Below, piece by piece: positions 1 to 64,000 of a stretch of 64,000 nucleotides of DNA. Position 1 is the first letter of the stretch, and every line of letters starts with the position of its first letter. Below the pieces are notes generated by a model that did not search any database, was not told the origin of the DNA, and was given only the letters and a program-made list of their open reading frames with translations. The stretch is taken from positions 28,623 through 92,622 of the forward strand of contig PSKS01000002.1 in the NCBI GenBank assembly GCA_040289115.1. The letters are read 5' to 3'. Source of the DNA: Chloroflexota bacterium (GTDB taxonomy: Bacteria; Chloroflexota; Dehalococcoidia; JAUQQI01). A program made the position numbers and the translations under genes.

Positions 1-698
1 TCATCTTCCGGGCCCTCAGCCAGGCGGTCCCGGACCGGGTGATGGCCGAAGGGGCCGGCAACATCTGGAACGTCCAGACGGCCGGCTGGGACCCCCGCCA
101 CGGCCGACCGTATACGTATATTTTCTTCACGGCCGGGGGAACCGGGGCCCGGCCGAATAAGGACGGTCTTTCCAATACGGCCTTCCCCAGCGGCATCATG
201 GGGGTGCCCACGGAGGTGGTCGAGGCCCTTTCGCCCATCCTGATCAAGCGCAAAGAGGTTCGAACGGATTCGGGGGGACCCGGGCGCTTCCGAGGCGGCT
301 TGGGCCAGGAGATCCGCCTGACGGTCCGGACCGACCGGCCCTGGATGCTCTCCTGCATGTACGACCGGACCCGCTTCGCCCCCCGGGGTCTTTTCGGGGG
401 CCTGGACGGAGCTCGGGGGGAGGTGGTGGTGAGCGACGGCCGCCGGCCTCACTCCAAAGAGCGCCTTATGCTGGAGCCCGGTGCCGAGGTCACCCTCCGG
501 CTGCCCGGTGGGGGCGGCTACGGCCACCCCTTCCGGCGGGAGCCGGAGCGGGTCCTGGCCGACGTTATCGACGGCTATGTTTCGGTGGGAACCGCCCGGG
601 AGGCTTACGGGGTAGTTATCGACCCCGTAACCCTCCGGCTGGACTCCGAGGCGACCGAAAAGCTGCGGGCGGCGGCTAAGGCTGACGCCCGGCCTTAA
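1..698 (+). CDS. hyuB: hydantoinase B / 5-oxoprolinase (HyuB) family protein, C-terminal part (5' end outside window)
   Basis: The reading frame is open from base 3. The translation (AVPDRVMAEGAGNIWN..GGTGARP..DGLS..GGPGRFRGGLGQEIRL..GGGGYGHP) matches the C-terminal core of the hydantoinase B/oxoprolinase family. Confidence 0.7.
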   Translation, partial: IFRALSQAVPDRVMAEGAGNIWNVQTAGWDPRHGRPYTYIFFTAGGTGARPNKDGLSNTAFPSGIMGVPTEVVEALSPILIKRKEVRTDSGGPGRFRGGLGQEIRLTVRTDRPWMLSCMYDRTRFAPRGLFGGLDGARGEVVVSDGRRPHSKERLMLEPGAEVTLRLPGGGGYGHPFRREPERVLADVIDGYVSVGTAREAYGVVIDPVTLRLDSEATEKLRAAAKADARP

Positions 699-767
699 GC
701 CGGCCCCAAGCCCCACCGGGACCACGCTTGCAATTTGACGTGGATAGGGTCACTTAACACACCATTT

Positions 768-785
768 TCGGCTATAATTAGCCGA
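768..785. promoter_or_regulatory. 18-bp palindrome TCGGCTA-TAAT-TAGCCGA overlapping a TATAAT hexamer (774-779) about 45 bp upstream of the liv substrate-binding gene
   Basis: Read directly: TCGGCTATAATTAGCCGA is a perfect inverted repeat. The RBS AAAGGAGG lies at 806-813 before the GTG start at 822. Confidence 0.4.
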
Positions 786-821
786 TAAGGGCTAGGCATT
801 ACCCAAAGGAGGTCAGAAATA

Positions 822-2141
822 GTGCGGCGGGTAAGCAGGCGCGAATTCAACCTCGGCTTGGCCGGGCTTATCGGTGGGCTGGCGGTGGGTTGCGCCCAGA
901 CGGGCACCCCGGCACCGGCCGTCGGCCAGCAGCCGTCCCAGCCGACGTTCCCAAAGGAGATTAAGGTCGGTGCCGTCTACCCCCTCACTGGCCCGGCTGC
1001 TAGCTCGGGCTTGGACGGCCGCTACGGTATCGAGCTCGCCGTCGAGATTATCAACGGCAAGTACGACCTCAATCTGCCCCTGGCCCGGGAAGAGGGCCTC
1101 CCTAACCTCGGCGGGGCCAAAATAACCGTCGTCTGGGCCGACAGCCAGGGCTCGCCGGAAAAGGGGCAGGCCGAGGCCGAGCGGCTCATAACCCAGGAGA
1201 AGGTTGTAGCCCTCACCGGTGCCTACCATAGCTCGGTGACGGCCACAGCTTCCCAGGTGGCCGAGCGCATGGGTGTTCCTTACGTTAATTTCGAGTCGTC
1301 GTCGCCCTCCCTTACGGAGCGGGGGTTTAAGTGGTTCTTCCGAACCGGCCCCCATGATGCCATCTTCGGCAAGAACCTCTTCGACATGCTCCGGGACTTG
1401 GAAAAGGCCAAGGGCATCAAGGTCCGGACCATCGGCATCGTCAACGAAAACACCCTTTACGGGACCGACGCCAGTAAGATCACCAAGCAGTATGCCCAGG
1501 AATACGGCTACCAGGTCGTCGTGGACATCGCTTACCCGGCCAATACTTCCGATGTTACCAGCGAGGTCCAGCGTATCAAGGCCGCCAATCCCGATGTGCT
1601 CTTCCAGGTCTCATATACATCGGACTTGATCCTGTTCATTCGGACCTATAAGCAGTTGGACTACACGCCCCAGATGATCCTGGGTTACGGGGCCGGCTTC
1701 GTTGACCCCCAGTACACCAAGACCCTGGGCAAGGATGCCGACTACGCCATCACCCGGGCCGCCTGGTCGGCAGATATCACCCAGAAGCGGCCGGCCGCCA
1801 AGGTCATCGCCGAGATGTTCCAGCAGCGGTTCGGCCAACCGATGACCGAAAACTCGGCCCGGTCCTTCACCGGGATGCTGGTCCTGGCCGATGCCATCAA
1901 CCGGGCCAAGTCCCTGGACCCCGAGGCCATCCGGCAGGCCCTGCTGGCCACCAACATTCCTGGCGAGCAGACCGTCATGCCGTGGCCGGGCGTAAAGTTC
2001 GACGAAAAGACCCACCAGAACATCTACGCCCAGGGGGTGAACCTTCAGATAATCGGCGGCCAGTACTATACCGTCTGGCCCTTCGACCTGGCCACCCGGG
2101 AGATCGTCTGGCCGATGCCTAAGTGGGGCCAGCGCCAATAG
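822..2141 (+). CDS. branched-chain amino acid ABC transporter substrate-binding lipoprotein (LivJ/LivK family)
   Basis: GTG start with a strong RBS. The signal/lipobox-like N-terminus (GLIGGLAVGCAQ) is followed by a periplasmic binding protein type I fold typical of the Leu/Ile/Val-binding family. Confidence 0.8.
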   Translation: MRRVSRREFNLGLAGLIGGLAVGCAQTGTPAPAVGQQPSQPTFPKEIKVGAVYPLTGPAASSGLDGRYGIELAVEIINGKYDLNLPLAREEGLPNLGGAKITVVWADSQGSPEKGQAEAERLITQEKVVALTGAYHSSVTATASQVAERMGVPYVNFESSSPSLTERGFKWFFRTGPHDAIFGKNLFDMLRDLEKAKGIKVRTIGIVNENTLYGTDASKITKQYAQEYGYQVVVDIAYPANTSDVTSEVQRIKAANPDVLFQVSYTSDLILFIRTYKQLDYTPQMILGYGAGFVDPQYTKTLGKDADYAITRAAWSADITQKRPAAKVIAEMFQQRFGQPMTENSARSFTGMLVLADAINRAKSLDPEAIRQALLATNIPGEQTVMPWPGVKFDEKTHQNIYAQGVNLQIIGGQYYTVWPFDLATREIVWPMPKWGQRQ

Positions 2142-2148
2142 GTTTGAG

Positions 2149-3012
2149 ATGACGGCCGAGCTCCTAATCCAGGTCGTCGTAAGCGGCCTTTTAATCGGCT
2201 TCGTCTTTGCCCTCATCTCCGTGGGCCTCACCCTGATCTTCGGGGTTATGGACATCGTCAATTTCGCCCACGGCGAGTTCCTGATGCTGGCCATGTTCAC
2301 GGCCTTCTGGCTTTACGCCCTCTTCGGGGTCGACCCCCTCTTCTCGGTGCTGGCCTGCGGCCCCCTGCTATTTTTGGTCGGGGTCCTCACCCACAAGCTT
2401 TTGATAAAACATATTCTTAACGCTCCCATGCTCGCCCAGATCTTCTGCACCTTCGGCCTTTCGGTCTTTTTAAAAAGCCTGGCCCAGTTTCTTTGGGGCC
2501 CAAACTTTCGCTCGGTTACCGAGCCTTTGCTTGGGGGCCGCATCGAGCTCTTCGGCGTCTTCTTCGGCCTCCCGCAGGTGACGGCGGCCCTGGGGGCGGT
2601 GGCGGCCACCGGAGCGGTCTACCTGCTGATTTACCGGACGGAGCTGGGCCGGGCCCTCCAGGCCACCTCGGAAGACCGGCAAACGGCCGCCTTAATGGGC
2701 ATCGACACCGAGAAGATGTTTACCCTGGCTTGGGGCATCGGGGCCGGCTGCGTGGGTGTTGCCGGGGCCCTCCTGGCAATGTTTTACTACATCTACCCGG
2801 AGGTGGGGACCATCTTCGCCCTGACCTCCTACGTGGTGGTGGCCCTGGGCGGCTTCGGAAGCGTCACCGGGGCCCTGGTCGGGGGGCTTATCATCGGGCT
2901 CGTGCAGGTGGTCTCCGGCTTTTTCTCCCCGGCCTTTAAGATGGTGGTGGTCTACCTGGTTTACCTGGCCGTCATCCTCATCAGGCCGCAGGGTCTTTTC
3001 GGGCGATGGTGA
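2149..3012 (+). CDS. livH: branched-chain amino acid ABC transporter permease LivH
   Basis: Polytopic membrane protein with the LivH-family pattern. It follows the binding protein in a typical liv order. Confidence 0.8.
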   Translation: MTAELLIQVVVSGLLIGFVFALISVGLTLIFGVMDIVNFAHGEFLMLAMFTAFWLYALFGVDPLFSVLACGPLLFLVGVLTHKLLIKHILNAPMLAQIFCTFGLSVFLKSLAQFLWGPNFRSVTEPLLGGRIELFGVFFGLPQVTAALGAVAATGAVYLLIYRTELGRALQATSEDRQTAALMGIDTEKMFTLAWGIGAGCVGVAGALLAMFYYIYPEVGTIFALTSYVVVALGGFGSVTGALVGGLIIGLVQVVSGFFSPAFKMVVVYLVYLAVILIRPQGLFGRW

Positions 3013-3986
3013 GGTTTTTGGGCCTGGGGCTTTTGCTTTTGGGCCTTTTGCTCTTCCCCCTGGCGGTGGAACTGCCCTACCCCCAGCACGTGATGATCCT
3101 GATTTTCCTCTATGCCATGATGGGCCTGGCCTGGAACATCATCGGCGGCTACGCCGGCCAGGTCTCCCTAGGCGATGCCACCTACTTCGGCATCGGCGCC
3201 TACACCACCGCCATCCTTTTAAGGGAGCTTAACTTAAGCCCCTGGGTCGGCATGGCCTTAGGGGCCCTAAACGCCGTCGTCGTCTCCCTGGTCCTGGGCT
3301 ACCCCTGCTTCCGGGTAAGGGGTCATTACTTCGCCATCGCCACCATCGCCTTAAATGAGATCGTGGCCACCATCTTCACCAACTGGGACTTTGTCGGCGG
3401 TGCCGTGGGAATCTACGTCCCCATCCTGCCCGAAAGCTTTGTAAACCTGCAGTTTCACCGCTCCAAGGCACCCTATTATTACATTGCCCTGGGAATGTTA
3501 ATTTTGGTGATTTTGCTCAACCTCTGGCTCAGTCGCAGCCGCTTAGGCTATTACTTTCGGGCGATTCGGGCCGACCAGGATGCCGCCAGGGCCTTAGGCA
3601 TCGACATCACCCGCTACAAACTTATCGCCTACGCCCTGACGGCCGCCATAACCTCCTTGGGCGGCTCTTTTTATGCCATGTACGTGCTCTACATCGACCC
3701 GACAAGTGTGTTTGCTTTTTCCATCTCACTGCTGGTGGTGCTGGTGGCCGTCCTGGGGGGTGTCGGGACCGTGGCCGGGCCCATCCTCGGCTCGGTGATT
3801 TTAATCAGCCTTTCGGAGGGTACCAGGGTGCTTTTGGGCGGCACCGGCCGGGCCCTGGATGTGGCCATCTACGGGCTGTTGGTGATGGCCATCTCCGTCC
3901 TTCAGCCCCAGGGGCTGGTGGCCTGGTTTAGGGCCTTAAGGCAGCCCAAAGCTCGGGAGGTAAAAGTTGGAAGGGCCCCTTCTTGA
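3006..3986 (+). CDS. livM: branched-chain amino acid ABC transporter permease LivM
   Basis: Second permease of the liv system, hydrophobic throughout. It overlaps livH by 7 nt. Confidence 0.8.
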   Translation: MVRFLGLGLLLLGLLLFPLAVELPYPQHVMILIFLYAMMGLAWNIIGGYAGQVSLGDATYFGIGAYTTAILLRELNLSPWVGMALGALNAVVVSLVLGYPCFRVRGHYFAIATIALNEIVATIFTNWDFVGGAVGIYVPILPESFVNLQFHRSKAPYYYIALGMLILVILLNLWLSRSRLGYYFRAIRADQDAARALGIDITRYKLIAYALTAAITSLGGSFYAMYVLYIDPTSVFAFSISLLVVLVAVLGGVGTVAGPILGSVILISLSEGTRVLLGGTGRALDVAIYGLLVMAISVLQPQGLVAWFRALRQPKAREVKVGRAPS

Positions 3987-4722
3987 GCTAAAGAAGGTTT
4001 CCAAGCGGTTTGGGGGGCTTTGGGCCAACCGGGAGGTAAGCTTTAAGGTCTTTTCCGGGGAGGTCTTAGGCCTTATCGGCCCCAATGGGGCGGGCAAAAC
4101 CACCCTCTTTAACGTGATTACGGGGTTTTTAAGGCCCGATTCGGGCCAAATCCTTTTTGCAGGCCAAGACATAACGGGCTGGCCGCCCGATAAGGTCTGC
4201 CGGGCTGGGATCGCCCGGACCTTCCAACTGGTAAGGGTCTTTCGGGGACTTAGTGTCTTTGAAAACGTGCTGATTGGCGCCCTCTTGCGCAACCCCAAGC
4301 CTAAGGCGGCAGCCGAACTTACCCGCCAGCTGATCGAGCTTACGGGCCTAAGGCCCTGGGCCGAGGAGCTGGTTGACGGGCTGCCGATAGCCGTAAAGAA
4401 GCGGGTTGAACTTGCCCGGGCGCTGGCCACGGGCCCGAAGCTTCTGCTTTTAGATGAGGTTATGGCCGGACTTAACCCTAAAGAGCGCCAGGAGGCCGTC
4501 GAGCTGGTCCGCCGCTTGAAATCCGAGCTAAAGGTTACGGTGCTGATGGTTGAGCACGTGATGGAGGTTCTGATGCCCCTTTCCGACCGGGTGGTGGTCT
4601 TAGACTTCGGGGTAAAGATTGCCGAAGGCAGGCCCGAAGAAGTCGTTAAGGACCCGGAGGTGATAAAGGCCTACCTTGGGGAGCGCTATGCTGCGGGTTT
4701 CGGAAGTCTGGGCGGGCTATGA
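3967..4722 (+). CDS. livG: branched-chain amino acid ABC transporter ATP-binding protein LivG
   Basis: Walker A GPNGAGKTT, ABC signature and the LivG-specific C-terminal AYLGE motif. A TTG start is probable. Confidence 0.85.
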   Translation: MEGPLLELKKVSKRFGGLWANREVSFKVFSGEVLGLIGPNGAGKTTLFNVITGFLRPDSGQILFAGQDITGWPPDKVCRAGIARTFQLVRVFRGLSVFENVLIGALLRNPKPKAAAELTRQLIELTGLRPWAEELVDGLPIAVKKRVELARALATGPKLLLLDEVMAGLNPKERQEAVELVRRLKSELKVTVLMVEHVMEVLMPLSDRVVVLDFGVKIAEGRPEEVVKDPEVIKAYLGERYAAGFGSLGGL

Positions 4723-5392
4723 GGGAAGCTTAGCCCTCTTTGGCTTAAGCCTTGAGGTTGCGCCCGGGCAGGTGGTGGCGCTGGTGGGGGCCAATGGGGC
4801 GGGCAAAAGCACGACATTAAGGGTGATTTCGGGGCTTTTGCGGCCGGAGGCGGGGGAGGTCTGGTTTGAGGGCCGGCGCATCGACGGTTTAAGGCCCCAT
4901 GAGATTGCGGCCTTGGGCATTGCACACGTTCCGGAGGGGCGACGGATTTTTGGGCGTCTCTCGGTTCTAGACAACCTTTACCTTGGGGCTTACCTTAGGC
5001 GGGATGGGGCCGAAAGGCGCAAAAACTTAGAGCGGGTCTTTGGGCTATTCCCGGTCCTTTATGAGCGGCGGCATCAGCTGGCGGGGACCCTAAGCGGTGG
5101 GGAGCAGCAGATGCTGGCTATTGGGCGGGGGCTGATGTTAACCCCGAAGCTTTTGATGCTGGATGAGCCATCGCTGGGGCTTTCGCCGAAACTTGTGGAC
5201 CGGATTTTCGATGCCATAGCGGAAATCAAAAGGCAGGGGACGACGGTGCTTTTGGTGGAGCAGAACCTGGCCGAAACCTTAGAGCTGGCCGATTACGCCT
5301 ACGTCTTGCAGACGGGGCGGGTGACGCTCGAGGGCCCCGGCCCCAAGCTCTTAGAAAGCGAGCTTATCCGCTCGGCCTACCTCGGCCTCTAA
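4688..5392 (+). CDS. livF: branched-chain amino acid ABC transporter ATP-binding protein LivF
   Basis: Walker A GANGAGKST, LSGGEQQ signature and C-terminal SAYLG. The ATG at 4688 (MLRVSEV) is preferred over 4676. It overlaps the livG 3' end. Confidence 0.85.
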   Translation: MLRVSEVWAGYEGSLALFGLSLEVAPGQVVALVGANGAGKSTTLRVISGLLRPEAGEVWFEGRRIDGLRPHEIAALGIAHVPEGRRIFGRLSVLDNLYLGAYLRRDGAERRKNLERVFGLFPVLYERRHQLAGTLSGGEQQMLAIGRGLMLTPKLLMLDEPSLGLSPKLVDRIFDAIAEIKRQGTTVLLVEQNLAETLELADYAYVLQTGRVTLEGPGPKLLESELIRSAYLGL

Positions 5393-5452
5393 TAAAGAAC
5401 CTCGGCCTCCCGGCCGACGGGACCTACGTCTACCTGGATACCGCTTGAGGCC

Positions 5453-6424
5453 TTAAGCCCAGCCGTCCAGGGCCCAGCGCCGAACGGCCCCCTCGTCCAG
5501 CTCAAGCCCATGCCCCGGTGCCTCCAGCAAAACCAGACCCCCATCCTTAAGCTCAACCTCAGGATTGGCCAGGAGCCGCCCAAAATTGAAAACCCCATAC
5601 CCGTGAAAATACTCAACCCACCGACCATTCGGCGTGGCCGCCACCAGGTGAGCATGCAGCTGGTGAAACCAGTGGGGCGCCACCGAAACCCCGTATCCTG
5701 CTGCCAGCGCCCCAATCCGCCGAAACTCGGTTATGCCACCGCAAACAGCCGCATCCGGCTGCAAAACCGCCGCCTCCCTCTCCAAGAGGGCCTTAAAACC
5801 CCAGCGGGTCCCCTCAATCTCCCCGGTGGCCACCGGCACCCGGGTCGCCCGGGCTACCGCCGCATGCCCCTCCACGTCATCGGGCAAAAGCGGCTCCTCA
5901 ATCCAGCCGGGATAGTACGGCTCAAAGTGCCGAACCGCCGCCACCGCATCGGTCGCATCGGCCCAAGCATTATTGGCGTCTAAAAAGATTTCGACCTCTT
6001 CCCCCACCGCCCGACGCACCGCCTCCAGCCGCCGGGCATCCTCTGCCGGCGAAAGCCGCCCAACCTTGATCTTGACCGCCCGAAAGCCAAGGGCCAGGTA
6101 ACCTTCACACTCGGCCGCAAGCTCTTTTAGCCCCTTGCCCTCGGCGTAGTATCCGCCGCTGGCATAGGCCGGGACCCCGTCGGGCCTGAAGGCCCCCAGG
6201 TAGCGAAAGAGGGGCAGGCCGGCCGACCTCGAAAGCAGGTCCCATAAGGCGATGTCCACGGCGCTTAAGGCCCGCAAGACGGCCCCCCTTCGGCCGTGCA
6301 GGAGGGCCTCCCGGTACATTAAGTCCCAGAGCCGTTCGACCTCGGTGGCATCCCGGCCGAGGATGATGTCTTTAAAAAGCTCCCTTACGGCCAGGGCGGG
6401 GATGCCCCCGGCCCGGTGGCCCAA
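5453..6424 (-). CDS. enolase superfamily protein (mandelate racemase/muconate-lactonizing enzyme, sugar-acid dehydratase-like), apparently short at the N-terminus
   Basis: Contains the end of the capping domain (AVDIALWDLLSRSAGLPLFRYLG) and the barrel-domain metal ligands (FLDANNAW, IEEP, VLQPD). It is only 323 aa with a TTG start, and an in-frame stop lies 13 nt upstream. Confidence 0.7.
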   Translation of the reverse strand: MGHRAGGIPALAVRELFKDIILGRDATEVERLWDLMYREALLHGRRGAVLRALSAVDIALWDLLSRSAGLPLFRYLGAFRPDGVPAYASGGYYAEGKGLKELAAECEGYLALGFRAVKIKVGRLSPAEDARRLEAVRRAVGEEVEIFLDANNAWADATDAVAAVRHFEPYYPGWIEEPLLPDDVEGHAAVARATRVPVATGEIEGTRWGFKALLEREAAVLQPDAAVCGGITEFRRIGALAAGYGVSVAPHWFHQLHAHLVAATPNGRWVEYFHGYGVFNFGRLLANPEVELKDGGLVLLEAPGHGLELDEGAVRRWALDGWA

Positions 6425-6503
6425 ATAATGGCAACTTTACGAACTAACCACCCCCGGCGCGCCCGGAAGCCCCAAGGAGCCTGCTTACAGGCCGCTTAAT
6501 TTG

Positions 6504-6521
6504 CTAAAATACCTATTTTAG
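6504..6521. promoter_or_regulatory. AT-rich palindrome CTAAAATA-CC-TATTTTAG in the divergent intergenic region, overlapping the RBS of the M16 peptidase gene
   Basis: Perfect 8-bp inverted-repeat arms read directly. It is embedded in a GC-rich region 10 nt before the ATG at 6532. Confidence 0.35.
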
Positions 6522-6531
6522 GAACCGCACG

Positions 6532-7794
6532 ATGTACACGCGAACGACCCTCCCCAACGGCCTTCGGGTCCTCCTCGGCGAGCTACCGTCAGCCCGGTCG
6601 GTGAGCGTTTGCCTCTTTATTGGCATCGGCTCCCGCTACGAACCCGACGAGCTGGCGGGGGTCTCCCACTTCATCGAGCACATGGTCTTTAAAGGCACCG
6701 GCCGCTGGCCCGAGGCCCGGCTTATCAGCGAGGCCATCGAATCCACCGGCGGCACCCTTAACGCGGCTACCGACCGGGAACTTACAGTCTACTGGGCGAA
6801 AGTTCCGGCCCAGCACTTCCGGGTAGCCGCCGAGGTGATCATCGACCTGGTCCGCAACCCCCTCTTTCCCCCGGCCGAGCTGGAAAAGGAGCGGCAGGTT
6901 ATCCTCGAGGAGCTGCGGATGGTTAACGATACGCCCCAGCAGCTGGTGGACCTGCTCATCGACCAGGTGATGTGGCCCAACCAGCCCATTGGCCGGGATG
7001 TGGCCGGAACCAAAGAGTCCGTCTCGGCCATGAGCCTCAACCAGCTCGTGGACTTCTGGGCCAGGACTTACGGCCCCAACAATGCGGTCGTGGCTGTGGC
7101 CGGCCGCTTCAACCCCGAAGAGGTCCTCGACCTGCTTTATACCAACCTACACGACTGGGAACCAGCCGATCCCCCACCCTTTACCCCGGCCACCGAGCCC
7201 GACTCGGGGCCCCGAGTTGGCGGTGTCTACCGCCGAACGGAGCAGGCCCACTTCTGCCTGGCCGCCCCAGGCTTAGCCATTACGGACCCCGACCGCCCCA
7301 CCCTCGACCTCCTTAACGTTATCCTCGGCGATGGGATGAGCAGCCGGCTCTTCCTCGAGCTGCGGGAACGGCGGGGCATTGTCTATGACGTCCACAGTTA
7401 TGTCGAGTATCTCCGGGATACCGGCTCGGAGACCATCTATGCCGGGGTCGAGCCGGCTCGGCTGCCGGAGGCCCTCGCCGCCGTCGTCGAGCAGCTCGGC
7501 CAGCTAACGGTCCGGGTCGACGAGGCCGAGCTTAAAAGGGCCCAGGACCTGGTGAAGGGGCGACTGGAGCTCAGGCTGGAGGATACCCGCAGTTACGCCG
7601 GCTGGCTGGGAACCCAAGAGCTTCTCACCGGAAAGGTTATGACCGTCGACGAGATGATGGCCGAAGTCGACCGGGTGAGCCCCGATGACATTGTGCGCCT
7701 CGCCCGCCGGCTCTTCCGAAGAGACCGGCTTAATCTGGCGGTAGTGGGCCCCATTCGCCGGCCCGAACGGCTGGCAACCCTGCTTAGCCTCTAG
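6532..7794 (+). CDS. M16 family zinc metallopeptidase (pitrilysin/insulinase-like, M16B)
   Basis: The inverted zincin motif HFIEH is at the N-terminus (SHFIEHMVFKGT). The length of 420 aa is typical for an M16B subunit. Confidence 0.85.
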   Translation: MYTRTTLPNGLRVLLGELPSARSVSVCLFIGIGSRYEPDELAGVSHFIEHMVFKGTGRWPEARLISEAIESTGGTLNAATDRELTVYWAKVPAQHFRVAAEVIIDLVRNPLFPPAELEKERQVILEELRMVNDTPQQLVDLLIDQVMWPNQPIGRDVAGTKESVSAMSLNQLVDFWARTYGPNNAVVAVAGRFNPEEVLDLLYTNLHDWEPADPPPFTPATEPDSGPRVGGVYRRTEQAHFCLAAPGLAITDPDRPTLDLLNVILGDGMSSRLFLELRERRGIVYDVHSYVEYLRDTGSETIYAGVEPARLPEALAAVVEQLGQLTVRVDEAELKRAQDLVKGRLELRLEDTRSYAGWLGTQELLTGKVMTVDEMMAEVDRVSPDDIVRLARRLFRRDRLNLAVVGPIRRPERLATLLSL

Positions 7795-8510
7795 GCCGCC
7801 CCGTCCAGCAGGACGAGCAGTTCCGCCAGGGAGGTTATTACCGGGCAGTCGGCCGGCGGATTTGTCCCTTTGCGGTCGATGAGGATGGGCTGAATTCCCG
7901 CCACCCGGGCCCCAAGCACATCCGTCCAGTAGGTGTCCCCCACGTGGATGGCCTGACTTGGGCTCACCCCGGCCTGACGCAAGGCCAGCTCGAAAAAGTG
8001 AGGATTGGGCTTGGCTACTCCCAATTCCCCCGAGGTAAGGACGAAGTCTAGGTGGTCCAAAAGGCCGTGGGCAGCCAGAATCTTCTCCAAGGGGCCCGTC
8101 CAGTCCGAAATCACCCCTTGGCGGAACCCCCGATGTCGCAGCTCCGCCAGGGTCCCGGGCACGTCAGGGTACGGCTGCCACAGCCCGGGGTCTTCGAAGG
8201 CCCGGATGATCTCCTCGGCCCACTCCTTTAGCCGGGCATCGTCGGCCTCCACCCCGGCCGCCCGCAGGGCAGTGCTATAGTAGTTCCGCCACATGGCCAG
8301 GATCCGGCCTCGGTCGGACCAGATGTCCCGGTCGGCCCGAACCACCTCCAGGTAGTAATCCTCAGCCCGCCCAAGCCCCAGTCGGAGGGCATCCAGGTCG
8401 GCGTCGACCCCATGCCGGGCAAGCACCAGGGCCATGACCTCCTGAAGTAGGAGGCTCGGCCCGATTAACGTCATACCGGCATCAAAAAAGACTGCTCGTA
8501 CGGCCTTCAT
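7791..8510 (-). CDS. HAD superfamily hydrolase (subfamily IA)
   Basis: Motif I nucleophile context FFDAGMTLIG (DxG variant). The C-terminal GDT..D motif HVGDTYWTDV is present. Confidence 0.7.
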   Translation of the reverse strand: MKAVRAVFFDAGMTLIGPSLLLQEVMALVLARHGVDADLDALRLGLGRAEDYYLEVVRADRDIWSDRGRILAMWRNYYSTALRAAGVEADDARLKEWAEEIIRAFEDPGLWQPYPDVPGTLAELRHRGFRQGVISDWTGPLEKILAAHGLLDHLDFVLTSGELGVAKPNPHFFELALRQAGVSPSQAIHVGDTYWTDVLGARVAGIQPILIDRKGTNPPADCPVITSLAELLVLLDGAA

Positions 8511-8523
8511 TGTCAGGGCTTGC

Positions 8524-9336
8524 TTAGCGAAAACCGAAGAACTCTTCTAGGGCCGCCAAAAACTCGGCAGGGTTGTCCTCTTGCAGGGTGTGCGCGGCCC
8601 GGCGAATCACCCGCAGCCAGCCGTTGGGGAGGACCTGAACCATCCGCTCGGCCACATCCTGGTCCAGGATGGGGCTTTCCTCCCCCCGGAGCACTAGGGT
8701 CGGACACCTGACGCGCTTAAGGATGTCCCAGTAGTCAATCTCGGGCACGGCCCGGATCCCCTGCCGCAGGGCCGGGTCCCACTTCCAGACGTATCGGCCG
8801 TCGGGCCGCCGTCTGAGGCTGTGGGCGGCGATGAACCGGGCATAGTCCGCCGTAATATACGGGTTACCCCGCCGGAGCCGCTCGGCTGCCTCCTCGACGG
8901 ACCCAAAGGATTCCGGCTCCGGCTCGGTCTGCCGCTGGGACCACCGGCGGGATATCTCCGGCCCGATATCCACAATAACCAGTCGCCCGACCCGGTCCGG
9001 CTTTTCGGCGGCGTACACCAGCCCGACTCGGCCGCCCATGGAAAGGCCGACCAGGTCGAACCGGCCCAGGCCCAGGCGGTCTACGAACCGGTCCAGAACG
9101 GCCACATACCCCTGAATCGTGTAGCCTTCCGCCAGGGAGTCGGAGTCCCCGTGGCCCGGCAGGTCCGGGGCAATAACCCGGAAGTGTCCCGCCAGTTCGG
9201 GGGCCACCGGCTGCCAGGCATAGGCATTGCCAGTATACCCGTGGAGCAGGACCAGTGGCGGCCGGGTCGGTTCGCCCCATTCCAGATAGTGCAGTCGAAC
9301 ACCATTGACCTGGGCAAAATTACTCCGTGGGTCCAC
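8524..9336 (-). CDS. alpha/beta hydrolase fold protein
   Basis: HG oxyanion motif (LVLLHGY) and nucleophile elbow GLSMGG. Overall length and layout match alpha/beta hydrolases. Confidence 0.8.
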   Translation of the reverse strand: MDPRSNFAQVNGVRLHYLEWGEPTRPPLVLLHGYTGNAYAWQPVAPELAGHFRVIAPDLPGHGDSDSLAEGYTIQGYVAVLDRFVDRLGLGRFDLVGLSMGGRVGLVYAAEKPDRVGRLVIVDIGPEISRRWSQRQTEPEPESFGSVEEAAERLRRGNPYITADYARFIAAHSLRRRPDGRYVWKWDPALRQGIRAVPEIDYWDILKRVRCPTLVLRGEESPILDQDVAERMVQVLPNGWLRVIRRAAHTLQEDNPAEFLAALEEFFGFR

Positions 9337-9412
9337 CGCAGCCCTCCTCTCTCATTGTAGCCCATTGGGGAAGCTGCCTGCTGGCTGCGTATGTGGCATA
9401 ATTCGGCAGGAG

Positions 9413-9901
9413 ATGCAGACCCAGTGGCGCCGCCCGCCGGTAAAGCTTTACGTCCTGGTCGGCATACCCGGCTCCGGCAAGACGACCTACGCCCGCAGGT
9501 ATCTTTCGGACAAGTGGCGGGTGTGCATGGATGACCTCCGCTTTATGCTGAGCGTTGAGCCCTACGCCGAACCCCTGCAGCCGGTGGTGATAGAGCTGGA
9601 GCATATTATCCTGGAGCGGCTCCTTGCCGGTATCAACTCCCGGTTTAACGACATCGTTGTGGATGCCACCTCGGTGACCCGGGAGCGGCGCCGCCGCTAT
9701 ATCGAGCTGGCCCGTAAGCACGGGGCCCGCCCGGTAGCCATCTTTATTCAGACGCCCTTGGAGGTGGCCCTGGTCCGCAACCGGCAGCGGGCCAACGTCA
9801 TCCCCGAGGCGGTGATCCACCGGATGCACCAGATGCTGGAGCCCCCGACCCGGGAGGAAGGCTTCGAGTACGTCATCACGGTGGTGGATTTCTCCGTCTA
9901 G
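9413..9901 (+). CDS. P-loop NTPase (AAA/polynucleotide-kinase-like small ATP-binding protein)
   Basis: Walker A GIPGSGKTT. The start was moved to the internal ATG at 9413, which has a GGCAGGAG RBS. The longer ORF from 9305 overlaps the upstream convergent gene. Confidence 0.6.
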   Translation: MQTQWRRPPVKLYVLVGIPGSGKTTYARRYLSDKWRVCMDDLRFMLSVEPYAEPLQPVVIELEHIILERLLAGINSRFNDIVVDATSVTRERRRRYIELARKHGARPVAIFIQTPLEVALVRNRQRANVIPEAVIHRMHQMLEPPTREEGFEYVITVVDFSV

Positions 9902-10356
9902 GCCGGGAGCTCGGGCCGGGCCAAGACGCCCCGGCCCAGCCGGCGCCGAAGCTCGGCCGGAAGCTTCACGTAGAGCCCCCGGCCTTCGGCCACCACCTCC
10001 CCGGCCGGGTTGGTGATGCGCCCGGCCAGAAGGTAACCTCGACCGGCGGCCCGCTCCACCCACCCTTCAAGGTTGAGGGTTTCGCCGATGCGGGCCGGCC
10101 GGGCATAACGCACCTCCACCCTGCCGGTGAGCACCCAGTCCCCCCGAAGGTAGGCGGCCCGGCTTATAACCTCGTCCAGGAGGGCGAATAGGATCCCCCC
10201 GTGAACCAGGCCCGGGAAGCCCTGGTGGCCCTCATCGGGCGTAAAATGGGCCCAAACCCGCCCATCCCCGGTGTGGAAGACCACCTTAAGGCCGATGGGA
10301 TTCTCCCAGCCGCAGACGAAGCACATCCGGTAGGCCGGCTGGACCTCAGACCCCAT
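9898..10356 (-). CDS. PaaI/hotdog-fold acyl-CoA thioesterase
   Basis: Hotdog thioesterase hallmarks (CFVCG..NP.GL, HGG). The start was trimmed to the internal Met just downstream of the fabF stop, and the pair is co-oriented. Confidence 0.65.
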   Translation of the reverse strand: MGSEVQPAYRMCFVCGWENPIGLKVVFHTGDGRVWAHFTPDEGHQGFPGLVHGGILFALLDEVISRAAYLRGDWVLTGRVEVRYARPARIGETLNLEGWVERAAGRGYLLAGRITNPAGEVVAEGRGLYVKLPAELRRRLGRGVLARPELPA

Positions 10357-11629
10357 CGAACCGCGTGAAGACCAGGCAGGCGTTCTGACCCCCGAAGCCG
10401 AAGCTGTTGGAGAGGGCGACCCGGACGTTAGCTCGACGGGCCTTGTGGGGCACATAGTCCAGGTCGCACTGGGGGTCGGGATATTCCAGGTTGATGGTGG
10501 GGTGGATGATGCCGTCGGTTATGGTTTTGATGCAGGCGACCGCCTCCAGGGCCCCGGCCCCGCCCAGGGCGTGGCCGACCATCGACTTGGTGGCGCTTAC
10601 GGGAATCGAGTAGGCCCGCTCCCCGAAGACTTTCTTGATGGCTACTGTCTCCGCTACATCCCCCAGGGGAGTGGAAGTGGCGTGGGCGTTTATGTAATCG
10701 ACGTCATCCGGGGTGAGACCGGCATCCGCAAGGGCCGCCCGCATCACCCGGACCTCCCCATCTGCCTCCGGGTCCGGGGCCACCAGGTGGTAGGCGTCGG
10801 CCGAAACCCCGTATCCGGCAATTTCGGCCAGGATCGGCGCATCCCGGCGCAGGGCGTGGTCCAGGGCCTCCACCACCAGCACCGCCGCCCCCTCGGCCGG
10901 CACGAACCCGTCCCGCTTCGCGTCAAAGGGCCGGCTGGCCCGTTCCGGATGCTCGTTCTGGGTGGAAAGGGCCCGCAGGACGGAGAAGGCCGCCAGACCG
11001 AACTCGGAGATACCGGCCTCCGTTCCCCCCGTCACCATGACGTCGGCCGCGCCCCGTCGGATAACCTCCACGGCCTCCCCAATCGCGTGGGTTGAGGCGG
11101 CGCAGGCGGTGACCACGGTGGCATTGTAGCCTTTAAGACCGAAAACGATGCTCACCTGCGAGGCCGCCATGTTGGGCAGGATCAAGGGCACGAAAAGGGG
11201 CGTGATACGCATCCCCCCCCGGGTAAGGAGGACCCGGGCCTCCCGGTCAATAACGTCAAAGGCCCCGTTGCCGTTCCCCAAAAGGACGCCGACCCGGGTC
11301 CGGTCAACCTTTTCCAGGTTCAGGTTGGCGGCCTCAAGGGCCTGTCGGGTGGCGGCCACCGCAAACTGGGTAAACCGGGCCATCCGCTTGACCTCCCGGC
11401 CGTCAATATAGTCTTTTGGGTCGAAGTTCTTCACTTCCCCGGCGATCTGACAGGGGTAGCCGGTGGGGTCGATGAGGGTCATCCGGCCAATGCCCGACTT
11501 GCCGTTAATCAGGCTGGCCCAGAACTCATCGACGGTATTGCCCACGCAGCTTATAACCCCAAGGCCGGTGACCACAACCCGACGGCGCCCCCGGCGGTCC
11601 AGGGTGGAGGTTTTCCGGGACGTAGCCAT
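10346..11629 (-). CDS. fabF: 3-oxoacyl-[acyl-carrier-protein] synthase II
   Basis: KAS II family. The active-site Cys context is ATVVTACAAS, and the His-His (NAHATST..HALGGAG) and C-terminal GFGG motifs are present. The start was placed at the ATG at 11629, which has a GGAG RBS. Confidence 0.85.
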   Translation of the reverse strand: MATSRKTSTLDRRGRRRVVVTGLGVISCVGNTVDEFWASLINGKSGIGRMTLIDPTGYPCQIAGEVKNFDPKDYIDGREVKRMARFTQFAVAATRQALEAANLNLEKVDRTRVGVLLGNGNGAFDVIDREARVLLTRGGMRITPLFVPLILPNMAASQVSIVFGLKGYNATVVTACAASTHAIGEAVEVIRRGAADVMVTGGTEAGISEFGLAAFSVLRALSTQNEHPERASRPFDAKRDGFVPAEGAAVLVVEALDHALRRDAPILAEIAGYGVSADAYHLVAPDPEADGEVRVMRAALADAGLTPDDVDYINAHATSTPLGDVAETVAIKKVFGERAYSIPVSATKSMVGHALGGAGALEAVACIKTITDGIIHPTINLEYPDPQCDLDYVPHKARRANVRVALSNSFGFGGQNACLVFTRFDGV

Positions 11630-11739
11630 AAGATTGCTTACGCTCGGCTCCCTTGCGCCTAAAAAAGCGGCCCCATGGGCCAGATACCGCAAGTCATTAT
11701 AAGTCCCCAAGGGTTTGACAGTCCAGCTTCGGGGCTGGT

Positions 11740-13254
11740 ATGTTCGGGCGGAAGCGGGCCATGGCCAACAGCAGCCCTCACCGGCGGCGACTCCTGGAGC
11801 TATGCGGCGAACTCTTCCGGGACCGCCGCCTCCTTATCGCCAGCAACCGCGGGCCCCTGGAGTTTTATTACGAGAATGGACGCCTCGCCGCCCGGCGGGG
11901 AAGCGGCGGGGTGGTAACTGCCCTGGCCGCCGTCAGCGAGTACGTCCCGGCCTTCTGGGTGGCGGCCGCCCTCTCCGATGCCGACCGGCAGGCAGCCCGG
12001 TCAGGCCTAATCACTCGACCGGACCGGCCCGGCACCCTCAAACTTCTTACCCCGTCCCGGCGGGCCTACGAACTTTACTACGACCGGGTCGCCAATCCCC
12101 TCCTCTGGTTCCTGCAACACTACATGTGGTTCTCGCCCTACACCCCCAACATCGGCGCCACCCTCCACCGGGCCTGGCGCCAGGGTTACCAAGCCGTAAA
12201 CCGCCTCTTTGCCGAGGCGCTGGCGGACCTGGCCGCCGGGTCCCGGGAACCCCCCGTGGTCATGTTCCACGACTACCACTTGTACCTGGCCCCCGGCTGG
12301 TTCCGGGCCCGCTTTCGCCGGGCGATCCTGCACCATTTCATCCATATCCCCTGGCCCGAGCCGGCCTACTGGGCCCTCCTGCCGGCCGAGTTCCGAACCG
12401 AGATCTGCCAGAGCCTCCTGGCCAACGACATCGTCGGGTTCCACACCATCCAAAGCGCCCGCAACTTCCTGGCCACCTGCCAAGCCTTCTTACCCGAGGC
12501 TGAAGTGGACTTCCGGGCCGGAACTGTCTGGTACAATGAGCACCTGACCTGGGTGCGGGCCTACCCCATCTCCATCGACGTTCAGAACCTGCGCCGCCTG
12601 GCGGCTTCCGAAGAGGTCGAAAGATACGTCGCCGAGCTGAAGCCCCTTTTCGCCTCCCCAACGGTGGTTCGAGTCGACCGACTGGAGCTAAGCAAGAACA
12701 TCCTGCGGGGCTTTCAGGCCTTCGAGCTACTACTCCGGCGTCGGCCCGACCTCCACGGTCGGGTGAAGTTTGTGGCCTTCTTAGTCCCCTCCCGCACCAA
12801 AATACCGGCCTACCGGGAGTACGCCGGCAAGGTCTTCCGGCTGGTGGAGCGCCTCAACCGCCGCTACGGTCGGGGCGACTGGCAGCCAGTTCACGTCTTC
12901 TACGAGAACAACTACCCCCGGGCCATCGCCGGCATGGCCCTGGCCGATGTTCTCCTGGTCAACCCAGTGGCCGACGGGATGAACCTGGTGGCCAAGGAGG
13001 GTCCCATCGTCTCCCGCCGGAACCTGGTCCTCATCCTTTCGGAGTCGGCCGGGGCTTACGACCAGCTCAAGACAGCCTGCCTTTCCGTGGCCGCCGCCGA
13101 CGTGGAGGGGACAGCCCGGGCTCTGGAGCAGGCCCTGGGGATGCCCCCCGCCGAGCGGGCCGAGCGGGTCGCCAGGCTACGGGCCATCATCGAGGACCAG
13201 GACCTGACGTGGTGGCTGGTCCGCCAGCTGGAGGATTTGCAGAAGTTGGCCTGA
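11740..13254 (+). CDS. GT20 family alpha,alpha-trehalose-phosphate synthase-like glycosyltransferase (OtsA-like)
   Basis: OtsA-like blocks are present: SNRGP, HDYHL, FIHIPWP and DGMNLVAKE. No otsB phosphatase lies adjacent. Confidence 0.7.
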   Translation: MFGRKRAMANSSPHRRRLLELCGELFRDRRLLIASNRGPLEFYYENGRLAARRGSGGVVTALAAVSEYVPAFWVAAALSDADRQAARSGLITRPDRPGTLKLLTPSRRAYELYYDRVANPLLWFLQHYMWFSPYTPNIGATLHRAWRQGYQAVNRLFAEALADLAAGSREPPVVMFHDYHLYLAPGWFRARFRRAILHHFIHIPWPEPAYWALLPAEFRTEICQSLLANDIVGFHTIQSARNFLATCQAFLPEAEVDFRAGTVWYNEHLTWVRAYPISIDVQNLRRLAASEEVERYVAELKPLFASPTVVRVDRLELSKNILRGFQAFELLLRRRPDLHGRVKFVAFLVPSRTKIPAYREYAGKVFRLVERLNRRYGRGDWQPVHVFYENNYPRAIAGMALADVLLVNPVADGMNLVAKEGPIVSRRNLVLILSESAGAYDQLKTACLSVAAADVEGTARALEQALGMPPAERAERVARLRAIIEDQDLTWWLVRQLEDLQKLA

Positions 13255-13264
13255 AGGACCGGCC

Positions 13265-13705
13265 TTAACGCTTGGTGAACTGCGGGGCGCGGCGGGCCCG
13301 CTTAAGGCCGTACTTCTTGCGCTCTTTGACCCGTGGGTCGCGGGTGAGCAAACCGGCCCGACGGAGGGCGGGACGCAGGTTCTCGTTGAAGGCCACTAGG
13401 GCCCGGGCAATGCCGTGCCGGAGGGCCCCAAGCTGGCTGCTTTTGCCCCCGCCCTCAATCTTGGCCACCACGCTGAATTGGCCCACGGTATCGGTAACCT
13501 TAAAGGGCTCCTGGGCCAAGATGAGCCAGGTTTCGTGCTTGAAGTACTCCCCAATGGGCAGGCCGTTTACGTAGAAGACGGGCTCCCGCCCCATGGTCGG
13601 GTAAAGCTTTACCCGGGCCACCGAAGTCTTGCGCTTGCCGGTGCCGGCGAAGTACGGACCGGTCAGGACGGGCGCCTGCGCCGGCTGAAGGGTCGTCTGC
13701 ACCAT
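13265..13705 (-). CDS. rpsI: 30S ribosomal protein S9
   Basis: C-terminal KYGLKRARRAPQFTKR and the GGGKSSQ core. The ATG overlaps the rplM stop (ATGA). Confidence 0.9.
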   Translation of the reverse strand: MVQTTLQPAQAPVLTGPYFAGTGKRKTSVARVKLYPTMGREPVFYVNGLPIGEYFKHETWLILAQEPFKVTDTVGQFSVVAKIEGGGKSSQLGALRHGIARALVAFNENLRPALRRAGLLTRDPRVKERKKYGLKRARRAPQFTKR

Positions 13706-14145
13706 CAGTTACTACCTCCCTTGGCAGCCTGGCCGGCAACCTGGGCCTGGTGGGGGTGTTCCGGCCCGGCGTAAACCTTAAGTTTGCGGATAAGCTTATC
13801 CCCAAGCCGGTTCTTGGGCAGCATTCCCCGGACGGCATGCTCGATGACCCGGGTGGGATGCCGCTGAAGCATTTCCCGCAAGGTCATCAGCCGCAGGCCG
13901 CCCAGGTAGCCCGAATGGCGCCAGTAGATTTTCTTATCGAGCTTTTTACCCGTAACCTGGACCTTCTCGGCGTTAACGACGATGACGAAGTCGCCCGTAT
14001 CCAGGTGGGGCTCAAAGGTCGGCTTATGCTTGCCCCGTAAGAGCCGGGCCACCTCGCTGGCCAGCCGGCCCAGGGTCTTGCCGGAGGCGTCAATGACGTG
14101 CCAGCGGCGTTCGATTTCGGTCGGTTTGAACCGGTAAGTTTTCAT
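13705..14145 (-). CDS. rplM: 50S ribosomal protein L13
   Basis: [22 protein letters not shown] matches the canonical L13 N-terminus. Confidence 0.92.
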
Positions 14146-14893
14146 CGTATTCCTCCACCCACTTTGGGTAGGTTACACCCATCAAATAAAGGCCGCAACC
14201 CGGTACCGCCGGTCCGGCCTGACCCTGCCCGGCCAAAACCGCCTCAAATTCGGCCGGCCCAAGCCGACCCTGACCGAGCCGGAGCAGGGTTCCCACCATC
14301 ATTCGGACCTGGTGGGGCAAAAAGGCGTCGGCCTCGAAGTCAAACTTTATTAAGCCCCCCTCGGCCCAAACGGCGGCCCGAAGGAGGGTTCGCACCGTAC
14401 TCATCCGGCCGACGGCCCCCGGCGAAAAGGGCCCGAAATCCCGCCGGCCCACCAGCCGCCCCGCCCCCCAACTCATCAGGCCCAAATCCAGGTTCCCCGG
14501 TTCGTGGTAAGCGAACCGGCGCCAGAGGGCCGAACGGCAGGGCCGATTAAGCACCAGGTAACGGTAGTGCCGGGAAAGGGCCACCCTCCGGGCGTTGAAA
14601 CCCTCGGGCACCCGCCGAGCCGCTAGGACGGCGATGTCCGGCGGTAGGTAGTAATTTAGGGCCGCCACCAGCCTATCGGGCGGGAACTCCCGGTCAGCCC
14701 GGAAACTTACGGCCTGGCCCCGGGCATGCACCCCGGCATCCGTCCGGCCGGCCCCGACCGTCTTTACAGGGGTCCCGAAAAGCCGAGCCAGGGCGGCCTC
14801 CAACTCGGCTTGGACGGTGCGGCCCCGGGCCTGCCGCTGGAATCCCGAAAAGTCGGTTCCGTCGTATTCGATTGTTAAAAGCCAGGCCGGCAC
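14090..14893 (-). CDS. truA: tRNA pseudouridine(38-40) synthase TruA
   Basis: N-terminal [16 protein letters not shown] is followed by the GRTDAGVHA catalytic Asp motif. The 3' end overlaps rplM by 56 nt. Confidence 0.9.
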
Positions 14894-14896
14894 GAA

Positions 14897-15247
14897 TCAG
14901 ACCAACTCGAGCCGGGCGATCCTAGCCCCATCGCCCTTGCGAAAGCCCAGCTTGATAAGCCGGGTGTAGCCGCCGTTGCGTTCGGCGTAGCGCTTGGCCA
15001 GAACGTCGAAGACCTTCTGGGCCACCCGCTCATCGGTGAGAAAGGCGATGGCCTGACGGCGGGCGGCCAGGTTGCCCTCTTTCCCCAGGGTGATGACCCT
15101 CTCGGCCAGCCGCCGCACCGCCCGGGCCTTGGCCTCGGTCGTCTCGACCTTTTCGTACCGGAGCAGGTCCGTCACCAGATTCCGAAGCATCAGCATCCGG
15201 TGCTCCGTGGGCCGGTTGAACTTTTTGCTCTCAACCCGGTGCCTCAT
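14897..15247 (-). CDS. rplQ: 50S ribosomal protein L17
   Basis: MRHRVESKKFNRPTEHRMLMLRNL is the L17 signature. Confidence 0.92.
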   Translation of the reverse strand: MRHRVESKKFNRPTEHRMLMLRNLVTDLLRYEKVETTEAKARAVRRLAERVITLGKEGNLAARRQAIAFLTDERVAQKVFDVLAKRYAERNGGYTRLIKLGFRKGDGARIARLELV

Positions 15248-16251
15248 CCTTCTTCCTCCTCCGGCTCCTCCGGGTAGGCCGTGTAGGTAAGCGGGACCTG
15301 GCTGGCGGCCTCACCCCCGTCGGGCAGGTAGCCCCGTTCCCGGAGGCGCTGGCGCAGCTCTTCCAGCGATTTGCGGCCGAAGTTTCGGATGGCCAGAAGC
15401 TCGTCGTCGCTGCGCTCCGCCGCCTCCCCCACCTTGGTAATATTGGCCCGCTTCAGGGCGTTGTAGGTCCGGAGGGAGAGGTTGAGCTCCTCGATGGGCA
15501 GGTCGTAGATGTGGGGCGGCAACACCCTGGCCGTCGGCTTCGCCTCGGTGGTCCGGACCACAGCTCGGCCCACGCCCTTAAACCGGGCAAAATGCCGCTC
15601 CAGGATCTCGGCAGCGTAGGCCACGGCGTCCTGGGGTGTGATGGTACCGTCGGTCCAGACTTCCAGGACCAGCCGCTCGTAGTTGGTGATCTGCCCGACC
15701 CGCACGTTCTCCACCGTGAAGTTTACCTTGCGGATGGGCGAGAAGATAGCATCGACGGGGATGACCCCGATCACCCCCTGACCATCCGACTGGGCCGGCC
15801 GGTAACCCCGACCGACCTCGACGGTGAACTCGGCGGTGAGCCGGGCATCGGGGGAATCCAGGGTGGCCAGGTGCAGCTCGGGGTTGACAATTTCGAAGTC
15901 GCCGAAAACCTTCAGGTCGGCGGCCGTTACCCGGCCCTCGCCCTGGGCCTCGAGGAGCAGCCGACCCGGCCGGTCCGAGAGGGCCCGCAGCCGGATCTGT
16001 TTGACGTTGAGGATAAACTCCATCATATCCTCTTTCACGTGGGGTATGGCCGCAAACTCGTGTTGCACCTGGTCGACCCGCACCGAGGTTACGGCCGCCC
16101 CGGGCAGTGAGCTAAGCAACACCCGGCGCAGGGCGTTGCCGAGGGTGACCCCGTAGCCGCGCTCTAATGGCTCGGCGGCAAATTTCCCGTAGTTTCCTTC
16201 GATTTCAACCACCCGGATTTGGGGTTCGGTGATCTCGACCTGCAAGTCCAT
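15244..16251 (-). CDS. rpoA: DNA-directed RNA polymerase subunit alpha
   Basis: The N-terminal domain matches RpoA (EIEGNYGKF..PLERGYGVTLGNALRRVLLSS) and the alpha-CTD is present. The start was set to the ATG at 16251, preceded by GGGAGGGGA. Confidence 0.9.
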   Translation of the reverse strand: MDLQVEITEPQIRVVEIEGNYGKFAAEPLERGYGVTLGNALRRVLLSSLPGAAVTSVRVDQVQHEFAAIPHVKEDMMEFILNVKQIRLRALSDRPGRLLLEAQGEGRVTAADLKVFGDFEIVNPELHLATLDSPDARLTAEFTVEVGRGYRPAQSDGQGVIGVIPVDAIFSPIRKVNFTVENVRVGQITNYERLVLEVWTDGTITPQDAVAYAAEILERHFARFKGVGRAVVRTTEAKPTARVLPPHIYDLPIEELNLSLRTYNALKRANITKVGEAAERSDDELLAIRNFGRKSLEELRQRLRERGYLPDGGEAASQVPLTYTAYPEEPEEEEG

Positions 16252-16263
16252 CCCCTCCCATTG

Positions 16264-16283
16264 CCGGGCCCATAAGGGCCCGG
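16264..16283 (-). promoter_or_regulatory. perfect 8-bp stem / 4-nt loop hairpin (CCGGGCCC-ATAA-GGGCCCGG) between rpsD stop and rpoA RBS
   Basis: Read directly from the sequence. It has no U tract, so it is more likely an mRNA processing or stability element than a terminator. Confidence 0.4.
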
Positions 16284-16288
16284 TAAAA

Positions 16289-16915
16289 CTATCTCGAGTA
16301 GTACTCAACGATTAAGGCCTCGTTAACCCTGGTATCGATCTCCGCCCGGCTGGGCAGGTAGAGGACCCGGCCCGTCAGGTTCTCCGGGTCCAGGCTGAGC
16401 CAATTGGGCGGGGTGTAAGTTTTAAGATATTCCCGCCGCTGCTGGAAGTAGTCCAAATCCCGGCTCGAGTTCACCACACTTATTACGTCACCGGGCTCCA
16501 CCAGGGTCGACGGCACATTGTTGCGCCGGCCGTTAAGGGCAAAGTGGCCGTGGGTTACCAGCTGACGAGCCTGCCGGCGGGAGTCGGCAAACCCCAGCCG
16601 GTAGACCACGTTATCCAGCCGCCGCTCCAGAAGCTGCAGGAGGTTTTCACCGGTAACCCCTGGCATCCGCTCCGCCTCCTCAAAGAAGCGGCGGAACTGC
16701 TCCTCCATCAGGCCATAGGTAAACCTGGCCTTCTGCTTCTCTCGCAGCCGAATACCGTACTCTGAAAGCTTACGCCGCCGCATGCCGTGCTGGCCCGGAG
16801 CGTAGCGGCGGCGCTCCAGGGGGCACTTGGGTGTGAGGCACTTTTCGCCCTTAAGGTAGAGCTTTTCACCCGCCCGGCGGCAGATGCGGCAGACCGGTCC
16901 GGTGTATCGTCCCAT
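16289..16915 (-). CDS. rpsD: 30S ribosomal protein S4 (zinc-finger type)
   Basis: The N-terminus is [24 protein letters not shown] (Cys4). The S4 core and S4 RNA-binding domain follow. Confidence 0.92.
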
Positions 16916-16935
16916 CGCTAAAAGACCTCCAAAGC

Positions 16936-17343
16936 TCAGACCCGGCGACGCTTTGGCGGCCGGCAGCCGTTGTGGGGAATCGGGGTCACGTCCACGATGC
17001 TGGTTATATGCAGGCCGCTGGCCTGGAGCGCGCGGATGGCCGCCTCCCGACCGCTGCCGGGTCCCTTGACGAAAACGTCCACCTGCCGGACGCCGTACTC
17101 CTGGGCCTTGCGGGCGGCATACTCGGCCGCCAGCTGGGCGGCGTAAGGCGTCCCCTTCCGGGCACCCTTAAACCCGGCCGTGCCCGCGCTACCCCAGCAG
17201 AGCACATTGCCGTTTGGGTCCGTAATGGTAACAATGGTGTTGTTAAAAGTAGACTGGATATAGGCCCGGCCGTGCGGGACAACCCGCCGCTCCCGCCGAG
17301 CCCTACCCCGTTGGCGCCTTCTTTCAGCCATGGTTTTAACCAC
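16936..17343 (-). CDS. rpsK: 30S ribosomal protein S11
   Basis: [35 protein letters not shown] is the canonical S11 sequence. Confidence 0.92.
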
Positions 17344-17352
17344 CTCTCAAGA

Positions 17353-17739
17353 TTACTTCCTGGGTCCGCGCCGCCGACCCCGACCGGCTACCGTCTTCCG
17401 GGGCCCTTTCCGGGTCCGGGCATTGGTCCGGGTTCGCTGGCCCCGAACCGGCAGATTGCGTCGGTGGCGAAGGCCCCGGTAGCAGCCGATCTCGATCAGC
17501 CGACGAATATTCATATTAACTTCCCGGCGCAGGTCGCCTTCGACCTTGTAATTGCGCTCAATCGCGTCCCGCAGCCGGGTAATTTCGTCCTCTGTAAGGT
17601 CCTTAACCCGGGTATCGGGATTAACACCAGTGTCAGAGAGGATCTTTTTACTTAATGACGGACCGATACCGTAGATATACGTTAAAGCAACTTCAACCCG
17701 CTTATTTCGCGGCAGGTCTACGCCAGCAATACGGGCCAT
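17353..17739 (-). CDS. rpsM: 30S ribosomal protein S13
   Basis: [26 protein letters not shown] is the canonical S13 N-terminus. Confidence 0.92.
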
Positions 17740-17749
17740 CGCAGTCTCC

Positions 17750-17863
17750 TTACCCCTGTCGCTGCTTGTGCTTCGGGTTCTTGCAGATCACCCGCACTAT
17801 TCCGTGGCGCCGGATGATCTTGCAGTTTTCACACCTTCGCTTTACGGAAGCCTGAACTTTCAT
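17750..17863 (-). CDS. rpmJ: 50S ribosomal protein L36
   Basis: Not in the ORF track. Manual minus-strand translation gives [37 protein letters not shown], the Cys3His zinc-ribbon L36. It sits between infA and rpsM as expected. Confidence 0.9.
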
Positions 17864-17897
17864 ACCAAATCACCCTCCGTGGAGCCTCAGGCGCGGC

Positions 17898-18116
17898 TTA
17901 CCTGAGCCGGTAAGTTATCCGGCCCCGGGTAAGGTCGTAGGGCGAAAGCTCCACCAGAACCCGGTCGCCCGGGGCGATCCGGATAAAGTGCATCCGCATC
18001 TTTCCAGAGGCGTGGGCCAGCACCTGGTGCCCGTTCGCCAGCTCCACCCGGAACATCGCGTTGGGCAGGGCTTCTACCACCACGCCTTCGACCTCGATTT
18101 TCTCTTTCTTAGCCAT
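17898..18116 (-). CDS. infA: translation initiation factor IF-1
   Basis: [31 protein letters not shown] is the S1-like IF-1 fold. The start was placed at the internal Met after the map stop. Confidence 0.9.
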
Positions 18117-18120
18117 AACC

Positions 18121-18885
18121 TTAAAAGCCGCCACCGTCGAGGGTGGTGAGGATTTCGGCTTCGCCGTTGGTTATGGCAATGGTGTGCTCGGCGTGGGCCG
18201 CCAGGGTCCCGTCGGCGGTAACCACGGTCCACCCGTCAGCCAGCACCCGGGTTCGCCAGTCACCCACCACCAGCATCGGCTCGATGGCCAGCACCATCCC
18301 CTTGCGCAGGACGATCCCGGTCCCGGGCCGGCCATAGTTAGGCACCGGCGGCTCCTCGTGCATCTCCCGGCCGATGCCATGGCCGACGTACTCCCGTACC
18401 ACCGAGTAGCCGCGGCTTTCGGCGTAGGACTGGATCGCCCACGAAATGTCCCCAAGCCGCGCCCCGGCCTTCGCTGCCCGGATGCCGGCCAGGAGGGCCC
18501 CTTCGGTGGTCCGGATAAGCCGCTCGGCCTCGGGGCTGACCTTGCCCACGCCCACCGTCACGGCCGCGTCGGCCTGGTAGCCTTTATAAATAACCCCGAG
18601 GTCGATGCTGACGATATCCCCCTCCTCCAGGACCCGGCGTCCCGGAATACCGTGCACAATCTCTTCGTTCACCGACACGCAGACGGCCGCAGGGAAGCCT
18701 CGGTAGCCCAGAAACGACGGGTATACGCCCCGGCGGTCAAACTCCTCGCGGACGAACCGGTCAATCTCGGCCGTGTTCATGCCCGGCCGGATCCGTTCAA
18801 CCAGTTTCTGGAGAACCTCGGCTAGGATGCGGCCGCCCTGTCGGATCAGCCCGATTTCCCGATCCGATTTCAGGACAACGGCCAT
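18121..18885 (-). CDS. map: type I methionine aminopeptidase
   Basis: The pita-bread fold metal ligands (D..D..H..E..E pattern) and length match bacterial MetAP. Confidence 0.88.
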
Positions 18886-18922
18886 GCCAACTATTATTAT
18901 ACCCTGCCGTCCTCGGTCCCGG

Positions 18923-19588
18923 CTATCCGGCCAGCACCCGGTCCGCCGCGGCCTCCAGCTCCCGAAAGACCGCTTCGATGGGCTGCTCGCCGTTCACTTC
19001 CACCACAAGGCCCCGGGCCCGGTAGTATTCTAAAACGGGCATGGTCTGCTCCCAGAAGACCTCAAAACGACGGCGCAAGGTCTCAGGACTCTCGTCCGCC
19101 CGCTGGTAAAGCTCCCCTCCGCAGACGTCGCACCGACCAGGCACCCGGGGCGGGTTGGTTTCCAGGTTGTAGGTCGCCTGGCAGTTGCGGCAGACCCACC
19201 GGCCCTGAACCCGGCGCTGAGCTTCGGCTTCAGAGATGTGGATGTAAAACACCAGGTCGATGCTCGAGCCCTGCTCGGCCAGGGCCCGTTCCAGGGCTTC
19301 GGCCTGGGGGATGGTTCGGGGGAAGCCGTCCAGAATCGCCCCCCGTTGGGCGTCCGGCCGGCTCAGCCGCTCCAGGACCATTTTGACCGTGACGTCATCT
19401 GGCACGTAGAGGCCCCGGTCCATATACCCTTTAGCGACGCGACCAAGTTCGGTGCCCGCCTCAACGTGCTGGCGAAAGATGTCCCCCGAGGCGATGTAGG
19501 CCAGCCCCAGCTTCGCCGCCAGCCGCCGGCCCTGAGTCCCCTTCCCGGCACCGGGGGGGCCAAAGATGATGATATACCTGGGCCTCAT
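18923..19588 (-). CDS. adk: adenylate kinase (Cys4 zinc lid type)
   Basis: P-loop [10 protein letters not shown]. The LID domain has CRNC...CDVC. Confidence 0.92.
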
Positions 19589-20883
19589 TTAAGAAATCCC
19601 TCGTAGCGGCGCATGAGAAGCTGGGCCTCGAACTGCCGCATCGTCTCCAGCACCACGCTCACGACGATGATCAGGCCGCTACTGCTAATCTGAAGGGCCT
19701 GAACGTTGGTCACCAGCTGGGCCGGGTATGGAATCACCGCCACGACCCCAAGAAAGAGGGCCCCGGCCCAGGTGATTCGAACGAGCACCCGGGTAAGGTA
19801 CTCCTGGGTGGGTCGACCCGGCCGGATGCCCGGAATAAACCCGCCCTGTCGCTGCAGGTGCTCGGCCAGGTTCTGCTGTTGCCAAATAACCAGCGTGTAA
19901 AAGAACGTGAAAGCCACGACCAGGATAAAGTACATGATCCAGTAAAAGATGTTGGCCGGGTCGAAGAACCACTGAACCGTCCGGGCCACGTTCCGTAACC
20001 ACTCAGGTTCGGCGAAGACGAAGTAGCTGGCAATTGTCCCCGGCAGGAGCATTATCGAGACGGCAAAGATGAGGGGTATCATCCCGGCCATGTTCACCCG
20101 CAGGGGGATGTGGGTGGACGCACCCCCGTAGAGCCGCCCACCCCGGACCCGGCGGGCGTACTGGACGGGAATCCGCCGCTGGGCCTCCTGGAAGAAAACA
20201 ATGGTGGCCACGGTAAGGACCCCGATGACGCCGAAGGCTAGCAGGCCCAAAAGCTGGTCGGTAGCCAGCAGCGACCGGCCCACCAGCTGGGGCAGGGAAG
20301 CCACGATTCCGCCGAAGATGATTATGGACACCCCGTTGCCGATGCCGTGCTGGGTGATGAGCTGTCCTAGCCAGACCAAAAGCATCGTCCCGGCCGTGAG
20401 GGTTATCACCGCCGAGAGGGTGGGCAGCAAGGCCTCCCCCGTAAACCCCACCTGTCGGACCAGCGACGTCGACTGGTTATGCAGGACGACCAGCTGGCCA
20501 TAACCCTGGAGGGCGGCCAGCGGGATCGTAAGCAGGTAGGTGTACTGGTTGATGCGGCTGCGCCCGTACTCCCCTTCTTTTGATAGGGCCTCTAGCTGGG
20601 GGATAAGGGGAATAAGCAGCTGCATCACGATGGAGGCTGTAATATAGGGGTAAACCCCCATTGCGGCGATGCTGAAGTTGCGCATGGCCCCCCCGCTAAA
20701 GAGGTCGAGCATGCCTAAGAGGGGGCTGGTCTGAAATAGTTGCTGCATCGCCCGGACGTCCACCCCGGGCAAGGGAATGTGGGCGATGAACCGAAAGATT
20801 ATTAAAATAATAAAAGTAAAAATAAGCCGCTGCCGGAGGTCCGGCAGGCGCAGGGCGGCCAGTACCGCCTCGAGGAGCTGCAT
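19585..20883 (-). CDS. secY: preprotein translocase subunit SecY
   Basis: Ten-TM SecY architecture with conserved N-terminal and plug regions. It sits between rplO and adk. Confidence 0.92.
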
Positions 20884-20886
20884 CCT

Positions 20887-21345
20887 TTAGCCCCCTGGCC
20901 CCAACTCTTCGGCCCGTCCGCCTGCGGCTTCAATCTTGGCCCGGGCCGCGGCCGAGAACCTGTGGGCCTGGACCACCAGCGGCCGGTCAAGGTCGCCGTC
21001 CCCCAGCACCTTCACCGGCAGCTCAGCCTTCACCAGGCCCGCGGCCCGCAGAAGCTCCGGTGTGACCACGGTGTTTGGTTCGAACCGGCGCAGGTCCCTG
21101 ACGTTCACCTCGGCGTACTCCACCGGGTAAATCGGTCCCCGGAAGTCCCAGCCCCGATACTTGGGTGCCCGGTTGGCGCGGAAGCTCATACCCCGAAAGT
21201 GGGGCGGGATGTTGTCCCCGGACCGAACCTTCTGCCCCTTTATGCCCTTTCCGGCGTAGGAGCCCTGCCCGGCCGCATCCCCCCGGCCGACCCGTTTGCG
21301 GGACCGGCGGGAGCCGGGTGCCGGCTTAAGGTCATGGATCCTCAC
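20887..21345 (-). CDS. rplO: 50S ribosomal protein L15
   Basis: MRIHDLKPAPGSRRSRKRVGRG.. matches L15. Confidence 0.9.
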   Translation of the reverse strand: MRIHDLKPAPGSRRSRKRVGRGDAAGQGSYAGKGIKGQKVRSGDNIPPHFRGMSFRANRAPKYRGWDFRGPIYPVEYAEVNVRDLRRFEPNTVVTPELLRAAGLVKAELPVKVLGDGDLDRPLVVQAHRFSAAARAKIEAAGGRAEELGPGG

Positions 21346-21523
21346 GTATCTCCTCCACCTTCAGCAGATATCTGACCTGGTCCACCATTCCTCGAATTTC
21401 CGGCCGGTCCTCGTGGATTACGCTCTGGTGGAGCCGCCGGAGGCCCAGGGCCCGGATCGTCCGCCGGTGGCGCTCAGGGTGGCCGATGACGCTGCGCACC
21501 AGGGTAACCTTAAGCTTGCCCAT
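21332..21523 (-). CDS. rpmD: 50S ribosomal protein L30
   Basis: KLKVTLVRSVIG..RH..T..ALGLRR matches L30. Confidence 0.88.
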   Translation of the reverse strand: MGKLKVTLVRSVIGHPERHRRTIRALGLRRLHQSVIHEDRPEIRGMVDQVRYLLKVEEIREDP

Positions 21524-21524
21524 C

Positions 21525-22055
21525 TCAGGTCTGCCCTCCCGGCACGTAGACCTTCAGGGGCTTGCCCCGCTTTTCGGACTCCTGCTCGGGGTCCTTTAGC
21601 ATCCGGAGGCCCTTTAGGGTCGCCTGGGCCACGTTGATGGGATTGCGGCTCCCCAGGGACTTGCTCAGGATATCCTTAACACCGGCCAGCTCCACCACGG
21701 CCCGAACCGGCCCGCCGGCGATCACACCGGTGCCCGGGGCGGCTGGCTTCAGCAGGACCTGCGAGGCCTTGAACTTGGAAACGACCGCGTGGGGGATGGT
21801 CGTCCCGACAATAGGAACCTTAATCAGGTTCTTTTTGGCCCTTTCTATCCCCTTGCGGATGGCCTCAGGAACCTCCCGGGCCTTGCCCAGGCCGACCCCC
21901 ACATGCCCCTGCCCGTCGCCGACAACGACGAGGGCGCTGAAGCTGAAATGGCGGCCACCTTTAACCACCTTGGCCACCCGCCGAATATGAACAACCCTTT
22001 CCTGAAGCTGGAGCCCCTCCGGGTTTATACGCTCTTCAGCCGGGATCTCCACCAT
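21525..22055 (-). CDS. rpsE: 30S ribosomal protein S5
   Basis: The S5 dsRBD-like N-domain and the C-domain ([27 protein letters not shown]) are present. Confidence 0.92.
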
Positions 22056-22068
22056 TTGTGTTCACCAC

Positions 22069-22434
22069 CTAAAATTGTAATCCGGCGGCCCGGGCCCCAT
22101 CGGCCAGGGCCTTTACCCGGCCGTGGTATTTAAAGCCGCCCCGGTCGAAGACGACCCGGGTTATGCCGGCGGCCAGCGCCCGCCGCCCCAGCACCTCCCC
22201 GACTACCCGGGCCGCGTCCGTCTTCCGCAAACCCTCAACCTTCTCCCGGATTTCCGGGTCCAAAGTGGAAGCCGAAACCAGGGTGTGGCCCCGGACGTCG
22301 TCAATTATCTGGGCGTAAATGTGATTCAGGCTCCGGAAAACGGCCAGCCGGGGCCGGTCTGGGGTTCCGAAGACCTTTTTTCGGACCCGCAGGTGCCGCC
22401 GCAGCCGCCGCTCCCGGGGGGTTAGCTTGGCCAT
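22069..22434 (-). CDS. rplR: 50S ribosomal protein L18
   Basis: [18 protein letters not shown] and the C-terminal [18 protein letters not shown] match L18. Confidence 0.9.
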
Positions 22435-22435
22435 T

Positions 22436-22999
22436 TTAGCGCTTCCTACCTCCCGCCTTACCGGCCTTGCCCGCCTTGCCGGCCTTCAACCGGACCTCTT
22501 CGCCCGTGTAGCGGATGCCCTTGCCCTTGTAGGGATCCGGCGGCCGAATGGCCCGGACCTCGGCCGCAAACTGGCCGACAAGCTGTTTATCAGTTCCCGA
22601 AATGACAATCCGGTTCGTCCCCTCAACCGCCACTTCGATCCCTGGCGGCGGGGTCAATTCCACCGGGTGGGAGAAGCCCACCTGCAGAACCAGCTTGTTG
22701 CCTACCTTCTGGGCCCGGTAGCCGACCCCCACCAAATCCAGGCTCTTCGAAAATCCCTTGGTAACCCCCTCCACCATGTTGGCGATCAGGGTCCGGCTAA
22801 GCCCATGCAGGGCCCGGTGCTGGCGGAGGTCCGACTGCCGATCCACCACAATCTTGCCGTCCTCAACCCGGACGCTTATGGCCGGGTGAAGCTGTCGGCT
22901 TAAGGTGCCCTTCGGGCCCGAAATCGTCACGGTGTGGTCGCTTACGGCAACGTTTACCCCCGGCGGGATAACTATGGGCTGTCGGCCGATCCGGGACAT
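22436..22999 (-). CDS. rplF: 50S ribosomal protein L6 with C-terminal (KAG)n tail
   Basis: [19 protein letters not shown] is the L6 signature. It carries an extra C-terminal [17 protein letters not shown]. Confidence 0.92.
22454..22486. repeat. 9-bp tandem repeat (SGCCTTRCC x about 3.7) encoding the [12 protein letters not shown] tail of L6
   Basis: Read directly: cgccttacc ggccttgcc cgccttgcc ggcctt. Confidence 0.7.
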
Positions 23000-23014
23000 G
23001 TCAGATCACCCCTT

Positions 23015-23410
23015 TTACCAAACATAGGCGATAACCTCGCCCCCGAGCCGCCGCCGCCAGGCCTCCTGCCCGGTCATCACCCCCTGAGGGGTCGAGATGA
23101 TGGCGATCCCCAGCCCCCCATACACCCGGGGGATCTCCGACCGCTGCACGTACACCCTGAGACCAGGCTTGCTCACCCGCTTAAGGCCGGTGATAACCGG
23201 TTCCTTCTTGCCCGTATACTTGAGGTGAATCCGCAACATCCGGCGCGGCCCCTCCTGGTAAACCTCATAGTCTTTAATAAAGCCCTCTTCTTTCAGGATA
23301 CGGGCGATGGCAATTTTCATCTTGGAGGCCGGCACCGTCACCGTCTCGTGCCGGACGGCCACGGCGTTGCGGATTCGAGTAAGCATGTCGGCAATGGGGT
23401 CGGTCATCAT
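23015..23410 (-). CDS. rpsH: 30S ribosomal protein S8
   Basis: [15 protein letters not shown] matches S8. The start was trimmed to the MM pair after the S14 stop, because the longer ORF overlaps rpsN. Confidence 0.9.
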
Positions 23411-23432
23411 CGCAACCACCCGCCTCCTCCTT

Positions 23433-23618
23433 TTACCACGAAGCCTTGCGGACCCCCGGCAGCTCCCCGGCCAGGGCCTTCTGCCGGAAGCAGATCCGGC
23501 AGAGGCCGAACTTCCGGATGTATGCCCGGGGCCGACCGCAGTTGGCACACCGGTTCCGGTGTTGAACCGGGTATTTCGGCGGCTTCTGCGACTTTACGAT
23601 CTGAGACGTTCGGGCCAA
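23433..23618 (-). CDS. rpsN: 30S ribosomal protein S14 type Z (zinc-binding, 61 aa)
   Basis: The short S14 form has the CANCGR..C..C Cys4 motif. Confidence 0.9.
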
Positions 23619-23635
23619 GGCTTTCCCTACCTCCT

Positions 23636-24247
23636 TTACTGCCTGGCAAAGGGCATGCCCAGGAGCTCGAGGAGGCGCTTTGCCTCCAGGTCGCTTTTGG
23701 CTGTGGTAACGACGGTCACTTCGAGCCCCCGGATCCGGTCGATTTTATCGTAGTCAATTTCGGGGAACACCAGCTGTTCCCGCAGGCCGATGGAATAGTT
23801 CCCCCGACCGTCGAAAGACCGGGGCGAAACCCCACGGAAGTCCCGCTGTCTGGGCAGGACGATATTCATCAGTTTATCCAGAAAGTGCCACATTCGCTCC
23901 CCCCGGAGGGTAACCATCACCCCAATGGGCATCCCCGCCCGCAGCCGGAACTGCGCAATCGACTTCCGGGCCCGGGTCACCACCGGGTGCTGGCCGGCGA
24001 TCAGGCTCAGGTCCCGCACCGCCGAATCTACCGCCCGGGGGTTCTGGACGGCTTCACCCAAGCCGATGTTAAGCACCACCTTCTCCAGCCGGGGCACCTC
24101 CATTGGGTTTTTGTAACCGAACTCCCGCATCATCGTCGGGACCACCACCTCTTCGTAAAGCTGCTTGAGCCGCGGCTTGGGCCGGGCTCCGTCCGTCGGC
24201 GCCGGAGTTCGGGCCGTCTCTTCGGCGGTGCGCTCCTTCTTAGCCAT
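23636..24247 (-). CDS. rplE: 50S ribosomal protein L5 (with about 24-aa low-complexity N-terminal extension)
   Basis: Canonical L5 begins at [23 protein letters not shown]. No alternative start codon lies between it and the upstream Met. Confidence 0.88.
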
Positions 24248-24576
24248 CAGTCAACTACCTCGCCGCACTTTTTACAGTAGCGGACCTTCCGGGGCTTGCC
24301 GGCCGCCTCCTGAAGGAAGCGAAAGCCCACCCGCGTTGGCCGGTTACACTTGGGACAGACCAGCATCACCTTGGCGATGGGTATGGGCGCCTCTAACTCG
24401 ATGATTCCGGCCTGTCGCAGTCCTGGCCGGGCCCGGACATGCTTTTTAACGATATTTACCCCCTCGACGACAATCCGGCCCGCGTCGGGGATAACCCGCA
24501 GGACCCGACCCCGCCGGTTCCGGTCCTTGCCCCGCAGCACCTGAACCAGGTCGTTGCGCTTGATCTTAAAGGCCAC
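24247..24576 (-). CDS. rplX: 50S ribosomal protein L24 with Cys4 ribbon in the C-terminal region
   Basis: The KOW domain ([15 protein letters not shown]) is present. CPKC...17 aa...CKKC replaces the usual C-terminal segment. Confidence 0.88.
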
Positions 24577-24579
24577 GGC

Positions 24580-24948
24580 TTAAACCACCTCCGGCGCCAG
24601 GGACACGATCTTGGTGAAGTTTTTGTCCCGCAGCTCCCGGGCCACCGGCCCGAAAATCCGGGTTCCCCGCGGGTTGTTGCGGTCGGTAAGGATCACCGCG
24701 GCGTTATCGTCGAACCGGACGTAGGTGCCGTCCGGCCGCCGGACGGGGAAGGCCGTCCGCACCACCACGGCCCGAACCACATCCCCCTCCTTGACGGTCG
24801 CCGTCGGGGTGGCTTCCTTTACGGAGGCCACCACCACGTCCCCCACCGACGCATACTTCCGGTTCGAGCCACCAAGGACCCTGATAACCATTATCTCTTT
24901 GGCACCGGTATTATCGGCGACTTTAAGCCGCGAGTATATCTGCAACAT
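24580..24948 (-). CDS. rplN: 50S ribosomal protein L14
   Basis: [28 protein letters not shown] matches L14. Confidence 0.92.
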
Positions 24949-24951
24949 CTT

Positions 24952-25260
24952 TTAACCCCCTTCGGGAACCACCTCTTCCGTCGAGACAGCCCCCTCGGTT
25001 AGACCGGCCATCTCCTCATGGCCCAAAACCTCCACAACCCGCCAGCGCTTCGTCCGGGAGAGGGGCCGGGTCTCAACGATCCTTACCACATCCCCGACTC
25101 GGCAGCGGTTCTCCTCGTCGTGAGCAGCGTATTTCTTAGTCTTGCGCACCAGCTTTTTGTAAAGCGGGTGCCGCCGGTAGCTTTCAACCGCCACAATGAC
25201 GGTCTTGTTCATCTTATCGCTCACCACCCGGCCCACCAGAACCTTCCGATTCTGCTTCAC
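24952..25260 (-). CDS. rpsQ: 30S ribosomal protein S17 (about 20-aa C-terminal extension)
   Basis: [22 protein letters not shown] matches S17. Confidence 0.9.
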
Positions 25261-25463
25261 AGAACCCCCTCCTTTTCCCGAAGCACCGTCAGGATCCGGG
25301 CGATACGCCGCCGAACCTTCTGCAGCTCGGCGGTGTTTTCCAGCTGGCGGGTGGCGTGCCTGAAGCGCAGGTTGAAAAGCTCCTGCCTGGCCTCCCCCAG
25401 CCGCTGCCGGAGTTCGGCCGGCCCCAATTGCCTTAACTGCTTAAGTTCTTCCCGGACCTTCAT
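25257..25463 (-). CDS. rpmC: 50S ribosomal protein L29
   Basis: The length and helical pattern match L29, at its canonical position. Confidence 0.85.
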
Positions 25464-25466
25464 GGC

Positions 25467-25889
25467 TCAGGCCTCGGCCAGCTCGGCCTTAGTTACAATC
25501 TGAGTCTCCACCGGCAGCTTATGGCTTGCTAACCGCAGGGCCTCCCGGGCGACCTCCTCCCGGACCCCCGCCAGCTCGAAGAGGATTCGGCCCGGCTTGA
25601 CCACGGCCACCCACTCCTCAACGCTGCCTTTGCCGCTCCCCATCCGGGTCTCAGCCGGCTTTTTGGTCACCGGCTTATCCGGGAATATCCGAATCCAGAC
25701 CTTGCCGCCCCGCTTGATGTGGTGGGTGATGGCCCGCCGGGCGGCCTCGATCTGCCGGGCCGTCACCCAGCCCGGGCTGAGGGCTTGGAGGCCGAACTCT
25801 CCGAAGGCAACCGTATTGCCCCGGGTTGCAACCCCCGTCATCCGGCCCCGCTGCTGCTTGCGGTATTTGACACGCCTTGGCTGAAGCAT
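25467..25889 (-). CDS. rplP: 50S ribosomal protein L16
   Basis: [17 protein letters not shown] matches L16. Confidence 0.92.
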
Positions 25890-25891
25890 CT

Positions 25892-26629
25892 TTATCCCTC
25901 TTCCTCCATCAGGACCGCCGCCTCGGGCTCGGCCGCCTCAACCCCTTCGGCCACCGGGAGCTGGGCCCGGGCGAAGCGCTCCTCCTCCGGCCGCTCGGGC
26001 CAGATGTCGCCCTTATAGATCCAGACTTTAACCCCAATCCGGCCGTAGGTGGTGAGGGCCTCGGCCGTCCCGTAATCGATGTCGGCCCGGATCGTCTGCA
26101 GGGGCACCCGACCGGCCCGCTCGGTGTCTTTCCGCTTCATTTCGGCCCCACCCAATCGGCCGGCAACGGTTATTTTGATGCCCATGGCCCCCCGCTGAAG
26201 GGCCCGCTGAACGGCCTGCTTCATCGCCCGCTTATGGGAGACCCGCCGTTCGATCTGTTCGGCGATGGTCCGGGCGACCAGGGGCGCCTCCAGCTCGGGC
26301 ACCCGCACCTCGTGGATCACCAGCCGGATGCGCTTGCCAGTCCGCTCCTCCAGGAGGTGGCGCAGCTCTTCCACCTTCTGCCCGCCCCGGCCAATGGCCA
26401 CCCCGGGCCGGGCCGTGTGAATGGTAACCACCACCTCGTTAGGCGGCTTGCGGTCGATCTCAACCCGGGAAACCGCCGCGTCCGCCAGGCGCTCAAAGAT
26501 GACGTTGCGAATGAGCATGTCCTCCCGGACCAGGGCGGCGTAATCGCTGTCCCGGGCCGCAAACCAGTGCGTCTGCCAGTCCTTATTTATCCCCAGCCGA
26601 AAGCCGGTCGGGTGAACTTTCTGACCCAA
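25892..26629 (-). CDS. rpsC: 30S ribosomal protein S3
   Basis: [14 protein letters not shown] and the KH domain match S3. Confidence 0.92.
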
Positions 26630-26968
26630 TTACGCCTCCTTCGACTCTAGGACCACGGTGATGTGACTGGTCCGCTTCAGGATCGGCTTAACCCGACCCC
26701 TGGGTCCGGCCCGCCAGCGCTTGAGGCGGGGCCCCTCGTCGGCCACGGCCTTTACGACCCGAAGCTCGTCGGCCGGAATTTGGTAGTTATTTTCGGCGTT
26801 GGCGATGGCCGACTTCAGCACCTTGGCCACCAGACGGGCCGCCTTGTTGGGCAGAAACTCCAGGGTTGCCATGGCCCGCTCGGCCGGCTGACCGACGATG
26901 AGCCGGAGCACCGGCCGGGCCTTAATAGGCGAGATCCGCAGGTAGCGGGCGGTTGCGCTGACTCGCAT
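26630..26968 (-). CDS. rplV: 50S ribosomal protein L22
   Basis: ARYLRISPIKARPV matches L22. The start was trimmed to the ATG at 26968, downstream of the rpsS stop. Confidence 0.88.
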   Translation of the reverse strand: MRVSATARYLRISPIKARPVLRLIVGQPAERAMATLEFLPNKAARLVAKVLKSAIANAENNYQIPADELRVVKAVADEGPRLKRWRAGPRGRVKPILKRTSHITVVLESKEA

Positions 26969-26978
26969 CGGCTCCCAC

Positions 26979-27269
26979 CTACCTTCGTCTGACCTGGGTG
27001 GTCCGCTCCGACTTGGCCTCGTGGCCCCGGAACGTGCGGGTCGGCGCAAATTCGCCCAGTCGGTGGCCCACCATCGCCTCGGTTATGTAGATGGGCACGT
27101 GGCGGCGCCCGTCGTGGACGGCGATAGTGTGGCCCACCATGAGTGGAATTATCACCGAGTCCCGCGACCAGGTCTTTATAACCGCCCTCTGCCCGGTCTG
27201 GTTCATTTTGAGAATCTTTTTAATCAGTTTCGGGTCGACATATGGGCCTTTCTTCGTGGACCTAGACAT
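26979..27269 (-). CDS. rpsS: 30S ribosomal protein S19
   Basis: [12 protein letters not shown] and [10 protein letters not shown] match S19. Confidence 0.92.
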
Positions 27270-27274
27270 GGTCG

Positions 27275-28108
27275 CTAACCCTTCTTTTCACGCCGTCGGA
27301 TTATATACTTGTCGGTCCACTCCCGGCGGCGGGTCTTCACACCCCGCGCCGGCTTGCCCCAAGGGGTCTTCGGCCCCGGCAGGCCGATGGGCGCCCGCCC
27401 CTCACCGCCACCGTGGGGGTGATCCCGAGGCGACATCGCCGAGCCCCGCACCGCCGGCCGCCAGCCCAGCCACCGCCGCCGGCCGGCCTTCCCCAGGTTG
27501 ATGAGTTCGTGTTCTGGGTTGCTTACCTGCCCGATAGTGGCCATGCACTCGAGGCGCACCCGCCGGACCTCCCCGGAAGCCAGCCGGATGGTGGCGTAGT
27601 CGCCCTCCTTGGCCAGCAGCTGGGCCGAGGTTCCGGCCGCCCGGGCGATCTGACCGCCCCGGCCGGGGATGAGCTCAATATTGTGAATCACGGTCCCCAC
27701 CGGGATGTTCCGCAGGGGGAGGGCATTGCCCACCTTGATCTCGGCGTCGGGTCCGGACATAACCGTGTCCCCGACCTGAAGGCCCTGCGGGGCGATAATA
27801 TACCGCTTTTCGCCGTCGGCGTAGTGCAGCAGGGCGATCCGGGCCGAGCGGTTGGGGTCGTACTCGATGGCCGCTACCCGGGCCGGAATGCCCCACTTAT
27901 CCCGCTTAAAGTCGATGATCCGGTAAAGCCGCTTGTGGCCGCCGCCCCGATGCCGGACGGTAACCCGGCCCTGGTGATTGCGACCGGCGCGCTTTTTAAG
28001 CGGCTCTACCAAGGACTTTTCCGGTTCGGTCTTGGTTATCTCCGAAAAATCGTAGCCAGTCATCCCCCGGACACCGGGGGAGGTTGGCTTGTAAGTCTTA
28101 ATCCCCAT
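27275..28108 (-). CDS. rplB: 50S ribosomal protein L2
   Basis: [12 protein letters not shown] and GGGHKRLYR match L2. Confidence 0.93.
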
Positions 28109-28119
28109 CCTTTAACTCC

Positions 28120-28416
28120 TTACACACCCTCAAAGAGGTCGATCCGGTGCCCTGGCTTGAGGGTGACGACCGCCTTCTTCCAGGGCGAGGTCCGCCCCCG
28201 GCTTCGCCCAACCCGGCGGACCTTGCCTTTCACCCACATGGTATTTACGGCCGCCACCTCCACGTTGAAAGCTCGCTCCACCGCCTCCTTAATCTGCAAC
28301 TTGTTTGCTTCCGGATGGACCTCGAATACGTACTTGTTACCCTCGCCGGCCAGGGTCGTCGTCTTCTCGGTGATAATGGGCCTACGCAGAACTTCAAGCA
28401 GGGGCACCTCGGCCAT
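28120..28416 (-). CDS. rplW: 50S ribosomal protein L23
   Basis: L23 family, at its canonical position between L4 and L2. Confidence 0.88.
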   Translation of the reverse strand: MAEVPLLEVLRRPIITEKTTTLAGEGNKYVFEVHPEANKLQIKEAVERAFNVEVAAVNTMWVKGKVRRVGRSRGRTSPWKKAVVTLKPGHRIDLFEGV

Positions 28417-28418
28417 GG

Positions 28419-29054
28419 CTAATCCCCCTCCCGTTCGGCCAGCCTGGCTTCGAGGCGCCGCACCGCCGCCACCGGGATCAGCAGGAAGCGGCGGGCCAGC
28501 ACGTCGTAGGCATTAAGGTTGTCGGCCTGGGCTGTCCAGACGTCGGGCAGGTTCCGGGCGGCCAGGATCACTGCCCGGTCGGGCTCGGGCAGGACGACCG
28601 TAATCGAGCGGTCGAGGCCAAGCCCCCGCAGGACCCGGGCAAACTCCCGGGTCTTGCCCTCCGATAGGGCCAGGTCCTCGACGACTATAAGCTCACCATC
28701 TCTAATTTTAGCAGACAGGGCCGCCTTAAGGGCAAGGCGGCGCATCTTCTTCGGCATCTCCTGCCGGTAGTCCCGGGGGTGCGGGCCGTGGACGATTCCC
28801 CCGTGCCGCCAGTGGGGCGCCCGGATGGACCCCTGCCGGGCCCGGCCGGTGCCCTTCTGGACCCAGGGCTTGCGCCCCCCACCGCTTACCTCCCCACGGG
28901 TCTTGGTATCGTGGGTACCCTGGCGCCGGTTGGCCAGGTACATCACCACCGCCTGGTGGAGCAGGGGTACGTTGACCGGTACCCCGAAGACGTCGTCCCG
29001 AACGGTTATCTCCCCAATGATTTCGCCTTCCAGGTTCCGAACCGGCAGCTGCAT
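28419..29054 (-). CDS. rplD: 50S ribosomal protein L4
   Basis: L4 family ([16 protein letters not shown]). Confidence 0.9.
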
Positions 29055-29057
29055 GGC

Positions 29058-29693
29058 TCAGTCCCCCCGCCGGGCCTTGACCGCGTGCCGGATCAGCAGC
29101 AACCCCTTCCGCGGCCCGGGCACGGCACCCTTTACAAACAGCAGATTCCTTTCGGGGTCCACCCGGATGACCTCCAGGTTCTGAACAGTAACCCGCTGGT
29201 GGCCCATGTGCCCGGCCATCCGCAGGCCCTTGATCACCCGGCCGGGGTCAGTGTTGGCCCCGATGGAACCGGGCGCCCGCCACCGGTTCGACTGGCCGTG
29301 GGTCTTCGGGCCACCGGCAAAGCCGTGGCGCTTTACCACCCCGGCAAACCCCCGACCTTTCGAAGTTCCGGTCACGTCCACCAGGTCCCCCGGCTTGAAC
29401 AGGGTCACATCCACCCTCTGCCCCACCGTCACCCGCTCGGCCCCGTCCAGAAGCTTAAATTCCCGCAGGTGCCGCAGGTTGCCCAGCCCCTTCAAGTGGC
29501 CCCGCATGGGCTTGTTTACCCGCTTCTTGGTATCAAAGCCGAGCTGGACGGCCGAATACCCGTCCCGCTCAGGGGTGCGCACCTGAACTACCCAGCAGGG
29601 TCCGGCCTGGATGACGGTAACGGGCACCACCGTTCCGTCCTCCCGGAAGACCCGGGTCATCCCCAGCTTGTAGCCGAGCAGTCCCTCGATCAT
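29058..29693 (-). CDS. rplC: 50S ribosomal protein L3
   Basis: [16 protein letters not shown] matches L3. Confidence 0.92.
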
Positions 29694-29707
29694 GGCCGGT
29701 TTATCCT

Positions 29708-30019
29708 TTACGTGAGCTTGAGCTCAATCTCGACGCCGGCCGGCAAATTGAGCTTCATCAGGGCATCCACCGTCTTCGGCGTCGGGTCGAGGATGTCGAT
29801 AAGCCGCTTATGGGTCCGGATTTCAAACTGCTCCCGGGAATCCTTGTCGATGTGGGGTGAGCGGATGACGGTTATCCGCTCGATCTTCGTCGGCAGCGGA
29901 ATCGGGCCGGCCACCGTTGCGCCGGTCTTTTCGGCCGTCTCCACGATCTGAGCGGCCGACTGGTCTACCAGTTTGTGGTCGAAGGCTTTAAGCCGGATCC
30001 GAATTCGCTGCCGTGCCAT
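29708..30019 (-). CDS. rpsJ: 30S ribosomal protein S10
   Basis: [15 protein letters not shown] matches S10. Confidence 0.92.
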
Positions 30020-30030
30020 CTTAGCCCACC

Positions 30031-31230
30031 CTACTCGATGATTTTGGTCACGACCCCGGCCCCCACCGTCCGGCCACCCTCACGGATGGCAAACCTTAAG
30101 CCCTCCTCCAGGGCCACCGGCGCAATCAGCTTCACCCGAAGGTTTACATTGTCCCCAGGCATCACCATCTCAACCCCAGCAGGCAAAATCACCTCCCCAG
30201 TAACATCCGTCGTCCGAAAGTAAAACTGCGGCCGATAACCCGTAAAAAACGGCGTGTGCCGCCCACCCTCCTCCTTGGTAAGAACGTAAACCTGGGCCTC
30301 AAACTCCGTATGCGGCGTTATCGTCCCAGGCTTGGCCAATACCATCCCACGCTCCACCTCATCCCGCTCAATACCACGAAGCAAACAGCCGACATTGTCC
30401 CCAGCTATCCCCTCATCCAAAACCTTCCGGAACATCTCAACACTGGTCACCACCGTCCGCCGGGTCGGACCAAACCCAACTATCTCCACCTCATCCCCAG
30501 GCCTTATCCGACCTCGCTCAATCCGACCCGTAACCACCGTCCCACGCCCCTTTATCCCAAATACATCCTCTATCGGCATCAAAAACGGCTTGTCTACCGC
30601 ACGCTCAGGCTCCGGAATATAGTTATCTAAAGCCTCTATAAGCTCCCAAATCGGCCGATACTCCGGAGCATCAGGGTCCTGCGACGAAGACTCTAAGGCC
30701 TTAAGGGCAGAACCCCTTATAACCGGCACCTCATCCCCAGGAAACCCATACCGGCTCAAAAGCTCCCTTACCTCCAACTCCACCAGGTCTAAAAGCTCCG
30801 GGTCATCCATCATGTCTACCTTGTTCAAAAATACCACCATCGCCGGAACTTCCACCTGCCGGGCCAAAAGCACATGCTCACGGGTCTGCGGCATCGGCCC
30901 ATCCGGAGCCGCCACCACCAATATCGCACCATCCATCTGGGCCGCACCCGTTATCATGTTCTTGATATAATCGGCATGCCCAGGACAGTCTATGTGCGCA
31001 TAATGACGCTTCGGACTCTCATACTCCACATGCGCAATCGCTATCGTTATCCCACGGGCACGCTCCTCAGGAGCCTTGTCTATCTGCTCAAAGGGCGTAA
31101 ACTGCGCAAGACCCCTCAACGACAAAACCTTCGTTATCGCAGACGTCAACGTCGTCTTCCCATGGTCAATGTGACCTATCGTCCCCACATTCACATGCGG
31201 CTTCTTCCGCTCAAACTTCGGCTTGGACAT
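30031..31230 (-). CDS. tuf: elongation factor Tu
   Basis: [17 protein letters not shown] and NKVD G-motifs with full-length EF-Tu. It ends only 11 nt before rpsJ. Confidence 0.95.
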
Positions 31231-31311
31231 CTTGACCTCCCGAGCAATCTAGCTTTGGCCTACCGGCCGGCTAACGGGGTTTCGAACGACACAAAGAACC
31301 TTACCGGTATC

Positions 31312-31341
31312 ATTATAGGGCCGGGGCTGCGGCCCCGTCAA
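31312..31341 (-). promoter_or_regulatory. sigma70-type promoter of tuf: -35 TTGACG / 18-bp GC spacer / -10 TATAAT, preceded by an A/T tract
   Basis: The minus-strand reading is AATATAAAAACATTGACGGGGCCGCAGCCCCGGCCCTATAATGATACC. The GGGAGGT RBS is 6 nt before the tuf ATG. Confidence 0.6.
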
Positions 31342-31406
31342 TGTTTTTATATTAGACCCAAATGGGGTGGGCCCTGGCCTAAAATGTCTGGTGGAGGTGT
31401 CCGGTT

Positions 31407-34124
31407 ATGCGGGGCGTTTACCCGGCCCACCGGGAAGCCGACGTCGTCCTCCGGGACGGCTCTACTGTCCACGTCCGGCCCGCGCGGCCCGAAGACTGGC
31501 CGGCGCTCCTGGAGTTTTACCGCTCCCTATCCCTTGAAGCCCGAACCTTTAGGTTTTTCTCCCCAGCCGTAAACCTCGAAACCGCCGCCCGCCGAGACTG
31601 CGACATCGATTATGTCAACTCATTTACATTGGTGGCTACCGCCGGTCCCGAGCAGAAGGTGATCGGGGTCGCCTCCTACTTCCGGGTTGATACCGACCGG
31701 GCCGAGGTCGGTTTCGCCGTCGCCGATGCCTACCGCGGACGCGGCCTCGGCACCATCCTCCTCGGCCACCTGGCCGAGGTCGCCGCTGCCAACGGCATCA
31801 ACGTCTTCGAGGCCGTTGTTATGCCTACCAACTACGAGATGATAAAGGTCTTTCGGGATTCGGGCTTCCCAGTCGAGGTCCGACTCGGGCCCGACGAAAT
31901 TCATGTTAGCTTCCCCACCTCCATCACCCCGGAGGCCCTGGAGCGCTTCGAGCGGCGCGAGCAGATCGCCACCAGCAACGCCCTGCGCAACTTCTTCTAC
32001 CCCCGGGCGGTAGCCGTCATTGGGGCCTCCCGCCAGCGGAATACCGTCGGCGGCGCCCTCTTCTGGAACCTCCTCGATTTCGGCTTTGAGGGCCCGGTTT
32101 ACCCGGTCAACATAAACGCCACGGTGGTCCAGTCGGTCCTGGCCTACCCAACCATTGAGGCCGTCCCGGGGCCGGTGGACCTGGCCGTTATTGCGGTGCC
32201 GGCCGAAAAGGTCGTCGGGGTGGCCGAGCAGTGCGGCCGCCGGGGTGTTCGGGCGCTGGTGGTGATTTCGGCCGGGTTTGCCGAAGTAGGGGAAGAAGGC
32301 CGGGCCCGCCAGGCCGAGCTGCTGCGCATCTGCCGCGCCTACGGTATGCGTCTCATCGGCCCCAATTGCATCGGCATCATCAACACCGACCCATCGGCAA
32401 GGCTTAACGCAACCTTCGGCCCGGTTCCTCCGCCGGCCGGGCGGGTCGGTTTCGCCTCCCAGAGCGGGGCCCTAGGGCTCGCCATCATCGACTACGCCCG
32501 TGCCTTTGGTTTGGGCATATCGACCTTCGTATCCATGGGCAACAAGGCCGACATATCCGGAAACGACCTGCTCAATTACTGGGAATCGGACCCTAATACC
32601 GACGTCATCCTCCTTTACCTGGAGTCCTTCGGCAACCCCCGCAAGTTTAGCCGGATCGCCCGCCGGGTTGGCCGGAAAAAGCCCATCGTGGCCGTTAAGA
32701 GCGGCCGGTCCAGCGCCGGCGCCCGGGCAACGGCCTCCCACACCGGGGCCCTCCTGGCCGCCTCGGACATCACCGTAGATGCCCTCTTCCGCCAGTCGGG
32801 GGTGATCCGGACCGATACCCTGGAGGAGCTCTTTGAGGTGGCCTCCCTGCTGGTGAGTCAGCCCCTCCCCCACGGCCGGCGGGTGGGCATTGTGACCAAC
32901 GCCGGCGGACCGGGCATCCTGGCGGCCGACGCCGCCGAGGCCCAGGGGCTCCAGGTGCCTGTCCTTAGCCCGGAGACCCAAACCCGGCTCCGATCCGTCC
33001 TCGTCCCCGAGGCAAGTGTCCTCAACCCGGTGGACATGACGGCCACGGCCGGCGCCGACCAGTACCGCCAAGCAGTGGAGGCGGTGGCCTCCGACCCCAA
33101 CATCGACGCCGTTATGGCCATCTTCTTGCCGCCCCTGCGAATTCCCAGCGAGGAGGTGGCCGCCGCCATCGTGGACGGGGCCAGGCTGGCCAACGGCCTG
33201 GGCAAGCCCGTCCTTTCGGTTTTTATCTCATCCCGGGGCGTGCCCGACGAGCTCAAACGGGCCGACATACGGGTGCCTTCGTTTGCCTTCCCCGAAAATG
33301 CGGCCATCGCCCTGGCCCACGCCGTCCGCTACGCCGAGTGGCGGGCCCGGCCCCTCACCGACCCGCCCCGCTTCGAGGGTATCGGCCGGGATGAGGCGGC
33401 AGCCGTCGTCGCCAGGGCCTTGGGCCAGGGGGACAGCTGGCTCGGGCCGGCCGAAACCTGGCAGCTTCTCAGCTGTTACGGCCTCAACGTTGTCGACCAG
33501 ATCCTCGCCCGGACTCCCGAGGAGGCCGCCCAGGCCGCCGCCAACCTTGGGGGCGAGGTGGTCCTTAAGGCTTTCGCCCCGGGCCTCACCCACAAGACCG
33601 AGCGGGGGGCAGTGCGCCTGGGGCTCCGGGACCCGGAGGAGGTTCGGCAAGCCGCGACGGAGATGGCCAGCCGCTTGGGGGCCCAAGGCCTTCACGAGGT
33701 CACCTTTGTTGTCCAGCGCTACGTGACCGGTGGGGTTGAGATGCTGGCCGGAATGGTCCACGACCGACATTTCGGCCCCATCATCGTCTGCGGGGCCGGC
33801 GGAATTTTCGTCGAGCTTTTAAAGGACGTTGCTGTCCGGCTCACGCCCCTTACCCGGGAGGATGCCGCCGAGATGGTCCGTGAGCTTAGAAGCTATCCTC
33901 TCCTTACGGGTTTTAGGGGTTCGCCCCCGGTGGACGTGGCGGCCTTCGAGGAGACCCTCCTGCGGCTGAGCACCCTGGCTGAGGACCTGCCCGACGTGGC
34001 CGAGGTCGACCTCAACCCGGTCCTGGTCAGGGAGCGGGGGGCGGTCATTCTAGACGCCCGAGTCCGGGTCGAGCCGGCCCAGCCGCCCCCGCCCCTGGGG
34101 GCCAGGACCCGCCCGGCCTTCTAA
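31407..34124 (+). CDS. GNAT N-acetyltransferase fused to NDP-forming acyl-CoA synthetase (CoA-binding + ATP-grasp), PatA-like protein acetyltransferase / ACD
   Basis: The N-terminal GNAT has the acetyl-CoA pyrophosphate loop RGRGLGT. It is followed by a succinyl-CoA-synthetase-like CoA-binding domain and an ATP-grasp domain, 905 aa in all. Confidence 0.8.
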   Translation: MRGVYPAHREADVVLRDGSTVHVRPARPEDWPALLEFYRSLSLEARTFRFFSPAVNLETAARRDCDIDYVNSFTLVATAGPEQKVIGVASYFRVDTDRAEVGFAVADAYRGRGLGTILLGHLAEVAAANGINVFEAVVMPTNYEMIKVFRDSGFPVEVRLGPDEIHVSFPTSITPEALERFERREQIATSNALRNFFYPRAVAVIGASRQRNTVGGALFWNLLDFGFEGPVYPVNINATVVQSVLAYPTIEAVPGPVDLAVIAVPAEKVVGVAEQCGRRGVRALVVISAGFAEVGEEGRARQAELLRICRAYGMRLIGPNCIGIINTDPSARLNATFGPVPPPAGRVGFASQSGALGLAIIDYARAFGLGISTFVSMGNKADISGNDLLNYWESDPNTDVILLYLESFGNPRKFSRIARRVGRKKPIVAVKSGRSSAGARATASHTGALLAASDITVDALFRQSGVIRTDTLEELFEVASLLVSQPLPHGRRVGIVTNAGGPGILAADAAEAQGLQVPVLSPETQTRLRSVLVPEASVLNPVDMTATAGADQYRQAVEAVASDPNIDAVMAIFLPPLRIPSEEVAAAIVDGARLANGLGKPVLSVFISSRGVPDELKRADIRVPSFAFPENAAIALAHAVRYAEWRARPLTDPPRFEGIGRDEAAAVVARALGQGDSWLGPAETWQLLSCYGLNVVDQILARTPEEAAQAAANLGGEVVLKAFAPGLTHKTERGAVRLGLRDPEEVRQAATEMASRLGAQGLHEVTFVVQRYVTGGVEMLAGMVHDRHFGPIIVCGAGGIFVELLKDVAVRLTPLTREDAAEMVRELRSYPLLTGFRGSPPVDVAAFEETLLRLSTLAEDLPDVAEVDLNPVLVRERGAVILDARVRVEPAQPPPPLGARTRPAF

Positions 34125-34128
34125 AAGG

Positions 34129-34716
34129 CTACCAGTCGCCGGGCTGGGCATACGGGTAGGCCCAGAGGGCCACCGTCAGGGTCAGGGCCTTGAACCAGGC
34201 CTGGTGCATCTTGTCCACGTCCTCGGTCGAATGGCCCTTTTTGAACAAGAAGGGCCGAACGGTGGCCGTTATCGGGTAAATGAAAGCTATGAGGTAGCGA
34301 AGGGGGATTTGTGGGACCGAATTTACGCCGTCGGTCTGATTTTTCTTGGTCCGGTGGTGCCGCAGGCCGATTTCGTGCTGGTAATCGAGCCAGGCCTGGT
34401 TAAATTCGGCCCGGCACAGGTCCCGCACCCACTGCCCGAACCGCTGGCGAACTCGCCCCAGGTAGTCGGGGATCGGGTTGCCCTGGGGGTCAGCAAAGTA
34501 GTAGACCAGGTGGGGGTTAGAGCCGACGAATTCATACCAGACGTCTAAAAGGGCCTCCACGTGGTCCGCGAGGACCTCTCCGGCCAGCCGCAGGTAACGG
34601 GCATCCTCGTCGGTGAACAGGACCGTCTTTTTTAAAAGCTCAAAGTCGGACGGGGAGACCGGCGATGGGCTAACCTGAGGGGTTCCGTAAGTGTATCCGG
34701 GGATGGGTTGGGTCAT
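34129..34716 (-). CDS. protoglobin (single-domain haem globin of the protoglobin family)
   Basis: Near-identical blocks to archaeal protoglobin: IPGYTYG, FTDEDARYL, WYEFVGSNPHLVYYF, WLDYQHEIGLRHHRTKKNQTDGV, YLIAFIYPITATVRPF. The start was set to the ATG at 34716 with a perfect AGGAGGTG RBS. Confidence 0.8.
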   Translation of the reverse strand: MTQPIPGYTYGTPQVSPSPVSPSDFELLKKTVLFTDEDARYLRLAGEVLADHVEALLDVWYEFVGSNPHLVYYFADPQGNPIPDYLGRVRQRFGQWVRDLCRAEFNQAWLDYQHEIGLRHHRTKKNQTDGVNSVPQIPLRYLIAFIYPITATVRPFLFKKGHSTEDVDKMHQAWFKALTLTVALWAYPYAQPGDW

Positions 34717-34717
34717 T

Positions 34718-35362
34718 TTAGTCACCTCCTGGGGAATTTTCTTCGCCCGTTTCGATGGGCTCGGCATCCGGACATTCAAAATAGGTGTGTTCGGCGGGCA
34801 GTGGAGCATCCATGAAGGCACAGTGGTGGGGTCCACCGGGACTATCCGGGTGGGCAAAGGGCTGAAAGAAGCGGCACTGCCAGCACATCAGGTACGGCCG
34901 CACAAAGCCTCGGGCGACGAGGCCGGCAATGACCCCGACCAGAAGCTGCCGAAGGGTCTGCTGCTCGGCCGGGTCGAGGGCAGCCAGAATCTGGCGGAGG
35001 GGCTCAAGCATATCCTCCAGCCGGTCGGCCCGTTCCTGGCCGGCGGGGGTAAGGGCCAGGGTAACGACCCGGCCGTCGGCGGCCGAGCGGGCCTTTTCCA
35101 CCAGGCTCTTGGCCGTGAGGGTATCCACCACTTCGCTGGCGGTGGCTAGGGTGGTTCCGAGGCGCTGGGCCACCCCAGTTATGTTGCGGGCGCCGGGACG
35201 TACCCGCTTGAGGAAGGTGAGGGCATTGGCCTGAGCCGGGGAGAGACCTGCGGCCCCAGCGGCGTCCCGGACCATGAGGGTGATGGCTTGGCTCACCCGG
35301 AAGAGGGCCATGGCCAGGTCGGCCGGAAGGTCCTGGGCGCGACGAACCGGGTCAAAGGCCAT
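34718..35362 (-). CDS. MarR family transcriptional regulator with about 60-aa Cys/His-rich C-terminal extension
   Basis: The winged-HTH MarR core spans LSPAQANALTFL..GVAQRLG..DGRVV.L.LTPAG. The C-terminal tail is MCWQCRFF..HHCAF..EHTYFECPD. Its stop is 1 nt before the protoglobin ATG. Confidence 0.8.
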   Translation of the reverse strand: MAFDPVRRAQDLPADLAMALFRVSQAITLMVRDAAGAAGLSPAQANALTFLKRVRPGARNITGVAQRLGTTLATASEVVDTLTAKSLVEKARSAADGRVVTLALTPAGQERADRLEDMLEPLRQILAALDPAEQQTLRQLLVGVIAGLVARGFVRPYLMCWQCRFFQPFAHPDSPGGPHHCAFMDAPLPAEHTYFECPDAEPIETGEENSPGGD

Positions 35363-35410
35363 TAATTAGAACTCCTAATTAATTTTAGGTCCGAGGTGCC
35401 CGGCTGTCAA
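35362..35410 (-). promoter_or_regulatory. promoter (-35 TTGACA / 17 / -10 TAAAAT) plus AT-rich operator palindrome ATTAATTAG-N5-CTAATTAAT spanning TSS to start codon of the MarR gene
   Basis: Read on the minus strand: TTGACAgccgggcacctcggaccTAAAATtaattaGGAGttctaattaATG. The 9-bp perfect inverted repeat lies at 35361-35383. Confidence 0.6.
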
Positions 35411-35696
35411 GTTTTCTGGGGGACCACCTGGGCCCTAGCCGCACGAAAGCCAGCCAGCCCTAAGCTCCCTCAGAAACCACCAAAGAGCCCAAAATAGCGG
35501 GCTCTACGGCAACACCAGGCCCAGATGGTATGATTAGAAGCCAAGCCGACTGTGCCGCCCGGCGAATGCCGCTTCGCCTTAACACCAGTTTGACACCGAC
35601 GCCCCGGTAATGTAAAAGCAACAATCAGGGGTGGCCGTCCGGGTCTGCCACAAGCGGCCGCCCACCCCATATCACCTGCTTCGGAGGTCTACGCCA

Positions 35697-36494
35697 ATGG
35701 CTGAAGCCGAGTGGGCCCTTATCCTCGGCGCCTCAAGCGGATTCGGGGCGGCAACGGCTGTCGCCTTGGCCGAGGCCGGCCTGGACATCGCGGGCGTTCA
35801 CCTGGACACCCGAGCCACCCTCCCCAACGCCGAAAGGGTGAAGGCCGAAATCGAGGCCCGGGGCCGGCGCGCCCTCTTCTTTAACGCCAATGCTGCCGAC
35901 CCCGAAAAACGGCAGGAGATTTTGGATAAGGTCCAGGAAACCATCACCGGCGACCCTGCCGGCGGCTACATCAAGGTCCTGCTCCACTCCCTGGCCTTCG
36001 GCACCCTGCGCCCCTACATCACGCCCGACCCGAAGGATGCCCTTGCCAAGAGCCAACTGGAAATGACCCTCGATGTCATGGCCAACAGCCTCGTCTACTG
36101 GGTTCAGGACCTCTTCTGGCGGGGCCTTTTCAGACGTGGAAGCAAGGTCTTTGCCATGACCAGCGGGGGTGCCTCCCGGGTGATCCCCTACTACGGGGCG
36201 GTATCGGCTGCCAAGGCCTGCCTGGAATCCCACATCCGGCAGCTGGCCTTTGAGCTTGCGCCGGCCGGGATTGCCGTCCTGGGCATCCGGGCCGGAGTCA
36301 CCGACACCCCCGCCCTCCGAAAGATCCCCGGCTACGACCAGCTGATGGAGCAGGCCCTCCGGCGCAATCCTAGCGGCCGGCTCACCCGGCCCGAGGACGT
36401 GGCCAGGGCCATCGTTGCCCTCTGCCACCCCGGAACCTACTGGATAACCGGCTGTGTGATTAACGTGGACGGCGGCGAAGATATTGCTGGCTAG
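35697..36494 (+). CDS. SDR family oxidoreductase, enoyl-ACP reductase (FabI/FabL)-like
   Basis: Rossmann LILGASSGFG with a Y-x6-K catalytic spacing (YGAVSAAK). The start was set to the ATG at 35697 with a GGAGG RBS. Confidence 0.6.
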   Translation: MAEAEWALILGASSGFGAATAVALAEAGLDIAGVHLDTRATLPNAERVKAEIEARGRRALFFNANAADPEKRQEILDKVQETITGDPAGGYIKVLLHSLAFGTLRPYITPDPKDALAKSQLEMTLDVMANSLVYWVQDLFWRGLFRRGSKVFAMTSGGASRVIPYYGAVSAAKACLESHIRQLAFELAPAGIAVLGIRAGVTDTPALRKIPGYDQLMEQALRRNPSGRLTRPEDVARAIVALCHPGTYWITGCVINVDGGEDIAG

Positions 36495-36508
36495 CGGAGG
36501 CCGTCAAC

Positions 36509-37528
36509 ATGGCAAGGTTTAAAATCCTCCACACCGGGGCACCCCCGGACGATCCCCTGGACCTGGAGCGGCAGGCTCTGGCCGGCCTGGACGTCGAGCT
36601 AATCCAGCCCGGAAGGTTGCGCACCGAGGACGACATTATCAAATTCGGGCAGGAGGCTGATATTCTGCTGGTTATCGCCGAGCCCATTACTCGCCGGGTT
36701 ATCTCCAGCCTGCCCCGGCTTAAGGGCGTAATCCGCTACGGTATCGGGGTCGACACCGTCGACCTCAAGGCCGCCACCGAGTTTGGGGTGGTCGTGGCCA
36801 ACTTCCCCGACTTCTGCCTGGAAGAGGTGGCCAACCACACCATCGCTTTTTTGCTGGCCCTAAATCGAAAGCTCTTCCGGCTGGACCGGCTGGTCCGGGC
36901 CGGTGAGTGGCGTCCGGCGGCCTTACGGTCGGCCCTGCCACCGGTCGGGCCATTGCGGGGTGAAACCCTCGGCCTAGTGGCCTTCGGTAATATCCCCCGT
37001 CGGGTTGCCCCCCGGGCCCAAGCCTTCGGCCTCCAGGTGGTGGCCTACGACCCCTACCTCGACGACGAGGTCTTCGGCCGCTTCGGGGTGCGGCGGGTCC
37101 GCCACGTCGAGGAGCTTCTGGCCGAAAGCGACTACGTTTCCTCCCACCTGCCCCTCACCGAGGAGACCTACCACTTTTTCACGGCCGACCGGTTCCGCCT
37201 GATGAAGCCGACCGCCTATTTTATCAACACCAGCCGGGGCAAGGTAGTCGACGAGCAGGCCCTTATCCGGGCCCTCGAGGAGGGCTGGATTGCCGGGGCC
37301 GCCCTCGACGTCTTCGAAGAGGAGCCCCTGCCCCCCGACTCGCCCCTAACCCGCCTGGAAAATGTCATCCTCACGCCCCACGTTGCTTACTACTCCGACC
37401 GGAGCGAGCGGGATATTAAGCTGCGGGTTGGCCGGGCGGCGGCCGACATTTTGCGGGGTTTTGAACCCGAACATGTCGCTAACCCCGAGGTCTTAAAGAA
37501 AATAAACCTCAAGCCGAGGGAGGCGTGA
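36509..37528 (+). CDS. D-isomer-specific 2-hydroxyacid dehydrogenase family protein
   Basis: NAD-binding GLVAFGNIPRRVA and the catalytic R/E/H arrangement (TPHVAYYS) are present. Confidence 0.8.
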   Translation: MARFKILHTGAPPDDPLDLERQALAGLDVELIQPGRLRTEDDIIKFGQEADILLVIAEPITRRVISSLPRLKGVIRYGIGVDTVDLKAATEFGVVVANFPDFCLEEVANHTIAFLLALNRKLFRLDRLVRAGEWRPAALRSALPPVGPLRGETLGLVAFGNIPRRVAPRAQAFGLQVVAYDPYLDDEVFGRFGVRRVRHVEELLAESDYVSSHLPLTEETYHFFTADRFRLMKPTAYFINTSRGKVVDEQALIRALEEGWIAGAALDVFEEEPLPPDSPLTRLENVILTPHVAYYSDRSERDIKLRVGRAAADILRGFEPEHVANPEVLKKINLKPREA

Positions 37529-39057
37529 ACACCGCACCCCTGGGCGGCGCTGCCCTGCTCATGGCCGGGTGGGTGCTGAGCCGCCTGCTGGGGCTCGTCC
37601 GGGAAGCCGTTATTGCCGGGCAGTTCGGTACCGGTCCTGACGTTGCGGCCTATCAGGCCGCCTTCCGCCTACCCGACCTGGTCTTCAACCTGCTGGCCGC
37701 CGGCGCCTTCGGCAGCGCCTTCATCCCCGTGTTTCATAAACACCTAACCCGCAATGAGGCGGCCGAGGGCTACCGGCTGGCCGGCACTTTCCTGGTCCTG
37801 TTCGGCCTGGCGGCCCTGGTCCTCGTCCTGGTCGCCTGGGTCGCCGCCCCGGCGCTGGTCGCCCTCCTGGTGCCGGGGTTTGACGCCCCGGCCCGTTCAA
37901 AGGTGGTGGAGCTTACCCGGCTGATGCTCCTTCAACCCCTGTTCTTCAGCCTCAGCCTCGTGCTGACCACCGTCCACCAGGCCCACCGCAATTTCCTGCT
38001 TCCGGCCGTTGCCCCCATCCTTTACAACCTGGCGATTATCGCCGCCGCCCTCGCCCTGGCCCCGGGGTTAGGGGTAGATGGCCTCGCCGTCGGGGTAGTG
38101 GCCGGAAGCGCCCTCCACATGGGCGTCCAGCTCCCCCGGGCCTTTGCCTACGGACCCGGCCTCAAGCCCAACTTCGAATTCTTCCGGCCGGAGGTGGTCG
38201 AGGTCCTCCGGTTGCTCGTCCCCCGGGCTGCCGGTCTTGCCGTCTACCAACTCAACTTCTGGGTGCTGACGGCCATGGCTTCCCTCATCTCCCCGGCGGC
38301 CGTGGCCGCCCTGGGTTACGCCTGGGCCCTTCTCATGGTACCCTTTGGGGTGCTCGGCCTGCCCCTGGGCACGGCCTATTTCCCCGAGCTTTCCCGACTC
38401 TGGGCGACGGGCGACCTTGGGAGCCTGCGCCGGACCGTTACCGAGGGCCTGGGCCTCAGCCTTTACCTGGGGATTCCGGCCTCGGCGGGACTTATCATCC
38501 TAGCCGAGCCCCTAGTCCGGCTCCTGCTCCAGCGGGGCAGCTTCGACGAGGGGGCCGTGGCCGCCACCACCTGGGCCCTCTGGTTCTTCGCCCTGGGCCT
38601 CTGGGCCCAAGTGGCCGCCGAAATCTTGGTACGCACCTTTTACGCCACCGGCGACACCCTCACCCCAGTGGCTGTCGGGGCGGGGGGCCTGGGACTAACC
38701 TTCGGGGCTGGTCTTGCCCTCTTCGGGGTCCTTGCCCACGGGGGTCTGGCCGCCGGCTTTTCCCTCTCGGAAATCGGCCAGGTCGTCACCCTCTACCTGC
38801 TCCTGGGCCGGCGCCTCGGGGACCTTCAGACCGGCCTGGCCCGGGACATCTTTCGGAGCATCCTAGCCAGCGAGCTGATGGTTATTGCCGCCGCCTTTGC
38901 CCTGGCCTTCACCCCGGCCGGTCTGGTGCTTCGGCTGGGGGCCGCCCTGGGGGTGGCCGTCGCCGTCTACGGGACCGTAACCCTCCTGCTGGGCAGCCGG
39001 CTGGCCCGGCAGGTCCTGGGCCTCCTCCGGGCTCTCTGGCCGGGTAGAGCTTACTGA
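37525..39057 (+). CDS. murJ: MurJ/MviN family lipid II (or polysaccharide) flippase, MOP superfamily
   Basis: 14-TM profile with the MurJ N-terminal pattern LSRLLGLVREAVIAGQFG..DAF. It overlaps the previous gene by 4 nt. Confidence 0.75.
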   Translation: MNTAPLGGAALLMAGWVLSRLLGLVREAVIAGQFGTGPDVAAYQAAFRLPDLVFNLLAAGAFGSAFIPVFHKHLTRNEAAEGYRLAGTFLVLFGLAALVLVLVAWVAAPALVALLVPGFDAPARSKVVELTRLMLLQPLFFSLSLVLTTVHQAHRNFLLPAVAPILYNLAIIAAALALAPGLGVDGLAVGVVAGSALHMGVQLPRAFAYGPGLKPNFEFFRPEVVEVLRLLVPRAAGLAVYQLNFWVLTAMASLISPAAVAALGYAWALLMVPFGVLGLPLGTAYFPELSRLWATGDLGSLRRTVTEGLGLSLYLGIPASAGLIILAEPLVRLLLQRGSFDEGAVAATTWALWFFALGLWAQVAAEILVRTFYATGDTLTPVAVGAGGLGLTFGAGLALFGVLAHGGLAAGFSLSEIGQVVTLYLLLGRRLGDLQTGLARDIFRSILASELMVIAAAFALAFTPAGLVLRLGAALGVAVAVYGTVTLLLGSRLARQVLGLLRALWPGRAY

Positions 39058-39059
39058 GG

Positions 39060-39638
39060 CTACCGAGGGGGCTGCCCCCCCAGGACGGTCAGCACCCGCC
39101 GAAGCCGCTCCTCCAGGGGCAGGGTATCGGCCAGGGGCACCGCCCGGACCGCCGCAAGGGCCTCGGTGGGGGTGTAGCCCAGGGCTGCCAGGGCGGCCAG
39201 CAGGTCGGCGTCTTCCGGGGAGGCCGCCGGCCGGATCTCCGGAAGCTTCCCCCTCAGCTCAAAGATGAGCCGCTCGGCCGTCTTCTTGCCGATTCCGGGC
39301 ACTGCCGCCAGCAGGGCCACATCCCCGGTCCCCACTGCCTGCCAGAACCGGTCGGGTCCCAGCCGGCCGATAATGCTCAGGGCCACCCGGGGTCCCACCC
39401 GGCTCACATCCAGCAGGACGTTAAACAGGTCTCGCTCGTCCTCGGTGGGAAACCCGTATAGCGTGACGCCGTCCTCCCGAACCTGCAGGGAGGTGAAGGC
39501 CGTGGCCAGCTCCCCGGGCCGGCCAAAGCGGCTGGCGGCCCCAGGGGGGATCACCAGCCGCAGGGTCACCGGCCCGACCTCCAGCGTAAGGGTCTCGGGT
39601 TCTACCCGGCCGATCCGACCGGTAAGGGCTTCAATCAT
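39060..39638 (-). CDS. ruvA: Holliday junction DNA helicase RuvA
   Basis: MIEALTGRI...; the OB domain, helix-hairpin-helix pair and C-terminal domain are present. The start was trimmed to the Met overlapping the ruvC stop. Confidence 0.88.
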   Translation of the reverse strand: MIEALTGRIGRVEPETLTLEVGPVTLRLVIPPGAASRFGRPGELATAFTSLQVREDGVTLYGFPTEDERDLFNVLLDVSRVGPRVALSIIGRLGPDRFWQAVGTGDVALLAAVPGIGKKTAERLIFELRGKLPEIRPAASPEDADLLAALAALGYTPTEALAAVRAVPLADTLPLEERLRRVLTVLGGQPPR

Positions 39639-40126
39639 GGGGCAGCTCCCAGGCGGGCTTCGGCCCGAAAAGCATCGCACAGGGCCACGGCCAAGGCGTC
39701 GGCCACGTCGTCGGGCCGGGGCACCTCCGGTAGGCCAAGGATGATGGCCACCATCTGCCCCACCTGCTCCTTGGGACCCCGGCCGTAGGTGGTCACTGAC
39801 TTCTTGACCTCAAGGGGGGTGTACTCCACCACCGGAACCCCAGCCAGGGCCGCCGCCAGCATCACAACCCCCCTGGCCTGACCGACGGCCATAGCCGTTT
39901 TCGCGTTCCGGGCAAAAAAGACCTCCTCAACAGCCACCCGGTCGGGATGCCAGCGGCCGATGATATCCAGAATCTCCCGGTAGATGGTGCGCAGCCGCTC
40001 GGAGGTGGCGTGACTGGACGGGGTCGTTATCAGGCCATACTCCAGGGCGACGAAATGCCCGTCGGCCTTCGCCACCACCCCGTAGCCGCAGGCAGCTGTC
40101 CCAGGGTCAACCCCAAGGATCCGCAC
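39635..40126 (-). CDS. ruvC: crossover junction endodeoxyribonuclease RuvC
   Basis: MRILGVDPG and catalytic acidic residues match the RuvC family. Confidence 0.9.
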   Translation of the reverse strand: MRILGVDPGTAACGYGVVAKADGHFVALEYGLITTPSSHATSERLRTIYREILDIIGRWHPDRVAVEEVFFARNAKTAMAVGQARGVVMLAAALAGVPVVEYTPLEVKKSVTTYGRGPKEQVGQMVAIILGLPEVPRPDDVADALAVALCDAFRAEARLGAAP

Positions 40127-40128
40127 GA

Positions 40129-40905
40129 TTAGCGGGCGTGGGACCGCTCCTCCGCGGCGAGGGCGGCCACTAAGTCCGGCGGGAACTCGGCATTGGTGTA
40201 AACCCGCTGGACGTCATCCAAGTCTTCCAGCCGCTCCAGCAAGCGGAGAGCCGACTCCGCGTCTTTCCGGTCCAGGGGTATAGTCGCCTTGGGAATGTAG
40301 GCTAGCTCTGCCTGAAGGACCTTAAAGCCCCGGGCTTCTAGCTCCCGCCGCACCCGTTCCAGGTCTTCCGGCTGGGTGTAAATCTCCAGCTCGAGGTCCT
40401 CCACGCGGAAGTCCTCGGCCCCAGCGTCGATGGCTACCAGGGCGATGTCGTCGGGGTTGGCCCCGTCGGCTGAGACAGTAATGACGCCTTTATAGTCAAA
40501 CTGCCAGATGACGGAACCCGCCTCACCAAGGGACCCCCCGCCCTTGGTGAAGGTCGACCTCACCTCCGAGGCTGTCCGGTTGCGGTTGTCGGTGAGGGCC
40601 TGAACCAGGATGGCGATGCCCCCGGGGCCGTAGCCTTCGTAGATTACTTCTTCAAGGGGCGCCTCCCCGGCCTCGGTCCCGCCGACGGCCCGGCGGATGG
40701 CCCGTTCGATGTTCTCCATGGGCATGTTGTGCTCTCGGGCCCGGGCGATGGCGAGCCGCAGCCGGAAGTTGGTCTCTGGGTCCGGACCGCCCTCCCGTAC
40801 CGCCACCGTGATTTCCCGGGCCAGCTTGGTGAAGAGCTGACCCCGGCGGGCGTCGGCTACGCTTTTCTGGCGCTTGATCTGGGCCCACTTGGAATGTCCG
40901 GCCAT
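40129..40905 (-). CDS. yebC: YebC/PmpR family DNA-binding transcriptional regulator
   Basis: MAGHSKWAQIKRQK is the hallmark start. The ATG at 40905 has a GGAGG RBS. The longer upstream ORF is an artefact overlapping parB. Confidence 0.88.
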   Translation of the reverse strand: MAGHSKWAQIKRQKSVADARRGQLFTKLAREITVAVREGGPDPETNFRLRLAIARAREHNMPMENIERAIRRAVGGTEAGEAPLEEVIYEGYGPGGIAILVQALTDNRNRTASEVRSTFTKGGGSLGEAGSVIWQFDYKGVITVSADGANPDDIALVAIDAGAEDFRVEDLELEIYTQPEDLERVRRELEARGFKVLQAELAYIPKATIPLDRKDAESALRLLERLEDLDDVQRVYTNAEFPPDLVAALAAEERSHAR

Positions 40906-40948
40906 CGCTCCTCCCCTAGCCGAGTATAATTTGACCTTGAAAAATATG

Positions 40949-41821
40949 TCAAGAATCGACCAAGTCGGCCCGGGATCCTTCCAGGAGCCCCAAACGTTCC
41001 AGAAGTTCGTTAAGCTGTTCGGTCGAGTAAAAATGGATAACCAGCCGGCCGGCCCCACGCCGGTTCTGTCGCACCACCACCCGGGTTCCCAGCCGGGCCG
41101 TAAGCTCCGATGCCAGGGCCGCCAGCCCGTCGTCCCCTTCCGGCGCCTCGGCCGGCTGTTCTCCCCACCGGCGGACGAGCTCCTCCGTCTGTCGGACGTT
41201 AAGGCCCCGCCGGACCACCTCCCCCAGGGCCAGCACCTGGTCCCCGGGCTCAAGGCCCAGCAGGGCCCGGGCGTGGCCCTCGGTTATCTCCCCAGCCGCC
41301 AGGGCCGCCCGCACCTCGGGGGCCGCCTCCAGCAGCCTGAGGGTATTGGCAACGGCTGACCGGCTGCGGCCCACCCGCCGGGCCACCTCCTCCTGGCTCA
41401 GCCCAAACCGGTCGATAAGCTCCCGGAAGGCCTCGGCTTCCTCCAGGGGATTGAGGTCGGCCCGCTGGAGGTTCTCCACCAGCGCCATTACCAGCCCCTC
41501 GGCCGGGGTCGCCTCCCGCACTACGGCCGGAATCGTCGTCAGCCCGGCCTCGACGGCCGCCCGCCAGCGCCGCTCCCCGGCCACCAGCCTGTAGACCGTC
41601 TGCTCGCCCTCCCGCACCTCGGAGACGACCACCGGCTGCAGGATACCGTGCTCCCGGACGCTGGCCACCAGCTCCTGAAAACGCTCGTCCGCTACGAACC
41701 GGCGGGGCTGGTAAGGATTGGGTCGGATGGCACCCACCGGGAGGTTAACTAGCCCCGGGCCGCCCCGGCCCAGCAGGGCCCCTAACCCCCGCCCCAAGGG
41801 TCGGCGGCGCTCGTCAGGCAC
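40949..41821 (-). CDS. parB: chromosome partitioning protein ParB/Spo0J
   Basis: The ParB N-domain GERRWRAA and HTH match ParB. It overlaps the parA 3' end. Confidence 0.88.
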   Translation of the reverse strand: MPDERRRPLGRGLGALLGRGGPGLVNLPVGAIRPNPYQPRRFVADERFQELVASVREHGILQPVVVSEVREGEQTVYRLVAGERRWRAAVEAGLTTIPAVVREATPAEGLVMALVENLQRADLNPLEEAEAFRELIDRFGLSQEEVARRVGRSRSAVANTLRLLEAAPEVRAALAAGEITEGHARALLGLEPGDQVLALGEVVRRGLNVRQTEELVRRWGEQPAEAPEGDDGLAALASELTARLGTRVVVRQNRRGAGRLVIHFYSTEQLNELLERLGLLEGSRADLVDS

Positions 41822-42605
41822 GGCTTGCCTCCTCCGCAGTAAGTTTTGCCAGCAGCCGGTCCATAAGCTCCAAGGCTAGGGCCTCATAGGCCCTAGCCCC
41901 CGGCGAAGTGGGCGCATACTCCCGGATGGTTCGCCCAAAGCTTGGGGCCTCGCCCAGCCGCACGTTCCGGGGAATCACGGTGTCAAAAGTCTCGGGGAAG
42001 AACCGGCGCACCTCCTCCACCACCTGGCGGCTCAAGCCCAGCCGGCCGTCGAACATGGTGAGCACTACCCCAGTCAGCATCAGCCCCGGGTTAAGCTCGG
42101 CCCGGACCAGGGAAAGGGTCCGGCTCAGGCTAGCCAGCCCCTCCAGGGCCAGAAACTCGCACTGGACCGGCACCAGCACCCCGTCGGCAGCGGCCAGGCC
42201 GTTCACAGTAAGAATCCCCAGGGATGGGGGGCAGTCGACAAGGACCAGGTCGTAGCCGCTTTTTATTTCGGCCAGGGCCAACCGAAGCCGCAGCCGGCCG
42301 TCGGGCAGGCCCAACAGCTCCACCTCCGCCCCGGCCAGGTCGGGCCCCGAGGCCAGGATGTCCAGCCTGTAAGGGCGAGCCGGAACAATAAGGCCAGGGG
42401 TCCGGGGCGGGTCCAGCAGGGCCAGATAGACGGGCGGCGGCGACGCCGACTCGAGGCCCAGGGACGTGGTCAGATTGCCCTGGGGGTCCAGGTCCACCAC
42501 CAGGACCCTGGAGCCGGCGGCCGCTAGAAAGTCCGCCAGGCTCACCGCCGTGGTCGTCTTTCCCACCCCGCCCTTCTGGTTGGCGACAGTGATTACCAGG
42601 CCCAT
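41814..42605 (-). CDS. parA: chromosome partitioning ATPase ParA/Soj
   Basis: Deviant Walker A KGGVGKTT. The start was placed at the internal MGLVITVANQKGG. Confidence 0.88.
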   Translation of the reverse strand: MGLVITVANQKGGVGKTTTAVSLADFLAAAGSRVLVVDLDPQGNLTTSLGLESASPPPVYLALLDPPRTPGLIVPARPYRLDILASGPDLAGAEVELLGLPDGRLRLRLALAEIKSGYDLVLVDCPPSLGILTVNGLAAADGVLVPVQCEFLALEGLASLSRTLSLVRAELNPGLMLTGVVLTMFDGRLGLSRQVVEEVRRFFPETFDTVIPRNVRLGEAPSFGRTIREYAPTSPGARAYEALALELMDRLLAKLTAEEASRA

Positions 42606-42735
42606 CAGCCCAAAACCTGCCTTCGCGCCCAGTATATCTCTGGCCGCCACCGCCCGACAAGACCGGCCGTTGCCGCCGAGCCGGGGTCTAACTTAAAATC
42701 AACGAGTCGGGCCCACATAGCCGTGAAAGGAGGTC

Positions 42736-43740
42736 TTGACCGTGCAGGTTACCGTCTGGGGTGCCGGCGCCATCGGGGGTGTCGTTGGGGCGTGGCTGGT
42801 GCGGGGCGGGGTCGACGTCCTTTTCGTCGACCAGGACTCCACCCACGTGGACGCCATGAACCGCAACGGCCTATTTATTGACGGCATCCGGGGCGAGTTC
42901 AGGGTGCCAGTAAAAGCTGTCCTCCCCGACCAGGTAACGGGCACCATCGACACCGTTTTGCTGGCCGTAAAGTGCCTTCACACCGAAACCGCCGTCCGGC
43001 AGATGATGCCCCACTTGGGACCCGACTCGGCCGTCGTCTCCCTTCAGAACGGCCTTAACGAGGAGCTCATCGCCCAACTTATCGGCCCAGACCGGACCGT
43101 CGGCTGCTTCGTCAACTTCGCGGCCGACTGGCAGGCCCCCGGCCACATCCGTCACGGGGGCGAGCACCCCCTCTACATCGGCGAGCTGGACGGCCGCCGC
43201 ACCGACCGGGTCGAAGCCCTTCGGGAACTCCTCTCCCGATTTTGCGAAACCGTTGTCACCGAAAACATCTGGGGTTACCTGTGGTCTAAGCTGGCCTACG
43301 CCTCGGTCCTGTTTGCCACGGCCTTGGTCGACGCCCACGTCTACGACGTCGTCGCCGACCCCATCGCCCGACCCGTGCTGGCCGGGCTGGCCCGGGAGGT
43401 CCTGGCCGTGGCCCGGGCCCATGGGGTAAAGCCGGAGCGGCTGGTAGAATTCTGGCCCGACGAGTTCGAGGGGGGCGAATACGACCGGGCGTTCGAACGG
43501 ATCGCCGCCCACTACCGGGGCCAGCTGAAAACCAAGACGGGCATCTGGCGGGACCTGGCCGTTCGCAGGCGGCGAACGGAGGTCGACTGCCAGGTAGGGG
43601 TAGCCATCCGGAAGGGGGCAGCGGTGGGCCTCGACCTCCCCCTGAACCGCCGGCTCCAGGCCCTTATCCACGAGCTGGAGGCCGGAACCCGGTCAATGGA
43701 CTGGGCGAATTTTCGGGCGTTCGGTCCCGTTGTAGCCTAA
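42736..43740 (+). CDS. 2-dehydropantoate 2-reductase (PanE/ApbA) family protein
   Basis: N-terminal Rossmann VWGAGAIGG and the ketopantoate reductase C-terminal domain are present. Confidence 0.75.
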   Translation: MTVQVTVWGAGAIGGVVGAWLVRGGVDVLFVDQDSTHVDAMNRNGLFIDGIRGEFRVPVKAVLPDQVTGTIDTVLLAVKCLHTETAVRQMMPHLGPDSAVVSLQNGLNEELIAQLIGPDRTVGCFVNFAADWQAPGHIRHGGEHPLYIGELDGRRTDRVEALRELLSRFCETVVTENIWGYLWSKLAYASVLFATALVDAHVYDVVADPIARPVLAGLAREVLAVARAHGVKPERLVEFWPDEFEGGEYDRAFERIAAHYRGQLKTKTGIWRDLAVRRRRTEVDCQVGVAIRKGAAVGLDLPLNRRLQALIHELEAGTRSMDWANFRAFGPVVA

Positions 43741-43769
43741 CCCAAAACCACCGTCGGCGGAGGGGAACT

Positions 43770-44555
43770 ATGGACTTCGGACTTCGGGGCAAAGTTGCCA
43801 TTGTAACCGGGGGCAGCGAGGGCATCGGCAAGGCCATCGCCGCCCGGCTGGTGGCCGAGGGAGCCAATGTGGTCATCTGCGCCCGCCGGCCCGACGTCCT
43901 TGCCCAGGCCGCGGCGGAGATCCGCAAGCAGGGCCCCGGCCAAGTCGTTCCCGTTCAGGCCGACGTGACCCGGCCCGAAGACATCGAGCGGGTGGTCCGA
44001 ACCACACTGGAAACCTTCGGCCGCATTGACATCCTGGTGAACAATGCCGGCCGCAGCAACGCCCACCCGTTCGAGGCCGTCGACGATGCCACCTGGCAGG
44101 AAGACCTGGACCTGAAACTAATGGCCTGGGTGAGATTTGCCCGGCTGGTGGTGCCCGAGATGCGCAGAAACGGGGGCGGCCGTATCATCAACATCGCCAT
44201 GGTGGGAGGCAAGGCCCCTGGCCCCCGCTCAGTTCCGACCACGGTGAGCCGGGCCGCCGGTATCGCCCTCACCAAGGCCCTCTCTAAGGAGCTGGCCGCC
44301 GATAAGATCCTGGTCAACGCCGTCTGCGTCGGCCTCATCAAAAGCGGCCAGATGCGCCGCCGCTGGGAGCGAAACTTCGCCGACAAAATGACCTTGGACG
44401 AGTGGTACGCCCAGCTGGGGAAGGATATACCCCTGGGTCGGGTAGGGGAGGCGGAGGAAGTGGCCGACCTGGTGGCTTTCCTCGCCTCGGAGCGGGCGTC
44501 CTATATCACCGGGGCAGCCATAAACTGCGACGGGGGCCTCTCACCCATCGTCTGA
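43770..44555 (+). CDS. SDR family oxidoreductase (3-oxoacyl-ACP reductase FabG-like)
   Basis: TGGSEGIG cofactor motif, NNAG, and the Y-x3-K catalytic pair are present. Confidence 0.8.
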   Translation: MDFGLRGKVAIVTGGSEGIGKAIAARLVAEGANVVICARRPDVLAQAAAEIRKQGPGQVVPVQADVTRPEDIERVVRTTLETFGRIDILVNNAGRSNAHPFEAVDDATWQEDLDLKLMAWVRFARLVVPEMRRNGGGRIINIAMVGGKAPGPRSVPTTVSRAAGIALTKALSKELAADKILVNAVCVGLIKSGQMRRRWERNFADKMTLDEWYAQLGKDIPLGRVGEAEEVADLVAFLASERASYITGAAINCDGGLSPIV

Positions 44556-44559
44556 AGCC

Positions 44560-45120
44560 CCATGGAGCCCAAACCGCCCCCCTAACCCCTGGGTGGTCCC
44601 AGCGCCCTGCGGCCTGGTCCGGACGGTCGCTTCGGCCCTGGCCGGGGGCGTGGTCGGGGGCCTTCTGGCCGACCGTTTCGGCCACAAGCCCGTCCTGGCG
44701 GTTGCCAGTCTGCTTATCGCTCTGATTCTGGCCCAGCTTCCCGGCGCCGTTGCCGCTGGCTTGCCGATAGCCTGGGACGGCGTCCGACCATCATCCTCTT
44801 TCTGGCGGGGTGCGCCGCGGCCTGCGCCGGCCTTGCCCTGAGTCCCAGGGGTCTGCCCACCGCCCTCTTCACCAGTCCGCTGGGCTTCACTAACATTGGC
44901 GCTCTACACACTGGAGCTTTACCCCATCGCCCTACGAGCTACCGGGGCGGGGGCGGCCAGAAGCGTCGGCCGCATCGGAGCAGTCAGGGTCTCATACCTG
45001 GTGGGACTCCTGGCCAGGCCCCTGGGGTTTCAGGGCAGCCTTTTCCGTCTTCGGCGTCCTGCTGCTCCTTGGGGCCGTGGCCACGGCCCTCCTGGCCGAG
45101 GAAACTCGGGCCGAACCTTA
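44560..45120 (+). pseudogene. degraded MFS transporter remnant (C-terminal half only, several frameshifts)
   Basis: MFS-like segments are spread over three frames: GLLADRFGHKP, LADSLGRRPTIILF, YTLELYPIALRATGAG..GRIGA, and the end AFSVFGVLLLLGAVATALLAEETRAEP*. The frame is open back into the upstream SDR gene, so the N-terminal half is missing. Confidence 0.5.
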
Positions 45121-45152
45121 GAGCAGATTTCGGGCGGTTAGCGGCCCGGCCC

Positions 45153-45965
45153 TCAGCGGCCCACCAGCCGGACGTAGATGGTCAGGAGCAACCGGAGAAC
45201 CGCCGTGGCGACGAAGCCATAGTGTTTGGCGTAAAAGGCCAGTAGGCTCTGCCGGTAGACCCGGCTTACCGCCCATCGGTCCGGCTGGCTGGCCCCTCCC
45301 AGGTGGGTCACTTGCCAGCGGGGGTCGTAGACCACCCGCCAGCCAGCGCGGCGGACCCGTAAACACCAGTCGTTGTCCTCGAAATAGAGAAAAAAGCGTT
45401 CGTCCAGAAGGCCGACCCGTTCCAGCACTTCCCGCCGGGTCGCCAGACAGGCCCCCGAAACCCAGTCCACCTCGGTCGGCTGGGTTATACCCCAGTCGTG
45501 GAGGGGCCCCTTCCGCCGGAGCGCCCGCCAGCCCCGGCGGAGAAGGTAACCTAGAGTGGGATCCTGCCCGAAAGCAAAGGGCTGCGGCTCCCCAGCTGCC
45601 GTTCGCAGACCGGGGGAGAGGGCCCCAATGTCTGGGTTTTCCCGCAGGACCCGGGCCAAGGCCAGCAGGACCTGCGGCGGAACGAAGACGTCGCTGTTGA
45701 GCAGGACAATGACCTCTCCCCGGGCCATCCGCAGGCCCAAATTGCTCCCACCGGCGTAGCCCAGATTCCGCTGGCTCCGCACCACCCTTGCGGCCGGAAA
45801 GCGGTCCGCCACCGCGTCGGCCGTGCCATCGGAGGAGCCGTTATCCACCACGATGACTTCCCAGCCGGCCGCCGTGGCATCGTCGTAAAAGCCCTCAATA
45901 CAACTTAACGTTAGGTTCCGAGTGTTAAAACTGATTACTAAGACCGAAAGCTCCGGGGCCTTCAT
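45153..45965 (-). CDS. family 2 glycosyltransferase (polyprenyl-phosphate sugar synthase-like)
   Basis: LSVLVISFN..VIVVDNGSSDGT..NLGYAGGSN and a DxD-like NSD match GT2. A hydrophobic C-terminal segment is present. Confidence 0.8.
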   Translation of the reverse strand: MKAPELSVLVISFNTRNLTLSCIEGFYDDATAAGWEVIVVDNGSSDGTADAVADRFPAARVVRSQRNLGYAGGSNLGLRMARGEVIVLLNSDVFVPPQVLLALARVLRENPDIGALSPGLRTAAGEPQPFAFGQDPTLGYLLRRGWRALRRKGPLHDWGITQPTEVDWVSGACLATRREVLERVGLLDERFFLYFEDNDWCLRVRRAGWRVVYDPRWQVTHLGGASQPDRWAVSRVYRQSLLAFYAKHYGFVATAVLRLLLTIYVRLVGR

Positions 45966-47068
45966 CCCGCCAGCGCCCGGTAAAATTCGGCCGTCCGGGC
46001 GGCGATGCGCTCCTGGCTGTAATGGGCCAGGACCCGGGCATAGCCCCGCTCCCCCAGATCCCGCCGGAGCTCGGGGGAGTCCCAGAGCCTTTGCAGGCAG
46101 CCCGCTAGGGCTGCCGCATCCCCTTCGGGAAAGATTAGGCCGGCATCGCCTACCACCTCGGGAATGGCCCCCGAATCCGAGCCCACGACCGGGACCTTAC
46201 AGGCCATGGCTTCGAGGAGGACCCGGCCCAGCTGTTCTTTCCAGACCCGGGTCGTCCGGGACGGCAAAACCAGCACGTCTACCCGAGCGAGCACCTCCGG
46301 GATGCGGTCGGCCGGCACGGGCGGAAGCCACTCCACCCGGTCCCCCAGGCCCAGGCTTGTCGCCAGCCCTTGAAGGCCGGACCGGGCCGGTCCATCCCCA
46401 ACGACCCGCAACCGCACGCCCGGCCCCAGCTGGCTCACCGCCTCAAGGAGGGTGTCAAGGCCCTTTTCGGGAACCAGGCGGCCAACGTAGGCCACCACGA
46501 ATGGCCCGAAGGTCGGCGGCCGCTCCGCCGGTCGGAAGAGACGGGTATCCACCCCCACCTGTGGAATGACGGCCGCTAGCCCCCGGTACCCCATCTCCCG
46601 CAGGACCCGGAGGGCCCCATCGGTGGCGCAGAGAACGGCCTGGGCCTGACCCAAGGCCAGCCGGATGACCGCCCAGACGTGGGGCTTTTTCGGCCGGTTC
46701 AGGTTCTGCCAGGTGTGAAGAACCAGTTTGGCCCGGGGCGCAAACAATTTCCTGGCCAGGGTAATCTGCAGGGTCGCCAGGCTATCGGGCTCCTCTTCGG
46801 CGTGAATCAGGTGGGGCCGGGTGGTGGGTAGCCAGAAGCTGAGCGTCCGGTAGAGGGCCCGGTGAGGGTCATTGGGGCGCCCCACCATGGGCACTGTCCG
46901 GACTCGACAGCCTGGTACCTGCGGGCGGAGGGCAACCCGGCCGTACTCGTCCTGCCAAACCGCCGGTCGAATCAGCCAGAGCTCCAGGTCGGGCTGGGCC
47001 CCCAGCCACACCAGCTTCCCTTCGGCAACCGGCGCTGGGTACCGGGCAATATGAAGGACCCGGATCAA
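45962..47068 (-). CDS. family 4 (GT-B) glycosyltransferase
   Basis: GT1/GT4 C-terminal domain with GRLVPEKG and E-x7-E (EAMACKVPVVGSDSGAIPE). Confidence 0.8.
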   Translation of the reverse strand: MIRVLHIARYPAPVAEGKLVWLGAQPDLELWLIRPAVWQDEYGRVALRPQVPGCRVRTVPMVGRPNDPHRALYRTLSFWLPTTRPHLIHAEEEPDSLATLQITLARKLFAPRAKLVLHTWQNLNRPKKPHVWAVIRLALGQAQAVLCATDGALRVLREMGYRGLAAVIPQVGVDTRLFRPAERPPTFGPFVVAYVGRLVPEKGLDTLLEAVSQLGPGVRLRVVGDGPARSGLQGLATSLGLGDRVEWLPPVPADRIPEVLARVDVLVLPSRTTRVWKEQLGRVLLEAMACKVPVVGSDSGAIPEVVGDAGLIFPEGDAAALAGCLQRLWDSPELRRDLGERGYARVLAHYSQERIAARTAEFYRALAG

Positions 47069-47086
47069 GGCTTAAAGGGCAGCCCC

Positions 47087-47461
47087 TTAGCGGCGGTCGG
47101 ACTTTCCCGCCGACTTGCGGTAATAATAAACGAATTGATAGCCTAGGTAGGCCGTCAGGACTACCAGCACCCCTAGGACCAAATAAACAAGCAAGGGATG
47201 GTACTGCAGTTCCGAACCGCTGGCGACCAGGCCGCTCAGATAGAGGGTCCGAATCCCCAGGAAGATGGCGAAGGTCAGAAAGACGGCGGCCAAAAGCCGA
47301 TGAAGAAGGGCGCGCAGGGCAACCCGGAACTCCCGGGTGGCCGGTTCCAGCGCCCGCACGCCCGCCCGCATTCCGGCTTTAACTTCCGGGCGGTTGAGGG
47401 TCTGCCGGTAGCGGGAGAGGGCAAAGAAGAACGAGATGATGCCGACCAACACCCGAACCAT
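47087..47461 (-). CDS. small integral membrane protein (GtrA/DUF2304-like candidate), 124 aa
   Basis: Three predicted TM helices. It is co-oriented immediately downstream of GT4/GT2. Confidence 0.45.
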
Positions 47462-47617
47462 CGCCCGCCGGATTATACCACAGGCAATGGTATAATTTCG
47501 ATAGGACCGGTCCCGGGCTTTCTTAAGACACCGCCGGGCATACCCTCAAGCACAGGGCGCCCGTCAGGGACGGGCGCCGAAAGCCTGGCCCCGGCCGGAA
47601 AGAACGCGCATTTAGCC

Positions 47618-48718
47618 ATGGACCGTAATTTGACTGAACGCCTCCGGGCCATCGAAGAACGCTACGAGCAGCTAAGCCTTCAGCTCACGGACCCGGCCGT
47701 TCTGGTTGACCCGGGCCAGATTCAGGCCCTGGCCCGGGAGCAGCGGGAGCTGGGCCCGTTGGTGGATTATTACCGTCAGTATAGGCAAGCAATCAAGCGC
47801 TACGCTGAGGCCAAGCAGATCCTTGAGGAAGAGGACGACGAAGAGCTTCGTCAGCTCGCCCGGGAGGAGCTTTCCGAGCTGGAGGACCGGATCCAGCACC
47901 TGGAACAGGAGATCAAGCTGGCCCTCCTGCCCAAGGATCCCAACGACGAGCGGGATGTCATTATGGAGATCCGGGCCGGGGCTGGGGGCGAGGAGGCCGC
48001 CCTCTTTGCCGCTGACCTCTTCCGGATGTATCACCGGTATGCCGAGCGGAAAGGCTGGAAGGTGGAGGTGGTCGACGCCCACGAAAGCGACGTTGGCGGC
48101 TTCAAGGAGGTCATCTTCGAGGTTAAAGGTCACGGTGCCTACAGCCGCCTCAAGTACGAAAGCGGCGTGCACCGGGTCCAGCGGGTCCCCGTTACCGAGG
48201 CCTCGGGCCGCATCCACACCTCCACCGCCACCGTGGCGGTGCTCCCGGAGGTTGAGGAAGTTGAGGTTCACCTTGACCCCGACGACCTCGAGATCGAGGT
48301 GTTCCGGGCCAGCGGCCCCGGCGGCCAGAACGTCCAGAAAAACTCCACCGCCGTCCGGGTGATTCATAAGCCCACGGGTCTGGTGGTGGTCTGCCAGGAC
48401 CAGCGCTCCCAGTTCCAGAACAAGATGCGGGCCCTGGCAGTCCTGAGGGCCCGGCTCTACGACATGGAGCGCCGCCGCCTGGAGGAGACCGTGGCCCAGG
48501 CCCGGCGCCAGCAGGTCGGGACCGGGGAGCGGGCCGAGAAGATCCGCACCTACAACTTCCCACAGAACCGGGTCACCGACCACCGGATCGGCCTCACCCT
48601 CTACAACCTGGAGGGCGTCCTCTCGGGCGAAGACCTGGACACCATCATCGACGCCCTCATCACCGCCGACCGGGTGGCCCGGCTCGAGGCCGAACTCCGG
48701 AATGGTCAGCCGGCGTGA
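47618..48718 (+). CDS. prfA: peptide chain release factor 1
   Basis: PVT tripeptide anticodon motif and GGQ ([10 protein letters not shown]) are present. The start was set to the ATG at 47618. Confidence 0.9.
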
Positions 48719-49577
48719 GCTTCGCCGGGCGCTGCGCCGCCGCCTCGGGCCCGTTACCGAAGACCCGGAGCTTGAGGCTGACCTCATCCTGGCCCAGGCC
48801 CTTGGAATCACCCGGACCGACCTCCTGGCCCACCCAGACGTTCCCATCGCCCCCGACCAACTCGGGGCGGCGGAACGGCTGACAGCCTGCCGTCTCCAGG
48901 GTAAGCCCCTCCCCTACGTCCTGGGGGAGTGGGAGTTTTACGGCTATCGGCTTAAGGTTACCCCGGCCGTCCTGATCCCCCGGCCGGAGACCGAAACCCT
49001 GGTGGAGGCCGCCTTGGCGGCCATCCCACCCGACGCCCGGGGGCTTGTCGTCGACGTGGGCACGGGGTCGGGGGCGGTGGCCATCGCCCTGGCCGGAATT
49101 AGACCCGGCCTAACCGTCCTGGCCACCGACATCTCCGGGGCGGCCGTCGCCGTTGCCCGGGAGAATGCGGCCCGCTACGGGCTTGAGGGCCGGGTGGAGT
49201 TTTACATCGGGGACTTGCTTTTGCCGGTTAAAGACCGGCTCGAGTCAAGCGCCCCCCTGGCCGTCGTCGCTAACCTCCCCTATGTCCCCTCCGCCGAGGC
49301 GGCCAAGCTACTTTGGGAGCCAGCCATCGCCCTGGACGGGGGTCCCGACGGCCTTGACGTCATCCGCCGGTTCCTGGATCAGGCCTCGGCCCTCCTACCC
49401 CCAGGGGTCAAGGTCTTCATTGAAATCGGCTACGGCCAGGCCGAGGCAGTCAGGGCCGAGGTCCGTCGCCGCTTTCCCAACGCCGCCGTAAGCTTCTGGC
49501 CGGACCTGGCCGGCATCCCCCGGGTAGCCACCTTCGCAACGGGCCGGGCTCAGGGGCCCCTGGGCCGCACTTCGTAA
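48702..49577 (+). CDS. prmC: release factor glutamine N5-methyltransferase PrmC (HemK)
   Basis: SAM motif [12 protein letters not shown] and catalytic NLPY. It overlaps prfA by 17 nt. Confidence 0.88.
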
Positions 49578-51070
49578 AGGTCCACCCCGAGGAAGGCTGC
49601 CGCCAGGCGGGCCTCATAGGCCGGGGGTAGGGCCGCCCTAAGGCGGGCGGCAAACTCTTCCCGCTCCCCCACCCGGTGCCGGTTATAGAGAATCTCGACG
49701 AGGGCTTGGGATGCCCCCGTCCCGCCCAGGAAGGCATCGACCGGGAGCAGCCGTTCTGGTTCCAGGCCCCCGACCCAGTAATCGGCCGTCGGGCTGGCCT
49801 CGCACCACTCGGGCGGGGGCGTGGGCCAGGGGCAGAAAACCCGAAAGCCTGGACCGGGGTTGGCCACCAGCCGGCGGTTGTACCAGAGGGCCGGCAGGAA
49901 ACTCTGCTCGTTGGGGTGGAGGACAGGCTCCTGGGGCTGCCGGTGGGCGGCCAGCCAGGCAGAGGCCCCCCGGATGTCGGGGTTGGCAAAAATCGGGTCC
50001 ACGTAGTAGGACCAGAGGGGCAGAACCATCCCGAACACCAGACCCACACCCCAGGCAAGCCTTAGATTCCGCCGGCCCAGCCCATCGACCGCCACGGCCA
50101 GGAACACGGCAAAGGGCACGGCCGCAAAGACCATGAAGCGCGGGTCCCACACCGGCCGCCCGACCAGCGAAACCCCGAAAACCAGCGCTGGCGGAATTAG
50201 CAAAAGGCCAACCAGACTCAGTACGGTCCACTGCCTCCGGACGAGGGCCCGAAGCAGCGTCCACCCGAGCAGCAGGGTGGTGACGTAGCGGAGGAGGCGC
50301 AGGGCCGTGTCCGGCAGCAGGCCGTACTCGGCCCGGGTCCGGTACCAGAGCCAGTCGTAGAGGGTCTTCCAGGACCCCAGGCCCACTGGCTCGACCCAGA
50401 CGTCTAGGCCGGCCTGAACCCGCCGAAACTGCTCCCACACCACTCCGACCCAGGGGAGGTAGGCCAGCCAGATGAGGGTGTGGGCAGCGGCCCAACCGTA
50501 AAGGCGGGGCCACCGGGCCGACTTCTCGCCCAGGATCAGCCCAAGTCCGGCTGTCCCCAGCCCGGCGAGGGCGAAGAGTCCAAACTGGTGGGTGTAAAGG
50601 CCGACGATGGCGGCCAGGGCATACACCACCCACCAGCCCCATCCGCCCGACCGGACGGCCCGGAAGAGGGCGGCGGCCCCCACCCCGACGGCCAGGGCTA
50701 CCAGGATATACCCCCGAAGGTACTGGGAATAGTAAACCAGGTAGCTGCTTAAGGCCGCAAGGACTCCGGCCAGCCGGCCCACCCCCCGGCCGCCTACCTC
50801 GGAGCCCAGCCAGTAAACGGCCAAGACGGTAAAGACCCCGAGCAGGGCCGGCAGGCTTCGGAGGAAATAGTCCGAGTCGCCGAGCCGAAGCCAGAGGTGG
50901 AGCAAGATAAAGAACAGGGGCGCCTGCTGGTCGGCGATCCCCTTGCCGACGACGGAACCCAGGTCCGAATTGGCCGCCAGGGCGATGCTGTGGGCCTCGT
51001 CGAACCAGAAGCCCCAGTGGTCCAGCCAGAAGAACCTCACCAGGGCCGCCAGCCCAGCCAACAGGGCCAA
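49550..51070 (-). CDS. GT-C fold glycosyltransferase, ArnT/PMT (GT39/GT83)-like polytopic membrane protein
   Basis: About 12 TM segments. The N-terminal DE motif region (FWFDEAHS) is typical of PMT_2/ArnT. It converges on prmC with a 28-nt overlap. Confidence 0.7.
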   Translation of the reverse strand: MALLAGLAALVRFFWLDHWGFWFDEAHSIALAANSDLGSVVGKGIADQQAPLFFILLHLWLRLGDSDYFLRSLPALLGVFTVLAVYWLGSEVGGRGVGRLAGVLAALSSYLVYYSQYLRGYILVALAVGVGAAALFRAVRSGGWGWWVVYALAAIVGLYTHQFGLFALAGLGTAGLGLILGEKSARWPRLYGWAAAHTLIWLAYLPWVGVVWEQFRRVQAGLDVWVEPVGLGSWKTLYDWLWYRTRAEYGLLPDTALRLLRYVTTLLLGWTLLRALVRRQWTVLSLVGLLLIPPALVFGVSLVGRPVWDPRFMVFAAVPFAVFLAVAVDGLGRRNLRLAWGVGLVFGMVLPLWSYYVDPIFANPDIRGASAWLAAHRQPQEPVLHPNEQSFLPALWYNRRLVANPGPGFRVFCPWPTPPPEWCEASPTADYWVGGLEPERLLPVDAFLGGTGASQALVEILYNRHRVGEREEFAARLRAALPPAYEARLAAAFLGVDLYEVRPRGP

Positions 51071-51126
51071 ATCGAGGCCGACGACCCCTTTCGGTTGCTG
51101 GTCGGGTCGGTTTACGGCCGGGATTT

Positions 51127-52032
51127 TCAGGCCTGGCTCGGAACCGGCAGGTCGATCTGGTAGCCCTTCAGAACCTCCTCGATAGCCCGGGCGGTCTTCT
51201 CGTCAGGCTCCACCAGGGGTAGTCGGGGCGCCCCCACCCGGAAGCCAACCCGGTTGAGCATCCACTTCACCGGGATCGGGTTAGACACCACAAAGAGGGC
51301 ATTCACTAGGGGCATCAGCCGGTGGTGGATGGCCGCCGCCCGAGAGATATCCCCGGCCAGGAAAGCATCGATCATCTCCCGAATCTGCCGGGCCACCAGA
51401 TGGCCAGCCACGCTGACCACTCCGTAGCCGCCCAGGGCCAGGATAGGCAGGGTGTCGGAGTCGTTGCCGCTGTAAACCAGCCAGCCCGGCCGAGCCCCGG
51501 CGATGACCTTGCCAACCTGTTCCAGGTTGCCCGAGGCCTCCTTAATGCCGACGATGTTATCGACCTGGCTCAAGCGGATCGCCGTCTCCGGGGCCAGGTT
51601 AGTGACGGTCCGGCTCGGGACGTTATAGAGGATGCAGGGTAAAGAGGTCGCCTCGGCGATGGCCTTAAAGTGGCGATAAAGCCCCTCCTGGGGCGGCTTG
51701 TTGTAGTAGGGGACGGTCAGCATCACCCCGTCGACCCCAATCCGCTCGGCCTCTTTGGTCAGGTGAATGCTTTCGGCGGTATTGTAGTTGCCGGTGCCGG
51801 CGATCACCTGCCCTCGGCCGGCTAGGGCCGCCTTCACCTCGGCAAAGAGTCTGAGCTTCTCCTCGGTGGACAGAACCGGGGCCTCCCCCGTGGACCCGGC
51901 CAGCACGACCCCATCATTGCCGGATTCCACAAGAGCCACCGCAAGCCGCTTGGCCTGCTCGTAGTCCACCTCGCCCCGCTCGTTGAAGGGGGTAACCATC
52001 GCCGTTAGAAGCCGACCAAACCTTGCCGTCAT
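51127..52032 (-). CDS. dapA: 4-hydroxy-tetrahydrodipicolinate synthase
   Basis: TPF..GEVD, GSTGE, the Schiff-base Lys region and length match DapA. Confidence 0.9.
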   Translation of the reverse strand: MTARFGRLLTAMVTPFNERGEVDYEQAKRLAVALVESGNDGVVLAGSTGEAPVLSTEEKLRLFAEVKAALAGRGQVIAGTGNYNTAESIHLTKEAERIGVDGVMLTVPYYNKPPQEGLYRHFKAIAEATSLPCILYNVPSRTVTNLAPETAIRLSQVDNIVGIKEASGNLEQVGKVIAGARPGWLVYSGNDSDTLPILALGGYGVVSVAGHLVARQIREMIDAFLAGDISRAAAIHHRLMPLVNALFVVSNPIPVKWMLNRVGFRVGAPRLPLVEPDEKTARAIEEVLKGYQIDLPVPSQA

Positions 52033-52053
52033 GGCAACACCTCCTCGAGGTTT

Positions 52054-53067
52054 TTAAAGCAGACCGCGCCGGATAAGCTCTTCGGCAATCTGAACCGCGT
52101 TAAGGGCCGCGCCTTTCCGGACGTTGTCGGCAACCACCCACATGACCAGACCCGGCTGAAATGCCTTATCCTCCCGGATGCGGCCCACAAAGACCTCGTC
52201 CCTGCCGGCCGCATCCCACGGCATCGGGTAGACGTTGCGGGCCGGGTCATCCAGAACCACCACCCCGGGCGCCCGGCTTAGCACCTCCCGGGCCTCGGCC
52301 GGGGACATGGGCTCGGTCAGCTCCAGGTGAACGGCCTCCGAGTGGCCGATAAAGACGGGGACCCGGACGCAGGTGGCCGAGACGGGCAGCTCTGGCTCGT
52401 GCATGATCTTGCGGGTCTCCTGGAGCATCTTGAGCTCCTCTTTGGTGTAGCCGTCCTCGTAAAAGCGGTCGATATGGGGCAGCAGGTTAAACCCGATCTG
52501 GTGGGGGTAAACCGACGGGCAAACGGCCTCACCCCGGAGGACCGCCTCCGTCTGGGCCCGCAGCTCTTCCAAGGCGGCGCTGCCGCTCCCCGAAACCGAC
52601 TGGTAGGTGGCCACAATCACCCGCCGGACCCGGTTGACCCGGTGAATCGGGTTCACGGCCACCACCATCTGGATGGTCGAGCAGTTCGGATTGGCGATAA
52701 TGCCCCGGTGCCAAGTGACGTCTTCGGGGTTAACCTCCGGCACCACCAGTGGCACGTCCGGCTCCAGCCGCCAGGCCGCGCTGTTGTCGACGACGACCGC
52801 CCCGGCCCGGACCGCCACCGGGGCCCACTCCCGGCTCACCTCAGCCCCGGCACTGAAAAGGGCCAGCTGAACCCCCTTAAAGCCGGCCTCGGACGTCTCC
52901 AGGACCGGAAGCTCCTCTCCTTTGAAGGTCAGGCGCCGGCCGGCCGAACGGTCGGAGGCAAAAAGCCTAAGTTCGGCCACCGGAAAGTTGCGCTGCTCCA
53001 AGACCTTGATAAACTCCTGACCGACCAGGCCGGTGGCCCCCACGATGGCAACGCAATATCCACCCAC
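52054..53067 (-). CDS. asd: aspartate-semialdehyde dehydrogenase
   Basis: VAIVGATGLVGQ, the active-site Cys (NPNCSTI) and the His in the C-domain are present. Confidence 0.92.
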   Translation of the reverse strand: MGGYCVAIVGATGLVGQEFIKVLEQRNFPVAELRLFASDRSAGRRLTFKGEELPVLETSEAGFKGVQLALFSAGAEVSREWAPVAVRAGAVVVDNSAAWRLEPDVPLVVPEVNPEDVTWHRGIIANPNCSTIQMVVAVNPIHRVNRVRRVIVATYQSVSGSGSAALEELRAQTEAVLRGEAVCPSVYPHQIGFNLLPHIDRFYEDGYTKEELKMLQETRKIMHEPELPVSATCVRVPVFIGHSEAVHLELTEPMSPAEAREVLSRAPGVVVLDDPARNVYPMPWDAAGRDEVFVGRIREDKAFQPGLVMWVVADNVRKGAALNAVQIAEELIRRGLL

Positions 53068-53079
53068 TTTAGGCTCACC

Positions 53080-53868
53080 TCAGAGGTCCAGAATCTTCTC
53101 GAGGCCGAAATAAAATTCGCGGGTCTCCAGGACCCGCCGAATGGCCATAAGAACCCCCGGAATGAAGGACTCCCGGCTGGTAGAGTCGTGCCGGATGGTG
53201 AGGGTCTGACCCCGGCCGCCGAAAACCACCTCCTGATGGGCCACCAGGCCCGGCAACCGGACGGCGTGGATGGATATCCCCCCATACTCCGCCCCCCTGC
53301 TCCCCGGCAGAGGCTCCTTGGCCGGAACGTTCCGGCGGAAGCCTCCCGGCCGCACTTCTGCCAGCAGCCGGGCGGTGGCCAGCGCCGTCCCCGAAGGGGC
53401 GTCGGCCTTGCCGTCGTGGTGGAGCTCGATGATCTCCGCCGTATCGAAGAACCGGGCCGCCTGCTTGGCCAGGTGCATCATCAGCACCGCCCCCACAGCG
53501 AAGTTGGGCACCACCGCTCCCCCGACCCCGACGGTGCGGGCCTCCTCGGCGAGGGCAGCCACCTGGTCCGGGGCAAGGCCGCTGGTGCCAATGACCGGCG
53601 CAACCCGGCGGCGAAGGGCGGCCCGGGCGTTCTCGATGGCAGCCTCGGCCACTGTAAAGTCCACGAGGACGTCCGCCTGAACCCAGTCCAGAAGCTCCCC
53701 CGCCGTCGGGGCGGCCGGAACCCCTTCCCAGCCGGAGAGGCGGCCGGCCGAGGCCTTGCGGGAGACCAGCCCGGCCAGTTCAAAGCCAGGCTCGGCGGCC
53801 AGGGCGCGGGCTACTTCGCTGCCCATCCGCCCCGTCGCCCCGGTAACTATGACCCGTACGACGTCCAT
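53080..53868 (-). CDS. dapB: 4-hydroxy-tetrahydrodipicolinate reductase
   Basis: VIVTGATGRMG and the E(L)HH motif (IIELHHDGKADAPSGTA) are present. Confidence 0.92.
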   Translation of the reverse strand: MDVVRVIVTGATGRMGSEVARALAAEPGFELAGLVSRKASAGRLSGWEGVPAAPTAGELLDWVQADVLVDFTVAEAAIENARAALRRRVAPVIGTSGLAPDQVAALAEEARTVGVGGAVVPNFAVGAVLMMHLAKQAARFFDTAEIIELHHDGKADAPSGTALATARLLAEVRPGGFRRNVPAKEPLPGSRGAEYGGISIHAVRLPGLVAHQEVVFGGRGQTLTIRHDSTSRESFIPGVLMAIRRVLETREFYFGLEKILDL

Positions 53869-53917
53869 CTCGACCTAACATCAAAAACTAACTAAAAACC
53901 ACCAACGCTGTCAAAAT

Positions 53918-55213
53918 TCACCAGTATACCATCGCGTCCAGCAGGATGCGCTTAAGCTCCTCGGCCCCCACATCCCGGGGTGAGTTGACCAGGATCCGCT
54001 GCTGCTTCAAAGCCCCTTCGACCAGGGCCGGAATGTCGGCCTCGCCGTAACCCAGGGCCGCGAGGCCGTTGGGAATCCCCACATCCCGCATCAGCCCAAT
54101 GAGGGTACGGGGTAGAACCTCGGCCCCCTCGGTGACGGCCACCCCCGAGACATCGGCCCCCAGCAGGGCGGCGGCCTTAAGGTGCCGCTCCGGGGCCGCC
54201 GGGTAAGTAAACCGGAAGGCGGCCGGGGCCGTGACCACCACGGAGATGCCGTGGGGCACTAGAGGCTCTTCGGTTTGGTAATCTGGCGGCCAGTAGTTCC
54301 GGACCATCCCGGCCACCGGGTAGGCGAGGCCGTGGGGAATATGGACCCCGGCGTTGCCGAAGCCGATGCCAGCGATGGTAGCGGCCAGGGCCATGTAGGT
54401 GCGGGCCTCCAGGTCCAACCCGTTCATGACCGCCCGCCGCAGGTAGCGGCCGACGTACTCGATGGCCTTCTCACACCAGATATCGCTCAGGGGATTGGCA
54501 CCAATATAGGCCGGCCGCTCGGCGGGGTTGTGCTTGGGCCGGGCATTATAGGGTCGGGTAGTGTACGACTCGACGGCGTGGGTGAGGACATCCAGCCCGG
54601 CCGCGGCCGTGACCATGGGCGGGCAGGTGATGGTATTCAGGGGGTCAACAATACCCAGGGATGGCCGGAGGTACCGGTGGGATATGCCCGTCTTAACCTT
54701 GAGGGCCGGGATATCCAGCACCGCCACGGCCGTGGTCTCGCTGCCCGTCCCGGCGGTGGTAGGCACGGCGATGTGGGGCTTTAAGGGGCCGGGAACGGGC
54801 AGGCCCTTGCCGATGGGCTTATTAACATAATCCAGGAGAGGAGCCGGGTACGTGGTGAGCAGGTTCACCACCTTGGCAGTGTCGATGGAGCTTCCGCCCC
54901 CAACGGAGATGAAGCCGTCGAAATTGCGGCCCTGGGCAAAACTTACGGCCGCCTCCAAGGAGGCGTCGGTGGGCTCCACGTGGACCCCATCGTAGATTTC
55001 CACCTGGACTCCGCCTTCGGCCGCCAGCTTGCAGACCCGGTCCGGGAGGCCGGTTTTCATCAAGTTTCGGTCTGTCACTAAAAGGGCCCTGGTTACCCCG
55101 AGGCGCCTTAAGTCAAAGGCGATTTCGGCAGTGGCGTTTACCCCGAACTTGATGGGTGCGGTCTCCATTACCAGGACGGTTTCAACCTCTACCATGGACG
55201 GCCCCCCAAACAA
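53918..55213 (-). CDS. iron-containing (group III) alcohol dehydrogenase family protein
   Basis: Fe-ADH GGGS..D motif (VGGGSSIDTAKV) and metal-binding His cluster are present. The start may be the Met 6 codons downstream. Confidence 0.8.
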   Translation of the reverse strand: MFGGPSMVEVETVLVMETAPIKFGVNATAEIAFDLRRLGVTRALLVTDRNLMKTGLPDRVCKLAAEGGVQVEIYDGVHVEPTDASLEAAVSFAQGRNFDGFISVGGGSSIDTAKVVNLLTTYPAPLLDYVNKPIGKGLPVPGPLKPHIAVPTTAGTGSETTAVAVLDIPALKVKTGISHRYLRPSLGIVDPLNTITCPPMVTAAAGLDVLTHAVESYTTRPYNARPKHNPAERPAYIGANPLSDIWCEKAIEYVGRYLRRAVMNGLDLEARTYMALAATIAGIGFGNAGVHIPHGLAYPVAGMVRNYWPPDYQTEEPLVPHGISVVVTAPAAFRFTYPAAPERHLKAAALLGADVSGVAVTEGAEVLPRTLIGLMRDVGIPNGLAALGYGEADIPALVEGALKQQRILVNSPRDVGAEELKRILLDAMVYW

Positions 55214-55274
55214 AGGGTTGGCGCGGCGCAGCCGTTAAAGTTTAGCAGGTTTTGTGGGTTCTGCCGACCGGGAA

Positions 55275-56309
55275 TTACGCGAGGGAGTCTTCGGTGGCGC
55301 CCGCCAGGAGGGTTCGGGCCGAGGCGGCGTTCTCCCGGATGAGCCGTTCCAGCTCCTGAGCCACCTCGGGGTGGTGGCGCAGGTACTCCTTGGCATTTTC
55401 CCGGCCCTGACCGAGGCGCTCGTCCCGGAAGCTGAAGAAGGAGCCACTCTTCTTGATAATACCCATGGCCACCCCAAGGTCCAGAAGGTCACCCTCCCGA
55501 CTAATACCTCCCTGAAACATTATGTCAAATTCCGCTGTACGGAATGGTGGGGCCACCTTATTTTTAGCCACCTTCACCCGGACCCGGTTCCCAACGATCT
55601 CCGTCCCCTGTTTGATGGATTCCACCCGCCGGATCTCGAGCCTTACGGTGCTGTAGTATTTGAGGGCCCGGCCGCCCGGGGTAACCTCGGGGTTGCCGAA
55701 CATCACCCCGACCTTCTCCCGGAGCTGGTTTATAAAGATCACCGCCGTATTCGACTTGCTGATCGCCCCGGTGAGCTTCCGCAGCGCCTGGGACATCAGT
55801 CGGGCCTGCAGACCCACGTGGGCATCGCCCATCTCCCCCTCGATCTCAGCCCGGGGCACGAGGGCCGCCACGCTGTCGATGACGATGACGTCCACCGCCC
55901 CGCTCCGAACCAGCGCCTCCGTTATCTCTAGGGCCTGCTCGGCGGTATCCGGCTGGGAGATCAGGAGCTCCCCAACCTTCACCCCAAGGTTGGCGGCGTA
56001 GACGGGGTCGAGGGCGTGCTCCACGTCGATATAGGCCGCCACCCCGCCCTGGGCCTGGGCCTGGGCGATGATATGGAGGGCTAGGGTCGACTTGCCGGCG
56101 GCCTCCGGCCCGTAAATCTCGGTCACCCGCCCCCGGGGAATCCCCCCAACCCCCAGCGCCAGGTCCAGGGAAAGGGACCCGGTCGGAATCACCGAAACCG
56201 GCGTCTTTATCGTCTCCTCGCCCAGGCGCATCACCGCGCCCCGCCCAAACTGCCGCTCGATCTGGGCAAGGGCAACCTCCAGGGCCCGCTGCTTGTCCGT
56301 AATACCCAT
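55275..56309 (-). CDS. recA: recombinase RecA
   Basis: [12 protein letters not shown] Walker A, L1/L2 loops and RecA C-domain are present. Confidence 0.95.
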
Positions 56310-56388
56310 CCCGGCTCAACCCTCCGAAAGTTCTTCCCAAAACTGCCAACTTATCATAGCACAAACTTTCTTTGTCATGCCACCGCCG

Positions 56389-57711
56389 CTAAACCAGGCC
56401 TTCCCGCCGCATCTGCTTGACGGTCTCCTCGAACGCCTGCAGGGTGTGGTCCACGTCCGCCGGGGAGTGGGCCGACGACACAAATCCCATAGTCCGGAAC
56501 AGGTCCACCCCCAGGTTACGCATCCCCTGGCCCAGAGCCTGGACCACCCGCGGGTTCATCTTCACGTTGGCCGCATTCTCCGGCGACCACCCGTCCCCGA
56601 TAAACACATGGAACACCGACCCCTCCCCGTAGGCCCGGCCCTTAACCCCCAGCTTCCCCAGTACCTGGTTCAGGCCATTGCGGATCTGCTCCCCTAGGGC
56701 GTCGGCGTGGGCGTGGGCCTCCCCCTGGGAGACGACCTTGAGGCAGGCCACCCCGGCTGCGGCCGAGAGGGGGTTGGCATTGAAAGTGCCCGGGTGGGCG
56801 ATCCGCTTGAAGCGGTTCCACTGCGGGTCGTCCGACTTAAACTCCAGCAAGGCCATGATATCCGCCCGGCCGGCTACTGCCCCACCCGGAAGGCCCCCGG
56901 CCAGGATTTTGGCCATGGTCGTCAGGTCGGGAACAACCCCGTACTTGGCCTGGGCACCCCCGGGCGACATCCGAAACCCGGTCACCACTTCGTCGAAAAT
57001 AAGCACAACGTTATGTTTAGCCGTGAGCGCCCGCAGGTCGGCCAGGAAGTTGGGTGGCAGGGGGATGGCCCCCGTCGAGGCCCCGCAGGGCTCAAGGATC
57101 ACCCCAGCGATGTCGTCATCCGACTCCAGCACCTGGCGGACAGCGTCGATGTCCGCCGGCAGGGCCACCATCGTGCCCAGCACCTCCTTCGGCACACCCA
57201 CCGAGACGGGAACGTCATAAGGGGGCTGGTGGGCCACGGTGGCGTAATCATGCCAGCCGTGGAAGTGGCCATAAAACTTGATGATTTTGGTTTTCCCAGT
57301 ATAGGCCCGGGCCAGCCGCATCGCCATGTGGGTGGCCTCGGTGCCCGAGCTGGTGAACTTCACCCGTTCAGCCGAGGGCACCAACCGCTGGACCCACCGG
57401 GCCCACTCCAGGGCCAGGGGGCTTTCCCCCACCGGATGGGTCAGCTTTGCCGCCTGCTCCCGGACGGCCGTCACCACGTCGGGGTAAGCGTGGCCCAGGA
57501 GCAGGGCACCGTGGCCCATAACGTAGTCGATGAGCTCGTTGCCGTCCACATCCCACTTTCGGGACCCGCTGGCCCGCTCGATGTAAAGGGGGAAAGGTTC
57601 GAAGTACCGGGAGTCGTGGGTGATACCGCTCGGAAACGACCTCTGGGCCTCCTGATAAAGCCGGAGCGAGGTCGGGTGCAGCTCCCGGTAGCGGTCGGCG
57701 ATGGTGGTCAT
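56389..57711 (-). CDS. class III (PLP fold type I) aminotransferase, glutamate-1-semialdehyde 2,1-aminomutase-like
   Basis: GHAYP..V..A, TSSGTEA and the PLP-Lys region match GSA-AM-like enzymes. No haem operon context is present. Confidence 0.75.
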   Translation of the reverse strand: MTTIADRYRELHPTSLRLYQEAQRSFPSGITHDSRYFEPFPLYIERASGSRKWDVDGNELIDYVMGHGALLLGHAYPDVVTAVREQAAKLTHPVGESPLALEWARWVQRLVPSAERVKFTSSGTEATHMAMRLARAYTGKTKIIKFYGHFHGWHDYATVAHQPPYDVPVSVGVPKEVLGTMVALPADIDAVRQVLESDDDIAGVILEPCGASTGAIPLPPNFLADLRALTAKHNVVLIFDEVVTGFRMSPGGAQAKYGVVPDLTTMAKILAGGLPGGAVAGRADIMALLEFKSDDPQWNRFKRIAHPGTFNANPLSAAAGVACLKVVSQGEAHAHADALGEQIRNGLNQVLGKLGVKGRAYGEGSVFHVFIGDGWSPENAANVKMNPRVVQALGQGMRNLGVDLFRTMGFVSSAHSPADVDHTLQAFEETVKQMRREGLV

Positions 57712-57766
57712 TTCGCCCTCCTTAGTTTTCGACCGAATCCTGCTGATTATAGCCCAAGAACGGCCT

Positions 57767-59350
57767 TCAGCGGGAGAACTCCCACCGAATCACATCCCGG
57801 AAGCGGTCCCCCGCATCCAAAATAACTCCCGGCCGGATGCCCCCCAGCCGGGCATCGGCCACGTAGTGGACCACCGGGAAATAAAGGGGCACCCCCGGCA
57901 CGTCCTGGGCTAGGGCAGCCTGAAGTTCGGCGTAAAGCTGGGCCTGTTGTGCGGGGTCCCAAGTGGTACGGATGCGACCCAGCAGGTCGTCAACCTGGGA
58001 GCTGGCGTACTGCCCGAAGTTGAGGCCCGGCTGGCGGGTCGCTCCGGAATGCCACAGGGAGTAGAAATCGAACCCGGGGTTAAACTCCAGGCCGACCAGC
58101 GCGGCCTCGAACCGGCTCTGGGCGACGAAATCGTTTACTACCCCCGAGAACCCACCGACCGAAAGGCGGGCTTCGACCCCTACCCGGCGCAGCTGGCGGA
58201 CCACTTCTTCGGCCACCGCTACCCGCACCGGGTCGTCGTTGGTTATCAGGCTGAAAGCAAGCCTTGCGCCCTCCTTCTCTCGAATTCCGTCGGCCCCCAC
58301 CTTCCACCCGGCCTCCTCCAGCAATTGCTGAGCCCGCTCCGGGTTGTACTCCCAGCGGCGGAAGTTCTCCCGGTAGAACCAGACGAAGGGCGGGATGGGC
58401 CCATCGGCCGGGAGCCCCAGCTCCAGCCCCCCCCGCCGGGCGAGGCGGGTCCGGTCCAGACTTAAGGCGATAGCCTCCCGGACCGACCGGTCGGCCAGAA
58501 TGGGGGAGCGGTGGTTTAAAAGGACCATTACCACACCGGCCTTAAAGAACCGGTAATGGGCCAGGGAGCCCCTTTCTCCGACCGGTAGGTCCGAGGGGTC
58601 CTGAACCACGGCGGCGTCAACCTGCCCGTTGCGGAGGGCCCCTTTAAGGCCGGTCTCATCTGGGAAAAAGCGCAGAACAATCCGGCGCAGCCGCGGGCGG
58701 CCGAGGAAATATTCCGGGTTAGGCTCCAAGGTCAGCTGGCGAGGCCGGACCTCGGCCACCCGAAAGGGGCCAGTGCCCACCGGCGGGTCCCCCAGGGGCT
58801 TGGACCCGGCCTCCCTGGGCGGAATCTGGGCGAGCCGGTGGGCGGGCAGCACCTTGAACGTGGCGTAGCCCAGGAAAGTGCTCAGGGGCTGCTTAAGGGT
58901 TACCTTGAGGGTTCTTTCGTCGGGGACTTCCACCTGAACAGACCGCCAGAAGCCGGACAGGTCCCCTGGCACCGGGGCCTCAGTGGCTTGGATAAGCTTA
59001 ACCGTAGCGGCCACGTCCGCCGCCGTAAAAGGCTGGCCGTCGTGCCAGCGCACCCCTTCCCGGAGCCGGAAGGTCACCGTCCGGCCATCCTCTCCCACCG
59101 CCCAGTCCACTGCCAGGCCGGGGATGAGCCGACCGGTAGGGTCGATGCGGACAAGGCCATCGTAAATCAGGGCGGCCACGTCCAGGTCGGCTTGGCTGGC
59201 CACGGTTACCAGCGGGTTGAAAGTCGTAGGCGTCCCCACTATCCCCTCCACCAGGGTATCAGCCGGAGACTGGCCCAGCCGCAGGGCCGTAACGGTGACC
59301 GCCGCGGCCACAACCAGCGGCAAGATAAAGAGAAGGCTTCGCCTGACCAA
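57767..59350 (-). CDS. ABC transporter substrate-binding protein, family 5 (peptide/nickel/opine)
   Basis: Signal peptide followed by an SBP_bac_5 fold of about 500 aa. Confidence 0.8.
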   Translation of the reverse strand: MVRRSLLFILPLVVAAAVTVTALRLGQSPADTLVEGIVGTPTTFNPLVTVASQADLDVAALIYDGLVRIDPTGRLIPGLAVDWAVGEDGRTVTFRLREGVRWHDGQPFTAADVAATVKLIQATEAPVPGDLSGFWRSVQVEVPDERTLKVTLKQPLSTFLGYATFKVLPAHRLAQIPPREAGSKPLGDPPVGTGPFRVAEVRPRQLTLEPNPEYFLGRPRLRRIVLRFFPDETGLKGALRNGQVDAAVVQDPSDLPVGERGSLAHYRFFKAGVVMVLLNHRSPILADRSVREAIALSLDRTRLARRGGLELGLPADGPIPPFVWFYRENFRRWEYNPERAQQLLEEAGWKVGADGIREKEGARLAFSLITNDDPVRVAVAEEVVRQLRRVGVEARLSVGGFSGVVNDFVAQSRFEAALVGLEFNPGFDFYSLWHSGATRQPGLNFGQYASSQVDDLLGRIRTTWDPAQQAQLYAELQAALAQDVPGVPLYFPVVHYVADARLGGIRPGVILDAGDRFRDVIRWEFSR

Positions 59351-59365
59351 GGCTGGCGCGTGCCG

Positions 59366-59599
59366 CTAACCAGCGAACTTAACGCTAGCGATGGAGACGA
59401 TGACGAAAATAACGGCCAGGACGATGGTGGCCTGGAAAAGGGTCTTTTCTAGGCCCCGCCGGGTGCTGAAAACCGAGGCGCTGTCGCCACCCCCAAAGAC
59501 CCCGGGCACATTGCTGCCCCTCATCTGCAGGATGACCACTAAGATGAGGGTTATTGCTAAGATGATTTGGGCGATTTGAAGGGCTGTACTGAGGGACAC
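59366..59599 (-). CDS. secG: preprotein translocase subunit SecG
   Basis: 77 aa with two TM segments and the Gly-rich loop (LQ.RGSN..G.FGGG) typical of SecG. Confidence 0.8.
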   Translation of the reverse strand: MSLSTALQIAQIILAITLILVVILQMRGSNVPGVFGGGDSASVFSTRRGLEKTLFQATIVLAVIFVIVSIASVKFAG

Positions 59600-59617
59600 C
59601 TCTTTTCTCCCCTGACT

Positions 59618-60577
59618 TTATTCCGGCTGGAAGCGGGGCTGGCGCCGCTTCCGCAGACTCTGAAGTAGCAAGCCAAGCCGCCGGCGCATTTCGGGGTGCC
59701 GACGGTAGTAGTTTTCGGCGGCCATGCCCAGAGCAACGGTGGCCGAATAGGCGATGGCCGTCTTGGGCAAGGCCGAAAACACGGGCGGCAGGAAGCCCGC
59801 CAGCTCCCGGGCAACGGACCTCCAGACGAAGGCGCCGCCCACCACCGGGAAAAGCTCGGCCAAGATGGGCCAGATGGAGTCCAGGGGCCGACCATACAGG
59901 AGGGCCAAGCGCACCCAAAGGAAAACCTGGTTCTTGGTGAGGACTGCCAGGTCCGCACCGCCGGCCATGAGGGCCCCGATGACGGGGATCACCGCCGGGG
60001 CGTTGCTTAAAAAGGCGAACTCGCCGTTGGCCCAGGCCGTCTGGTAGATTAGGGCCCGAGCCACCGGATCCCGTAGGGCCTCGAAACGGCGCCCAACGGC
60101 CACCGCCAGGTCGGGGTCGGCCCTGACCAAAGCCGGGGCCAGGGCCTCGGCCACCGTCTCCCGGCTCAATCGGTCGGCCCGAACCACCTGAAAGGCTTCG
60201 TCTGTCAGGGGCAGGCCGGGCAGGTCGCCGATAAGGAGGATTACCACCCGCTCTGGTCCCAGCACGCGCCGGAGCACCGTGGCGGTGGGCTGCAGGTCCA
60301 ACCAGTGGGCGGGGTCCGGGACGACTACCAGAGCCAGGTCGGTCCCCAGACTATCCTCGGACCCGGGCCAGAACTCGAAAGCCTCGGCGGTGTCCTGAGG
60401 GCCGCCCGCCAGTAGTCCGGCCACCACCTCTCCCAGAACCCGGTCCGGGGTAACTAGCAAAATCTTAAAGGGCTGCTCGGCCCGAGCCCGGAGGCCGTTA
60501 AGGTCAAGCTCCCGTATGAGCCGCCAGGCATCAAGGAGCCTGCCCCCAACCATGCGGATCTGCCCCATCACGGCCAT
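59618..60577 (-). CDS. hypothetical protein (C-terminal membrane-associated region reminiscent of DUF697/UPF0283)
   Basis: Solid 319-aa ORF co-oriented with secG. I recognise no catalytic motif. Confidence 0.4.
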   Translation of the reverse strand: MAVMGQIRMVGGRLLDAWRLIRELDLNGLRARAEQPFKILLVTPDRVLGEVVAGLLAGGPQDTAEAFEFWPGSEDSLGTDLALVVVPDPAHWLDLQPTATVLRRVLGPERVVILLIGDLPGLPLTDEAFQVVRADRLSRETVAEALAPALVRADPDLAVAVGRRFEALRDPVARALIYQTAWANGEFAFLSNAPAVIPVIGALMAGGADLAVLTKNQVFLWVRLALLYGRPLDSIWPILAELFPVVGGAFVWRSVARELAGFLPPVFSALPKTAIAYSATVALGMAAENYYRRHPEMRRRLGLLLQSLRKRRQPRFQPE

Positions 60578-60647
60578 GTCCAGCTTGAATTATAAACCCG
60601 TAAAATTTCTGGGGCCAGCCTGCCAGACCCCGTCGCTGCGATATTCG

Positions 60648-60671
60648 ATATAAACGCCTGGGCGTTTATGT
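60648..60671. promoter_or_regulatory. 20-bp palindrome ATAAACGCC-TG-GGCGTTTAT about 200 bp upstream of the ComDE-like genes
   Basis: Perfect 9-bp arms read directly. Confidence 0.35.
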
Positions 60672-60824
60672 CAACAATGGCCGCAACCTTACACAGGGTA
60701 GCCGGCGCAAGCCGAGGGACCTAGGCCAAGCCTTCAACGGCTTATTGTGATGATGCTGGGACTTGCCCTACACCCAGGTTATGCCTAAAGTCCTGCCGGC
60801 GGGGTTGTTCGGGAAGAGGGAGTC

Positions 60825-60850
60825 GGTTTAAAATTGCTTAAGCTTAAACC
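60825..60850. promoter_or_regulatory. AT-rich inverted repeat GGTTTAA-N12-TTAAACC (with inner GCTTAAGC palindrome) overlapping a putative -10 TAAAAT (60829-60834; -35 TTGTTC 60805-60810)
   Basis: Read directly. It lies 20 nt upstream of the GGAGG RBS of the ComD-like gene. Confidence 0.35.
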
Positions 60851-60869
60851 TACCGGAGCTGGAGGACCC

Positions 60870-61361
60870 ATGGGGCTCCACGCGACCAAGGTTCTCGAAA
60901 CGCTTAAAGCCATGGGCATAACCCATATCGTTTGGTTGCCCGATTCGGAAACCGGTTTTCTTTACGAGGCGATAACCGCCGACGGGTCCGTAAAGCTGGT
61001 GCCCGTCTGCCGGGAAGGCGAGGCTTTGGCCGTCGCTGCCGGCCTTTGGGTGGGAGGTGCAAAGCCCCTGGTTTTGATCCAGAACACGGGCCTCTTCGAG
61101 TCGGGCGATTCCATTCGGGGCCTCGGTCTCGACGTCGGACTCCCGGTAGTAATGGTTATCGGCTACCGGGGCTGGCTGGGCGGCCGGCCCATGACGGATT
61201 CGGCTGGGATTTACACCGAGCCCATCCTTAAGGCCTGGGGCATCAACTACTACCTGGTCGAAACCGACCATGACCTGCCCAAAATCTTGGCCGCCCAGGA
61301 CGAAGCCTTAAAAACCTCAAGGCCCGTGGCGGTCCTGATCGGCCAGGAGTACGAAAAATGA
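60870..61361 (+). CDS. sulfopyruvate/phosphonopyruvate decarboxylase alpha subunit-like (ThDP enzyme N-terminal PYR domain)
   Basis: The ComD-like PYR domain of about 165 aa carries the conserved Glu (VCREGEA). The ATG at 60870 has a GGAGG RBS and is preferred over the TTG at 60834. Confidence 0.65.
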   Translation: MGLHATKVLETLKAMGITHIVWLPDSETGFLYEAITADGSVKLVPVCREGEALAVAAGLWVGGAKPLVLIQNTGLFESGDSIRGLGLDVGLPVVMVIGYRGWLGGRPMTDSAGIYTEPILKAWGINYYLVETDHDLPKILAAQDEALKTSRPVAVLIGQEYEK

Positions 61362-61924
61362 TGGACCCAATCGAAACCTTGAAGACTCTGAGCGAGCACC
61401 GGACCGACCAGGTGGTAGTCTCCACCATGGTGGCCCTCCGGGTCTGGTCGCTGGTTTCCAAAAGGCCCGAACTGGACCTGCCCCTGGTCGGCTGCATGGG
61501 CAAGGCCTCATCCCTGGGCCTTGGGGTGGCCCTGGCTCGGCCCGACCGGCAGGTCTGGATAATCGACGGCGACGGCAGCCTCCTGATGAACCTAGGTTCC
61601 CTGGTGACCATCGGGAACCTTTCACCCCCGAACCTCATCCACTTTGTGTACAACAACAGCGTTTACGAGACCACCGGCGGGCAGCCGGTACCCGGTGCCG
61701 GCCGGACCGACTTCGTCGGGCTGGCCCGGGCGGCGGGATACCTACAGGCCTTCAGGTTTGACGACCTCGAAACCCTCAGCCTGCGCCTGCCCAAGGTGCT
61801 CAAGCTGCCTGGCCCCACTTTGGTGGACCTGCACGTGGGCCGGGCCACCGCCCTCGGGCCCCTCCCACCGGCCCGCCGGACGGCCGAGGCCCTGCGAACG
61901 GTAAAGGCGGCCCTCAGCCCCTAA
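61358..61924 (+). CDS. sulfopyruvate/phosphonopyruvate decarboxylase beta subunit-like (ThDP-binding PP domain)
   Basis: ThDP-binding motif GDGS...N (IIDGDGSLLMNLGSL..YNN). It overlaps the alpha gene by 4 nt. Confidence 0.65.
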   Translation: MMDPIETLKTLSEHRTDQVVVSTMVALRVWSLVSKRPELDLPLVGCMGKASSLGLGVALARPDRQVWIIDGDGSLLMNLGSLVTIGNLSPPNLIHFVYNNSVYETTGGQPVPGAGRTDFVGLARAAGYLQAFRFDDLETLSLRLPKVLKLPGPTLVDLHVGRATALGPLPPARRTAEALRTVKAALSP

Positions 61925-61946
61925 AGCTGTTCGTGCTTTTTTTCAC

Positions 61947-61975
61947 TTGCACCCGCCCCGAGGCTGTGCTATAGT
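61947..61975 (+). promoter_or_regulatory. nuo operon promoter: -35 TTGCAC / 17 / -10 TATAGT with upstream T7 tract (UP-like)
   Basis: Read directly. It is followed by a small hairpin and the GGGAGG RBS of nuoA. Confidence 0.5.
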
Positions 61976-62014
61976 CAGGAGGAAAACCTCGGGCTAAGCC
62001 CGACGGGAGGCGAA

Positions 62015-62371
62015 ATGCTCGAGCAGTTCGGTTACATCGGCCTCTTTCTCGTCATCGCCCTGATATTCCCGGCCGGGGGGGTGTTGACCGCCTGGCTGCT
62101 GGCTCCCCGGAAAAGTGACCCTAACAAAGAGGCCCTTTACGAATGCGGGATGGAAACCATCGGGGATGCTTGGGTCCAGTTCCACGTTCGCTATTATTTT
62201 TATGCGCTTATTTTCCTCATCTTTGACATTGAGGCCGTCTTCCTCTTTCCCTGGGCGGCCCAGTTCAGACAGCTGGCCCTCTTCGGCTTCATCGAGATGT
62301 TTCTTTTTATAGCCGTTCTGCTGGTCGGCTACGTTTACGCCTGGCGGAAGCGGGCCCTGGAGTGGAGGTAA
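62015..62371 (+). CDS. nuoA: NADH-quinone oxidoreductase subunit A
   Basis: Three-TM NuoA/ND3 pattern ([17 protein letters not shown]). Confidence 0.9.
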
Positions 62372-62375
62372 GGCA

Positions 62376-63092
62376 GTGGCGGAGCGCAAGCCCATCGAGT
62401 TTCTTCCGCCCGGCAAATACATCAACCGCCTGCAGACCCTAGATACCCAGACCCTTCATGACGCCACCCGCATCCCCTACGCCGACGACATAAGCTTTCT
62501 CGAACAGGATCTGCGCCGGAACATTCTGCTCACCACTGTCGACGAAATTGTTAACTGGGCCCGAAAGTCCGCCATCTGGCCCCTCACTTTCGGCCTGGCT
62601 TGCTGCGCCATCGAGTTCATCGCCACCGGAACCCCCCGCTATGACCTGGCCCGGTTCGGGGCGGAGCTGGCCCGTCCCTCCGCCCGCCAGGCCGACCTGA
62701 TGATCGTGGCCGGGACCGTCTGCTGGAAAATGGCCACCGCCATCCGCCGCCTTTACGACCAGATGGCCGAGCCCAAATGGGTGATCTCCATGGGCTCCTG
62801 CTCCAACCACGGCGGCCCCTTCCGAGGGGCCTATAGCGTGGTGGAGGGCGTAAACCTGATCGTGCCGGTGGACGTCTACGTGCCAGGCTGCCCCCCCCGG
62901 CCCGACGCCCTCCTCTACGGCCTGGTCCAGCTTCAGAAAAAGATCGCCGCCCAGAGCCTGGCTCGTAAACAGCCCGAGCGGGCGGCCGTGGCGATGCGGA
63001 CGGCCGAGGAGCTGGCCGAGTTGGCCCGCCAGCAGGCCGCCTACTTCGCCAAGAAAATTGGCATTCCCCTTCAGCCGCTGCCCGGGTCATGA
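62376..63092 (+). CDS. nuoB: NADH-quinone oxidoreductase subunit B
   Basis: N2 cluster ligands [17 protein letters not shown]. It has N- and C-terminal extensions. Confidence 0.9.
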
Positions 63093-63589
63093 CGCGCATC
63101 GTTGCCCTAGACACCGCTCAGGTTGTCTGCCAGCTCGAGGCCGCAGTTCCCGGGGCGGTTGTCGACTATACCCCGGAGTATATCCGGATAAGGCTTGAGC
63201 GGCTAGTTGAGACCGCCCATTTTCTCAAGACGGCCCAAGGCTTGGAGTTTAACTACTTGGTGTCCATAACGGCCGTCGATTACTACCCTTATTACTTTGA
63301 GCTTGTTTACCACCTGGTATCCATGCCCCACCACCACAGCCTTGTGCTCAAGACCCGAACCCCCGACCGGGAGCGGGTGGTAGTGCCTTCCCTGGTCGGG
63401 GTTTGGCGGAGCGCCGAGCTCCAGGAGCTGGAGATCTATGACCTTATGGGCCTGATTTTTGCCGGCCACCCGGAGCTCCGTCGCATCTTCCTGTGGGAAG
63501 ATTTCCGGGGCCACCCCTTAAGGAAGGACTACGTCGAGGAGCTTATTCCCCTGCCCCTGCCGGCCGAGCCGGCAGAGCCCCTGGGGTGA
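63089..63589 (+). CDS. nuoC: NADH-quinone oxidoreductase subunit C
   Basis: 30-kDa subunit family (EI.D.MG..F.GHP.LRR). Confidence 0.88.
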
Positions 63590-63599
63590 GGTGAACCGA

Positions 63600-64000
63600 T
63601 GAGTCTGGAAACCCAGCCGGTTGTCATCAACTTCGGACCACAGCATCCGAGCACCCACGGGGTTTTCCGCCTGGTGCTAACGGTGGACGGGGAAGTGGTG
63701 GTGGACGCCAAGATGGTGTTGGGTTACCTGCACCGGGGCGTGGAGAAGCTGGCCGAGGAAAAGACCCACCTTCAAAACATCACCTTTACCGACCGGCTGG
63801 ACTACCTCTCGGCCATGTCCAACAACTTTGCCTACGTCCAGGCCGTCGAAAAGCTGGCGGACATCGCTGTGCCCGAGCGGGCTGAGTACATCCGGGTAAT
63901 TATGGCCGAGCTGCAGCGGATCGCCTCCCACCTGATGGCGATGGGCACCTTCTACCAGGATGTGGGCGGCTGGGGAAGCCCCCTCATGTACATGTTCAGG
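63600..64000 (+). CDS. nuoD: NADH-quinone oxidoreductase subunit D (5' part, continues beyond window)
   Basis: Not in the ORF track because it is open-ended. Manual translation gives [53 protein letters not shown].., the 49-kDa subunit, with a GGTGAGGTGA RBS. Confidence 0.88.

Follow-up and report, generated by a model that had tools for sequence, protein, structure and literature searches.

Evidence for two tuf loci and a tuf-specific avoidance of C in a Chloroflexota lineage

The tuf gene in the window analyzed here (the whole stretch of 64,000 nucleotides) raises two questions: why it stands apart from rpsL, rpsG, and fusA behind a promoter of its own, and why its codon usage is unlike that of the ribosomal protein (r-protein) genes beside it. 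The earlier note, made from the sequence alone, had recorded both features and offered three explanations, namely, horizontal replacement of tuf, a translocated second copy, and a distinct expression or tRNA-adaptation class. The best explanation as a whole, and one that we consider likely, combines a two-locus arrangement of tuf, an inherited and tuf-specific avoidance of C, and selection at the level of the transcript.

The tuf locus of the window and its second copy

The window EF-Tu (Table 1) is 100% identical to 'MAG: elongation factor Tu [Chloroflexota bacterium]' and contains the Pfam GTP_EFTU, D2, and D3 domains. Both the 176-bp divergent spacer (31231-31406) and the oppositely oriented acetyltransferase gene described earlier are present; the latter encodes a fusion of a GNAT acetyltransferase, CoA-binding domains, and an ATP-grasp domain. 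The near-consensus promoter and A/T tract reported in the spacer were likewise recovered. The hexamers, the 18-nt spacing, and conservation in a relative (TTGACA-18-TATAAT at the equivalent position of the sister species) all fit a predicted sigma-70-type promoter, and 0.8 promoter sites were expected in shuffled sequence. The A/T tract resembles an UP element and may function as one. The leader is conserved between species and is not depleted of C (23 C and 21 G in a 78-nt window, compared with 13 C and 29 G where the ORF begins). A tblastn search of the 64-kb window detected no fusA, rpsG, rpsL, secE, nusG, or rplKAJL and no second tuf; no tRNA genes were found in the window, and an Rfam search of 29500-31700 gave no matches.

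Table 1. Features of the tuf region, in window coordinates
Feature	Position	Strand	Basis
tuf ORF, EF-Tu of 399 aa	30031..31230	-	ORF and translation
C-avoiding tuf body, codons 1-379	30094..31230	-	C3 of 0-6 per 30-codon window
tuf tail, last 20 sense codons plus stop, with ordinary C-ending usage	30031..30093	-	
Exact repeat common to the tufA and tufB loci, 1,226 bp	30015..31240	n/a	Contig alignments
Predicted sigma-70-type promoter of the tufB locus, TTGACG-18-TATAAT	31312..31341	-	11/12 matches
A/T-rich tract just upstream of the -35 hexamer	31342..31354	-	Read from sequence
tufB 5' leader	31231..31311	-	GGGAGG Shine-Dalgarno at 31236-31241
Divergent 905-aa GNAT/ADP-forming acyl-CoA-synthetase-like acetyltransferase	31407..34124	+	Pfam domains
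rpsJ, first S10-operon gene, normal downstream neighbor of tufA	29708..30019	-	100% aa identity to rpsJ of L006

Contigs of the same species (99.8% identical) indicate that, like Salmonella and Thermus, it carries a pair of nearly identical tuf genes. One locus, tufA, has the order rpoBC-rpsLG-fusA-tuf (contig L091); in the other, tufB, a divergent acetyltransferase gene precedes tuf-rpmG-secE-nusG-rplKAJL (L093 and L094). The sister species has both contexts, rpsG-fusA-tuf-rpsJ in L006, L008, and L009 and acetyltransferase/tuf-(rpmG)-secE-nusG-rplKAJL in L007, so that the acetyltransferase gene is a conserved upstream neighbor of tufB and rpsJ follows tufA. The absence of rpsL-rpsG-fusA noted earlier therefore holds within the window but not for the species, in which a second copy follows fusA; the possibility that such a copy existed elsewhere was borne out by L091 and, in the sister species, by L006, L008, and L009. 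L091's contig was the sole match in a metagenome scan for a same-species fusA-tuf(-rpsJ) junction. The tuf sequences of L006 and L007 are 100% identical, to be read with the caveat that, within a single assembly, both contigs may traverse one collapsed graph node. In another relative, a single 668-kb contig carries both copies (L096 and L097) as direct repeats separated by 142 kb; no differences were seen over 1,200 nt, and identity stops 6 nt beyond the ORF. Near-identity confined to the gene, between different flanks, is the pattern by which duplicated tuf genes are recognized, and by analogy the two copies are probably kept identical by gene conversion.

The repeat shared by the two loci consists of the tuf ORF with 10 nt upstream and 16 nt downstream, reaching the ATGGC of the next gene. 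The tufA contig L091 aligns to the window only across 31240..30015 and ends where the repeat ends. L093 and L094 are collinear with the window over 41223..30015 and diverge thereafter, and two stand-alone contigs, L001 (1216 bp) and L092 (1226 bp), hold the repeat unit only. The upstream flank of the window tuf, promoter included, is that of tufB, and its downstream flank is that of tufA and the S10 operon. Thus, the apparent lack of fusA and the apparent private promoter of tuf arise because the contig enters the repeat on the tufB side and exits on the tufA side.

We infer that this junction is probably an assembly join through the collapsed 1,226-bp repeat. The canonical tufB-rpmG-secE locus is found on same-species contigs at 99.8% identity, and the repeat-only contigs, together with those ending at the repeat, show that assemblers were unable to resolve it; tuf-only contigs of ~1.2 kb are also common in isolate draft genomes. 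The earlier suggestion of a translocated second copy was right in that there are two tuf loci, but the hybrid junction itself is probably a product of assembly.

It is doubtful, but conceivable, that the junction is real and that, in this strain, the two tuf copies recombined (by inversion, if they lie in opposite orientations) and so placed the S10 operon behind the tufB promoter. In Salmonella, inversions make up as many as 50% of tuf recombination events, and inversion strains are viable, although at an 8% cost in growth rate (PMC6735719). The Thermus tuf copies are inverted across the origin (Salmonella's are also inverted), and a viable inversion would give exactly such a junction. The sign of the GC skew does not change across the junction, and the window tuf agrees with the tufB haplotype at one informative SNP (nt 172) and with the tufA haplotype at two (nt 565 and 870), although the three stem from different samples. 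Two further hybrid contigs, in which rpsJ follows a tuf with a tufB-type upstream flank, come from a sister species (L003) and a gammaproteobacterial metagenome-assembled genome (MAG; L065, with tRNA genes upstream); all three are of one type, tufB upstream and tufA downstream. Against a real junction, the copies are direct repeats in the sole relative with both on one contig. Recombination there would delete ~142 kb and with it fusA, rpsL, rpsG, nusG, and secE. A chimera in which a foreign tuf was spliced into the contig is hardly credible: assembly graphs become tangled at tuf, a conserved repeat, and a 1.2-kb tuf-only contig of the window clade was binned in a MAG labeled Alphaproteobacteria, but the same sequence and bias recur in many independent assemblies, the EF-Tu lineage agrees with the flanking genes, and the bias in the finished genomes of cultured Thermus and Sphaerobacter contradicts such an origin.

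For practice, duplicated tuf genes break or mis-join assemblies, tuf-only contigs may land in the wrong bin, and "broken" str-operon synteny in MAGs should not be taken as biology without read-level support.

Avoidance of C in tuf and its inheritance

The codon bias of tuf is genuine. Window positions 30001-31000 have a GC content of 0.564 and a plus-strand GC skew of -0.35, compared with ~0.65 and ~-0.1 in the neighboring DNA. Third positions of tuf are A 0.08, C 0.12, G 0.52, and T 0.29, and those of same-strand r-protein genes are C 0.35-0.41 and T 0.10-0.13 (χ2 = 128.6; P = 1.1e-27), which agrees with the earlier observation that the neighbors use C-ending codons. The preference for ACG (19, versus 5 ACC), GGG (22, versus 3 GGC), TTT (14, versus 1 TTC), TTG (TTG plus TTA, 17 of 29 Leu codons), and ATA (16 of 28 Ile codons, with ATT 8 and ATC 4) was also as described, but AAT is not dominant (3, versus 4 AAC), and a plus strand "almost devoid of G" overstates a sense-strand C content of ~18%. 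Among the ~70 ORFs of the window, tuf is the only strong outlier, with C at 0.11 of 4-fold sites (next lowest, 0.27). A like bias had been claimed for livHMGF; it is weakly present in livG and livF (4-fold C, 0.38 and 0.28), and livH and livM are normal (0.50 and 0.55). An enolase-superfamily gene beside livHMGF, on the opposite strand, is mildly shifted too (4-fold C, 0.33).

Synonymous C is avoided throughout the tuf body, its replacements being mainly G, T where runs of G would form, ATA for Ile, and TTG for Leu. The 5' end is not exempt, and in strong-bias lineages the body has C at 0.05-0.08 at every flanking-G density, with T as the breaker of G runs. The C share of two-fold codons (Y2C) is 0.31 in tuf versus 0.74 in its neighbors. 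With TTG used for CTG and T for C in two-fold codons, the avoidance appears to target the nucleotide C rather than particular codons.

The last 20 codons behave differently. In the window tuf, C-capable codons carry C at 0.14 in the body and 0.47 in the tail, and pooled lineages show a sharp step in C usage at codon -20/-21. For Gly, Val, Ala, Thr, and Ile codons, strong-, moderate-, and normal-bias lineages alike have C at 0.68-0.69 in the tail, and at 0.12, 0.29, and 0.59, respectively, in the body. The tail exceeds the body by 0.19 in tuf and by at most 0.08 in 16 other translation genes; a clear excess in tuf alone rules out a general codon effect at 3' ends. Nor is tail C a by-product of breaking G runs, since the body uses T for this and the tail has C at 0.5-0.7 whatever the density of flanking G. 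For the final 90 nt, a conserved RNA hairpin was likewise rejected (RNAalifold, only -2.4 kcal/mol, with no convincing covariation).

The bias is inherited vertically. Replacement of tuf by an allele from a donor with G3/T3-rich usage, as the earlier note had proposed, would accord with the lower GC of tuf (0.56 versus 0.65) and with codons strongly unlike those of all neighbors, but it is very improbable. The nearest EF-Tu proteins outside the clade are from Chloroflexota (83-86% identity), and r-protein identities to the same organisms rank as the EF-Tu identities do. The bias is common to the sister species at 88-89% nucleotide identity, with C3 at 0.12 in every clade member; between species, ~15 C3 sites were gained and ~15 lost with the total constant, so that the bias is at equilibrium despite ~25% synonymous codon divergence. 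Synonymous divergence of tuf is near normal (0.255, versus 0.30-0.38 in neighbors). In every lineage, the shift in composition spans the ORF from the ATG to a point 60 nt short of the stop, and Thermus, a gammaproteobacterium, and Gemmatimonadota have the same bias, each with a lineage-typical EF-Tu. No divergent second type of tuf was seen in the clade contigs, in which both copies are identical; these sequences argue against a xenologous gene.

The same avoidance occurs in distant lineages, including Gemmatimonadota, a gammaproteobacterium, and the cultured organisms Thermus thermophilus and Sphaerobacter. Eighty genome loci retrieved with EF-Tu as query were phylogenetically scattered rather than close relatives and served as a background survey. 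In tuf and in neighboring genes, respectively, 4-fold C was 0.06-0.11 versus 0.40-0.45 in the window clade, 0.08 versus 0.58-0.87 in the P0025 organism, 0.17 versus 0.29-0.45 in Sphaerobacter, 0.10 versus 0.47-0.63 in T. thermophilus, and 0.08 versus 0.45 in L065; the strongest cases apart from Thermus and Sphaerobacter are short-read MAGs. L065 and a Thiogranum MAG have EF-Tu proteins that are 90% identical, and codon usage in the latter is near normal (C3 ratio, 0.83). GC-rich lineages without the bias include Actinomycetota loci, Burkholderia, and HR25.

The bias is also specific to tuf. fusA, nusG, rplKAJL, rpoC, and S10-operon genes lack it, which gives no support to the distinct expression or tRNA-adaptation class suggested earlier, and translation genes of a relative and of Thermus are biased in the opposite direction. 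Translationally selected bias shared by highly expressed genes does not fit, since r-protein genes and fusA differ and the preference for C over T in two-fold codons is not seen. The earlier note would have withdrawn the anomaly if highly expressed genes in general shared this G3-rich usage or if tuf/fusA synteny were broken identically in all relatives with a vertical phylogeny. Neither was found as worded; the codon anomaly therefore stands, though the explanations first offered do not. A literature search found no description of tuf-specific avoidance of C, and the pattern suggests strong selection at synonymous sites, for which we found neither a published description nor an explanation.

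These results bear on the use of tuf as a standard reference for "optimal" codons: the gene runs opposite to all other translation genes in Thermus, in several Chloroflexota, and in other GC-rich lineages, with a sharp positional boundary, and codon-adaptation indices trained with it could be distorted in such genomes.

Candidate causes of the C avoidance

The findings suggest that the bias arose from selection on the tuf transcript or sense strand rather than from the tRNA pool, mutation bias, or transfer. As a specific mechanism, we tentatively favor selection for C-poor, G-rich tuf transcripts that resist Rho. RNA that is free of ribosomes, rich in C, and poor in G is where Rho loads. With the opposite composition, a tuf message would remain intact even under slow translation, and this would avoid a vicious circle in which low EF-Tu leads to uncoupling, uncoupling to premature termination of tuf, and termination to still less EF-Tu. 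C in the last ~60 nt would be unable to cause termination inside the ORF. In composition, the transcript is C-poor and G-rich as Rho resistance would require: none of the 78-nt tuf windows (0%) has more C than G, and the mean C/G ratio is 0.49-0.51, versus 0.75-1.2 in other genes. Two GC-rich Synechococcus genomes (64-65% GC), effectively one lineage, showed no avoidance of C in tuf; this is consistent with evasion of Rho, since cyanobacteria reportedly lack Rho. Rho is known to act on the Salmonella tufB message, according to the part of PMC12360218 that refers to Brandis et al. 2016.

Several observations count against evasion of Rho. The step at codon -20 is sharper than the kinetic argument predicts, the tufB leader is not C-poor, and the bias is absent from many GC-rich lineages in which Rho is expected. 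That r-protein genes, fusA, and rpoC would need no such protection is a matter of argument. YC dinucleotides, sought at codon junctions as a signature of Rho binding, were not depleted; at these junctions, C followed by G was depleted, T followed by G enriched, and T followed by A depleted.

The broader proposal, that in many GC-rich bacteria the tuf body, but not its last 60 nt, is selected to be C-poor against Rho or another C-dependent process, is speculative. If it is true, the supply of EF-Tu would be immune to the uncoupling of transcription and translation that EF-Tu shortage itself causes, and selection on synonymous sites could act gene by gene through neither tRNA adaptation nor mutation bias. 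The pattern in T. thermophilus opens the question to direct test in a genetically tractable organism.

Selection at the level of translation is an unlikely cause. In that case, tuf would use the tRNAs least used by bulk genes (C34/U34 tRNAs for NNG, tRNA-Leu-CAA, and tRNA-Ile2) and so buffer EF-Tu synthesis under tRNA depletion, much as selective charging has reportedly been modeled. The change from NNC to NNG in four-fold boxes is the largest and most widespread component of the bias, accompanied by TTG, CGG, and, in the window clade, ATA; all of these codons are read by tRNAs other than those for the neighbors' preferred codons, and in L024, L010, and Sphaerobacter two-fold Y codons are hardly shifted. 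However, one tRNA reads both members of a two-fold pair, and yet the window clade (Y2C, 0.31-0.47 versus 0.74-0.84), L065, and the P0025 organism all show a strong replacement of C by T in these codons. Moreover, wherever G runs are interrupted in the body the base is T, never C, and the use of little-used tRNAs would not explain why the last 20 codons differ.

Transcription-associated mutation, i.e., C-to-T deamination on the exposed nontemplate strand of the gene with the heaviest transcription, perhaps worsened by high temperature, is quite improbable. The direction of the skew fits (a C-poor, T-rich sense strand) in the window clade, Thermus, and L065, and several strong cases are thermophiles. 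By our own calculation, removal of C with the other bases kept at baseline ratios gives values near those observed in Thermus and the sister clade. Strand asymmetry of this kind should skew the whole transcription unit and raise T. Instead, the borders of the skew are those of the ORF, with the last 60 transcribed nt, the leader, fusA, rpsJ, and rpmG (8-48 nt away) normal, and T, rather than rising, drops to 0.04 and 0.00 of 4-fold sites in Sphaerobacter and L024 as G reaches 0.78-0.90. r-Protein genes, equally essential and heavily transcribed, are unaffected, and the synonymous rate of tuf is not elevated.

Five further candidates were tried and rejected. (i) For minimization of mRNA structure, the effect of the bias was modest (native tuf, -0.311 kcal/mol/nt; recoded with neighbor usage, -0.349); native tuf is slightly more structured than shuffles of its own usage (-0.295 ± 0.007), which indicates no extra selection against structure. 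(ii) Hidden off-frame stops ("ambush") showed no consistent excess over own-usage shuffles. (iii) G-quadruplex motifs were not enriched, and runs of at least four G were depleted. (iv) Retention of C for accuracy at invariant residues gave odds ratios of 0.7-2.1, mostly not significant. (v) Enrichment of AGR for Arg was not general.

Comparison with known systems

The arrangement resembles tufA and tufB of Salmonella and E. coli, which evolve in concert through gene conversion and in which there are two loci, one closing the str operon and the other with its own promoter upstream of secE-nusG, and in which identity is also confined to the gene (PMC5485169; PMC6735719). The hybrid operon structure of the window equals the product of the known Salmonella tuf-tuf inversion. 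The systems differ in that tufB is preceded here by a divergent acetyltransferase gene and in Salmonella and E. coli by tRNA genes. In addition, rpmG and rpsJ start here 12 nt after the tuf stop, and the repeat includes their ATGGC, unlike in Salmonella and E. coli. The E. coli tufA body does not avoid C (0.27, versus 0.24 in fusA).

The tuf of T. thermophilus is closely similar. Its 4-fold C is 0.10 and G is 0.75, with C at 0.47-0.63 in 15 neighboring genes; GGG makes up 24 of 39 Gly codons, TTT outnumbers TTC 10 to 2, and TTR accounts for 12 of 27 Leu codons. Its body has C at 0.09 and its tail at 0.77, and the two copies differ at 1 nt. G reportedly makes up ~61% of its third positions. ATA, which is 57% of Ile codons in the window clade, is unused in Thermus tuf. 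Another gene of unusual composition, the enterococcal tufB, is said to be a xenologous copy acquired by transfer; like it, the tuf studied here is unlike its genome in composition, but here the phylogeny is vertical and the copies are identical.

Like the codon bias that selection produces in highly expressed genes (Sharp et al. 2005; Wald et al. 2012, PMC3424539), that of tuf is a strong synonymous bias in the gene with the highest expression, and its 5- to 10-fold shift in odds is typical of selected bias. In tuf, however, the preferences run the other way (T over C in two-fold codons and GGG for Gly), r-protein genes, fusA, and nusG do not show the bias, and it stops 20 codons before the stop. 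In Salmonella tufB, where the part of PMC12360218 that draws on Brandis et al. 2016 describes an effect of Rho that depends on the speed at which the message is translated, a rut site in the leader serves autoregulation; what is proposed here is instead that the whole ORF body may have been cleared of the potential to bind Rho.

Composition and ancestry of tuf

The earlier note had set tuf apart from the neighboring ribosomal protein genes by its extreme composition, and the difference is real. GC content falls to 0.564 at window positions 30001 to 31000, with a plus-strand GC skew of −0.35. Third positions in tuf are A 0.08, C 0.12, G 0.52, and T 0.29, whereas the r-protein neighbors on the same strand have C at 0.35 to 0.41 and T at 0.10 to 0.13 (chi2 = 128.6, p = 1e-27). 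The unusual ATA codon does serve for Ile (16 of 28 codons), and the preference extends to GGG (22 of 37 Gly), TTT (14 of 15 Phe), ACG (19 of 25 Thr), and TTR (17 of 29 Leu). With a 4-fold C share of 0.11, against 0.27 in the next lowest ORF, tuf is the sole strong outlier among ∼70 ORFs.

That livHMGF carry the same bias proved mostly wrong: livG and livF are only mildly shifted, and livH and livM, like livK, all directly upstream of livG and livF, have normal composition. The mild sense-strand excess of G over C in livG, livF, and an adjoining opposite-strand enolase-superfamily (MR/MLE) gene (skew, +0.14 to +0.21; 4-fold C, 0.28 to 0.38; C share of 2-fold pyrimidine-ending codons, 0.46 to 0.55) goes with the orientation of the genes and not with the direction of replication, and it falls far short of that in tuf.

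Horizontal replacement of tuf, also offered as an explanation, is almost certainly wrong. The best matches of window EF-Tu outside the clade are Chloroflexota at 83 to 86% identity (Thermomicrobia, Dehalococcoidia, Anaerolineae, and Sphaerobacter), and r-protein identities to those organisms follow the same rank order. The bias is shared and steady across the clade, third-position C (C3) being 0.12 in the tuf gene of every member. Synonymous differences separate the window tuf from that of the sister species at 98 codons, with ∼15 C3 sites lost, ∼14 gained, and the total unchanged; synonymous divergence is 0.255, slightly under that of the neighbors (0.30 to 0.38). This constant total amid turnover, at near-normal synonymous divergence, therefore indicates that the bias is an actively maintained equilibrium and not a fading import.

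Two tuf loci and the junction in the window

Features of the window at and around tuf
Feature	Position	Strand	Description
livG, livF, enolase-superfamily gene	3967-6424		mild sense-strand G excess
Stretch common to tufA and tufB loci	30015-31240		exact repeat
tuf ORF	30031-31230	minus	EF-Tu, 399 aa; ORF call and translation; 100% identical to a Chloroflexota metagenome-assembled genome (MAG) protein
tufB 5' leader	31231-31311		conserved between species
Spacer between tuf and divergent gene, 176 bp	upstream of tuf		carries promoter, A/T tract, and Shine-Dalgarno sequence
Promoter TTGACG-18-TATAAT	31341..31312	minus	11/12 matches; 0.8 sites expected by chance
Palindrome CGGGGCTGCGGCCCCG	31322-31337	plus	GC-rich, in promoter spacer
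Divergent gene, 905 aa	beyond 176-bp spacer		fusion of GNAT acetyltransferase and acyl-CoA-synthetase-like domains
Protoglobin and MarR-family regulator genes	34129-35362		adjoin acetyltransferase gene; overlapping ORF calls

The absence of fusA, rpsG, and rpsL near tuf held up, as did its near-consensus promoter: tblastn of the whole window found no fusA, rpsL, rpsG, secE, nusG, or rplKAJL. An A/T tract directly precedes the −35 hexamer, the Shine-Dalgarno sequence is GGGAGG, and the promoter's counterpart in the sister species, at the corresponding position, reads TTGACA-18-TATAAT. Downstream, 12 nt past the stop codon of tuf, rpsJ starts and leads into the rest of the S10 operon.

Close relatives (96% amino acid and 88 to 89% nucleotide identity) have two tuf loci with identical tuf sequences: a tufA-type locus, rpsL-rpsG-fusA-tuf-rpsJ-rplC (contigs L002, L006, L008, and L009), and a tufB-type locus, in which an acetyltransferase gene diverges from tuf-rpmG-secE-nusG-rplKAJL (L007). 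Same-species contigs, 99.8% identical to the window, repeat this picture. Two of them (L093 and L094) carry MurJ, dehydrogenases, MarR, and protoglobin and then the complete tufB-type arrangement, and are collinear with window 41223..30015 but divergent past 30015; a third (L091; rpoBC-rpsLG-fusA-tuf) aligns solely to 31240..30015, where the contig ends; and L001 (1,216 bp) and L092 (1,226 bp) hold tuf and nothing else. From these alignment limits, 30015 to 31240 is an exact repeat common to both loci, extending into ATGGC, the start of both rpsJ and rpmG. By the same sequence comparison, the window tuf has its upstream flank, including the tufB promoter, in common with tufB and its downstream flank in common with tufA. 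The apparent detachment from fusA is ordinary, explained by what is known of tuf duplication.

The junction itself is fairly likely to be an assembly join, and the broken synteny probably an assembly artifact. Assemblers are unable to resolve the repeat, as seen from contigs that break at it and others that consist of nothing else; isolate drafts of Deinococcus and Thermus also include many tuf-only contigs of ∼1.2 kb. Two more hybrids of the same type, one in a close relative (L003) and one in a gammaproteobacterial MAG (L065, with tRNA-Lys/Tyr/Gly/Thr upstream and rpsJ downstream), are likewise counted toward an assembly join. Real rearrangement by tuf-tuf recombination, which we consider rather unlikely, has precedents: the Thermus copies are inverted across the origin, and in Salmonella such recombination often gives viable inversions, despite an 8% growth rate cost (PMC6735719). 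Against it stand the canonical tufB loci in the same species, the repeat-broken and repeat-only contigs, and the only relative whose two copies share a contig, where they are direct repeats 142 kb apart and a junction of this kind would delete essential genes. The window tuf is a third haplotype, agreeing with the tufB contigs (L093 and L094) at nt 172 and with the tufA contig (L091) at nt 565 and 870; at nt 813 and 816 it has neither contig's base. Such a pattern is compatible with a tufB-to-tufA switch inside the gene, a weak hint from haplotypes of different samples, but strain variation between samples could yield it as well. Scanning metagenomes for fusA-tuf-rpsJ contigs of the same species turned up nothing new.

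Several further features were observed. A tuf-only contig of this clade (L004; GCA_035575015.1, DATLYI010000141.1, 1,218 bp) lies inside a MAG labeled Alphaproteobacteria, and its protein (P0009) is so named in NCBI; it is probably a misbinned collapsed-repeat contig. On the plus strand, the A/T tract's T-rich complement comes after the palindrome, and the two score as terminator-like for transcription antisense to tuf, probably by coincidence, because the palindrome is missing in the sister species. The tufB leader, also upstream of tuf in L007 and L003 (e.g., tttgtgtc..cgaaacccc..gccgg.cggta), could by analogy be a regulatory leader akin to the Rho-dependent Salmonella tufB leader. Protoglobin is 195 aa as called in same-species contigs versus 242 aa in the window when counted from its first in-frame start.

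Anatomy of the bias and candidate mechanisms

The bias targets the nucleotide C. NNG replaces NNC in 4-fold boxes, TTG replaces CTG, and in the strongest lineages T replaces C in 2-fold codons with the same tRNA. As flanking G density rises in the body (codons before the last 20), third-position G gives way to T (0.08 to 0.78), with C steady at 0.05 to 0.08. The bias starts at codon 1 and stops abruptly 20 codons before the stop codon, the pooled C share being 0.13 to 0.20 at codons −21 to −36 versus 0.56 to 0.88 at −1 to −20. In Gly, Val, Ala, Thr, and Ile codons, C in this tail is 0.68 to 0.69 in strong, moderate, and normal lineages alike, and body C is 0.12, 0.29, and 0.59, respectively. 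Only in tuf is the tail clearly C-richer than the body, by +0.19 and in 84% of the 58 GC-rich loci compared; for the other 16 translation genes the difference lies between −0.23 and +0.08. The adjoining fusA, rpsJ, and rpmG are not C-poor.

Codon junctions, analyzed in the window, L006, L096, L010, L065, and L024, showed a strong effect of context. C3 followed by G1 was depleted (6 observed versus 18.6 expected in the window), T3|G1 was enriched in most of the six lineages, T3|A1 was depleted in 6/6, and C3|A1 tended toward enrichment. General CpG avoidance does not account for this, since ACG, CCG, GCG, and CGG are abundant in tuf.

Transcript-level selection against C, specifically Rho evasion, is the leading but still tentative explanation that we infer for the bias. 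Rho requires some 60 to 80 nt of naked RNA that is C-rich and G-poor. No 78-nt window of tuf has C > G, and its C/G ratio is ∼0.5. A C-to-G swap would be most effective against Rho and C-to-U less so, matching the observed ranking, and C in the last 60 nt could no longer truncate the ORF. In a check on which Rho evasion could have failed, two GC-rich Synechococcus genomes had canonical, C-preferring tuf in which body and tail did not contrast; cyanobacteria are reported to be without Rho. Rho action on the Salmonella tufB message, in dependence on translation speed, has already been described (PMC12360218). Against Rho evasion stand the great sharpness of the boundary, tuf codon junctions that show no depletion of YC dinucleotides, a tufB leader that, in contrast to the ORF, is not C-poor, and the absence of the bias in many lineages expected to have Rho; why tuf alone would need protection is a matter of argument.

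A second explanation that still stands, though rather unlikely, is that tuf draws on under-used tRNAs; this would account for the NNG, TTG, ATA, and CGG choices but leaves unexplained the C-to-T shift within single-tRNA boxes, the breaking of G runs by T and not C, and the C-rich tail. Transcription-associated deamination ranked low, since it fits neither the coincidence of the borders with the ORF, nor the exemption of the last 60 nt, nor the lineages where T declines as G climbs to 0.8 to 0.9. Ordinary translational selection was rejected, since the bias runs the opposite way and is not found in other translation genes; structure minimization, hidden stop codons, G-quadruplexes, accuracy at invariant residues, and a tail hairpin were tested and unsupported.

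Among the genes examined, rpsJ (1.20; L006 7547-7858) and rpmG (1.10; L093 11212-11379) ranked highest in sense-strand C/G ratio; both start 12 nt past tuf and have C > G in 67 to 73% of 78-nt windows. By these ratios, the C-poor tuf message would directly abut a rut-like stretch, which may be an attenuation point before the downstream operons.

Recurrence in other lineages

4-fold C in tuf and in neighboring translation genes
Lineage	tuf	Neighbors
Window clade	0.06-0.11	0.40-0.45
L065 (gammaproteobacterial MAG)	0.08	0.45
L024 (Gemmatimonadota)	0.10 (G 0.90)	0.51
L010 (Chloroflexota)	0.06	0.40
P0025 organism (Chloroflexota)	0.08	0.58-0.87
Sphaerobacter thermophilus (cultured)	0.17	0.29-0.45
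Thermus thermophilus (finished genome)	0.10	0.47-0.63

When tuf was compared with adjacent translation genes in 80 scattered bacterial genomes and several deliberately chosen loci, the tuf/neighbor C3 ratio spanned 0.28 to 1.6, in a survey that is not a random sample and whose neighbor gene sets are tblastn matches. The strongest cases other than Thermus and Sphaerobacter are MAGs. EF-Tu of L065 shares 90% identity with its counterpart in a Thiogranum MAG, where tuf usage is near normal (C3 ratio, 0.83), and in the P0025 organism fusA (0.72) and nusG (0.87) are biased opposite to tuf. No such bias was seen in HR25 (Chloroflexota), Actinomycetota loci, Burkholderia, or E. coli. The compositional anomaly is thus one instance of a recurrent, apparently unexplained tuf-specific pattern, of which a literature search found no general description or explanation.

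The sharpest contrast observed was in a Chloroflexota relative (L096/L097; ENA ERZ511473 NODE_9), where nusG and secE have 4-fold C of 0.85 to 0.87 versus 0.08 for tuf, 50 to 600 nt upstream; these loci are suited as a test case.

The abundance of G at third positions in Thermus tuf reportedly drew comment already at its sequencing in 1987. Like the window tuf, the Thermus gene favors third-position G (0.64), GGG (24 of 39 Gly codons), and TTT over TTC (10 versus 2), and tuf-specific C-avoidance can therefore be put to the test in Thermus.
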